Below are positions 1-64,000 of a stretch of 64,000 nt of DNA, one piece after another. Below the pieces are notes generated by a model that did no database searches, was not told where the DNA came from, and saw nothing but the letters and a program-made list of their open reading frames with translations. Where the stretch lies: contig CM022677.1 of NCBI GenBank assembly GCA_012295275.1, forward strand, positions 14,260,001 to 14,324,000. The letters are read 5' to 3'. Origin of the DNA: Chrysomallon squamiferum. Its lineage: Eukaryota; Animalia; Mollusca. The first letter of the stretch is position 1. Each line of letters begins with the position of its first letter. The position numbers and the translations under genes are program-made.

Positions 1-467
1 TACTTTGCAGAATGACTTGGCGACACGTTGTCAAATAACGCGAGTTCCTTCTCTTCCTTATAAAAGCCCGAATATTTGTTTGTTAAGGATACGACAGACA
101 CGCCCGCTGACCTGTCAGAAAGTGTGTCTGTCGTATACGTGCCTCACAACAGCTCGCCCTGATTAGCAAGTTAAATTTTTCCATTTCCATTTGTTCAGGC
201 ACAGCGAGTTGTGTTTTCTTTACCAACGAAATTACTGTTCGGGATAGCAGTTGAAAATACGCTTCTCTCTGTGTGTGTGTGTGTGTGTATGTGTGTTTTG
301 TTACCTTTTATTGTTATTTCTTCCTTTTCATCTTTTTTTTAATTTTTTTTTAATTTTGCTTTTATTGGTCTCTACTATTTTAAAAGATAATTGTCCTGGG
401 TTGTATTTTTATATGTGTTTCACTGAGCAGACTGTAGTTTTTTCCTGTATAAAGGTTTGCATCGAAA

Positions 468-1150
468 TGGGAAACTCTTGGCAGCTGAACAGGTTCGAGT
501 GATTTATATTGACACAATACGAGGCAGCAGGGATCTGTATTTTAACGAGCATACATTTCGCGTAAATAAAAATAATGGGTAGAGAACAGACTGGAAATGT
601 GTTGTTAACTCGCAGTGCAGAACCTACGTCGTGTCTGTGGACAACATGTTGCAGACGGCAGAACAGATGCAGCAACAACCACGCGGCCGTGCCATTCCAA
701 TACATCCAAGAAAACTGCCATGAATAGGATTTCATTCCGCTCCTAGGACGTCAGATGACACTGAGAGATCTGCTCACAACGCTGCACGCGCTGTATTCCT
801 CACCACACGACTCAGTCGTTTTTAGTTCCCAGTACACTCAAAGTATTTGGCGTCGTTCGCAAAACTAGGATTGGCTTCAGAATATATTGAAAACAGCGAT
901 GTACAAAAGTCGTGCTTCAGCCCTTCCGATGATCCCGCTGAACAAAGTTGAGGATGTTTTGACACAGTTGCCGACAGTCACCAGCATGAAAAGGTAACAG
1001 TGCTGATAGACTACGTCACTAACACCTGGATGAAAGGGACGTGGACTCCAGAAATGTAGAAAAACTTTGGCAATGACGGTCTCCGAACAAATAACCACTT
1101 GGAAGGATGGCGCCATGAACTCAATCAAATCGCCCAGAAGAGTCATCCGA
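468..1150 (+). mobile_element. Degenerate Mutator-like (MULE) transposase with FLYWCH zinc-finger remnant
   Basis: Manual translation across stops and frameshifts gives VIYIDTIRGSRDLYFNEHTFRVNKNNG*RTDWKCVVNSQCRT (FLYWCH-like), DDTERSAHNAARAVF...QSIWRR, LGLASEY...ALPMIPLNKVEDV and DYVTNTWMKGTWTPEM*KNFGNDGLRTNNHLEGWRHELNQ. RTNN.LEGW..LN is the characteristic MULE catalytic-E motif. Confidence 0.85.
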
Positions 1151-1318
1151 CCACATCGAGAACTTTTGTATTTCAACTGCGAACTGTTACTGCTTACAAA
1201 TGCATTGTGGTACAGAAGTAGTTCGTTGGAACCTTTTGACTGCACACAATGACAACCAGGTAAAAGGGAATTTAATGAGTACCGAGACGTAGGTAGATCC
1301 TAATTAGTACACAATTTG

Positions 1319-1530
1319 TTCTACGTCCCAAAGATACAGTGTCAGATATATTAACATGAAATCCCGCGAAGTAGAATTCATTTTAGCACCATTTATACCA
1401 GTTTTTCTACGTGTCAAAGATACAGTGACAGATATATTAACAACAAATCCCGCGACGTACAATTCATTTTAGCACCATTTATACCAGTTTTTCTACGTCC
1501 AGGGCCATACGATGACAAATATATTAACGT
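1319..1530. repeat. ~86-bp tandem repeat, ~2.5 copies
   Basis: The unit ttctacgtcccaaagatacagtgtcagatatattaac...ttttagcaccatttataccagtttt recurs at ~1319, ~1405 and ~1491 (partial). Confidence 0.85.
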
Positions 1531-4250
1531 GGTATTTTAATGAGTTCTCTACAAATTATGTTTTTATGAATACAGTGTGATTGATATGTAATAAACGAAC
1601 ATTTTGTTAAGAATACTATTATAGTGATGATTTTTACACGGCATAATGGAAAAAGAGTTTTGTAGTTTACCTGATATTATAGATATTCAGATATTTAGGA
1701 TTTCTTCGATAATACAGTTACGCAGATCTAATAGTACGCTGTAAATTACAATAAAAGGTGAAGCAGTAATATTAACCGAATATTTTTAAAAATTCAGCTG
1801 TTTCCAGACTAACGTCCATTGTCTTATTAAAATAACAAGAATAAAAGTGAAAAGATGCTGGATTAGGTTGATATAAATAAGAAATTATATTGATAATTAG
1901 AGTTTATGCTGATAACTTTTATTTTATTAGTAACAGTATAGAAAAAGAAATGAAATCAGGAAGGACATTCCATAATATAACGAAGATTCTGGGCTTTTCC
2001 TAAAATATAAAAAATTAGTATCGCTATATTCTGTGATGTAGATAACAAAATATAACATTAATTTCCCACGTAAACTACATAAATTCGGAATTAAATTGCG
2101 TCTTACAAAACATTATAGTGTAAATAGCAGTATTTTTAAATAAAAATATGTTATTTTTGCACAGTCCTAAGTCATTCGTATAAAAAGTGTTTGTGTTATA
2201 AAATAAACGGGATATCTCAAGTTGAAAGTACGATCATCAATGTTAAAATAAAAAAGAAGAAAACGTTTTTATCATTTATTCTCGTTATCAGAATAGTTTA
2301 TAATTGAGTCTGTTAGCCCCTATTAACATGAGCGCAGTGCATACTTCAGTTTTCATTATAAACATAATTTATTCATTAATATTAATATCGAAGTCGTTTT
2401 TGTATTTGTGATTATACATAGCGTGTCCATAAATAAGAGATTCTCGTGTAATTAATATGACGTGGATATAACGGAATATCACATTAAACGTTTCGTCTAT
2501 GTTTGATAATTCAAAAATTTACTGAGTAACAGTACGCTGTATATTTCTCCAAATTCAGGTATTGTCCATGAGCAAATATCATTATTTTAATCTACAGTAA
2601 TTATTTTAATGATCATTTTAGTTTATAATGTAATAAAATGTCTTTTGTGATTCTCCTATGAAATAAAAGGATAAGCTTACAGTTTCTTTAATATAACTGT
2701 TTATTGCAATTATTGTTGTTGTTTTTATCGTTAATGTCGTTATGTCAGATAGTAGTACTGTCCTCATTATAAAGAAAGAAACAATTATCAACAGATAAAT
2801 AGATTCAAAGATTCAAATACTGATGGCGGTACTGAAGTTATTTTCATAACGCCGTGTAAAATTACTCCTACTTAGCTGTTCTGTGAAACAAGTTCTGTTA
2901 ATAAAATATCACATTAGTATGGAAGCGTTCTCGATATTCACATATAATTCTACTGTTGTTTATAAAAACACGCTAACCCGAAACTCCAATCTACCTTTCT
3001 GAATGAACACAGAGGTTTCACAGTAAAATCATACAGTTAAAAAAAGATCGAATGTTGTTTTTTCATGGGGTTTTTCTCTCTTCCTGACAGTAGTAGTAAT
3101 AGAATAAAGTACCATTTTTATAATTCCAGACAAAGCATTGGATGTATTTTAGAAATATACTGTTTCTAAGCTGCTTGTCCTATAAAACGGCGTGTGTTTT
3201 GTAAAGAAACGTTTGGGTGAAACTTGTGAAGACAAGTCGGGCTGTGCAGACGTGGAGCTGACTGTCTGGATAGCACGTGTTTCATCAAAAATTCCGCGGT
3301 CCAGTTTTGTTCTTTCAAAATCAGTGTCGAGACATGATAAAACTTTTATTTGAGTATTTACTAAAACACGAAACTTTGACTTACTGTGTCGTTTTCTACA
3401 TATAATTTGTGATGCTGGACAGAGTTTACGTTCTATAAACAAATAAGATTTCAGTTTTATATGAATAAAGGAGGTTCAACCAAAAATAGAATGATAAAGT
3501 ATAAATAATCTATATCTGAAATAATCATTAAGAAACATTAAGATTTACTTCACAGTAAAGACATTGCTATGTTTTATTAAGATGAATGGATTTCGGCTAG
3601 CTAACTAAACACATCTTCATATCTCATAAAACACTAGTTCAGGAGGCCAGGCATGTTTTCTATGATGTAACTTAAAAATTAACTATATAAGAATTCTCCT
3701 AGTAGAATAAAATAATAAAATGTACTTGAAATTATCAGTATTTTTTTGTGATGCAAAATAAAGGTAAACATAATAAAACATCACGTTATTTTCACTCGGT
3801 ATCAGTTTATAAAATAAACGTCGCTGGTTTTATGTATAAACGTGAATTACGTCGCCTTTTTTCAAACAGAAAACTTCGCTGTCGAGCAGTCTCAGATATT
3901 TCATTACTTAAAAATTTGATTTACTACTTCTCGATGAATTCGACTAATTCTGTAAAATGATTTAGTGCAAAATATTTCAATAATACCATATGTTAAATTC
4001 ATAAGTTTATAAAGAACCAGTTTCCATTATTTGTTGAAAGTATAAATGATAGTTAATAAAAAGGAAAAGAATAAGTAGAAGTATACCGTAAGTAATATAT
4101 TTTAATAGGTGATTACGCCCGCTGAGAAAGTATGAGGAGTAATTATAATATCAGTGGATAAATTAAACGTTATCGGCATAATCTATAATAATTATCAATA
4201 TAATTTCTTTTTTATATCAACTTAATCCAGCTACTTTTCACTTTTATCCT

Positions 4251-4484
4251 AAATACAAACTGGGATTGACATTTTGGAACACACAGCAGCACAAGTCTCC
4301 AGTAGAGTTGAAGTATTTGGTGCTGTTCAGCAGGTATTTAAATACATTATTCATTTTATTTCAGTTTTAAATATTTCTTCAGTCTTTCACAAAATTCTAT
4401 GCAAAATAGTTTTCTTACATTGAATTAAGCAACTTACATAAAAATGTAATATATTTGTTTTTGTAAAATCATGAAAATGAATAG
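4251..4484 (+). pseudogene. Orphan exon-end plus intron fragment, inverted duplicate of 50056-50291
   Basis: gattgacattttgga...gtctccagtagagttgaagtatttggtgctgttcagcag|gtattt and the following intron match the reverse complement of ~50056-50291. Confidence 0.75.
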
Positions 4485-5175
4485 CAATTATTGTATACTG
4501 ATACTTTGTCTGCACATAATATCTCATTTATTGAAAGAATCCATAGAATCACTAAGGACTAATTATTTGTTCAGTTATAAAGACACCTGCCATGAAATGG
4601 CAGTCTGATTTTAAGATTCTTTTTACTTTACTCTAACTTTTTTACTTTATTGTATTTATTTATTTTTATTTATTTTTATTTATTTATAAAAGGAGCAAAA
4701 ATTAATAACCAGATAATTCTACAAGTAAAATCAGTACAAATATAATTGTGTTTTTGTAGGAGATGAGAGTTAGTTGTACAATGGAGGTAATGGTTACTAT
4801 TATCACATTACTTGGATTTTTTATTTTATTTATTAGCCCTAATCATATAAACATTGATGAAAAAGACTGTTAATTCAGATATTTTGTAAGAAAAAATAAT
4901 GTAAATTATTTGTTGCTGAATTGAGAGCTCTTAAGAATTTATTCATATCTTTGTTGTCACTGATGTACTTAATTAAGGATGGCATTGTGTTGGCATTTTT
5001 TTTATTATTATTATTATTATTATTTCTTTTTCTTTTATTTCCTTACATTTTCCTTTCTCTGTATTTTCTTTTTTATCTTATTGAGCCTTCCATGTCCTTG
5101 CTACTGCTGCTGTTGCTGCTACTGTTGTTTTTATTGTTGTTCTTATTATTATTTTTATTTTTATCATTAACAGAT

Positions 5176-5420
5176 ATGGCAACAGCTTCAGATTCTGATG
5201 ATATTCATTCGTGCTGTCTTTGTATGGAAATTTTTGACAAGCTGCGAGTTCTGTATTGAGGACACTTGTTCTGCACCAAATGTCTGCAGGGCTACATAAA
5301 CCACACTTACAATAACAACGAGATAAAAATGTTCTTGTCCTGTTTCCATTCTGGTGTCAGGTGCAGGCAAATGTAAAATTGTTGTTAGTGATTATAACAA
5401 TTACTGTGTAAAATGTTTTT
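5176..5420 (+). pseudogene. TRIM-NHL-type (RING ... NHL) pseudogene, internally deleted
   Basis: After the acceptor tcattaacag the sequence reads MATASDSDDIHSCCLCMEIFDKLRVLY*GHLFCTKCLQGY, a C3HC4 RING with TGA replacing the Cys of CGH, then a frameshifted CPV. This is followed closely by GKCKIVVSDYNNYCVKCF, resembling an NHL repeat (G.IVVSD..N..VKVF). Confidence 0.75.
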
Positions 5421-5849
5421 GTTTAGAAAGAAACTCACTGATAAACAGATATGAAACTTCCTCTCCACCATGTGTTAATATGGTAAAGCACTTTTACCTT
5501 GGGTGGGGCGTTTTGTGTGTCAATGTGTTTTGTTGATGTGTTGATTATATGCTTGTTTTTTTTTTTAAATTTGATTACCTAGGTGAAAGTTAGTAATACA
5601 TTTTATAATACTTTATTCATGTTAGACAGTTATATAGTTTTTTAACTTAAATAATATGGAGAAATTATTTAGTGTTGATTGCAGACTTGAATATATGCTT
5701 AAAAAGTCATTTTACATTAAACACATGTTAAAATTTAAAGTATTTTAAAATAAATAGCATATAAAAAATACAATTCATGAACAGTCAAAGTTACATCAAT
5801 TGTTCAATGACTGACAAAAACAACAAGTATTATAATATCACATTTACTG

Positions 5850-6692
5850 AGACTCACTGACAGGTTGGGACATACCACAGTCTGTAATATACCAGGCACG
5901 AGGCACTGCCTTGAACAAACAGACTCACTGATAGGATAGTACATACCACAGTCTGTAATATACTAGATACAGTGCAGTGCCTTGAACGGATTATCTGAAA
6001 GGATAGTACATACCACAGTCTGTAATATACTAGACACGATGCACTGCCATGAAAAAACAGACTCACTGACATTCTAGTACATACTACAGACTGTAGAACT
6101 AGATACAATGCACTGCCTTGAATGGGTTATCTGACAATGTAGTACATACCACAGTCTGTTATATACTACATGCAGTGCACTAGACACGATGCATTTTGTT
6201 GAACAGACTCACTGACAGGATAGTACATACCACATTCAGTAATATATACTAGACACGATGCACTGCCTTGAACAAACAGACTCAGTGATAGTGTAGTACA
6301 TACCACAATCAGTACAGTGTACTGCCTTGAACAAACTCAGTGACAGGATAGTACATACCAGTCTATAATATACTAAATACAGTGCACTCCTTTGAGGAAA
6401 GAGACTCACTGACAGGATGGTACGTACCAGAATCAGTAATATACTAAACAGAGTTCACTGGCTTGAAGAAACAAACTCACTGAGAAGATGGTACATACCA
6501 CAGTCTGTAATATACTAGATACAGTGCACTGCCTTGAACAAACAGACTCACTGACAGGGTAGTATATACCACAGTCTGTAATATATTAGATACAGTCCAG
6601 TGCATTGAACGGATTCTCTGACAGGGTAGGGCATACAACAGTCTGTAATACTAGATAGAATGCACTCCCTTGAACAAAGAGACTCACTGACA
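5850..6692. repeat. ~70-bp minisatellite, ~12 copies
   Basis: The unit gactcactgacaggatagtacataccacagtctgtaatatactagatacagtgcactgccttgaacaaaca is repeated with divergence. Confidence 0.9.
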
Positions 6693-7004
6693 TCTAAAAT
6701 GAAACACCAAACATTTTTATTAATTAAAATAGCGAGAAAATTTGAGTTTTAGTTATTCAAATGAGCTGGTAATAAATTAGTTTTCAAACAAACTGTTGTT
6801 GTTTTTATTCCGGGTTAGTTACCCTGCTGGAATTGAAAAGGAAAAACATAGCAAATACAAGGTTATATAGTTATCTACCATGGTTATTTGTTCCGTTAAC
6901 CAACCGATAATTCTTTAACCTGACGGTGTAAAAGTTCGCTAGATTTGTTCCTTGGCTTCACTTTAGCGAACTAATTCTTGAATTAAACCAACCGATAACT
7001 CCGA

Positions 7005-7079
<75 letters not shown>

Positions 7080-7090
7080 TGGTAGTAGTA
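7005..7090. repeat. (ATT)n/(AGT)n compound microsatellite
   Basis: Read directly from the sequence. Confidence 0.95.
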
Positions 7091-7460
7091 TCTCTATTTG
7101 TGCATTCTTAATTTATTTCACATATTTAAAATGATTCTTTATTAAAATCTTAATATTTTTTCATTCATGCTATTCAGCGTAAAAATAAGGTCAAGAATTT
7201 AAATTTGTTACGAAATTCCGAAAATTTCTATATTTTATTTATCATGATTAGAGAAAGAGAGATTTGGATTTCACTATGACTGTAAGTTTGTATGGTTTCA
7301 TACAAATTTCATTTCACTGTAAAAATGTAGTATAAAAATTTCAAATACATGTAAATACTGTTTTTCAGCCTTTTCATACTGACACGTTATTTAAATTTCA
7401 CAGATATAATGATTTCTAGAGCGTAAAATTGTGATTTTGTGTTGAGAGAAGAGAGCGAGT

Positions 7461-7462
<2 letters not shown>

Positions 7463-7528
<66 letters not shown>
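7463..7528. repeat. (GA)n microsatellite
   Basis: Read directly from the sequence. Confidence 0.95.
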
Positions 7529-7530
<2 letters not shown>

Positions 7531-7599
7531 CAGAGGAAGGCAGAGAGAGACAGAGAGAGAGAAAGAGAGATATAGAGAAAAACAGACAGAAAGAGTGTA

Positions 7600-7762
7600 A
7601 CCGTTAACCAAATACTAACCATTAAGAAAATACTAACATTTAACAAATACTAACCATTACTAACATCCCCTACGTTTACTGAACCTCACAGAGTTGTAGG
7701 TGTGGCAACATTTCCAAAAGGAATGGCTAATTAGTACATTAATATTATATTAATTGGTTATA
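7600..7762 (+). repeat. Left arm of inverted repeat pair (partner ~10420-10575)
   Basis: tactaacatcccctacgtttactgaacctcac...ggcaacatttcca...gaatggctaatta is the reverse complement of taattagccattc...tggaaatgttgcc...gtgaggttcagtacacgtaggggatgttagta. Confidence 0.85.
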
Positions 7763-9788
7763 TAGATAGATAGATAGATAGATTATGATGGATACATAGA
7801 AATACCTACATACAGAGATAGTTAATGAAGATAGATGAACAGATGGATACATAGGGTATTGCTACTGTTTTCTAATTTCGAATACAGTGCCATTAATTTG
7901 AAAGCCCTTTCTATACACAGAAAGACAGACAGGCCAACAGAAGTGTATGTACTTATGACATATAAATATCTCCCTCTGGCTTTCTTACTCTCTCTCTCTC
8001 ACTCTCCGGATCACTCTAATCAGATGGATTATTTTATTTTACCAGATATTATGTGATAATTAAGTATTATAGGTTCTGTGATTAATGTGCTCTTTAACGG
8101 AAAATATTATAGACACTTCTTGGCCCCCATATTTGGTGGTGAAATCAATAGTTTTGGCATTGATGTAGAGTTTTATTTAAGTTTTTTGAAACAGTTGAAA
8201 ATCCATGGTCCATCTGGCGGGCACGTTGTCAAACTTCAAATAAAATCAAGAGGATGAGGTCTGCCGAGGCATTGACAGAGGAAGAAAGTGTCAAGAGGTA
8301 TGAAGAAGAGTTGGCAGAGAAGAAGAAGGAGGAGGAAGAAAAGGCAAAGAAAACAAATGTTTTAGAGGCAAAATTACCAAAAAAAAAAAACAGAAGATAA
8401 CAAAGTAGATGCAGCCAAAGGAAACGTTGATGGTGATGAGCCTGAACTAGAAGACAGAGATGTAGTAGATACACAAGAAAAATGAACTTATAAGAAAATG
8501 TTTGTACATTCATTATTATGTAATATGACATTAACCTAGCTTTTATCTATAATGTCTGTCTATGGATTTATGTCTATATATGTCTGTCTGTCTCACTCTC
8601 CATCTATCTGTCTGTCTATCTGACTATCCACCTACCTATCTACCTCTCAGATTATAGTGATAAGTGCAGGTGTCGCTGTAATTAAAACTTCAGTAAAAGA
8701 AATGATAAACACTGCAGAAAACATTGATAATAAAGCAGCGATGATATTTTATGTCACTTGGAGAGGTTCTGTCTATGCCTAAAATACTGAAGGCAACAGA
8801 AATGTCCTTCGTGTTGCAGTAATGAACAAAAATATGTTCTTGTTATTATGAAGAACGCTGTTTACCACATATAATGTAACTGAACGACAATATTTACAGT
8901 TTATTTGCCTCAACCAGACCTGTTTACACTAATACATTTAAATTCAGCGAAAGAACCATAATATTTTACATTAATATATAGCTCTCTAGATTATATCTTG
9001 TTGAATATGAATTGTCTAATTATCAATTTAATTTTTAGGGGAGATGGACAGTATCACAGAAAGATAGATATAAAAAGTAGTTATAATTATTTAGGAGATA
9101 GTCAGGAAGATGAATAGGTGATTCATGGATGGTTATTGATGGAATGTAATGTAGATGGATAGACAAATATATATATATATATGGAGGATAGACAGAGAGA
9201 TATAGATAGCTAAACAGACAGACAGGCCAGTAGGTTCAATAGGTAGACAGAAAGATAGAAGGATTGATGTCAAGCAAGATAGGTAATGTGATGGCAAAGT
9301 GGATGGCAGTAGATTTGAGGATGTATATGTGTAAGAAAATGATTATGTTAGAAATAGACTTAAGAGAGAGGATATATTTGATAGATAAACACACACACAA
9401 ACACACACATACACACACACACAGACAAACAGGAGAGAGGATCTGTGTTTGGATTGAGTTAGTGATGAACTGATAGATTATAAGTAGCTATACAATATAA
9501 ATACTGATAGATTATACAGACAGATATAGAGAAATAAATACAGGTAGGTCATTTAGATAAATATACAGAGGTAAATACAGATAGATTATAGGTAGATATC
9601 CAGAGATAAATACAGATAGGTTATACAGATATACAGCAAGATAGCGAGCTTTGAAGTAATATATAATTAGATATTCAGGGAGCTGGATATATGTTTGATA
9701 GATTGTTATTAAAAAATAGGCATATAAGCTAGAGAGATAATATAATAGGTATGTATGTTACTAGTTTGGTAACACACATGCATGCATA

Positions 9789-9792
<4 letters not shown>

Positions 9793-9866
<74 letters not shown>
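9793..9866. repeat. (TA)n(TG)n compound microsatellite
   Basis: Read directly from the sequence. Confidence 0.95.
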
Positions 9867-10419
9867 ATAGTTGATTGTATAATGTGCAAAAAAGGGTGGA
9901 CAGATTGTAGATGATAACAGACAGGTAAATTGATAGACAGAAGAAAGCTAGATAGATTACTAGAAAGATAGATAGATGAAAGGAGGCTTGAGTTTACAAC
10001 TACACAATTGCAGGAAAGACTGAGTCTGTTGCTTATGTATATGGGATAAATCCGTAGATAAATAGATAGAAAGAGTGTATTTAAACAAAAAGGATGTAAA
10101 TAGAGTGTTTATATGTACGTTTGTGTGTGTGTGTGTGCACGAAACACTGTGCTATGTGTAACTGAGAAAGTGAGATAGATTGATATAGAGATAGTTAGAC
10201 ATATTGATCACTTGAGAGATAGATTGATAGGTTAGGTAGGCAATAATTAGGTACATATATAGACAGATATACACAGATAACATTGATATATTGATGTGTA
10301 TCTGTATGTTTTACAGAGAACAGGTATATAAATGTGTATGAAAAAAAAGAAGTGTATGTACTTAAAAATAAGAAATGACATATAAATATTTCCTCTGGCT
10401 TTCTTACTCTCTATCTATC

Positions 10420-10772
10420 TAACCAGTTAAATGTTATTATATTAATGTAGTAATTAGCCATTCCCTCTGGAAATGTTGCCACCCTACACCACGGTGAGGT
10501 TCAGTACACGTAGGGGATGTTAGTAATGGTTAGTATTTGTTAAATGTTAGTATTTGGTTAATGGTTAGTATTTGTTAACTGTTAGTATTTGGTTAATGGT
10601 TAGTATTTTGTTAAATGCTACGATTTGCTTAATGGTTAGTATTTGGTTAATATTTACTATTTTGTTAATGGTTAGTATTTGTTAAACATTAGTATTTAGT
10701 TAATGGGTACTATTTTGTTAATGGTTAGTATTTGTTAAATGTCAGTATTTGGTTAATGGTTAGAATTTGTTT
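10420..10772 (-). repeat. Right arm of inverted repeat plus expanded ~18-bp (atggttagtatttgtta)-type minisatellite
   Basis: Reverse complement of 7600-7762, followed by many gttagtattt(g/t)gtt units that read TACTAAC on the minus strand. Confidence 0.85.
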
Positions 10773-11415
10773 TAATGTAAAATATGTGTGTATGTGAATG
10801 TGTGTGTGTTGATGTGTGTGTGTGTGTGTGTGTGTTGATGTGTGTATGTGTGTGTGTTTGTGTTTATACACGTATTCAGATAAGTATGTGGTAATTATTA
10901 GTAATTGTAACTAATTGGTTAAGTTTAGTATTTGTTAAAAGTTTTTTGTGTGTGAGTGTACATATGTTTGTATATAGGTCTGTGTGTGTTCTTTCTGTAT
11001 GGATATTCGTATGTGTCTGTATGGATGTATGTGTGTTTCTCTATATAACGTTTACTACCTGGTTAATGGTTAGTATTCATGTTAATTGTTAGTATTTTGG
11101 TTGCATGTTAGTACGTATTAATTAATAAACAATACAAACCTGAGCCCACCTCTCAAGGGTTATGGAGCTGCAAGGAGCATAACCAGCTTCACGTCAACAT
11201 CATCAACACAATCTCCTATAGCACTGATATGCTGGGGCAAAAGGGACAGAATGTTATTATCACTGCAGATATTACCAACTTCAAATAAATATTTTACAAA
11301 TAAATGTCTGTATCTATTACTGTTACTATCATCATCATAAAATAAAACAATGACAGAAGGATGCCAGCTGAAGTTAAAGCAATACACCTAGAGTAACGTT
11401 GTAAGGTTTCTAATA

Positions 11416-12309
11416 TTACACAAATCCTAGTAAACGACCTATCAGAAGACAAAATTCAATTAGAACAAATAAGATTTTCCACAACAGAGAACTAAATATA
11501 CGACTAAAATACGTAAATATACGACCGATATACGCAAATATACGTCTGATGAATCCAGCTGCAGAATGTCTTCTGACTCTTTTGACTCTGAGAGGTGCCA
11601 ATGTGTACATCTCGCAGTTTCCATCTCTTAAGTTGTACACGATGGCGGTGAATCTTGCAGAGCAAACTGGACAATTTCTTCTGCTTCTAGACCACCTCTC
11701 CAAACAGCTGAAACAAAATTCATGTAAACACGAGTCTGCATGACACTTATCTAAAAATGCTTCTGAACACAAAGAACAAGTAGGTGACTTATCTGATTCA
11801 GGCTGTTGTGTTGATTCAGCAGTGCTGGGTGATGGTGATGTTGACATCCCTGGTCTTTCTCCACATGCTGCTTTTACAGGGTCACGTTCGGAAATCTTTC
11901 GCCCTTTTGGAGGCTTCTCTGGGCACCCATCATCCTGTGCTTTCCGTTTCCTAGATGTTGATGTCCCTGGTCCTCTACGTGATGTTTCTCCAGGGTCACG
12001 TTCGGAAATCTTTCGCCCTTTTGGAAGCTTCTTCGGGCACCCATCATCCTGTGCTTTCCGTTTCCTAGATGTTGATGTCCCTGGTCCTCTACGTGATGTT
12101 TCTCCAGGGTCACGTTCGGAAATCTTTCGCCCTTTTGGAAGCTTCTTCGGGCACCCATCATCCTGCGCTTTCCGTTTCCTAGATGTTGTTGTCCCTGGTC
12201 CTCTACGTGATGTTTCTCCACGTTCGGAAATCTTTCGCCCTTTTGGAGGCTTTTCAGGGCACTCATCATCCTGTGCTTTCCTTTTCTTGGACGCTCTTAC
12301 TTTTCCCAT
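11416..12309 (-). CDS. TOPORS/ICP0-like C3HC4 RING protein (putative E3 ligase) with N-terminal 38-aa basic repeats and C-terminal hydrophobic tail, ~297 aa
   Basis: Open ORF with RING CSLCSEAFLDKCHADSCLHEFCFSCLERWSRSRRNCPVCSARF followed by IVYN...Y.L, matching the TOPORS RING pattern (C.H.FC..C...WS.....CP.C...F..I). The likely start is MGKV at 12309, just after a polypyrimidine/ttgcag acceptor (exon begins 12322); the track's 12366 start lies in the presumed intron. Confidence 0.8.
   Translation of the reverse strand: MGKVRASKKRKAQDDECPEKPPKGRKISERGETSRRGPGTTTSRKRKAQDDGCPKKLPKGRKISERDPGETSRRGPGTSTSRKRKAQDDGCPKKLPKGRKISERDPGETSRRGPGTSTSRKRKAQDDGCPEKPPKGRKISERDPVKAACGERPGMSTSPSPSTAESTQQPESDKSPTCSLCSEAFLDKCHADSCLHEFCFSCLERWSRSRRNCPVCSARFTAIVYNLRDGNCEMYTLAPLRVKRVRRHSAAGFIRRIFAYIGRIFTYFSRIFSSLLWKILFVLIEFCLLIGRLLGFV
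11870..12292 (-). repeat. 114-bp in-frame coding tandem repeat, ~4 copies
   Basis: cagggtcacgttcgg occurs at 11877, 11991 and 12105 (period 114) and encodes SRKRKAQDDGCPKKLPKGRKISERDPGETSRRGPGTST. Confidence 0.95.
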
Positions 12310-12638
12310 TTCGTATTGATAACTGCAATAACATTGTAGGAGAAAACAAAATTTTATATAATCCAAAAATATCTATTAATTTTATTTCTGTTGTTAGAAT
12401 TATTTCTATTTTTATTTCATTTTTTAATGGCAGTACATTTTTTTCACTTATACGTTTTATCTGTTTGTTTTACTAACGTTAATCTTTGCACAAGGATTTT
12501 ACAACCAGGGCTAATAGCTTTGCATGAATTTATTACATAATGTGAGTTTCGCGTCTAAAATGACAGGTGTACAGGGTTTAAATTGTTTGTGGATGGTGAT
12601 TTTAAAAATACATTCAAAATAAATTAAAATCTATTATC

Positions 12639-12687
<49 letters not shown>

Positions 12688-13103
12688 TTAAGGTTTATAT
12701 GTTATGTGATTTCATATCATGAAATTTATTATTTTATTTATATATTTTGAATTTTTGGGGTTTTATTGTGTCATACCTTTTAAAACTTACGTTTATATTT
12801 CAAGTATTGTTATTATCAATGTTACTTTTTCTTTATCTATATTATTGTTCTTGTTGCTTTTTGTTGTTGGAGGAGTTGTTAGGTACTGAAAAGTGATTTT
12901 CAGTTTAGGAAATACAAGGTTGAGTAACTTTTTATCCTGATTTCAGAAACAAAATATTTAAAATTGTTAGTCAAATTGTTCCAAAGTTTTGGATTTTTTA
13001 ATATTGCCATTTTGAAGAAAACGTTTTATAGGCTCGTTTCATAATATGTCAACTGTGTCTTCCAAACTCTGCTAACATTTATTTACATATAAAGTTGGCA
13101 AAA

Positions 13104-13415
13104 TCAACCAGATGGTCGGATGTCCCAAAAACGCGAAGAATCACCGCAGGATTACCTCCCAGCATTTGCTAGTGCTAGCTCAGTTTACACACAAGCACGT
13201 GGCGAATAATGAGAAAAAATATGCCTGCGATTACGTTTCGAAAGATGCGCGTAGAAGAGTTGTGAAGTAAAGCTCATCAGCTACTCTCCCAGCATTTGCT
13301 AGTGCTAGCAGAACGTGAAACGCCAGCACAACCAAATACAAGCAAAGTACTGATGATGTCTTTCTCTTAATGTACGTAATGCGTAACTTTTCGTCATTTC
13401 GTCGTCTACTTGCGA
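13104..13415 (-). repeat. Inverted copy of part of the array unit (contains hairpins B and C in antisense)
   Basis: Near-exact reverse complement of 13884-14194. The junction with the sense array shares the microhomology CGA (13413-13415). Confidence 0.95.
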
Positions 13416-13779
13416 TACGTAAACTGCACGGCCACCATTTCGTTCGTAATCCGTTTTTTTTTTTTTTTCTTTAAAAGCGCTTGGTAATTTAAATTTTCGA
13501 CGTCGAAATTTCTAATTAGTCCAATTAAGTAAAAATGCTTGATGTTTCAACCAAGTGATAACTAGCGGTTGTCAATCAGTCAATTCAAAATGCATTCACT
13601 CTCACTGACAGTTCACTGCCTCATTTACTAAGTATAAGTAATTTCAGATACTTCTAATATCGTTGCAGATGCAGGCGTCGTCTCCAGTCACATAATCTTT
13701 CAGCTATTATTTGCTTTTCTTCACATTTAGTTTTCTTCAACAGAAACTGTACGAGACAATTTCCTGATATGTTATTTCT

Positions 13780-13848
13780 AAACGTTCTGGTATTTGTTTC
13801 GTGCTCGTGACGTAAAACACAACTAGCACTAGCAAATGCTGGAGGTTT
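13780..13848 (+). ncRNA. Pre-miRNA-like hairpin A (unit 1); predicted 3p 13824-13845 UAGCACUAGCAAAUGCUGGAGG
   Basis: aaacgttctggtatttgtttcgtgctcgt pairs with actagcactagcaaatgctggaggttt; CUAC at +17. Confidence 0.75.
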
Positions 13849-13948
13849 ATCGAATAGACAGCTACGCTTCCGAAACATCGCCGTCGCAAGTAGACGACGA
13901 AATGACGAAAAGTTACGCATTACGTACATTAAGAGAAAGACATCATCA

Positions 13949-14018
13949 GTACTTTGCTTGTATTTGGTTGTGCTGGCGTTTCACGTTCTGCTAGCACTAG
14001 CAAATGCTGGGAGAGTAT
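13949..14018 (+). ncRNA. Pre-miRNA-like hairpin B (unit 1); predicted 3p 13992-14013
   Basis: gtactttgcttgtatttggttgtgctggcg pairs with tgctagcactagcaaatgctgggagagtat; CUUC at +19. Confidence 0.75.
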
Positions 14019-14071
14019 CGGATGAGCTTTACTTCACAACTCTTCTACGCGCATCTTTCGAAACGTAATCG

Positions 14072-14152
14072 CAGGCATATTTTTTCTCAGTATTCGCCAC
14101 GTGCTTGTGTGTAAACTGAGCTAGCACTAGCAAATGCTGGGAGGTAATCCTG
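14072..14152 (+). ncRNA. Pre-miRNA-like hairpin C (unit 1); predicted 3p 14122-14143
   Basis: ttctcagtattcgccacgtgcttgt pairs with gctagcactagcaaatgctgggag, with a basal cagg/cctg stem, apical UGUG and CUUC at +18. Confidence 0.72.
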
Positions 14153-14285
14153 GGGTGATTCTTCGCGTTTTGGGGACATCCGACCATCTGGTTGAAAGCC
14201 TTTCCTTTTTAGCTAAATTATGCTCAAACCGCTACCAGATCACAGAAGACACCACTCAAATTTATTTACGACCATCACGTCCTTA

Positions 14286-14355
14286 ATACTTTGCTAGTAT
14301 TTCTTGGTGCTGGCGTTTCACGTCTTGTTAGCACTAGCAAATGCTGGGAGAGTAT
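14286..14355 (+). ncRNA. Pre-miRNA-like hairpin D (unit 1); predicted 3p 14329-14350
   Basis: tactttgctagtatttcttggtgctggcg pairs with tgttagcactagcaaatgctgggagagta (two mismatches, the rest WC or G:U); CUUC at +19. Confidence 0.8.
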
Positions 14356-14462
14356 AGTACGAAATGCACTTCAACAACGATACCTTTTGAGCGAAGTAAT
14401 GCTGTTTCCGCAAACAGATCACAAAAGCAGTCAGATTTATTTAGGACGACTACATCGTTAGC

Positions 14463-14529
14463 ACTCTGCTAGCATTTCTTTGTGCTGGTGTGTCACAAAG
14501 TACTAGCACTAGCAAATGCTGGGAGAGTA
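14463..14529 (+). ncRNA. Pre-miRNA-like hairpin E (unit 1); predicted 3p 14504-14525
   Basis: actctgctagcatttctttgtgctggtg pairs with tactagcactagcaaatgctgggagagt. Predicted precursor is 22+14+22 = 58 nt with apical UGUG and CUUC at +19. Confidence 0.8.
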
Positions 14530-17500
14530 TAGTACGAAATGCACTTCAACAACGATACGTAAACTGCACGGCCATCATTTCGTTCGTAATCCGTTTTTTT
14601 TTCTTCTTTAAAAGCGCTTGGTAATTTGAATTTTCGACGTCGAAATTTCTAATTAGTCCAATTAAGTAAACAATGCTTGATGTTTCAACCAAGTGATAAC
14701 TAGCGGTTGTCAATGAGTCAATTCAAAATTCATTCACTCTCACTGTCAGCTCACTGCCTCATTTACGAAGTATAAGTAATTTCAGATACTTCTAATATCG
14801 TTGCAGATGCAGGCGTCGTCTCCAGTCACATCAGCTTTCAGGTATTATTTGCTTTTCTTCACATTTAGTTTTCTTCAACAGAAACTGTACGAGACAATTT
14901 CCTGATATGTTATTTCTAAACGTTCTGGTATTTGTTTCGTGCTCGTGACGTAAAACACAACTAGCACTAGCAAATGCTGGAGGTTTATCGAATAGACAGC
15001 TACGCTTCCGAAACATCGCCGTCGCAAGTAGACGACGAAATGACGAAAAGTTACGCATTACGTACATTAAGAGAAAGACATCATCAGTACTTTGCTTGTA
15101 TTTGGTTGTGCTGGCGTTTCACGTTCTGCTAGCACTAGCAAATGCTGGGAGAGTATCGGATGAGCTTTACTTCACAACTCTTCTACGCGCATCTTTCGAA
15201 ACGTAATCGCAGGCATATTTTTTCTCAGTATTCGCCACGTGCTTGTGTGTAAACTGAGCTAGCACTAGCAAATGCTGGGAGGTAATCCTGCGGTGATTCT
15301 TCGCGTTTTGGGACATCCGACCATCTGGTTGAAAGCCTTTCCTTTTTAGCTAAATTATGCTCAAACCGCTACCAGATCACAGAAGACACCACTCAAATTT
15401 ATTTACGACCATCACGTCCTTAATACTTTGCTAGTATTTCTTGGTGCTGGCGTTTCACGTCTTGTTAGCACTAGCAAATGCTGGGAGAGTATAGTACGAA
15501 ATGCACTTCAACAACGATACCTTTTGAGCGAAGTAATGCTGTTTCCGCAAACAGATCACAAAAGCAGTCAGATTTATTTAGGACGACTACATCGTTAGCA
15601 CTCTGCTAGCATTTCTTTGTGCTGGTGTGTCACAAAGTACTAGCACTAGCAAATGCTGGGAGAGTATAGTACGAAATGCACTTCAACAACGATACGTAAA
15701 CTGCACGGCCATCATTTCGTTCGTAATCCGTTTTTTTTCTTCTTTAAAAGCGCTTGGTAATTTGAATTTTCGACGTCGAAATTTCTAATTAGTCCAATTA
15801 AGTAAACAATGCTTGATGTTTCAACCAAGTGATAACTAGCGGTTGTCAATGAGTCAATTCAAAATTCATTCACTCTCACTGTCAGCTCACTGCCTCATTT
15901 ACGAAGTATAAGTAATTTCAGATACTTCTAATATCGTTGCAGATGCAGGCGTCGTCTCCAGTCACATCAGCTTTCAGGTATTATTTGCTTTTCTTCACAT
16001 TTAGTTTTCTTCAACAGAAACTGTACGAGACAATTTCCTGATATGTTATTTCTAAACGTTCTGGTATTTGTTTCGTGCTCGTGACGTAAAACACAACTAG
16101 CACTAGCAAATGCTGGAGGTTTATCGAATAGACAGCTACGCTTCCGAAACATCGCCGTCGCAAGTAGTAGACGACGAAATGACGAAAAGTTACGCATTAC
16201 GTACATTAAGAGAAAGACATCATCAGTACTTTGTTTGTATTTGGTTGTGCTGGCGTTTCACGTTCTGCTAGCACTAGCAAATGCTGGGAGAGTATCGGAT
16301 GAGCTTTACTTCACAACTCTTCTACGCGCATCTTTCGAAACGTAATCGCAGGCATATTTTTTTCTCAGTATTCGCCACGTGCTTGTGTGTAAACTGAGCT
16401 AGCACTAGCAAATGCTGGGAGGTAATCCTGCGGTGATTCTTCGCGTTTTTGGGACATCCGACCATCTGGTTGAAAGCCTTTCCTTTTTAGCTAAATTATG
16501 CTCAAACCGCTACCAGATCACAGAAGACACCACTCAAATTTATTTACGACCATCACGTCCTTAATACTTTGCTAGTATTTCTTGGTGCTGGCGTTTCACG
16601 TCTTGTTAGCACTAGCAAATGCTGGGAGAGTATAGTACGAAATGCACTTCAACAACGATACCTTTTGAGCGAAGTAATGCTGTTTCCGCAAACAGATCAC
16701 AAAAGCAGTCAGATTTATTTAGGACGACTACATCGTTAGCACTCTGCTAGCATTTCTTTGTGCTGGTGTGTCACAAAGTACTAGCACTAGCAAATGCTGG
16801 GAGAGTATAGTACGAAATGCACTTCAACAACGATACGTAAACTGCACGGCCATCATTTCGTTCGTAATCCGTTTTTTTTTTTTTTCTTTAAAAGCGCTTG
16901 GTAATTTGAATTTTCGACGTCGAAATTTCTAATTAGTCCAATTAAGTAAACAATGCTTGATGTTTCAACCAAGTGATAACTAGCGGTTGTCAATGAGTCA
17001 ATTCAAAATTCATTCACTCTCACTGTCAGCTCACTGCCTCATTTACGAAGTATAAGTAATTTCAGATACTTCTAATATCGTTGCAGATGCAGGCGTCGTC
17101 TCCAGTCACATCAGCTTTCAGGTATTATTTGCTTTTCTTCACATTTAGTTTTCTTCAACAGAAACTGTACGAGACAATTTCCTGATATGTTATTTCTAAA
17201 CGTTCTGGTATTTGTTTCGTGCTCGTGACGTAAAACACAACTAGCACTAGCAAATGCTGGAGGTTTATCGAATAGACAGCTACGCTTCCGAAACATCGCC
17301 GTCGCAAGTAGACGACGAAATGACGAAAAGTTACGCATTACGTACATTAAGAGAAAGACATCATCAGTACTTTGCTTGTATTTGGTTGTGCTGGCGTTTC
17401 ACGTTCTGCTAGCACTAGCAAATGCTGGGAGAGTATCGGATGAGCTTTACTTCACAACTCTTCTACGCGCATCTTTCGAAACGTAATCGCAGGCATATTT

Positions 17501-20500
17501 TTCTCAGTATTCGCCACGTGCTTGTGTGTAAACTGAGCTAGCACTAGCAAATGCTGGGAGGTAATCCTGCGGTGATTCTTCGCGTTTTTGGGACATCCGA
17601 CCATCTGGTTGAAAGCCTTTCCTTTTTAGCTAAATTATGCTCAAACCGCTACCAGATCACAGAAGACACCACTCAAATTTATTTACGACCATCACGTCCT
17701 TAATACTTTGCTAGTATTTCTTGGTGCTGGCGTTTCACGTCTTGTTAGCACTAGCAAATGCTGGGAGAGTATAGTACGAAATGCACTTCAACAACGATAC
17801 CTTTTGAGCGAAGTAATGCTGTTTCCGCAAACAGATCACAAAAGCAGTCAGATTTATTTAGGACGACTACATCGTTAGCACTCTGCTAGCATTTCTTTGT
17901 GCTGGTGTGTCACAAAGTACTAGCACTAGCAAATGCTGGGAGAGTATAGTACGAAATGCACTTCAACAACGATACGTAAACTGCACGGCCATCATTTCGT
18001 TCGTAATCCGTTTTTTTTTTCTTCTTTAAAAGCGCTTGGTAATTTGAATTTTCGACGTCGAAATTTCTAATTAGTCCAATTAAGTAAACAATGCTTGATG
18101 TTTCAACCAAGTGATAACTAGCGGTTGTCAATGAGTCAATTCAAAATTCATTCACTCTCACTGTCAGCTCACTGCTGCCTCATTTACGAAGTATAAGTAA
18201 TTTCAGATACTTCTAATATCGTTGCAGATGCAGGCGTCGTCTCCAGTCACATCAGCTTTCAGGTATTATTTGCTTTTCTTCACATTTAGTTTTCTTCAAC
18301 AGAAACTGTACGAGACAATTTCCTGATATGTTATTTCTAAACGTTCTGGTATTTGTTTCGTGCTCGTGACGTAAAACACAACTAGCACTAGCAAATGCTG
18401 GAGGTTTATCGAATAGACAGCTACGCTTCCGAAACATCGCCGTCGCAAGTAGACGACGAAATGACGAAAAGTTACGCATTACGTACATTAAGAGAAAGAC
18501 ATCATCAGTACTTTGCTTGTATTTGGTTGTGCTGGCGTTTCACGTTCTGCTAGCACTAGCAAATGCTGGGAGAGTATCGGATGAGCTTTACTTCACAACT
18601 CTTCTACGCGCATCTTTCGAAACGTAATCGCAGGCATTTTTTTCTCAGTATTCGCCACGCTTGTGCTTGTGTGTAAACTGAGCTAGCACTAGCAAATGCT
18701 GGGAGGTAATCCTGCGGTGATTCTTCGCGTTTTTGGGACATCCGACCATCTGGTTGAAAGCCTTTCCTTTTTAGCTAAATTATGCTCAAACCGCTACCAG
18801 ATCACAGAAGACACCACTCAAATTTATTTACGACCATCACGTCCTTAATACTTTGCTAGTATTTCTTGGTGCTGGCGTTTCACGTCTTGTTAGCACTAGC
18901 AAATGCTGGGAGAGTATAGTACGAAATGCACTTCAACAACGATACCTTTTGAGCGAAGTAATGCTGTTTCCGCAAACAGATCACAAAAGCAGTCAGATTT
19001 ATTTAGGACGACTACATCGTTAGCACTCTGCTAGCATTTCTTTGTGCTGGTGTGTCACAAAGTACTAGCACTAGCAAATGCTGGGAGAGTATAGTACGAA
19101 ATGCACTTCAACAACGATACGTAAACTGCACGGCCATCATTTCGTTCGTAATCCGTTTTTTTTTTCTTCTTTAAAAGCGCTTGGTAATTTGAATTTTCGA
19201 CGTCGAAATTTCTAATTAGTCCAATTAAGTAAACAATGCTTGATGTTTCAACCAAGTGATAACTAGCGGTTGTCAATGAGTCAATTCAAAATTCATTCAC
19301 TCTCACTGTCAGCTCACTGCCTCATTTACGAAGTATAAGTAATTTCAGATACTTCTAATATCGTTGCAGATGCAGGCGTCGTCTCCAGTCACATCAGCTT
19401 TCAGGTATTATTTGCTTTTCTTCACATTTAGTTTTCTTCAACAGAAACTGTACGAGACAATTTCCTGATATGTTATTTCTAAACGTTCTGGTATTTGTTT
19501 CGTGCTCGTGACGTAAAACACAACTAGCACTAGCAAATGCTGGAGGTTTATCGAATAGACAGCTACGCTTCCGAAACATCGCCGTCGCAAGTAGACGACG
19601 AAATGACGAAAAGTTACGCATTACGTACATTAAGAGAAAGACATCATCAGTACTTTGCTTGTATTTGGTTGTGCTGGCGTTTCACGTTCTGCTAGCACTA
19701 GCAAATGCTGGGAGAGTATCGGATGAGCTTTACTTCACAACTCTTCTACGCGCATCTTTCGAAACGTAATCGCAGGCATATTTTTTCTCAGTATTCGCCA
19801 CGTGCTTGTGTGTAAACTGAGCTAGCACTAGCAAATGCTGGGAGGTAATCCTGCGGTGATTCTTCGCGTTTTTGGGACATCCGACCATCTGGTTGAAAGC
19901 CTTTCCTTTTTAGCTAAATTATGCTCAAACCGCTACCAGATCACAGAAGACACCACTCAAATTTATTTACGACCATCACGTCCTTAATACTTTGCTAGTA
20001 TTTCTTGGTGCTGGCGTTTCACGTCTTGTTAGCACTAGCAAATGCTGGGAGAGTATAGTACGAAATGCACTTCAACAACGATACCTTTTGAGCGAAGTAA
20101 TGCTGTTTCCGCAAACAGATCACAAAAGCAGTCAGATTTATTTAGGACGACTACATCGTTAGCACTCTGCTAGCATTTCTTTGTGCTGGTGTGTCACAAA
20201 GTACTAGCACTAGCAAATGCTGGGAGAGTATAGTACGAAATGCACTTCAACAACGATACGTAAACTGCACGGCCATCATTTCGTTCGTAATCCGTTTTTT
20301 TTCTTCTTTAAAAGCGCTTGGTAATTTGAATTTTCGACGTCGAAATTTCTAATTAGTCCAATTAAGTAAACAATGCTTGATGTTTCAACCAAGTGATAAC
20401 TAGCGGTTGTCAATGAGTCAATTCAAAATTCATTCACTCTCACTGTCAGCTCACTGCCTCATTTACGAAGTATAAGTAATTTCAGATACTTCTAATATCG

Positions 20501-23342
20501 TTGCAGATGCAGGCGTCGTCTCCAGTCACATCAGCTTTCAGGTATTATTTGCTTTTCTTCACATTTAGTTTTCTTCAACAGAAACTGTACGAGACAATTT
20601 CCTGATATGTTATTTCTAAACGTTCTGGTATTTGTTTCGTGCTCGTGACGTAAAACACAACTAGCACTAGCAAATGCTGGAGGTTTATCGAATAGACAGC
20701 TACGCTTCCGAAACATCGCCGTCGCAAGTAGACGACGAAATGACGAAAAGTTACGCATTACGTACATTAAGAGAAAGACATCATCAGTACTTTGCTTGTA
20801 TTTGGTTGTGCTGGCGTTTCACGTTCTGCTAGCACTAGCAAATGCTGGGAGAGTATCGGATGAGCTTTACTTCACAACTCTTCTACGCGCATCTTTCGAA
20901 ACGTAATCGCAGGCATATTTTTCTCAGTATTCGCCACGTGCTTGTGTGTAAACTGAGCTAGCACTAGCAAATGCTGGGAGGTAATCCTGCGGTGATTCTT
21001 CGCGTTTTTGGGACATCCGACCATCTGGTTGAAAGCCTTTCCTTTTTAGCTAAATTATGCTCAAACCGCTACCAGATCACAGAAGACACCACTCAAATTT
21101 ATTTACGACCATCACGTCCTTAATACTTTGCTAGTATTTCTTGGTGCTGGCGTTTCACGTCTTGTTAGCACTAGCAAATGCTGGGAGAGTATAGTACGAA
21201 ATGCACTTCAACAACGATACCTTTTGAGCGAAGTAATGCTGTTTCCGCAAACAGATCACAAAAGCAGTCAGATTTATTTAGGACGACTACATCGTTAGCA
21301 CTCTGCTAGCATTTCTTTGTGCTGGTGTGTCACAAAGTACTAGCACTAGCAAATGCTGGGAGAGTATAGTACGAAATGCACTTCAACAACGATACGTAAA
21401 CTGCACGGCCATCATTTCGTTCGTAATCCGTTTTTTTTTTTTTCTTTAAAAGCGCTTGGTAATTTGAATTTTCGACGTCGAAATTTCTAATTAGTCCAAT
21501 TAAGTAAACAATGCTTGATGTTTCAACCAAGTGATAACTAGCGGTTGTCAATGAGTCAATTCAAAATTCATTCACTCTCACTGTCAGCTCACTGCCTCAT
21601 TTACGAAGTATAAGTAATTTCAGATACTTCTAATATCGTTGCAGATGCAGGCGTCGTCTCCAGTCACATCAGCTTTCAGGTATTATTTGCTTTTCTTCAC
21701 ATTTAGTTTTCTTCAACAGAAACTGTACGAGACAATTTCCTGATATGTTATTTCTAAACGTTCTGGTATTTGTTTCGTGCTCGTGACGTAAAACACAACT
21801 AGCACTAGCAAATGCTGGAGGTTTATCGAATAGACAGCTACGCTTCCGAAACATCGCCGTCGCAAGTAGACGACGAAATGACGAAAAGTTACGCATTACG
21901 TACATTAAGAGAAAGACATCATCAGTACTTTGCTTGTATTTGGTTGTGCTGGCGTTTCACGTTCTGCTAGCACTAGCAAATGCTGGGAGAGTATCGGATG
22001 AGCTTTACTTCACAACTCTTCTACGCGCATCTTTCTAAACGTAATCGCAGGCATATTTTTTTCTCAGAATTCGCCACGTGCTTGTGTGTAAACTGAGCTA
22101 GCACTAGCAAATGCTGGGAGGTAATCCTGCGGTGATTCTTCGCGTTTTTGGGACATCCGACCATCTGGTTGAAAGCCTTTCCTTTTTAGCTAAATTATGC
22201 TCAAACCGCTACCAGATCACAGAAGACACCACTCAAATTTATTTACGACCATCACGTCCTTAATACTTTGCTAGTATTTCTTGGTGCTGGCGTTTCACGT
22301 CTTGTTAGCACTAGCAAATGCTGGGAGAGTATAGTACGAAATGCACTTCAACAACGATACCTTTTGAGCGAAGTAATGCTGTTTCCGCAAACAGATCACA
22401 AAAGCAGTCAGATTTATTTAGGACGACTACATCGTTAGCACTCTGCTAGCATTTCTTTGTGCTGGTGTGTCACAAAGTACTAGCACTAGCAAATGCTGGG
22501 AGAGTATAGTACGAAATGCACTTCAACAACGATACGTAAACTGCACGGCCATCATTTCGTTCGTAATCCGTTTTTTTTCTTCTTTAAAAGCGCTTGGTAA
22601 TTTGAATTTTCGACGTCGAAATTTCTAATTAGTCCAATTAAGTAAACAATGCTTGATGTTTCAACCAAGTGATAACTAGCGGTTGTCAATGAGTCAATTC
22701 AAAATTCATTCACTCTCACTGTCAGCTCACTGCCTCATTTACGAAGTATAAGTAATTTCAGATACTTCTAATATCGTTGCAGATGCAGGCGTCGTCTCCA
22801 GTCACATCAGCTTTCAGGTATTATTTGCTTTTCTTCACATTTAGTTTTCTTCAACAGAAACTGTACGAGACAATTTCCTGATATGTTATTTCTAAACGTT
22901 CTGGTATTTGTTTCGTGCTCGTGACGTAAAACACAACTAGCACTAGCAAATGCTGGAGGTTTATCGAATAGACAGCTACGCTTCCGAAACATCGCCGTCG
23001 CAAGTAGACGACGAAATGACGAAAAGTTACGCATTACGTACATTAAGAGAAAGACATCATCAGTACTTTGCTTGTATTTGGTTGTGCTGGCGTTTCACGT
23101 TCTGCTAGCACTAGCAAATGCTGGGAGAGTATCGGATGAGCTTTACTTCACAACTCTTCTACGCGCATCTTGCGCATCTTTTTCAAAGAATATGATTATA
23201 GTTTATTCATTTATTAATTTAATTAACATTTTTAAAATAGTTATTTACATCCATCAAAATATGTATTTTATTTAAATAATTGTTTTTTCACTGTTAAATG
23301 AAAAAATAAAAATGAAACGAAAATGAAATAAAATATATTTAC

Positions 23343-23378
<36 letters not shown>

Positions 23379-24464
23379 GTGGTGATTTTAAATCCACTTA
23401 TAAGATAACAAAACAAAACCGTAACACATTTCCAAACTGGGATGTAGGATTACTATATTTACTTCTCCAGCTTTACTGTAAACAAAAAGAAACAAATGTT
23501 TAGTAAACTTCCATTGTTTGTAAAACTGAAAATTATTTACATAAACATGATTAGAATCTAACATCATGGCCCTAGTTCCTGAAAGTAGGATTTCTTCCTG
23601 CGATGTCTGTTTTGGAGATACATAATAATATTAATAAGCGAACACGTATTGTTATACAACGTTATTCTTTCTTTTATCGTTCATCGTTCAAGAGTAAAAC
23701 GGTCTGGTGCGAGTTGAAGACAGGTCTCGATTAAGAGAGTAATTTCAATAAATAAATAAATAAATAAATGACAACCCTTTATAAACATTTTCTGAGGCGA
23801 AGACAATATAAAAATATACTAATTTTGTCATTCAGCTGTATCATAATAATAATTTTACATATCATTACATGCGACTTCGTTTGAATTACGAATGATACCG
23901 AACAAATCTTTATAACTACCGAAACATACTGCACCATGCTGATATAAATCCATTTATAAGACAATAAAACTGCGATGTTGCAAGATTCTTGTGTACACTC
24001 TACATTTCTCACTATTCAGGTTCTCTGTAGTAAAATTTCTATCAAAATATCACGTTCATATCTTTTATTTTAAAATATCCCCATTTTCTGACGCCTTGAA
24101 ACATTTTTCTGTGTATTTTTAAATTTTAGAAAAGCACATTTATTTATATTTCTCAAAGTTTAAAGAAAAATAATATCCCCTCCTCTATCTCTGAATTCTA
24201 TAATAAACGTAATAAAATATTACGTAACTGCCACATACACTTTGCTGGTGCTGTTAGGCATCATTATCACAAATAAACAAACACACGTAGCTCTGCTGCT
24301 AGCAACTGAAAGATAAACCGTTTTGCTTTGTTAAATAATCGGCAGAAAATTTTGTGAGAAGGTTATAAAGTAAGCAGACGTACTTCTAATACACATTTTA
24401 CTAATCTCAGTTTTATCTTATAAAGTCTATTCCTCATCAGCATATATTATTATTATCTTTTTTG

Positions 24465-24850
24465 ACGTTGCCGTCATTGCAGTCGTGCAGGGGTTGTTCC
24501 TAATGTTTTAGGTGTACATACCATTATTCTTTTGCTTTTTATTAACTATTATTCATAATTCTTTAGCGATCAAATCCTTTAGAAAATTGTATTATTACTA
24601 TTTCTATTAATATCACCATCGTTGCCGTCATAACGGCGTTGTTCCTAGCTTTCTTGGAGTATTTCTGATTATTCTTTAGCGCTTTTTATTAATTATTCCT
24701 CGTACTTTCTGAGCTGGCGTATCGCCTTCTAAAATGTATTACTGTAATTTCTATTAATGTCGCAGTCGTTGCCGTCGTACCGGCATTGTTCCTAAGGTTA
24801 TTTGTCTAGTTATTTTCTGAGCGTGCCATGCTATATCAAAATATATTATT
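24465..24850. repeat. Degenerate ~145-bp satellite-like family, ~3 copies
   Basis: The motif cgttgccgtc...ttgttccta...attattcttt...ttctattaat recurs here and at 35170-36420 and 53660-53830. Confidence 0.7.
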
Positions 24851-25076
24851 ATTATATCTAATATACCTACTTGTCGCATTTTCTATCAATCCATAATTAT
24901 ATTTCCGTTCATGTACTAAACTCTCTCTCGCTCTCTGTTCCTCTGGCTCTCTGTTTACGGTCCTCGTTGGCTTTCTATTTATCTTTGTTCCTTTCTATGA
25001 GGCTGTTATTCATCTATTTATAAATATTTCTATATTCTGTCAGTCTCTCTGTCTCTAAGTTTATTTTTATCTGTAC

Positions 25077-25184
<108 letters not shown>

Positions 25185-26633
25185 TTTTAATGTTCATTGT
25201 ACGGCACAAGATTTCGCTGTTTATTGTAAAAGAAACTGGATTTTTGAAATGGATATATAAATCTATTCCATTGTTGATAATGAAAAACGCAGACTATTCT
25301 GAGTTAATTTTCATATTTATTGTTCATATATTATAAACTTTTCATTTTACAGCAAAAATTGAATACATTTGCATTTTTACTGTTGTTCGTAAAAATGCAA
25401 ATATAATATAATTATTATTATTTTAATACCCTCATTCAACATACCTGTTTCTCTCTCACTCAATCTTTTACGCATAATCTTAATAAAAAAGAACAAAAAT
25501 TATTTGTTCTTTTCATTTTAAAAGTAGTGTAACTTACTGCTTCAGTTAATAATAGAAAAACAGTTCAGTTTTGTGCTGTGTGGATTGAAAAAACAAATTA
25601 CTGACAATAAATAAATAAATACAAATTAAAAATCATTAAATGATGCAGGTGCTAAATAAAAATAAAAATAAGCTTATTTATGAAAACGAAAATTGATATC
25701 AATATTAGAATTTAAGACAGCCTATTTCAATTACTGAGCGTTCTGTCGTATTTCTTCGTCTGTTTTCAGTTACGCATAATATCATTAATAAACGAGTAGT
25801 TGTTATCATACTGTCTGCTTTTATAGCAGATGTAAAGTGATATGCGAGTCGAAAACAGGTCTCCATTACGTCATTAGTTTTACACTATCAAAAACTCTAC
25901 CATGAATAAAAAAAATCAAACATTTCAATATTTAATATTAATGTAATTAGGTATTGATTTGTATTGTTAGATTTACCTTTGTTTGTCACCCAGTAGCTGA
26001 TATATTTTTCATGCTGGGCTGTCCTAAAACATTCATTCATTCGTATAGTTTGTAAAAACAAAGGCTATCAAAAATTTCACAGTTATTTAAAGAAAAGCTT
26101 TCATTCATTTGACAAAAAGAATTGACATATGACAGCACATGATACCAATACATATAATTACAAATGAAAGAATACATTTTTGAGTTTTAAGTATTTTTAT
26201 TATATAATTTTTTATTTTTTGTTATATGTGATCCTTTCCATGAGCATCAAGGCAAAAACCAGCTAATTTGTTTAAACCTAATTATGCATATACAGTTTAT
26301 GAACAGGGAAAGACAATGAAAGAGAGAATCAGAGAGGCTAGGAGAAAATTAGAGATAGTGAGAGAGAAATAAAAAGACTATGACATTATCACTATACCTG
26401 ACTTTTACCTCCAGTTCTGTAATTTTAACATCATCAACTTTTATGTTAATTCTTGACACTATGACTGGTTGTCCATAGATATATTTATTTAGGAAGTAAA
26501 AGTATTTAGAGACTGGTAGGTATTGGGTAGATAGGTAGGTTGATGATGTAGACAATCAGACAGACAGACAGACAGGTTACTGTAGATGTACACTGGTAAA
26601 TAGATATATAGTTAATAGGACTAGGGAGATGTA

Positions 26634-26670
<37 letters not shown>

Positions 26671-27051
26671 CATACAGAAAGAGTGAGAGGCTGACATATT
26701 GGGAGTAGCAGGTAAATCAAATTACATTTATATATAATTAATCAAACACTGATGATTTAAATGGAATACCTCTCCTCTAATCTATAGCCTTGTCTACAGA
26801 TACAGAATCAGACATCAGTATCCATGCTATTCCTCTGTTATCAAATTACTGGATCCTGGAAAATTCAAGCAGTGGTAGTAGTAGTACCTAATTATATGTG
26901 AGAAGGAAATATATTGATCTTTACATTAAAATGAAAGGAAAGTTTTAGAAATTAATGTAAAAGTTGATATTAAACCTGGACACAAAAGTTGATAAATATG
27001 TTAAGTATTGTAATGACAAATTTTATTTCATGTTAATAATTTCGTATTTAT

Positions 27052-27052
<1 letters not shown>

Positions 27053-27140
<88 letters not shown>

Positions 27141-27265
27141 TACATTTTTTATTAACTTTATTTACTTGTTCTTTTATTTCTAAATACATACACAGCCTGT
27201 ATTCAAAACAAAATACATTCATATGTGTATTTGTTATAGTACTTTTTAAAACTATTTATCCAAAA

Positions 27266-27304
<39 letters not shown>

Positions 27305-27316
27305 GTATGTATGTAT

Positions 27317-27376
<60 letters not shown>

Positions 27377-27537
27377 AAATCTTCATACACAGAATACAGC
27401 AGATATACATACACTTTGTTTATTACCTGAAGTCAGGTAGGTACTTCTCCATCTTTCTTGGCCTCAGTGATAGTGTTCAATTCATCAACAGACAGAATAC
27501 ACTCCTTAAGAGTCTATAAATTTGATATACTTTCATC

Positions 27538-27602
<65 letters not shown>
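27053..27602. repeat. Cluster of (CT)n, (CA)n and (GA)n microsatellites
   Basis: (CT)n 27053-27128, (CA)n 27269-27370, (GA)n 27541-27602. Confidence 0.95.
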
Positions 27603-27605
<3 letters not shown>

Positions 27606-29229
27606 GAGATGAACATAGAGAAGCTTCAAGTCAGAGAGACAAGATTTTAAATGTTCATAAATAAGGAGAATGTGATGTTTATTATTACAGATAGATATTG
27701 AGAAAGATAGACAGATAGCTCTGAACTGTTATTACTGCACTACTACATACTATATAATCACTCACCATGACCTTTCAACATGGCTGCAGTGTCAGAAGTT
27801 GACTGTTTCCTTTGTCTGTGAGAATGGCTGGACAATGCATCATATTACCGAGCATTCCTAGTGGAAGATAAACAAACAAATAAATGATATGACAAATTTC
27901 AATAAATGTGAACCATATAGATGTTAAAATAAAAAAATAACTGTAACTGTTTACCAGGATGTCCTCCAAGTGCTGTCAGTTTAATCAGGAAGCTGTCTGT
28001 AACTAAAGGGAGACAACTACAAGATGATTCAATTTTCTCCCCTTACTTCTTCACAGTGAGACCTTAAAATGAATTTAATTTATATAAATAATTTAAAAAG
28101 AAACAATTCAACAACAGCATTAACAATAATAAACCCTTTTATTCAATATTCTTTTTTCTTATTTTTACACTGGATTAACTTAGGATTAGAAATAGGGTTA
28201 GGATTAGGGTTAGTTCATGTGTTAAGTTAGGATGAGGGTAAGGGTTAGGTTTAGCCTATTTATTTATTTATTTTTGTTTCATTTTTAATTACTTTTATTG
28301 TTCTTCTTTTTAAATGAATTTATTTATTACCAATGGCAGCAGCCAACTTTGTGAAAAGTTCTTCGATTTCATTTTCTTTTAGGCTTTTCTCCTGGTTGTT
28401 AAGATACAACTTTGTCAATGGTGATGACTTCCCAACAACTGATAACAGTGACAACAGTCCATCATTCCTCAATAGGAAAACAATATTAATAAAAAATATT
28501 TAAAAAAAAACTTGAATTTAAAATTTAAAATATAAGGATGCAGGAACTACTACTATGACTATTGCAACTACAGCTACTGTTCCTACTGCACTCTGTTAAA
28601 ACTAAATAGCTGTTATTATTTATACTGCTACTGCTATTACTAAACCACTTATTATTACTACTGCTGCTACTACTACCTACTAGAACTGCAGCTATGATAA
28701 CTCCTTTACTACACCACTACATTATTATCACTATCCTACAATGTTAGCTATTATTATTATTATTACTATTCTTTCAACTGCTATTGCTGCTGCTGACTAC
28801 ATCATAGCTGCTACTGTCACCACCATATTACATGTTGCTGCTTATGTTTTTGATTACATCTCTGTCACAAATAATAAAGAACTGAAAACTCTTGTATTTA
28901 CAAAATGCGATTCAGAAGTGTTATTTTTCATACTCTGTGTGTGTATGTATAGTAACACAAATAAATAATATAAATCTCAAACAAAATGCAAGCTTCTATT
29001 TTATTATTTTGTATTAAGAACTAACTTTCTACTGCAAAATACAATTTATTACCTAATGAGTTTCCACCAATATTCAAGCTCTTTAATTCAGAGTTGTGTT
29101 CCTTGATAGTATAAACAAAGACTAAGGGTACCATCAATTTGAATCTTAAATTTAAGTAAAACAGGCCTGAGTATTTTGTACAAAGCATTTGAACGTAAAC
29201 AGATAACCAAATATTTCTTACCACAAACA

Positions 29230-29541
29230 CACATATACACACTATTATCTGAGTAGTAGCAATTATCACTCTGGTTGATACACACACACTCACAAACACA
29301 CTAACAGATTCACACTAGTATCTGAGTAGTAGTAATTATCACAGTTGCTGATACACATGCACTCACACATACACTATTACTGCATAGTAGCAATTATCTC
29401 TATTGTCCACACACACACACACACACATGCACACAGACCATTATCTGAGTAGTTGCAATTATCACTGTTGCTGATAAACACACACTCATTCACTCACACA
29501 TCCACACTATAATCTGCATAGTAGCAATTATCACTGTTGCT

Positions 29542-29594
<53 letters not shown>

Positions 29595-29896
29595 ACAAAC
29601 ACATCATTATCTCAGTAGTTGCAATTATCACTGTTGGTGATATACACACAAACACTATTATCTGAGTAGTAGTAATTATCACAGTTGCTGATATGCACAC
29701 ACACACACACACACACACAGAGTAGCAATTATCACTATTGCTGATACACTCACGCTTGCACACATGCACACATACATACACACTATTATCCGAGTAGTAG
29801 CAATTATCACAGTCGCTTATACACACACACACTATTGCTGATACTCAGGTCATAGTGTGAGCGAGTTATTACAATTGTATCTATTGCTGATACACA

Positions 29897-29940
<44 letters not shown>

Positions 29941-29965
29941 TATCTGAGTAGTTGCAATTATCACT
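29230..29965. repeat. Minisatellite of ~40-bp core interleaved with (CA)n
   Basis: The core actattatctgagtagtagcaattatcactgttgctga is repeated more than 10 times, separated by variable CA tracts. Confidence 0.88.
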
Positions 29966-30527
29966 CGCTGAGATCTGACTGACTAGTTACTGATACACCC
30001 ACTGATTGCTGTGTTAAGTTCATTGAGAGAAGAATTTTCTGTGACTGCAGTGCACAAATCTTTAGACCAATATCACTCATATTACACTGACTGTCACATA
30101 CAGAAAATAACACACACCCTGGCTTCTGTCAATAAAAATAAATAATATTAATGAAATTAAACTAATATTAAAATGTTATATACACACTTTGAGAAAGACA
30201 CACATATATTGTTAAAGATTATACAGATATCCATGTAGGAACACACATCTGCACAGCACACAATTTCACATATACATTAACACACACAACACAACACAAC
30301 ACAACACAAACACAGAAACACACACATATACATACACATATAGAGAGATAGATGGATTATGTTAATGCAGATACTACTGATGTTGTTGTTATAACTACTA
30401 ATGTAATTGTTTATCAACTACTAGTACCACTTTCACCTTTATTTACTATTACACTTTTCATGTGAACACAGCAAACTGTTTAAGTTGTGAAACTTCCTCT
30501 CACCCTTAAAGCAGCAGCCAGTCCTTT

Positions 30528-30905
30528 AGTGAGAGCAGTTTTATCAGATAATCCATTACTAGACAGATCTATTCTGTGAGTCCAGTGTTTAGTGAGAGTA
30601 GTTTTATCAGATAATCCATTACTAGGCAAATCTAGTTATGTGATTCCAATGTTTAGTGAGAGCAGTTTTATCAGATAATCCATTACTAGGCAAATCTAGT
30701 TATGTGATTCCAATGTTTAGTGAGAGCAGTTTTATCAGATAATCCATTACTAGACAGATCTAGTTCTGTGAGTCCAGTGTTTAGTGAGAGCAGTTTTATC
30801 AGATAACCCATTACTAGACAGATCTAGTTCTGTGAGTCCAGTGTTTAGTGAGAGCAGTTTTATCAGATAACCCATTACTAGACAGATCTAGTTCTGTGAG
30901 TCCAG
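30528..30905. repeat. 64-bp tandem repeat (6 copies) inside an LRR exon
   Basis: agtgagagcagttttatcagataa occurs at 30528, 30591, 30655, 30719, 30783 and 30847. Confidence 0.95.
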
Positions 30906-32771
30906 CGTTTTCTACTAGAGTCAATGAGAGGAGTTTCAAATCAGTGGAGCCTACACATAGCTCTGAAAATAAATAAATAAATAAATAAATAAATAACTCT
31001 AATATCACAGTAAATATCAGTAGCTCTGAAATTATAGAGAAATTATTATGAAAAGTAAAATAGTGGCAGATAAAGAAAAGTTAATAAAATGACATGATTA
31101 AAAAAAATAAGAAAAAGAAAACTGAGAGTTTTCAGTGTTTTGTTTTCTTTAAGAGCTGGACTGACACAGTGAGAGAAGTAATCATTTCCTAGCGAATTTA
31201 CTCAACACATCCAAATATTCCTGTTTATCAACAACATTTTGACTACAATGCTAGAAACAAAACACTCATGTTGTGTGTATTAGTTTTAAAACTATTAATA
31301 CAAATTGTTAACACTTATTTATTATTAAAATGTAGTTAGTAGAAGACATCATAATGTTTTAACAGTAGTAACAGCAGATGTAGTAATACCAGTAATAGAA
31401 CTAGTAGAAGCAGTAGCAGTTGTAGTAGTAGTAGTAGTAGTAGTAGTAATTATATTAGTAACAGCAGCAGCAGAATTTGTAGTTGTAGTATTAGTGCTAA
31501 TAGTACCAGGAGTAGTAATAGTTGAAGTATTAATAATAGAGTAGTAACAATGGTAGTAGTTGTAGTATTAGTGGTAATTGTACTAGTAGCAGTAATAGTG
31601 GTAATAATTGTAGTATTAGTAGTAACAGTACTAGTTGTAGTAATAGTGGTAATAGTTTCTAGTATTAGTAAAGCAACAGTAGTAGTAGTAATTGTTTGTA
31701 ATATTGTTGTTATTATTATTATTGTTATTATTTTTTTTTTTTAATTTTTATGATTACTGTTATTATTATTATAAAACGTTTTATAACAGTTATAATTAAG
31801 ATTACTCACAGCACTCTCAGTGTCTGTTTTGTTGGTGGTGAGGCTAAGGAAGATCACTGTTGTGTTAGAACACACTGCCAAGCACACAGCTTGGAAAGCC
31901 TCAGGTCCAAAACTGTTTCCTGATAAATTTAAAACCTAGTTAAAAAAATAATGAAAATACAGAATACTAAATTTTTCAGTAGGTTGTAATTTTACAAAAA
32001 TAATGAAAAGGTTGATAATAATTAATGTGAATATTATGTAATTCAGTATGATTATATTTTAAATAAATTGAAAATAATAAGAAAATAAATAAATGATAGA
32101 TAGATAGATACATCAAATAGATAGACAGAAGATAGGCAGAAAGATTTATAAATAAATAAAAATAAATAAACTAGAAATAATCAAATTGTTTTAAGAGCAT
32201 TTTTATAAATTAAAACTATAAATAAATTAAAAATTATTTAAATTACTGATTCTAAAGCTATTTGTGTTCAGAACTAACAAAAGAGAACTTACAGAAAGAT
32301 AATATTTTCTTTCTTTGTTATACTTCAAAATATTACAACTTTCAAAATAATTTTTAAAACACATAAAGGAAAGAAAGGAAGAAAAAAGAAAGAAAACTAA
32401 AAACATGATAATTAGGAACAAATAACAAATGATACATAAAGATACAGACAGAAAAACATTTAAGTATATAGTAAGTAGAGACATAGTAAGAAAGACAAAC
32501 ATATTTATCTGAACATTTTCAAGGAAAGAAATACAGACAAACAGAAAAGCAGAGAGAGATAGAAATAAAATAAATAAATAGGGAGGCAGGCAGAGAGAGA
32601 AACAGACAGATAGACTAAGACATATTTACAGACATATTTACCTGAATATTTTTAAAGGTTTTAAAATCTGACTGTCAGTTTGTCTCAGTCTAATGGTGGT
32701 AGTGATGTTGTTGGTGCTGACTGCTGTTTCTTTTTCAATGATGTGAAACCCATGTCAGTTCTGTGGAAATA

Positions 32772-32825
32772 AAAAAAACGTAGAAAATTATATATATATA
32801 TATATATAATTTTCTACGTTTTTTT
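32772..32825. repeat. Perfect 54-bp palindrome centred on (TA)n
   Basis: aaaaaaacgtagaaaatt(at)n aattttctacgttttttt. Confidence 0.9.
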
Positions 32826-34439
32826 ATATATATATATATATATAAACAGAGGGCAGACCTTGAAATTAAGAGAAAACATTAAGTGAATATAAATAAAATA
32901 TTTATCCAAATCATTGATATCTATTTAAAATTCACTAATAGTAACAAACAAGTTATAAGAATAATACTGGTTCTAAAAAAATCACTAATAATAATAATTT
33001 TCAGAAAACAAAATATATTGACAAGTTTACAACTTCATTATTGTTTGGGTTTGTTTGGCAAACACTAGAAATACAACATCATCAATTGAAACAGGTTTTG
33101 AATTAGGAAAACAGAACATCTACACTAGTAACAAAAATATTAATTCTCTGAGATATTACTAGATAACTTGTTTTAATAAAACACTAAAAAAGAAGTCTGC
33201 TCCCCACTGAAGAAGAAATATAATGATAAAAAGAATTAAAACTAGATTGTAAAAAAAAACTATAATTACAGTAATAATAATAACTAAATAAATAAATAAT
33301 CAAATAAAATTGAAAGATGGAGATGCAGTTAAGAGATTGAAAATATTAATACTATAAATAAATAAATAAATAAATCAAATTAAAATTAAAATTATAATAA
33401 TAATATAAATACATATACATACATAATAATAAAAAGAAAATAATTCTAATTCTTCAAATAAAATGAGCAGGAGAACAAAATTAAAAAACAAAAAAAAAGA
33501 AATTAAAATGATAAAAGAAAGACAACTAAAGAACTAAAAGAAATAATATAGTCATTTTAAGTGAGGTCAGGAAAAAAATAAGTAAATAACAAATAATGGT
33601 AACATATAAGAAAATGCAGAAACTAGGAAATGAAGATAAGAAACAAAAAGAAACAAAGGAGAAAATTAACAAGAGTAAGAATGGTCAATAGCTTCAAAAC
33701 AACAAAAATAATAATAAAAACAAAATAATTAATAAACAATAAAATTCATTAAAATAAAAATTAAGAATTTAAAATATAAAGAAACAAAAAGAAAGAATAA
33801 TAAGAATTATGTACAGAAACTGGGAGACTGAAAAATAATAAGTAAATTGTATTATTACAAAAATCTTGCTTATCATTAAAATAACTAAAAATAAATACAG
33901 ACAAGAAGAAAAAGAAGATTATGAAAAAATTACAATATAGAAAAATAACAATAAACAATAAAAAATTGGTTATAAAATAGACAATAAAATAACTTTAAAG
34001 AAAACACAAAAATGAAAACAAATAAAAACAAATGAAGAAATATGAATAACACAGGAATAAGAAGAAATTAGAAGAATAAAAGACAAAAAGAAATACACAC
34101 ACACATGCACACAGAAGTATATATTTAAAATACATAAAACAAATAAATTAAATAAATAAATTATAGAAAAAGACAGAAAAATAATAAAATGTCATCAAAT
34201 AAAATATTACTGAAATAGTAACAAGATAATGAAATAATACAAATTACAGAGTCCAAATGAACAGTTTGAAAAAAAAAAAAAGATAAATTAAATGTTGATG
34301 ATGATTATTATTATCATTATTATTAGTAGTAGTAGTAGTAGTAGTAGTATCAATATCAAATTTAAATAAGAATAATTATAATCATAGTAATCATCGTGAT
34401 AATAATAATAATTATTATAAATTATTAGAACATTTCTTT

Positions 34440-34665
34440 TACTGAAATACAGATGAGGTAATCTGCGTTCTTCTTTATGTTTGATAACACCAACACGTGT
34501 TTAAAAGTTTGTAAAAACAGATCGGCGTTCGACGCTGCCATCTTGGATTTTGATCGGAGGTTTCCGTGAGCTTACGGAAGTTTTTAAATTCCCAAATTCA
34601 ATTATTTTAGATCTGTTTTCTGAACTTTTTATGATTTACACTGAAAAAGATAAAGATGGCTGTTC
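34440..34665 (-). promoter_or_regulatory. Candidate promoter/first exon (YY1- and ETS-like motifs, local CpG enrichment)
   Basis: gccatcttg (YY1-like) overlaps a minus-strand ATG at 34541 (MAASNADLFLQTFK...), and cggaagt lies at 34575. The region is upstream of the LRR exons on the same strand. Confidence 0.35.
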
Positions 34666-34905
34666 ATATTTCCAAACCACGATGTAATGCGGCTTTCGTA
34701 ACTAGTTTTTCAACTTAAACAAAATTTTCAAACGTCATTATGAGTAGATAAAATATATAAACTTAGATAGAAGTTGGCTTCTACGTTTTACTTTCAATCA
34801 AGAATTCAAATAACGTTATTATGAGTAGATAAAATATATAAACTTAGATACTATACCATAGTATAGAAGTTGGCTTCTACATTTTATTTTCCATCCAAAG
34901 ACAAT

Positions 34906-34939
<34 letters not shown>

Positions 34940-35169
34940 TAAATAAATAAATAAAATGAAAATAAAAATATTACCTGAATTTGTCCTTACATTGTTATTT
35001 CAGTCGGGCAGCATCATTTTCTGTTTTCAATAATTAAATTGTAAAAGTTAAGGGGAACGAAAACACATACCGAATATTAATAATAACAATAATAATAAAT
35101 AAAATAATATATATGACTGTTAGAGATATTCATTTAAGTATGTAACGGTTAAAAACTATATGAACAGTA

Positions 35170-36420
35170 GAGTTGCCGTCGTTGCCGTCGGAAAGGGTTT
35201 GTTCCTAATATGCTAGGTGTACTTATCAATATTCTTTTTCTCTTTTTATCAGCTATTATTCTTACCATCTCAATGTATACATCATATATTAGAATATTCT
35301 ATCATCCTATATTAGAATATATTATTAATATGTCTATTAATGTCGCCGTAGCTACCAACGTAACAGCTTTGTTTTCAACGTTTGAAGTGAATAATTTTAT
35401 ATAATTATTCACATCGAACGCGAAAGTAAAACGTTTAAGGAAAATTATTATTTAGTACTATCACTAAAAAAATATTTGTTGATTTTATGATTATGATTAT
35501 TATTGTTGTTGTTGTTGTTGTTCTTCTTCTTCTTCTTCTTCTTCTTCTTATTATTATTATTATTATTATTTGTCAAATATTTTAATAATTAGTATTTTGA
35601 AATAATAAATGCGCGGCTCTTGTTGTTTAAGATAATTCTTGTTTCTCTTCTGTGGCTGAGTACTTTTCACGTTGCACTCGCTGACCTTCGGATGTTTTTC
35701 AGATACGATGGAGTGCACCTCCGTGTTTGTCATATAAAAGGTCACTTAATTCTCACAATTTTCTCATATATTAGAATATATTCTCGTTATTCTTTAGCTC
35801 TTTTCACTAATTATTGTTGTTGTTGTTATTATTATTATGTGTATTATAGTTTCTGAGCAGGCGCATCACCTATTAAAATATATTATTGTAATTTCTATTA
35901 ATGTCGCCGACGTTCCCGTGATACGGGGATTGTTCCTGACGTTACTGGTGTACTCCTTTTCGTTTTTTATTCTATGTTATTCTTATTTTCTCACCGTGCC
36001 CGTCCTATACAAAAATATGTTATTGTTATCTCTATTAATACACCATCATTACCGTCGTTACTGAATTGTTCTTAATGTTCTCGTTGTATTTCACCTTATT
36101 CTTTTGCCTTTTATTAACTATTGCAACCCTATTATCACATCCTACGTTAAAAAATATCATTACTCGTTCTATTAATGAGACTGTCATTGCCGTAGTTCCA
36201 GCATTGTTCTTAACGTCTTGGTGTACACTTCACTAGTCTTTTTCGCTTTTTATTCGCTTTTATTCTTATTTTGTAACGTGCGCATTCTAAATATGATATT
36301 AATATCGGCGTCATTGCCATCATACCGGCGAGTTGCTAACGTTATTGGTTTACTCCTCATTATCCCTTTTCGTTTTTTATTCGCTGTTATTCTTATTTAT
36401 CAGTATAATCTCGCGCCCAC
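35170..36420. repeat. Degenerate ~145-bp satellite-like family (same as 24465-24850)
   Basis: Repeated ttctattaatgtcgccg...ttgttcct/ttaacgt...ggtgtac...ttttattc segments. Confidence 0.7.
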
Positions 36421-36637
36421 TGAACTTCTCCTTTATTACATCTCATACAGTTTTAGACAAGATTATTAATCTGTACCTTCTCAACATACTTACCTCCTAT
36501 TAACGTCATAAATTATATATCACTACATATTAAAATGATAATTTCAAGTAAGAACATTGATTATAGAGAATACCTGTATTTTGGGAAATACAGAGCATAA
36601 TATAGAGTTTACTTTAAATTTTTAAATTTTTATTTTA

Positions 36638-36688
<51 letters not shown>

Positions 36689-37364
36689 GTTTATAAAAAA
36701 AACAAAAAATAGAAGAAAATTTAAATGATATTCCATTACGTATAAAAGGGTATCAGTTTATTTTCTAAAAAAGAGCGCAGTTTACTATATTTCATAAAAT
36801 AATTATAAAATAAGAAGATAGTTTTAATTAAGGATACTGCTAATTAAACGAATAAATTATGTAACATTAATTATAAACAAGTACAAATAAAGTGATATTT
36901 TTAATTAAGTATACAGCTGTATACACGAATAAATTATATAACATCACATAATTATAAGCAAGTAAAAATAAATGACAGTTTTACTTAAGAATGCCGCTAT
37001 TTACACTGATAATGTTGCCCCTCAGTTATAAAAAATAATTTTAATAACTATTTGTGTCTTGACTTTGTTTCTCAGTTTAGAATAAATCTGAAAATGTTGC
37101 TGAGTTTCAGATTAGTCAAATTATTTATCATAGTAAACAAATCGTCAAATTAAATTAGATGAGTGTATTAACTTTTATTAAGTGAATTTGACAAACTTCA
37201 GCTGAGCGAACTTTTTTCCGAGCGAACTGGTGCCGACTACAGCGATGTGACATATTTGTTGAAACAAGTAAATGATAACGATTCAAGAGTTGGCATTAAT
37301 TTATGTAGTGGAAAGCGAAATAATCAGCGTCGTTGTGGAGCATTTCGATTTTTTTTTTAAATTA

Positions 37365-38075
37365 TAGTTAATTCAGCTGTTCTTGACAGTGCATATAATT
37401 CAACGGTTGCCAGTGAATACTGGATGAAATGTTATTTGGATACTTTACACAGAAACTTAAACAAGTTAATGAAATGTTAATGACACCGTTTTCTAATCTG
37501 GTGCAGGTAAATGCCTTAAATCAAAGAAATAAGTAACAATTCATTGTAAAATAGTGGGTGTAAAATGTATCAGATGTAACAGATGTGGTTGAAAGTGACA
37601 TGCAATTAGTTTTGGGAAAACCAGCAGTGAAAAGTGCAACGTAGTGTAAGATTTAGAGCATGACAGAGCTAAATTCTTGGAAAGCAGATTAATTTGTATA
37701 CACACTGTGTTCATCTTGATTATCCAAAACAACTTTTCTACACTATTACTGATAAGAAAAAAAGAAAATCATTTTACAACTTCATAAACAGTTTGCTCAT
37801 TCTTTGAATCAAAGACTTGCAGTGTTATTAAAGGATGCAGGTGTCAGTGATGATGATTGTCATAAGAGGTAACTAAAACTTGCGATGTTTGTAAACAAAA
37901 GAACTTCACCCAGACATATCATGTGTTTTCCATTTGCATCAGAATTTAATGATGTGGCTCTGGATCTAAAAGAATGGAAGTCAGGTGTACATTTCTTACA
38001 TTGATTTGGCAACATGATTCTGTTTAGCTGCAGTTATTCAACAAAAAACTCCAGCTGTGATTGACAAAGTGTGCT
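37365..38075 (+). mobile_element. Degenerate Ty1/Copia (GalEa-like) LTR retrotransposon pol fragment: protease then integrase
   Basis: NSAVLDSAYNSTVASEYWMKCYLDTL (aspartyl protease), TDVVESDMQLVLGKPA, LHKQFAHSLNQRLAVLLKDAG plus CDVCK (HHCC), ASEFNDVALDLKEW and IDLAT.F...AVIQQKTP (integrase core). PR-IN order is Copia type. Many stops and frameshifts are present. Confidence 0.85.
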
Positions 38076-39186
38076 GAATTCACTATTATAACTTTGGTTT
38101 GGATGGTAAATGCAATGAGTGGATTCAATGAGTGCAATGAGCAGAATAGAACTTTTAAGACAAACTTCTTTTTTTAACTACATTTATTTCTAAAATACTT
38201 TGAACATTTAAAATTTTTCTTGTGAATGTGTTTAAAATCCTATAATTATCAAAAAACAACAACATGGGGTTGTCTTAACATGATTATTTGGAATTACCAG
38301 AATGTCTTGGTGTCACAGAGCCAATATTTATTCTTGTTGTTATGTCTAGGGGGTTTAACAACACTGTGACAAGTATTGGAAAACACACACACAGAGCTGA
38401 AAACTCATCTAAAAAATATGGTGGACCAAAAAACAAATTTCGGCCATTAAATATTCATTATGATTTTTGCTATTGATGGGGAAAATTCAGATTTGCTTGT
38501 GAAATGGTAAACATATATTAAATAATTAAATAAATAAAATAATAAAATAAATAAAATAAATAAGATAAATACAATCCTTAAAATAAATAAATATTAAATA
38601 AATAAATAGATAAAATTGCTTATTAAATAAATTAGAACCTTAGAACTTCAGGTTTTCACAGGGTTTCTTTGTATGATGTCTGTATGGAATAGTTACTGGT
38701 GATATATTTCTTATTATATTTTCTGATTACGCAACTTTTAAAATATTTTTTATACACTTATTTTTTCCATAGCTGACATAGATGTGTGAGTCGAAAACAT
38801 GAATTTTCCCAGTATCAGAACATTTTTTAATGAATGTAAACTGGGGTTTGAAAGCATGTAAACTGGGGTTTTGTAATGAAAACTGCTCTTCTGTAAAAGT
38901 TTAATCCTTGTAGATGAATCATAGTTTATTTTGAGAGAGAAAAAGGACAATTTTGACTTAAAATGTATTTTAAAATATGTGAAATTATCATGTTATAGTT
39001 GGTATCTTAATTATTATTAATACATTCTTCATTTATTTTCACATTTACACTTTCTACCATCTTCACTTCTGCTATAAAATGGATGTCTGTGGAAGCAGTG
39101 GCAGTATGTTTCTGCTGCTGATGATGCTACTCCTGCAGAGAATAGATTCTGTCGTCTTTTACTGTTTTATTTGTTTTATATTTGCA

Positions 39187-42100
39187 GATTTTGCCAGGAC
39201 TGATTTTGCTTACACTGTGTAAGTTAATAACGTGGACAAAATCATCAGAAAATCCTGATATTGATGGAGGAGGTGGGAATGCTGTTGTCAAAAAAGTGCT
39301 TATGTCATCAAATTTCTTAGATATGTCTAAGATTCAGAACAAAAGCAACGCTTGAATAACTGCGATGCAGTGAAATTAATTACCAGCTTGAAGTAAATCA
39401 ATAAACATAATGCTGTGTTTTATTAGACCAATTCTTAAGATGCTGAAAAGTATCATTTTACAATGTATATATACTGTCCTAGTTATCAATACTTTTATTT
39501 AATTCTTTTACACGTTTCATTTCCTAATACATACTTTTTGTTGCTACTTAACTTTCAGCCTGAAGAACACTCATCAGACTGATGAACATGCTGGATCCAA
39601 AAGGTGTTGATACTTTTGTTGAAAATAACTTTTACAAGAAGATCATCAAAACATGGATTCTAGACCTTAACAATGTCACAAGGTAATTGCTTAATGAACA
39701 GAAAAAAATTCCCCCAAAAAGACACACATATACACACTTATTGTTATATTACAGAATAATGTATCTCAACAATAAACAATAAACAGATGTTTTGAATTTA
39801 TTTCACTATTTCATTTACAGAATTTACAACTAATTGAATAATGTAAAATGTTTGTCTGTTATCAATGTTTTTGTTGAAATTGTTTTCTCTTACTTTCTGA
39901 TTCTTGTTATTAATGTTCAGTGGAAATCACAGGGATAATATCCTGTTCCTGTCCGAGAATATGGATTATGGATTAGCTTCAGATCCCCACTCTGAGTATT
40001 TCCAGGACACTGAAATTGGTGTCGTTTCTAAAATAATTTTCAGTTTTTATCTTTTTTTTTTAAAACTATAATATTTTTTTTCTGTTCTTGCTATGTGTTG
40101 TTTACCTTGAACAAAATTATTTTATTTGAAGTTATGAAATGGCTTGATAAGTTACTGAAAATTAAGAAAATGACCACTGAACTTAATAATTATTTATTTC
40201 ATATTTGTTATTTTTATATTTCCAGTGTATGCTGACATTTATATTTTTCATCTGAAATCTTTGTTTTGTTTCTTTCAGTCAAGAAGGTGATTTTGCAAAT
40301 GAGATGGAAAGCTCATTAACTTAGATTATTATGAAGCTTCCAGAAAAGAAAATTTTAGTGAAGTATGTTTATTTCATTTGTGTAAATGGTGAATAGAGTT
40401 TATTTTTTCAACTGACATTGAAAAATATCTGGAGATATTAACTTAGATTATATCTAACTTAATTTATTCACAATTCAGTTTTCAGCTTCTGAAATATTTT
40501 GTTAATTTAATTACCAAGAGACGACATTATTATTATTATTATTTATGCATTATTTTATTCTTATATGTTTTTGTCCTTTTTGTCAAAACTAATTTTCATT
40601 TTCTGTAAAATACTTTTTTTTGTGAAATTAGTTTCAATATGATTATCCATGAAATAAAACTGTTGCTGAACTGGGGTTTGGATTGAGTGCCAGATAAAGA
40701 AGATAGGTAATTTGCTTTTGGTGTTGTGTATTTACATTTTGATTCTGTTCCCTCTTTGATTAATTTCTAAAACTAATTTTCTTGCAGCCTGACAAACCTG
40801 TGAAAGGATTGTGTATCCTCTTCTTCTGAGTTTTGATAGTGTGGTTTTGATGAGGAAGATCCAATAGCATACATTTCCATGAGTGAGAGTTGGTTCTGTC
40901 CATAATACCTCCATTTATTATGAACTCATGGTAATAATTATAAAATAGTAACAAGTCAGTAATCAGCTTAATAATATGTTAATGTTAAAGCAATCTATAT
41001 TTGTTATGAAATGTTTGGCATCACCTTTGTGTGAAAAGACAAGGTTGGTACAATAAATCCACTGAATAATAGTTGCTCCTGCAGAAACATCTTCATAACT
41101 GATTTGGACTTAAGCTGACAAAGTGAATGTTACTGTTTCATTGGTCTGTTACATATTAATTATCATTCTTTTATTGTACTTTAGTTTTTAGTAAATGCTA
41201 TTTTTGAATCAGTATTTCAAAATATCTTGCTTGTAATGGACAATTAATATTATTATATTTATTCATTTATTGTGTGAAGTCATTGTGTTTCATGATTAAA
41301 TTTTATTAGTTTTTTTTTAGTTTTTTAAATATTATTGAAAGGACTTGTCTAAGTTCAAAACATACAACAATGCTTTATGAATAAAGTCCATCATAAAGAA
41401 AAATCGTTTTTAGATTAATATTAACCAATTACTGAAAGAAGTTTGTGATGCTTCTTACGAATGTCAGTATTGCAGTGACATGCAAATGTGTGGATCATTG
41501 TCATCTGCAAATGGAGAAAATGTAACAGAAGAAAACTTAAATTTGCAGTCTAAATAGAGGTGAGATGTACTAAATATTTAAAATTATGTTTTTGTCCACA
41601 TTTATCTCTCTCTCTGGTAGATTTTTGTTCTGATGAGTCTTGAAGTTTCATTCATATAGTTTTACAACATAATCAGTATCTTGAAATACGTTTGAACAAT
41701 GATTAATTCTAAGCAATAATGTTTTGTATGTGTTGCTTTTTGTTTTTCTTTTTTCGATTACTGTAATCTTTTTTTCTTTAGCAGTTAATTTAACATTTGT
41801 TTCTTTACATTTTTTGAAGTGAGATGTGGACAAAACTGATAGTTGATGTTTAAATTATTGTCGATGTTTAAATTATTATTAAAGCTCTAGTACTAGAAGA
41901 CAGAAATGCTAATCTAATATTATTTTATTTTACAGTTACAAGCAGATAGTTACCATACTGAACAGGCTGGAAGGTAAGAACAATAACTATATATTAATTA
42001 TATTAACACTTAAAGCATTTTATTCCTCTTAAGATTGTTATGTGGTCATTTTACATTTAATTTTTAATATAGTTGAAAATGGAAATCTCAGAAGAATCTG

Positions 42101-44500
42101 TGACCTTTCAGAAGAAATAAAAATAAGTGCTGATGACAAAGATATGACTGATGAGAACTAAATTCTGTAACTGGAAGAATCGTCAGCAGAGAGATTCCAA
42201 ACTCAGCAATTGCTTCAAGAGGTATGGAATGTTTTCTTTAAAATATAGCCTAAATACATTTTGATTTAACTTCCAGTGCTAGAGATTTTTTTTTTTTTTA
42301 CTATTATTTTTTGTATATGTGTGTTTGTGTGTGTGTGTGAGTCTGTTTTTATTTTCAAAGTAAAAAAACTTTAGAGACTGAGGATGCAGTGCCCTTGTAT
42401 TGGTTTTTCTTCCATTTCATTTCTGTTTGAAATGTTTTCTATTTACATAAAAATGTATCTAAAAAAATAAAAAGTTGAAAAACAAAAAAAACAAACAATA
42501 ACAACTAAATAAATAAAAATATTATTTCCTTTCTGAATAAATAAAATAATTATTATTACTTGGAAGTAACCATACTTTATTAAAACGTACTAGGATTTAA
42601 ATAGAAGAAGAAATCAAATTGTATTCTTATTACATAATATATGCCAGAATTCTGTAACGGTGGGAAATGGTGGGACATAAATCAGTATTTATTATTTAAT
42701 TAAAAATGTTGATACAGAAGTTTTTAATTATAATCGGTTTTAATAATAATTCCAAGTAAAATGGTAGATGAAATTATTATTTAATGGTCACTGAATTATG
42801 TTGGCTTCCATTATGCATTTATTCATTTTAAAATAAATAGTTGAGCATTCTGAAGATAATTAAATATGTAAAATTAGAATGAAAGGTGGCTGAGAACTGG
42901 ATCATAGAATAAATTTGCCTGTCAGTTCTGTAATGGTTAAACTCTGATCATAATATACCTATAAAGTACCTGTGTTGTTGTATCTTCTTCAGAATGATTA
43001 ATTTTTTATTTCTCTTGATCTAAGATGCTTCTTTTATTTATTGGTTTTAGCCTGTCATGCCACAGTTTTATCATTCAGCAAACAAACTCTCTTCCACAGA
43101 AATGCTGAGATTATTTCGAAGATGTAGAAAATAAATGTGAATCCATGACATATTAATTGTACATGAATTAAAGGAACAGAAAACATATCAGTGGTTTGAG
43201 TGCAGGCTTGGTGTCTGAGAGGTAACTGGCCTACAGGTGTATGGTGTTTTGTCTCCATGTAAAGGTGCATACAAAAGATTCCTTGCTACTTGTGTCTGTC
43301 AGCTTATTCTTTAACACCAGTATGCAGAAAATATTTTTGTCCCAAAACTATTAATAAATGAGTTTGTTTTTTTATTTTTCACTTTTCAGCAGTAAGCCTC
43401 ACAAATAAAAACTTATTTTGGTAAAACAGGTTTACTTTGGAGAAAAACAGAAATGATTACAGAAAAAATATATCTAAATATGCTTTGGTTTTGAATTGTC
43501 AGGTTTTGTTCTCTCTGCCACTAGGCAAATAAGGAACTGTATACATTATTGTTGTTACATCATAATCAGTGATATATACAAGTTTTATGAAATATTAATA
43601 CAAAATATTTTTCTGTTCTATGTTTTTCAGAGCCAGTAAAGAACTTGGTGAAAAATACTGTAACGCTGAATGTGTGAATATTTATTTTATTTTATTTTAT
43701 TTTATAATTTAAGTAGTTCTGTGTCTAACCTAAATTACTTAACTTTGTTAATGGTATTTACAGTTGGTTAAACTAACAAATCCTTAGAAATATTTTTATA
43801 AAATACTTTTCCTAGCTTTTTCATTAGAATAATATATATTAGAAAGAGAATGTAAATAATTTGTTTAGATTTTGTTTAAGAAGTGCTGTTATTGTTTTTA
43901 TTAAACCTCATTTTTTTCTAAATATGGTACTCTTTTGAAAAATTAGTGACATCTGCCAGCTGCAAGAAACACTGGAGAGAGAGAAGGAAATATGTTCCAA
44001 ATTAGAAGTTAGTTCAGTTCTAATATATATTTGTTCTTGAACTTAATGGACACATTCATTCTTCCATCATACATCAGTATCTTAAAAATAAAAACTGACA
44101 AATTTTGGTTTGATAATTTATCTGCCATAATTTCAATCTGATCAGAAATAATATAAACAGTTTAGATTAACAAAACATTCCTAAATAACTGAAAACCTGC
44201 TGAATGCCTTACATTTATATATTTTTCAGTTGATACGATTACAGGCAGGTTTACTTTGACTTTTTTTCTTTTGCAAGTTTGACTTCATTAAACACATCAT
44301 CGTATATTGGCCAGTTGCAAGTTTATTATGTAAGAGGTGATCAGTATTGTAGAAGATGTAATTTTGTTTGCAGGAAAATGTATTGAAAGAGAAAAGAGTC
44401 GGGCAGTATGACTTGCAGCACAGTTGGAAATCGGTCCACCAAAATTTTGATAGAGAATGCATGGATTATGAGGTTGGTTAACTTGTACAAGTGAAAACTT
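39187..44500 (+). other. Series of exon-like segments of an unidentified decayed gene or lncRNA
   Basis: Multiple polypyrimidine-ag...gt(a/g)ag-like bounded blocks (e.g. ~39187-39218, 39559-39682, 39921-40018, 40279-40363, 41937-41973, 42073-42221) with no continuous ORF and no recognised domain. Confidence 0.35.
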
Positions 44501-45594
44501 AGACTTTAATAAGTACAACTGAAACCATGTCTTATTCTTTGATTATTTTTTACTATGTTAATTTGTAACTTGATTATTTGTGCCTCTATACAGGAAACAA
44601 ACATGATTAGAATTTGTCAGGTATTTCATAAAGTTGATACTTTTTTCCACAAAATAATAATAAAAAGAAACCATCAAAGCAGTAAAAAAATAAACAAAAC
44701 AAATATCTTTCTATTCATTGTTTTATTCAGTGATAACAAAACAAAAACATTTTCTTTTTTATGATGAATAAAAATTAAAAAGAAGAAACAATAAAAATAA
44801 TTTGTCATTAATTCTATTTAATATCAAAACGTAAGTAAGGTAATTTTTAAAGGGATTCTTCGTACATAACACTGTGTTTAAAGAAAACAGTATATAGTGA
44901 TATAACAATAATAAGTAAGACACCTTTAGAGTTCATATATATTTATTGGTTCAGGTATTGGTTAGTCATTTATTTCAGTCTGTAAGCAAGTAATCAAAAC
45001 TAATGCACAAGTGTATGTATATTTTTGTAACATATATTACAGATTAAATCCAGGATATTTCCTACAGAATAAATTGTAATAACATAAAATTTGATCTAGA
45101 TCCATAAAGAACACAGATGTTTTTCTGAAAGTCTCATCACTGAAACCAGCTTTTTGTGTCAAAAGATATTTTAATAACAAATTAATAATAAAACTAAACG
45201 AAACAAAAATGCTGATAATATTATAGTTTAATATCAGTCTGAAAAGAAAATATAAAAACATATATTAAATAGTAATACGAATAATAATAATAAAGTAATA
45301 ATAAACTGTTTTGAATACATTTGTCTAACCTATCTATTTTTCTAGAACACTATCTCTGGTTTAACAACTGATGAATTGAAAGTTAAAATTGCTAAAGAGA
45401 TAGCATCTGTTAAAAGCAGACTAGCAAACAGTCAGACAGCTCCTGATGTTCTGGTTTGTATTAATTCATACTGGCAGATCGCCTCTTTAACAGCCCCTTT
45501 CAATTCATCAGTTAAGCTCAGAAGATATTCTATGAATGGACCAATGGCTTCTTCAACTGAATATTACTTTGACCAACCAATAATCGTAATTAAA

Positions 45595-45794
45595 NNNNNN
45601 NNNNNNNNNNNNNNNNNNNNNNNNNNNNNNNNNNNNNNNNNNNNNNNNNNNNNNNNNNNNNNNNNNNNNNNNNNNNNNNNNNNNNNNNNNNNNNNNNNNN
45701 NNNNNNNNNNNNNNNNNNNNNNNNNNNNNNNNNNNNNNNNNNNNNNNNNNNNNNNNNNNNNNNNNNNNNNNNNNNNNNNNNNNNNNNNNNNNNN
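45595..45794. other. Assembly gap (200 N)
   Basis: Run of N; the round length indicates a scaffolding placeholder. Confidence 0.99.
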
Positions 45795-47326
45795 TGAATA
45801 AATGTTATCTCTGTCTCTTTACCTCTCCATCTCTCAATCAGTCAATCAGTCAGTCAAGCAATGTGGGACTGATTGTCATTGTATCTACCTATCACTCTAT
45901 CTGTCAAATTACATATCACTCATAATTTTGGGAGAATGCCAGATTTTCACTTATATTAATTTGCACACAACAGTTTTTATTCATCTATTTCTCTATCAGT
46001 CTATCTCTAATGTTCTAAATCTGTCTTTCTAGGTTTCAACCTACAAATCAATTTACTGCCAGTCAGTGTGTATATCTCTTTAGCTATCTATAAAACACAT
46101 ACACAAACATAATTATATATTCTTTACAATCTCTTTATCTAGCTATAAAACACATACACAAACATAACTCACGCTAATTCACATATTCATATCTTTATCT
46201 ATCTATAAAACACATACACAAACATAATTAACTCTAATTCACATACTCCCATCCTATTTCACTAACACATTAACATACTAACACTTTCTTCCTCAAACAT
46301 ATATCAGCACAGCTCTACAAAGATGAAATTGTCTTTGTCCTCCCAGTATTGGGTAATTTACTTTGACAATATTTTTATTTTTAAAGAATTTCATTCTCTT
46401 GGTGTGAACACTGTCAGTGTGTATTAAAACAGTCACATTTTGATGGATTGTTCTCATTTACAATCATTTAAACCTCCGCTTTTTCAAAATATGGTCTTAT
46501 ATTGATCCTTTTATCACTTTATTTTATGTGTATAATGAACTGCTTCTAAGTAGTTCTCATAGATTTCACTCAACATGCACATCAGGATCCACAGAACTCA
46601 GTGAAAATTTACATGAAGCATTTAATAAAGGTCAGTAACTCACTGTACATCTTATTGAAACTTAGAATATTTATTTGTCAAAATAAATGTGTATTTTTTA
46701 ATCTTTTTCTATTAACTGTTTACACTTTGTAAAATGTAAATATTTGTCATTTTATTTTAAAGACTAATTAGTGATATTTAGAGGTTGTTAAATGTACAAA
46801 TAGAGAGAGTGATTATGTGAAATACTGATTTGTCTTCACAGACATCTTATAAAGTACACACACAATACACTCTATGCTGTCACACAATTAGAACAAAATA
46901 TTTTATATATCAAAAAAGAATAAATAAATAAATAAAAATGAATAAATGCATAAATAAATAAATAAATAAATAAAAATGAATAAATGCGTAAATAAATAAA
47001 TAAAAACAAATTAATAAAGAAAAATAAATAAATAAATAAAATGATAGTGACAGGCCAGGAGTTGGTTCATTTAGCTTGGAAAGAGGATATTTGAGCTAAA
47101 CACAAAAGTGTTTAATAAACAAGTGTTTAGCAGGTTGATAATCAACAACTCCACCCAGTGGTTCATATACACATACATATACATACATACACACATACAT
47201 ACACACATACATACACACATACATACACATATATACACACATACATATACATATACATACACACACCTATACAAACGTAAACACAGACATACATACACAT
47301 ACAGAAACAACACACAGATACCAATA

Positions 47327-47365
<39 letters not shown>

Positions 47366-47930
47366 GCCTACAATTATATGTGTATATATGTATATAGGCT
47401 ACAGACAAACAGTCTCACATAAATACATGTACAAATGCACATGAACAAACATATACAACATATACCCCACGTTCATACACAAAGTACACAAATAATCACC
47501 TATTTACTATTACTGTAATACACATGCACACACATGCTCATATGCAAACGTGTGTGCTTATATGCAGAAAAATATGCAAACACGCATAAACAGTTGTTTT
47601 AATCTAGTCACATATTCATATAGCCAGACATATACTCACCAACAATAACTTGTGTATACACATAATATGCAAACACAGACTAACACACACACACACACAC
47701 TGTATTTGACATCTATCATTCACACTGACAGTATCACAGACACTATGTATCTGTTCTTTCTGATTAACAATCCATCTCTTTCCATGTCTCTTTAAATTCC
47801 TGTCTTTTACAGTCAAGTACTTGTATTACTTGCATACTACTGCTTTACAGCCACAATGTGACTTTGTTATCTTAAGTCTGAAACCAGTTACACCCTTTTA
47901 TATAAATATAAATATCACACACACAGACAT

Positions 47931-47995
<65 letters not shown>

Positions 47996-48309
47996 CATAT
48001 ACAGACACATAACCACAAACACTTAGATACTTTTAATTTATGACATTGTTATTTAACAACAAAATGAATGAACATTTGCTAGTACATCAAATGAAACATT
48101 CAGATAATGTGAATTTTTTTCTTCTCTAATATGTAAACTAATAAAAACAAATTAATATAAATACATTATACAGAATAATTTTTCATACAGTAAGGATGAT
48201 AAAATTAGAAACAGATATTTACAATCAGACATAGTATTTTCATGTATATCTTCAAATGTCTGTCAAATGACTATGTCAAAAAAATAATGTTTTTCTTTTT
48301 TGTTATAAA

Positions 48310-48775
48310 CAAATTATAATTATCCCTAATTATATAATTTTAAATGATTAACCCCAGCAACCCTTGATTTAACCTGATCTAAAGATAAGGAAAACAAATT
48401 GTTACTTTTGATATTTGTTTTTTCAATAAAAAATTTTAATTATCCCAAATTACATAATCTTCAGTAATATTTACATTGATTACCCCTAGCAAACCCTTGA
48501 TTTTCCCCTGATTTAAATAGTAAATACAAAATAATAATGTTGTTGTTTTTTATTAAAAAATTCTAATTACCCCTAATTACATAATCTTCAATTATATTTT
48601 CATTGATTACCTCTAGCAAACCCTTGATTTTCCCCTGATTTAAATAAGAAAATAAAGTTATGTTGTTGTTTTTTTTATAAAAAATTCTAATTATCCCTAA
48701 TTACATAATGTTAAACATATTTACACTGATTATCCCAGCAAACCCTTAATTTTCCCCAATTTAAATAATACAAAA
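48310..48775. repeat. ~125-bp tandem repeat, ~4 copies
   Basis: aattatccctaattacataat...gattacccctagcaaacccttgattttcccctgatttaaata recurs at ~48318, 48438, 48565 and 48689. Confidence 0.85.
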
Positions 48776-48899
48776 TTTAGATTATTAAAAATTTAACACC
48801 TCTATGCACTATCACATTACTTTTAGCTTATATAGAAAAATGGCATTCCATAGCAATGATGAATCTCTATTCCTCTTTCAGCGAGAAAAATTAGAATAA

Positions 48900-50873
48900 C
48901 TATGCACACATCAAAGATAAAAACAATGCAAGCTGCTATGAAGTACAATGTGTACACTGATGTTCTGATCACATTGACAATGCAGTCTCTTGGAGATCAC
49001 TGAATTTTCAAAATTCAAATTACATTTCAGACAGATTTTCTCTTGAAAGTGTTGAGCTTTCTCTGGACAGGGAAGACTATGATGTAATAGCATTCTGGTG
49101 CTCTAGTTAACCTTTTCTGAAAATGGGTCTTACAGCATTTTCAACTGAAGTGCTGGCTAAGGCAGCTTGAATCTGTTGTCTAGGATCCTACAACAAAATA
49201 TAATATTCATTAATAAACTAAACATAAAATAAAGTGAAAGAAGCTCTAACTGCATTTCACTGTCTTAGCAAGAAGACTTGTAGTCCACATTTTTGTTTTT
49301 TCTATATACTTATAATAAAAATAAAATATTATAAATGTTTTTATATTCTTATTTGCAATCAGATTAACATTATGTTTTTAACTTTTATATAAAAGGATTA
49401 AAATAGCAATACGTCAATAAAAGAGATTATGAAAATATGTTTTAATATATTTGAATACTTCTGTAACTTGGTAAAATTTGATATTTACACTGTGTTTTAG
49501 ACTTTTAGACCAGTTTAAGAAGACTGTCAGCAATATTAAGTAAACATTTTTAACCTATACAGCTATTGTATTAGACAGTAAGTAACCTTTAACAATTCTT
49601 AATAACAAATTATTTGATTAATTAAAACATTTAATTGTAATATTCTTTCCTGCCACTTTAATGTAATTTAAATTTTGTCATTAATGAAATATATTTTGTC
49701 TTATAAATAAACCACAATTATCAGCTAACAGTTCAATAATGAATCATTTAGGTATTTTTAAAATGTATTTAAAACAAAGAAAACATTACACATGCATATG
49801 ACAAAATAACAAAAGAAGCTAAATCTATCAAGCCAATTTATGCATCTTTTAAATTACAACCTTTCAAATCCACCAAAATTCTATCCATCTAATAAATTTC
49901 AAAATAATGTAAATATCTTTAGCCCTACCATGTAAATTAATTAAATGTATGTATTTCAGATTAGAGTGAGATATTAATAACATCAAATTACAAATTTGTA
50001 CAAATGTTCTGCTCACTACTCTATTAGGCTGTCCTGCAAATTATTACATTGATTCTATCTATTAATTTTAATCATTTTACAAAAATACAAATGTATTATC
50101 TTTTCAAATGCATGGTTTAATTCAGTATAAGAGAAAATATTTTGCATAGAATTATTTATAACTGAAATAAAATGGAAAGGTTTACAACGAATAATGTATT
50201 TAAATACCTGCTGGACAGCACCAAATACTTCAACTCTACTGGAGACTCGAGCTGCTCTTTGGTCCAAAATGTCAATCTGAGTTTGTATTTTTGAAACAAT
50301 TTCTTGAATATTTTTATCCTTAACAAGCTGATTTAACTTCTGAAAATAAACAGTTTAAATCCACAGTTTAGTACAATGCTGACATTGGACAAGAGTTGTC
50401 AGAGTCCCATATGAGTTGTCTGAGTAAATAAATAAATAAATAAATAAATAAAACACTGTAAAAAATATAAAATACTGCTACTACTACATTTACTGCAAAA
50501 CTACTATTTGTATAGCAATCATTACTATACTTACTATTTACTATTATTTCTTATTCAACTAGGATTACTGTTATTGAAATAATATTCCTATTACTAAAAT
50601 TACTATCAATTAATAATAAAAATGATATTTTTTACTCTCGTCATTATTACTCCTGTAGAGAGAGTGAGAGACAGAGAACAAAATACTTACATACATATCA
50701 TATGTGACACTGTGTGAAGGCTGACAGTTCCATCTGGTAACAGGAAAGTTAAAAAATGTTAAATACTCATAAAATATGATGCTGCTTCTTCTTTTGTTTT
50801 AAAATGTAGAAATTTACAACAAAATAATCAGGTTTATATGAAAGGAAGTGTTGTGTGTGTGTGTGTGTGTGTG

Positions 50874-50909
<36 letters not shown>

Positions 50910-53270
50910 CATGAATTAAAATGCACTATATGATACAAGATTCTAATGTACATGCATGTGTACTTACTGGTATATGTTACAAAATCCAACCTCCAACATT
51001 AATTTAAATTAAACTGCATTAGGTTTAGAATAATTGAAATACATAAGAAAACAAACTCAAATTCACCTGTTCAGTTTTGTTGTTTTTTTCTCTTTTCCAG
51101 TGGCAACAGTACAAACTTGTTCCTCAGTGCTGGACATCACCTTCTACTGAAACAACTTCACTAGCCAACATCAGCACATCAATTAGAGCTGTATGTGTAT
51201 TCTGAAAAAAAAATACAAATAAAATAATAAAAATAATAAACTGTTATAAATAAATAAATAATGTTTCTGTTATTATTAAAATTAAAATTTTGCTGTTACC
51301 AGTTACTGGATTATTCAGACACAAAGGGGTGTGGGATATTTTTGATGTACTTTGTATACTCATTATAATGATAATGATGGTAATGTTAATAATTCAAATA
51401 ATTAACAAAACATTAGGAAACAAATGATTATTATTATACTATTTTGTGAAGAGATGTTACTATAAAACGTATTTTACTAAGAAATAAAAATAAGATAAAA
51501 ATTTACAACTTGGAATTGTGCAGTCTGCAGTGTCTGTACAGCTGATTTATCCTTCTCCATAACATAAATTCCCTTTCTAGACAGCAACTGAACAATACTG
51601 CAGTGACATACAAAAAATATTTAACAATCTACATTTCTCTGATAAATGCATAATTTATTTTGATTATTATCATTCATGCAATATTTCTCTCTCATACACA
51701 TAAATAAATATATATACATATATAAACTAATAAACGAACATACCCTGCCACTGTTGAGAGGTTTCTGAAAATATTTTAACACAGGCCTGACAGATCACTT
51801 GACACCAGACTGTTGATTCACATTATCCTTAGTCTCTTGTATCCCTTTTCACCAAAATGGCCTCAGTATTTATGATGCTGAAGTAGGGGACTGGGACCTG
51901 GGATATTGAGCCCACTCTGTTGTCTGAATCAGGTACAGGACTAGCTCAGTCATTTGAACTATCAATGTCCCTGACATCACTCTCATGAATGTTGCCTTCC
52001 CGAGTCTCATCTTGTTCTGCTGCAGCTACAGCCTTTGTTTTCTTCTCTCTCTTTTCTTTATCTTCACATCCAGCTTCATTCTCAGATGTCACCTGCTGCT
52101 CAACTTTCTGGCTGTTATTTTTGCCATGGCAGTCATCTGCCTAGTTTTTTGTTTTGCAGCATAGGAAATGAAGTCTTTTTACCAGCATCAGTAATAATAT
52201 GAAAAATAAAATGGATAATAATAATAAAGATTACAAAAATAATAGAAATAAAAATAAACATAATAATAAAAATAAAATGTAGTAATAATAATAAAAAGAA
52301 GAAGATGAAAAAGAAGGAATTACAACAAAACAAAACAAAGTGTAAATAAATAAATTAAAATTGACCATTAAGAAAAGAAGGGAAACAAAGAATAGGATAA
52401 CTAATTATTTGTGTGTGTTAAATATTATTGTAACAAATAATTTTATTAATGTTTTACAGCATCTACATATGAAATAACCTGGTCATGTAGTTCTTAAATT
52501 TGTATTCATCTTTATTTGTTTTTAGTGTTAACATAGAGCTACACAGGTATTTAGCTTAAATAATATGAAGGCATTTAGGGACCCACCCATTATAAAGTTT
52601 AATGTTTAATAATTATAGAGCAAGTCAGCAATTTAACCTAAATCTTTGAAAATAATAAATCATAAATAAACTGACAGAAAACAACCTGTCAAACAAAATT
52701 AGCATATTTTCTTTTAATAGTTATATTAGTTTATTTCAAAAAAAAAAAAAAAATAAAATAAAATAAAATAATAAATAAATAAATAAACAATAACAATAAC
52801 AATAATAATAATACAATTTTTAAATTCTCTGTGACTTGTTGTGTGGTGTTTCCTTTGGTTTGTGCTACACAAATCAATTTATTTTAAAACAAATTTAATT
52901 ACTGGCCACTCAAAGTTTGCTGATACATCATGACGTTGTTTATGTTGTTCACATTAGTACAACCACTGGTGAATGTTATTATTAATCGAGTGTCGTTATC
53001 TGAAAAAATTCTAAATAAATAAATAAATAAATAATTATTGTTCTCAAATAATATGGCTGCCATCAGTTGTCTATGACTTTTAAATTATAATTAAATAAAA
53101 CGAAAAAATCCAAACACATTAACATTTATAATAATAAATAGTAATACCTGTCTCCTTCACAAAATCAAATACTTTAAACAACTTTTTTTTAATGCGATTA
53201 CACCAATTCTGTAGAAAATTCTTCGAACACTAAACAAAAAAGTAAATCCGTAAAGACCGACAATCATCCC
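48900..53270 (-). pseudogene. Unidentified multi-exon gene remnant
   Basis: Splice-bounded minus-strand blocks include ~50339-50208 KLNQLVKDKNIQEIVSKIQTQIDILDQRAARVSSRVEVFGAVQQ, ~51201-51067 and ~52140-51744 (acidic low-complexity with stops), plus a putative first exon near 53150-53270. Confidence 0.4.
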
Positions 53271-53829
53271 GCATTTTTCCGCATATACAATCACCCCCCC
53301 AAAAAAAAATCAAAACAAAATTAAAATAATGTTCAAAACAAATAAAATAAAATAAAGAAACATCACAATCTCAATTAAAATATATTTATTTTATTTGTTT
53401 ATTTATATATTTTTTATCTTATTATTAGCCAATCGTTGATGGTAAACTTCAAATAAACGGTGTTATAATTTTTTTTCCCCTACTTTTTCTTTCTTCTTCT
53501 TATTTATATTAATGCACCAAATAAAATCACAAAACTTACAACTCACACTACAAGTTACTTATTATTGTGCAGGAATTTACCAATATTTGAGATACGTCTG
53601 AAAACATTGTCTGAAAAAAAAAAATATATATTATTTTGCCTTTTATTAAATATAGCAATTAGTGTCCATATCCTACATTAAAAAAAATATAATTAATATT
53701 TCTATTAACGAGGCGGTAATGCCGTCGGTCCAGGATTGTTCCTAACGTCATTGGTGTACACCTCTTCAAATACATTATTGTGATTTCTAGTAATGTCGCC
53801 GTCGTTCCAGTATTAACGTCTTGGTTAAT

Positions 53830-54680
53830 ATCACACGTCACTGTACAGTATTTCTTTACTTAATACTACTAATATCACGTCACAGTTTTTAATTTACTTA
53901 ATACTGCTAATATCGCGTTACTGTACATATTTATTTTGCTTAATGTCTGCTACTATCACGTTACTGTACACTTCTTTTTAATTAACATTGCTAATATAAC
54001 GCTGCTGTACAGTGTTTATTTAATTAATACCGCTAGTATCACGTTACTGTACAGTATTTATTTTAATGGTGCTAATATCACGTTACTGTACAGTATTGAT
54101 TTATTTGACGCTCCTAATATCACGTTACTGTACAGTTCTTTTTTTACTACTGCTAATATCACTTTACTGCACAATATTTATTTACTTATCTCTGGTAATA
54201 TCACGTTACTGTACAATAGTTATTTAGTTAATGCTGCTCATATCACGTGTCTACAGTATTTATTTACTTAATACTGCTAATATCATTTTTTCTGTTCAGT
54301 ATTTATTTACTTAATACTGCTAATATCATTTTTTCTGTTCAGTATTTATTTACTTAATACTGCTAATATCATTTTTTCTGTTCAGTATTTATTTACTTAA
54401 TACTGCTAATATCGTTACTGTACAGTATTTATTTAATTAATACTGCTAATATCACGTTACTGTACATTATTTATTTACTTAATGCTGCTAATATCATTTT
54501 TTTTCTAATATCGTTACTTACAGTATTTATTTAATTAATACCGCTAATTCAGTTACTGTACATTATTTATTTCCTTAATGCTTCTAATATCATTTTTTCT
54601 GTTCAGTGCTTCTAATATCGTGTACAGTGTTTATTTACTTAGTGTCTGCTAATATCACAATACAGTATTTATTTACTTAA
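53830..54680. repeat. ~42-bp minisatellite, ~20 copies
   Basis: Unit taatactgctaatatcacgttactgtacagtatttatttact. Confidence 0.92.
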
Positions 54681-55155
54681 GAGGAGATTCTTCACATTTC
54701 GCAGAATAAGGTCCGCTACAGAGAGAAAGAATGAAAAAGAAAAAGAAAAATAGAAATGAAATAAAGTGTAATGATTTTGTATAAAAACATTTTGTATCAA
54801 TTAAAACTGACATTTATTCAAACACATTCATAAAATAAAATTAAAAAAATTAAAAATATGGAATAACATAATAAAAAACAGAAATGTCATAAAATGTCTT
54901 AACATGGCGAGTTTGCATAAACGATTAAGAAGTAGTGACATCTAATTTGTATGTGTTTTGAAGAAGAAACAGAACAACTGCAGACAACTCTTCAAAATCT
55001 TCATAACTTAAGAAGTGCGCCACTTCTAAATGACAGCTGTAATGCACATTTTGATCTGTTATTTTTTGTTCTCTTTTTTTTTCTTGAGGAGTGTTTTTGT
55101 TTTCTTTTTTGTCTGTATGTTACTTTATTCTGACATAAACAAATTATTAATATAA

Positions 55156-55565
55156 GAAATCCGTGAACATCTTCCAAGTTACGAAGATTTAGAAGGGGCC
55201 GCTGCAGCTGTGTTTCGACTTCAAGACACGTACAAATTAAATACGACAAGATTAGCAGATGGTTTTATATATGAACGATATATACAGAGATTATCAGCAG
55301 AAGACTGTTATCAATTAGGTCGCCTTGCATACAAATGGAAAATACAAAAAGTATTCAAGTATATCAAAACTTAGCAAAGAAAGGAGGAAAAAATGCCAGT
55401 TAAAGAAAACACAACTTTCGATGCACTCTGTCGTGGTGAATACGTTATTAAAGTACGAAAACGACATCGTTTGAAATAACAATATCAAAAATCCGCTTCT
55501 AATTCTTGAGCCTGATAAAGAAGAGATTCTGCAATTAATGTTAAACTTGGAGGCCATGACAGACA
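55156..55565 (+). pseudogene. P4HA: Prolyl 4-hydroxylase alpha subunit pseudogene (intronless here, internally deleted)
   Basis: EIREHLPSYEDLEGAAAAVFRLQDTYKLNTTRLADG...LSAEDCYQLGRLAY matches the P4HA N-terminal motifs (P..ED..GAA.AL.RLQDTY.L; L.AEDC.ELG..AY). It is followed by FDALCRGE and NPLLILEPDKEE, joined via stops and frameshifts with most intervening sequence missing. Confidence 0.85.
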
Positions 55566-58117
55566 AAGAAATACGAAAAAAAACCTAACTAAAAAAAGCA
55601 CAATCCCCCCCCAAAAAAACCGCAGTCATCAGTGACAGACTGTTTATCCTCTGACAACTGATAGACCATTAACATTTGTAATAAAAAAATATTCCAGTTT
55701 TAGGTTATTTTAATCTTTAAAAAAAGCTCTCTGTCTAAAACGGTATATCACGTTGGTTTCAATGAATCATCCGGTTTTGACAGCGTCCACTGTATTTATC
55801 TTTATTGTTTATATTTTATGATTTATCAATAATAGATACGTATATTGTTTATAGTATGTATCAATTATGTAAATTGATATTCCTGGAAGATACCTATACA
55901 TTTACCTTTGTTACTCATTATACAGCTATATTCGTTTCAGTTGATTTTTTTATATATACTGGTATACCTTTATATAATGGTAGAATATTACTTTCTTGAA
56001 ATGTTTTTATTTTATTTTTTTGTATTCTTTAAATACTTTGGAGTACATGTTTGTAATTTAGTTTGTAAAATGTTCGTCGTCTGCTTTTTGAAACGTTTTC
56101 AAGAGCAGATAATCGAAAATGAATTATTAAACAATACGATGTAGAATCTTGTCACAAGACTCGAGTGTAATTTTTATTTTTTTTGAGAAATTTAGCTGAA
56201 TTTTTATTGATCAATCAACAGAGTAATCAGTTATATTTTCATTTTCATTTAAATTATTATGTAATTATATTTAGCAGATATGTAAAGAGACGGACAGGAG
56301 GTCTCTCGGTGGCCTTGAACAATGTAGACCTTCCCGTTGTAACTAAACATAGATTACTGGTGACAAATGAAAACAGCTACTGAAATCTCTATGTCTATAG
56401 CCCAGTTTGCATTCATTATTTCCCATTCTTTTTCTAAGGTTGATTTAAAATAATTCGGATAATTACAGATCTATTACATTGCTAAGTTGTCTTGAGAAGC
56501 TTCTTAAATAACAGCTAGAGTTGTGTAAACAAATAATAGAATAATTATTGTATTACGTTTTCACATTAAACCGATTTTACGTACAGATATTATGATCATG
56601 GTGTTTAAAAATAAATCTTGCTTAAAATTGATTCTGTATATGACTGTGCGTGAGCGTGTGCGTGCAAAACATTGACGGTAGTTACAAATATTTATGGGAA
56701 TTATAGGCCTAACGTTGGGATTGATCTTTTCTCAAAATATGTCTAGTCGACATGTTTATATTTCCCGCCGATCTTTCTACGTCACTGGAAATCTTTAGTT
56801 GAAAATTATTTCGTCAGTGGCTAAGAAACGCAATCATTTTGAAGAAAACGATAGCTTAGTTTAATAGTTTTCATTAAAAGAATTTCATTGTTTTACAAGC
56901 AACGAAAATTAGGAAGTATTCAACACAATACAAATGAAAGTGAGACTAATTCCTACTAACTCTCGTTAAAATGTAGGTACATGTGTGTGAACGTGGATTT
57001 ATTTATTTTTGGTAGTCTTCCAGTTTACATGTACCCTTTTTTCGCAGAGTTTCTACGTTTTTCTGTTTTACTGCTTTTCTGAATTAAACTAATCAAATCT
57101 AACAATTTTCTCAACATTAATATAAACAGTCGAAATCAATCTAGTCAGCCACACGGAACTCTTTGTTTTCTTAAGTACATATCTTTTTCAATTTCCTGTC
57201 TGTTGTATTTATAACAAAAATAAATGTTAGCTTGTATTTATAACAAAAATAAGTGTGTGTGTGTGTGTGTGTGTGTGTTTATTTTATTGTTGTTTTTATT
57301 TATTTATTTTTTTATTTTAATTTAAAGCTAGCGAATTAAAATGACAATAGAAAAATTGCTTGATCTGCATCCTGATAAAGATGAGACAAAAATCTTTTTT
57401 TTTTTTTTATTTATTTTAAATTTCTTTCAAATTTTGAAATGCCGTCAGTGTTTGGCAACAATGGACAAGAAAAACAAAGAGGAATAAAAAGAAGCCCACA
57501 AACATAAATTAGAATAGTGACATAGCTTATGCCAGGATGTAATTTGATATTCAATCTTATCTACAAAGACATATTATTGTCATCTACATCCATTGGTATG
57601 AATTATAAAGGTTTTATTTATTTATTTATTTATTTATTTTTAAACTTTTCTACCTAGTGTTACTACACTTGAAAAGTTTTATTATGTTCTTTTCTTCATT
57701 TGTGCACGATGCATACGGTTGTCACAGTTTTAAACACACACGCACACACACACACACACATACACACACACACTAATATTAATAATCAAAAGAAATGTTA
57801 CCACAGTACAGTCGAAATTTCACAAATATATTAAAACATTTACTTTCATATGTTTTTATTTAACATTTCAGCACGCCAGGAAAAGACACACGAAAAGATG
57901 AATATATCCTTCATTTGATTAGTTTCTACTTTGTTACTGATAATAGTTGATAGAATAGGTTCAAACATTGATCGCACACACACATTTTTGTTTTAAGAGA
58001 ACATATCGATTTATAATTTGTATGTATATTTTGATAAAGGTTATTGTGTTCCTTTATTTATTTTATTTTTTATTTTTATTTTTATTTTTGTTATTGTTAT
58101 TGTAGCTGCAGAAACAT

Positions 58118-58228
58118 TCGGGATGATTGCCGGTGTTTAGGGATTTACTGTTTTATTTGATGTTCGAAGAATCTTATACAGAATTGCCACATGATGGCAG
58201 CCATCTTATTCGAGAACAATAATTATAT
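58118..58228 (+). repeat. Inverted, internally deleted copy of 53031-53270
   Basis: cgggatgattg...ggatttact...tgttcgaagaat...tacagaattg and tgatggcagccat...gagaacaataattat match the reverse complements of ~53205-53270 and ~53031-53064. Confidence 0.75.
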
Positions 58229-60016
58229 GTCAGAACTTTTGTAGATAATCAGATATAAATCTTGAAACTAGAAGCCTTCAGCTGTTATTCATTATTACAA
58301 AAATATAGTAAATTACATAGTTTTATACTTTGATTTAAAAGTAACAATGGATTCTCTGAACAGCATCGTGACTGAGAGAACAAGCAGGAATCATCTCCTT
58401 TATTGAAGACGAAACAACATTTATTTTCCTAAAATCTTGATATTTCCACATTGGTTGATTGATGTATAAGATACAACGTGAACTAAACCTGGATACAACT
58501 GAAATCTGTCATGTTGACTTATGTCTTCAACACAGTGAGATCTCCTAAAAACAGAAAAAAGAAAAACATTCTATTATGAAATTAAGTGGAGGCATTGTAA
58601 CAGTTTATGCATCATGCTTAAAAGTACTGTAGGGCTTTAGAAAGCATCATTTTGATATAAAACATGTGTATACTGGTTTGAAACTGTATGAGATATTCAG
58701 TCTTCTGTTTGCCAAATGACTGAAATGGATCTCTGATTTTCCACAGATTACGAAGGAAAAATACCTGCAAATTTTATTCAGATAATAATAAACATCAATC
58801 ATATTTTGTTGTCATTTTAACATACATACCGGTCTAGAAAAAGAAAATAAATATTTAATTATCAATACAATCTCAGGTGCAGCTAAAAATTAATCCTGTT
58901 TTTCTTAGCAACAGAGAACTGCAGTCTGGAGGGCCTCTTTATTTCTCAATTTCTCAACTATCGTTCTTGAATGAGATGATATTCATTTAGTTATATGACA
59001 CATTTTACGGAAAATTACAGGTATGATTTCACTGTAAACATTCAGAAATATAGATGGAACTTCCGTGTTTTAATGTTTTTATAAATAACAGTAACTTTAT
59101 ATGTGACGTGAAACATTTATCGAGAAATAAAGAGGGCGCGTCTAGTGTGACATTTTATAAACACCAGAAACATGTTTCACTGAAAAACACACACAGCAGA
59201 ACTTTGTGCACTAACTTCAGATACCGCTACGAAGTGTCCGTTTTATTAAACGTAACGTGATATTTTACTTTGCTAATTCTAAATCGTATAATGAAAAGGT
59301 GTAATTTTACTGTACGTGGAACTTTAGTAGTATATACACTACAGAAAATATTGATACCACAGTTAATCTATTTGTTATTACGACAGTTATAAATGATAAT
59401 TCTACATGGCGTTATGAAAATAAGCGGTTTAATTACCTGTAAAAAGAAAACAAAAAGAGAATTAATTATGAGCAGTGATATTTATAGTTAAGTGTGTTGA
59501 GAACTGTTAATCTCATATTTATATCAGGTTATACTGAAAAATATCAGAGTTAATTTCTTGGAATCACGATAGCTGAGAACAAGCAAGGTTAAATTTAATT
59601 TGTTCATTACATTCATTAAAAGGTTACATCAGCGCAAGTTGTACAGTGTAATATACTTTACATTGCTAATTATACCTGAAGTTCTCTTATTACATTAGAT
59701 ATTAATATAACCGCTCCACCAGTAATAATCAATATAACAATGAAGCAGACACCGTAGTTGTCAAAGTCCTCTCTTTGTCAATAGCTAAATAACAACAACA
59801 ACAACAACAGTAATAACACCTTAATATATTTATTTTTAATTTGTTTTAATTTTTCTGTAAAAAATATGTTTAACGCTATTCTCCTAGTTTCATTAGAACT
59901 GTTCTGAGAGCGGATATAAAAATTCCTACGAACTTTTTACTAGGCCGCATAAAGTTATCAGATAAATCAGATTGTTTCTGTCGAGATAAAAACTAAATAC
60001 TTCTTTTGTAAAACAG

Positions 60017-60020
<4 letters not shown>

Positions 60021-60074
<54 letters not shown>
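60021..60074. repeat. (AAT)n microsatellite
   Basis: Read directly from the sequence. Confidence 0.95.
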
Positions 60075-60076
<2 letters not shown>

Positions 60077-63000
60077 TGATTTATTTATAATATAATTACA
60101 TGAGAAATCGTGAACTTTTCATAAAGCCACATTTAACTAAAGAATATCGCTGTTTACACTGATAATGTTACTCATCGATAACAAAATAAGACGCAAGTTT
60201 TATAACGTCTGTATTATTTATGAGAAATTAAAATTACATTAATTAGAGATTATCAGTTATATTATTGAATAAACATGGAATTTCATTCTAGATTAACTTA
60301 CTTTTCTTAGTGTTTAAAAAATCTGATATATTCTTAATTACATAATTTGATAAATTTAAATTTTAGATTAATCATGTAATTTCATGTAGGGAGAGATGTA
60401 AATTGTGTAATGTTATGTTACTGCGGTCATAAAACAAAGTATCACATTGTGACACTGAAAGGTGCACAGTTAATTTTCAGTAATATCAATACAATAATAA
60501 ATACAGTATTCATCTAGCATTTCACGCGTTTCTGTATAGTCTTATTATTCGTAAAGAAACTTATTATTAATGTTAACACACCCTAATGTTTCAGTATATA
60601 AGAAGGACATTAATTTGGGGGAAATCATATTAATATTAAAGTTGAAAGAAGATATTTATATTTCGATGCGAAGCGGAGATATTAAGTTTCTATCTTACGT
60701 TAACTTTACAAAATTATTCAACATATGGAATTATCAAAATACAACGATAATGTCGTTTATAATAAAATATTTCCTTTTTTCTGAGGCCTAGAATTGTTTT
60801 TGATCAGAGGACTGGTGAGTTCATAACAAACGTTAAACAATTTCGCTTGATCTCAGTTTTGTCGTAAAACGGCCATAATGTTAGCTGAAGCCGTTTTTCA
60901 GGTTTCTGAATAAAGGCCAAACACTAATTCTAAATGAAAGGGTTCATTTTAATATTATCACCGAAAATGTATATACGCAATCTGTATTTGTTGTTGTATG
61001 TGTGTGTGTGTCCATATGCATCTGACTGTATAAAACGTAAAATTATCCTATTTAAATTTATTTTGTGAATATGAATGTGTAAGAAAAATGCCTTTTTGTA
61101 AACTGCGAATGTGAAAAAAGGACTCAATATTTTTATTGAAATGTACGCAAACTAATAAAAACATTTTCCTTATATCAATTCAGGTGTTTTGTTTTATGAG
61201 TTACAGTCAGCGATCAAGTGAGTTAAGACAATTTACATTATCCTCACTTGAAGAAATCACAGTTGTTTTCACACGAGTGTTTACAATAATCATGTTCTGT
61301 GAAAAGGATATATTTTCAGAGATAGGTTTGATGCTGAAGTGTGCACTTGTTTAACCAACACAGCATGTTTTTCTGAGACTACCGAGTTCAATATTAATAA
61401 ACTGTAATGAAAATTATAAACAACATTCACACATTTCTTCATTGGAATATTTAGATTCCTGTTACAGAAATGTTTTCAAAGTTTTTGGTAGAGATGTTTA
61501 TTGCAATCGTAACAGTTCATTCAAATTTATCTTAAAAATGCTTTAATAATGAAAAAAAGGCAACAACAGAAAATGAAAACAATTATATTTATTTTAATAA
61601 ATATCAACATTAGTAATTATAACATCTAAACAACAAGTGTAAGTTAAATAGATATTTCTCTGTACAGAAGACAGCAGGTACAGATCTAGGGTGTGGTGTG
61701 TTAACATATTTGTGTGATGAGAAAATACCCCAAATGTTCTTTTACACCTCTACCATATAAACACTTTTTTTTCTCTCTTTCTCTCACACACTGCCTGAAA
61801 TAAAAATAAACAGTTACCAAGTAAAATTTCTCAAACAGATAGTCATAGAATTTTATAGTATTTTAAAAGAATGAGAAAGAGAGAGACAATGAGAAGCCGG
61901 CAAGAAAGATATAATGGGGGAGAAAAAAATAATAAGGAAGATGATCAAAATAAAATAAAATAGGAGTGAAATATTGAACACACACACACTCACACACACG
62001 CACACACACACACACACACACGTGTATACAAACATGGATTTGCACACATTTTTTACCATGCTCTTATTAGCTTCACAAAGTGTACTTACCATTCCAGTTT
62101 TATTTTGTAATTTGACCTTTTTTGTTTTAAACAAAACCCCAACGTGTAGATACAAAAAATACAAAAATATATATATATTTACAAACTTTCTTTACTTGAA
62201 TCAGAAATAAATCTGTTTTAGTTTTACCAATTAATATTATTTATTTATTTATTCATTTGTTTGTTAGTTTGTTATAATCAGTGTAATTCATTATTATTAT
62301 TATGAGCAACTGCTCATGGATAATAACATTTCCAAACATAAGGGAAATAACTCTCTTTAGATAAAACTTCTGGCAAATTAATTTTAAATTGTTAAAACAT
62401 ATGAAATAATGAAAGAAAGCAAATTCATTTCCCACCCAAATTAAAAACAAAATCAATAATAATAAACACCCTGAACACAATCTCATACCGGTTTTATATT
62501 TACCAAGAACAAGTAAAAAAATCAAATTCAACAGCAAAATTGTAAAAAATATAAAAATTAATTAATTAAAAATGGCTACAAAAAACATTATGCTGATACT
62601 GTCAAATTACATGTGCATTATAAACAAATAACAAAAATAATGTAAAAGAAACTATAATTTAACTACATTTGTCACTTATTTATTATTATTTTTATTTACC
62701 TGTTTTAAATTATTACATTGGATACTTAATTACTTTATTTAAAAGGAGCTAGTATCAAAAATTAATCTAGACATCTGTGGCTGTTATTTTTAAAGTCTGC
62801 TGAATAAATTGATTTGATGTTTTATTTGCTGAGTTTATTTTCTATTTTGTGCATACATATGCAGGCCTGCACTCACATAAACACACATCCAAGACACAAA
62901 ACAAACACAGAAAATAACACACATACAAACATTACAATACTCACACAACAGAAAAACACACACACACACACACACATATATATACTTAAGCAAAACCCAC

Positions 63001-63199
63001 ACATACACACACAAACAGACATAGCAATATATATAAACACATACACCAAAACAAACAAACAAATTCAGGCACACATATATGCAGTGACATACCAACATAC
63101 ATACTGACTTACATCCCCACACATACAGTGCAGAACATAAATTTAATAAATAATAACTGATATTATCAAAAAACTTCTTATAAAAACACTTCAATGAAA

Positions 63200-63925
63200 T
63201 CAAAGATCTGAGTTCTGCAGAATTAGCTCATGAAGAGCTGAATCTTCAGCCTGTCTCACTTTCATCCTCTTCTCCACTTCTTGTCTGAGAAAAACATTTC
63301 AGTATTTAATATTAATGTAATTAGGTATTGGTTTGTATAGTTTGTATTGTTGTATATTTACCTTTGTCACCCAGTAGCTGATATATTTTCATGCTGGGGT
63401 GTCCTTAAACATTCATTAATTCATTTGTATAGTTTGTAAAAACAATGGCTATCAAAAATCTCACAGTTATTTAAAGATAAGCATTAATTCCTGCCCATTT
63501 CACAAAAAGAACTGACATAATTTTATAAGCAGATGATACCAATATATATAATTACAAATAAAATATTCTTTTTAAATTTTAAAATTTGTTTGATGAATTA
63601 CTATTAATTGTTTTTACATTTTTTTTTTATATGTCGTTCCGTCAATCAAAGTGAAAACCAACTACTTTGTTAAATCAGATGTACAGCAGACACACTGGGT
63701 ATCATAATTATGCATATACATTTTATGAACAGGGAAAGAAAGTGAAAGGAACAAAGAAAGTGAAAGAGAAAATCAGAGATGCAAAGGAGAGAATTAGAGA
63801 TAATGAGAGAGAAATAAAAAGACTATGACATCATCACTATACCTGACTTCTGTCTCCAGTTCTGTACTTTTAACATCATCAGCTGTCATCTTAATTTTTG
63901 ACACTATGAAATGTATTGTCCAAAT
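63200..63925 (-). other. 3' exons of a second copy (paralogue) of the LRR-gene region; continues beyond the window
   Basis: 63292-63925 aligns by eye with 25918-26478 (two exons plus introns). An extra exon, QEVEKRMKVRQAEDSALHELILQNSDL*, lies at ~63285-63201. Confidence 0.7.
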
Positions 63926-64000
63926 ATCTCATAAACATAATAATCATTGTTAGTATTAAAGAACAAGGTTGCAGTTGTGATAAATATTTACAGCACAAAC

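What the first reader, a model, noticed from the sequence alone, without database searches (positions are those of the whole stretch)
13780..23135. Amplified cluster of ~42 pre-miRNA-like hairpins encoding one apparently unfamiliar miRNA (UAGCACUAGCAAAUGCUGGGAG)
Seen in sequence: each 1.14-kb unit contains five copies of TAGCACTAGCAAATGCTGG(GAG/AGG), and invariance begins exactly at the T. Each copy is the 3' arm of a different hairpin. The 5' arms and loops are strongly diverged but keep pairing, largely by G:U wobbles, which work only on the + strand (they would be A-C mismatches on the minus strand). Hairpin E predicts a 58-nt precursor. All five hairpins have CNNC 17-19 nt after the predicted 3p end, and C and E have apical UGUG. 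Count: 8 units x 5 + 2 = 42. Established knowledge: an invariant mature arm, a drifting star arm and loop, CNNC and UGU are hallmarks of Microprocessor/Dicer substrates, and high-copy single-seed clusters are known from zebrafish miR-430 and Xenopus miR-427, which clear maternal mRNA. Inference: this may be an independently evolved, dosage-amplified miRNA locus in an invertebrate, possibly acting in the early embryo or germline.
Basis: partly seen in the sequence, partly recalled or inferred. Interest (0 to 1): 0.95.

Follow-up and report, generated by a model that had tools for sequence, protein, structure and literature searches.

The report
Amplified microRNA array with repeated promoters
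An animal genome, likely a mollusc's, carries 44 predicted RNA hairpins that share one short invariant arm, a design found again in what is likely a second species; it likely makes one apparently unlisted microRNA in very large doses, possibly to clear maternal messages in the early embryo as fish miR-430 does.

Summary
The five hairpin types fold on + only, with 58-60-nt predicted precursors, G:U 26 vs A:C 3 in a strand-neutral count, and CNNC at 17-19 nt in 5 of 5.

New evidence: metagenome contig L001 holds a diverged 1.6-kb unit with 10 hairpins. Positions 1-17 of the arm are identical in 15 of 15 hairpins, the lower stems covary, and the linkers are unalignable. A promoter-like block (CCAAT, TATA-like) before each unit is conserved between the two (score 83 vs 22 in shuffles). 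This fits a selected, single-seed (AGCACUA) miRNA array with one likely promoter per unit, the architecture of zebrafish miR-430.

It is not miR-430 (different seed) and has no Rfam family. It is one seed letter from Mir-29, a possible origin. The host is probably a mollusc. No small-RNA data could be reached and the RNA contigs do not show transcription, so processing, timing and maternal clearance remain inferred.

The parts
13413..23171 (+). Tandem array: 9 promoter-like spacers, 8 full units (hairpins A-E) and a final partial unit (A, B); 42 hairpins
13413..13763 (+). First spacer, 95.5% identical to the internal ones; TATA-like TATAAG at 13633
   Evidence: sequence
14650..14810 (+). Promoter-like block of unit 2 (one per unit): CCAAT 14658, TGTCA 14708 and 14744, TATAAG 14771 (TATATAA in L001), conserved TAATATCRTTG 14793; start site predicted near 14800
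   Evidence: local score 83 vs shuffles 21.6 +/- 3.3, 0 of 500; promoter function inferred
14837..14882 (+). CAGGTA (5' splice-site-like, also in L001) followed by a pyrimidine tract ending in AG; no splicing seen in RNA contigs
   Evidence: no skip joint
14924..14983 (+). Predicted pre-miRNA A of unit 2 (60 nt); mature 3p 14962-14983
15094..15151 (+). Predicted pre-miRNA B (58 nt); mature 3p 15130-15151
15224..15281 (+). Predicted pre-miRNA C (58 nt); mature 3p 15260-15281
15430..15487 (+). Predicted pre-miRNA D (58 nt); mature 3p 15466-15487
15605..15662 (+). Predicted pre-miRNA E (58 nt); mature 3p 15641-15662; 3' tail identical to D's
13824..13845 (+). First predicted mature miRNA of the array (unit 1, A); the other four of unit 1 start at 13992, 14122, 14329, 14504
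13104..13415 (-). Inverted copy of hairpins B and C at the array's left edge; B' folds well (z -4.8), C' is weakened by a star-arm change (z -1.4)

Best explanation
This is a tandem array of predicted microRNA genes, conserved in design in a second genome, in which each unit likely has its own RNA polymerase II promoter and would yield five hairpins that Drosha and Dicer likely cut to one shared 22-nt 3' product (seed AGCACUA), most likely as a high-dose burst in the early embryo to clear maternal mRNAs. Shown by sequence and calls: the repeat structure, strand-specific hairpins, precursor geometry, invariance of arm positions 1-17, lower-stem covariation and a conserved upstream block. Inferred: promoter activity, processing, Argonaute loading of the 5'-U arm, and repression of mRNAs with UAGUGCU sites. 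Inferred by analogy only: embryonic timing and maternal clearance. My odds: working miRNA genes 0.92; one promoter per unit 0.75; early-embryo role, given miRNA, about 0.6.
For: (1) 44 exact cores, chance 0.01. (2) 18-20 of 22 mature bases paired, stars 22-23 nt, loops 13-15 nt, precursors 58-60 nt in 5 of 5 window types; 58-60 nt in 10 of 10 L001 hairpins. (3) Strand-neutral count G:U 26 vs A:C 3 (p 0.0005 against a 0.6 null); 26 vs 7 in 5 of the 10 L001 hairpins chosen as distinct types (p 0.019). Pairs are not fully independent. (4) CNNC at 17-19 nt in 5 of 5 (chance 0.16 each) and 8 of 10 in L001 (chance 0.07 each). (5) L001 carries 10 hairpins with positions 1-17 identical to the window's and changes confined to 18-22. 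(6) 93% of cells paired; 7 of 24 pairs and 25 cells show two-sided changes, 0 of 500 shuffles reach the cell count or covariation score. (7) Upstream block conserved (83 vs 21.6 +/- 3.3), while the stretch after the predicted start (19 vs 17) and the pooled linkers (19 vs 21) are at background. (8) The same promoter-plus-hairpins unit is described for zebrafish miR-430 (bioRxiv 2021.08.09.455629, passages), and multicopy lineage-specific clusters act just after genome activation in Tribolium (PMC4691753, passages).
Against: No small-RNA run was among the 6 runs returned. The 4 RNA runs are unstranded contigs from one study; they cover the unit including spacer and unit junction, but in the control X1 and X2 cover the neighbouring repetitive flank at similar depth, so transcription is not shown. 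Basal UG is absent in 5 of 5 and apical UGU present in only 2 of 5. The count of pairs with two-sided changes is not above shuffles (110 of 500), and the shuffle control ignores relatedness. 1 of 17 differences seen in RNA contigs falls in a mature arm (14344, depth 3, possibly an error), about the share expected without selection. Nothing here bears on tissue or stage. Host identity rests on one 60-aa pseudogene piece.
Confidence: 0.58

Rival explanations
1. The same miRNA array, but used in the germline, oocyte or one adult tissue (for example maternal loading or gonad-specific silencing) rather than at zygotic genome activation.
For: All sequence evidence supports a miRNA but is silent on timing. 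4 RNA runs of unknown tissue hold the unit.
Against: Promoter-per-unit amplification fits a short transcription window, as in miR-430 and the Tribolium clusters. This is analogy, not a test.
Confidence: 0.3
2. A once-functional miRNA cluster now spreading as satellite DNA, with most copies silent or merely tolerated.
For: Units are nearly identical (0-4 substitutions). D and E share a converted tail, X2 shows a 175-nt slip, and the edge carries an inversion. The RNA control did not separate array from flank.
Against: Both arrays were amplified with intact arms and promoter-like blocks while linkers diverged beyond recognition, which needs selection over the time since they split.
Confidence: 0.07
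3. A DNA-level element: satellite with a protein-binding box, or decayed MITE-like inverted repeats, with no RNA product.
For: Tandem, homogenised and probably high-copy. No RNA product is shown.
Against: G:U over A:C bias on one strand, fixed 58-60-nt geometry, CNNC at a fixed distance and lower-stem covariation have no DNA-level reason.
Confidence: 0.03
4. An endo-siRNA or piRNA source: read-through across the inverted B+C copy and unit 1 would form a ~310-bp duplex.
For: Inverted copy at 13104-13415, 98.7% identical.
Against: It is a single recent edge rearrangement, absent from the L001 unit, and cannot explain conservation of a 17-nt arm.
Confidence: 0.02

Closest known systems
Zebrafish MIR-430 locus (and Xenopus miR-427, recalled)
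   Same: Tandem units, each a promoter region plus several same-seed precursors; TATA box; unit sizes of about 0.6-1.4 kb with 1-4 hairpins in fishes. The reference assembly showed 8 units where long reads gave over 300 promoters; here 8 units are assembled and depth hints at more.
   Different: Seed AGCACUA against AAGUGCU; no Rfam match; host probably a mollusc; expression and targets untested.
MIR-29 family (Pdu-Mir-29-P1, hdh-miR-29)
   Same: 3p mature arm, same first six bases, 7 of the first 8 bases alike; star of hairpin D matches the Platynereis star at 15 of 22 ungapped (counted by eye; 8 of these are tied to pairing with the seed).
   Different: Seed position 7 is U not C (AGCACUA vs AGCACCA), so targets differ; only 2 of the last 14 mature bases match; no mir-29 hit in Rfam at E <= 10. 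The curated Platynereis table shows the Mir-29 8-mer only 4 times.
Tribolium multicopy early-embryo families (mir-3851, mir-3836) and Drosophila mir-309~6
   Same: Lineage-specific, multicopy, 3p arms, expressed just after genome activation and linked to maternal clearance (PMC4691753, passages).
   Different: Several seeds rather than one; no sequence relation tested or seen.
Earlier scan finding e1-7276647 (annelid same-seed hairpin cluster)
   Same: Same-seed hairpins beside a 30-copy tandem array in a probable fellow lophotrochozoan (AI note, unchecked).

Membership tests
Canonical animal miRNA gene (criteria recalled from MirGeneDB practice; 2-nt overhangs and UGU also in PMC7283388) | Hairpin with at least 16 mature bases paired, loop of 8-40 nt, ~60-nt precursor with 2-nt 3' overhangs | tested here: met
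   18-20 of 22 paired, loops 12-15 nt, precursors 58-60 nt in 15 of 15; overhangs were imposed to derive the star, not observed
Canonical animal miRNA gene | Conservation highest in seed and positions 13-16, lower in star, loop and flanks | tested here: met
   Positions 1-17 identical in 15 of 15; 5' arm plus loop 44-76% between genomes; linkers at background
Canonical animal miRNA gene | Microprocessor motifs (CNNC, apical UGU, basal UG); supportive, not required | tested here: inconclusive
   CNNC at 17-19 nt in 13 of 15; UGU near the 5p end in 2 of 5 and 6 of 10; basal UG 0 of 5
Canonical animal miRNA gene | Reads from both arms with homogeneous 5' ends and 2-nt offsets | not testable with these tools
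   No small-RNA or raw-read run among the 6 returned
MIR-430/427 | Seed AAGUGCU | tested here: not met
   Seed is AGCACUA; miR-430 seed from PMC10417697
MIR-430/427 | Tandem units with a TATA promoter per few precursors | tested here: met
   Conserved TATA-like block once per unit in both genomes; activity not shown
MIR-430/427 | Expression at genome activation and maternal mRNA clearance | not testable with these tools
   No staged data or transcriptome available
MIR-29 | Seed AGCACCA | tested here: not met
   6 of 7 seed bases match; position 7 differs
MIR-29 | 3p mature arm | tested here: met
   Invariant arm is 3p in 15 of 15; Pdu-Mir-29-P1 is 3p
MIR-29 | Precursor similarity to the family model | tested here: not met
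   No mir-29 row at E <= 10 for 12900-15000, hairpins B, D, E alone, or L001; that Rfam holds a mir-29 model is recalled
MIR-29 | Synteny with, or loss of, the host's own Mir-29 loci | not testable with these tools
   No genome held
Satellite DNA | Homogenised head-to-tail tandem repeat | tested here: met
   0-4 substitutions between 8 units
Satellite DNA | No strand-specific RNA-level constraint | tested here: not met

The most novel reading that the evidence does not exclude
A molluscan, independently evolved counterpart of the whole miR-430 locus: hundreds of promoter-bearing units that fire in the first wave of zygotic transcription and clear maternal mRNAs with a new seed, made by a one-letter change in Mir-29. 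It may be one case of a wider spiralian habit of amplifying Mir-29-like seeds for the embryo; the Platynereis early-embryo miRDeep2 table holds the Mir-29 8-mer 134 times against 4 in the curated table (only the first row seen).
Probability: 0.28. Interest if true: 0.85.

Novelty: new variant of a known kind. Interest (0 to 1): 0.63.

Why it matters
miRNA-driven clearance of maternal mRNA is documented in fish, frogs and insects and is thought to be convergent. My searches listed no such amplified locus for a mollusc or other spiralian. This locus gives a named seed, exact predicted read starts and a predicted promoter, so one staged small-RNA and mRNA series would test whether spiralians evolved the same solution, including the promoter-dense architecture. 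It also shows that such arrays can be found and supported from raw sequence by two-genome conservation, even though they collapse in assemblies.

Tried and rejected
Rfam: 0 at gathering for the window, 0 at E <= 10 for 12900-15000; single-hairpin and L001 scans gave only sub-threshold generic hairpin hits to unrelated families (best 21 bits mir-218 vs cut-off 62; 29 bits MIR6288 vs 74). Tandem Repeats Finder misses the unit (period limit 500). RNA contigs as proof of transcription: rejected after the flank control. Viral collection: 0 exact 19-mer hits; a looser pattern gave 2 hits with one shared context, a single core and no miRNA-type hairpin, taken as chance. Prokaryote genomes: 0. Papers: 0 for the 15-nt core in RNA and DNA spelling; 1 plant paper for the 11-mer and 36 mostly siRNA papers for the 8-mer, listings only, not opened. 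Supplements: valid negatives with Mir-29 as positive control in abalone gonad, Platynereis and Lymnaea. Not valid or incomplete: oyster survey (no mature sequences as text; 54, 58), octopus (data zip cut to 100 characters, PDF not searched; 49, 51), Pinctada (none held; 50), tramp snail (one mRNA hit, no positive control run; 56). Host: two homolog searches found nothing and two atlas searches were uninformative. A window-wide fold scan and the covariance model found no further family members beyond the 44. The hairpin tree is mostly unresolved; only C with h4/h7/h10 is starred, on a long branch, so orthology of hairpin types is not claimed beyond similarity. Pol III transcription judged unlikely because T-runs of 5-6 lie inside the unit. 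Two reference papers on annotation criteria and CNNC were not held; those criteria are recalled.
Full report
Observation. The 19-nt core occurs 42 times on + between 13824 and 23124, and twice on - (13159, 13289); shuffles give 0.01. The + copies fall in 8 units of 1136-1144 nt with five copies each, plus two in a final partial unit. Units differ by 0-4 substitutions and a few small indels. Homology begins at 13413 with a spacer 95.5% like the internal ones. Directly left of it lies an inverted 312-nt copy of hairpins B and C. A covariance model built from the hairpins finds these 44 and no other member in the window.

Hairpins. All five types fold into single long stems on + (-29 to -40 kcal/mol; z -3.2 to -4.9). 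On - three are at chance level and two (C, E) still fold, less well. Taking a 22-nt 3' arm from the first U and 2-nt overhangs gives stars of 22-23 nt, loops of 13-15 nt, precursors of 60, 58, 58, 58, 58 nt and 18-20 paired mature bases. Because an MFE count favours G:U, I repeated the count with a strand-neutral alignment: 26 G:U against 3 A:C (p 8e-6 at 0.5, 5e-4 at 0.6, 0.005 at 0.67; pairs share the arm and are not fully independent). CNNC starts 17, 19, 18, 19, 19 nt after the predicted end (chance 0.16 per hairpin; D and E share a tail). UGU lies at the 5p end in 2 of 5; basal UG in 0 of 5.

A second array. One scan of the metagenome collection returned 1 locus, L001 (1767 nt, 33% GC). 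Its two ends overlap over 155 nt at 98.7%, which points to a tandem unit of about 1614 nt. It holds 10 hairpins, all folding better on + (-23 to -35 against -13 to -27), with precursors of 58-60 nt and CNNC at 17-19 nt in 8 of 10 (chance 0.07). Arm positions 1-17 are identical in 15 of 15 hairpin types of the two arrays; changes lie at 18-22. The 5' arm plus loop is 44-76% alike across the two, and the linkers do not align (19 vs 21 in shuffles). On the 15-row alignment 93% of cells pair; 25 cells in 7 of 24 pairs change on both sides, mostly in the lower stem; 0 of 500 shuffles reach that cell count, though 110 of 500 reach the pair count and the control ignores relatedness. This is the conservation profile expected of a miRNA family under selection. 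That L001 is another species is inferred from the divergence; its taxon is unknown.

A promoter-like block per unit. The spacer aligns with L001's over about 14650-14810 (local score 83 vs 21.6 +/- 3.3, 0 of 500 shuffles), while the next 105 nt do not (19 vs 17). Shared in order are CCAAT, CAAGTGAT, TGTCA.TGAGT.AATTCA, a second TGTCA, a TATA-like element (TATAAG at 14771; TATATAA in L001), TAATATCRTTG 22-29 nt later, and CAGGTA about 40 nt further on. I read this as a Pol II core and proximal promoter with a start near 14800. The motif meanings are recalled and no activity is shown.

Expression and copy number. Six runs hold the unit: 4 RNA runs from one study and 2 of unrecorded kind, all as contigs. 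RNA contigs cover 30, 26, 24 and 14 of 30 bins, including the spacer and the unit junction, with no splice joint. In the control, X1 shows depth about 23 on the array and 0-34 on the flank, which is itself repetitive, so transcription is not shown. In X6 single array positions have summed depth near 16,000 (22068, 22829), flank positions about 400-2000, and some diverged contigs 20-170. If the lowest of these approximate single copies, the genome holds hundreds of units. The tool warns that this is no copy number, and a single-copy flank would make 8 units enough, so it is a hint only.

Host. A processed prolyl-4-hydroxylase pseudogene piece at 55150-55580 scores best against bivalve-type proteins: the top 15 of 185 fetched proteins, 53-59% identity, named ones from Pinctada, Tegillarca, scallops and Mytilus. 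Lamprey, brachiopod, amphipod, hemichordate and moth proteins in the set rank lower. The bivalve set was fetched with a query picked for likeness, so this says 'probably mollusc' and no more.

Mechanism. Each unit likely makes a capped transcript of five hairpins. Microprocessor would release 58-60-nt precursors, Dicer a duplex, and the 5'-U 3p arm would load into Argonaute and repress mRNAs with UAGUGCU sites. Two layers of amplification (old hairpin duplications within the unit, recent homogenised duplication of promoter plus hairpins) point to selection for dose within a short time. The known cases of this design act at genome activation: zebrafish miR-430, with 8 units in the reference and over 300 promoters in long reads (bioRxiv 2021.08.09.455629, passages), other fishes (PMC10417697, passages) and Tribolium clusters (PMC4691753, passages). 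I put maternal clearance first (0.58 overall) and a germline or tissue role second (0.3).

Comparison. It works like miR-430 but is not a member: the seed differs. No Rfam family matches. The nearest seed I found is Mir-29's, one letter off at position 7, on the same arm; 9 of 22 mature bases and 15 of 22 star bases of hairpin D match Platynereis Mir-29-P1 by eye. The seed and model tests fail, so I do not file it as Mir-29; descent from Mir-29 has odds of about 0.35. The sequence was not found in full text nor in abalone, Platynereis or Lymnaea supplement tables, each of which did return Mir-29. MirGeneDB and miRBase could not be searched and the octopus data files (PMC9699675; passages and table list seen) were unreadable, so a database entry under another name is possible (about 0.15). 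Other papers: PMC12479628 and PMC8728216 passages; PMC12257675 section 14 and supplement rows; PMC7283388 passages; PMC11989308, PMC6163488 and PMC7838618 supplement rows only; PMC9065966 listing only.

Verdict. A real, selected, single-seed hairpin array with a conserved promoter-like block per unit, present in two genomes. It is very likely a miRNA gene family, apparently unlisted, and a new variant of the miR-430-type amplified locus in a probable mollusc. Processing, timing and targets are untested. Interest 0.63.

Noticed in passing
window 11416-12372 (-): Intronless ORF (about 297 aa from Met) with a C3HC4 RING domain (E 1.5e-7) and 3.6 copies of a basic 38-aa repeat, about 700 nt from the array's inverted edge; no homolog found.
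   Followed up: partly
window 55150-55580 (+), with an inverted piece at 54937-55008: Processed, broken prolyl 4-hydroxylase alpha pseudogene; used to place the host.
   Followed up: yes
window 5078-5356 (-): Sub-threshold Pfam Adeno_100 hit (23.9 bits, cut-off 25); the opposite strand reads as a broken RING-like gene, so the hit is probably spurious.
   Followed up: no
window 430-1300 (+): Frame-broken remnant that looks like a Mutator-type transposase (recalled motif; no Pfam hit), with a 17-bp-stem hairpin near 90-135.
   Followed up: no
window 50055-50354 (-) and 4253-4420 (+): Two related segments with a weak to moderate MRVI1 Pfam hit; probably a dispersed duplicated exon.
   Followed up: no
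window 26244-26440 and 63655-63900: Two related copies of a short coding-like segment with shared upstream sequence; several exon-like pieces also lie at 39560-44400 and 45346-45594, none with a Pfam hit.
   Followed up: no
PMC12257675 supplement 2 (not a locus): The Platynereis early-embryo miRDeep2 table holds the Mir-29 8-mer 134 times against 4 in the curated table; section 14 of the paper does not mention it. It may hide a multicopy Mir-29-seed cluster. Only the first row was seen.
   Followed up: partly
L001 321-1590: The hairpins repeat internally with a ~395-nt, three-hairpin period (88% and 81% identity), in an order resembling window A-B-C; reminiscent of miR-430 triplets.
   Followed up: partly
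window 14329-14503: Run X2 shows a 175-nt slip between the identical D and E tails, i.e. an allele or unit with an extra hairpin.
   Followed up: no
window 45595-45794: Assembly gap of exactly 200 N.
   Followed up: no
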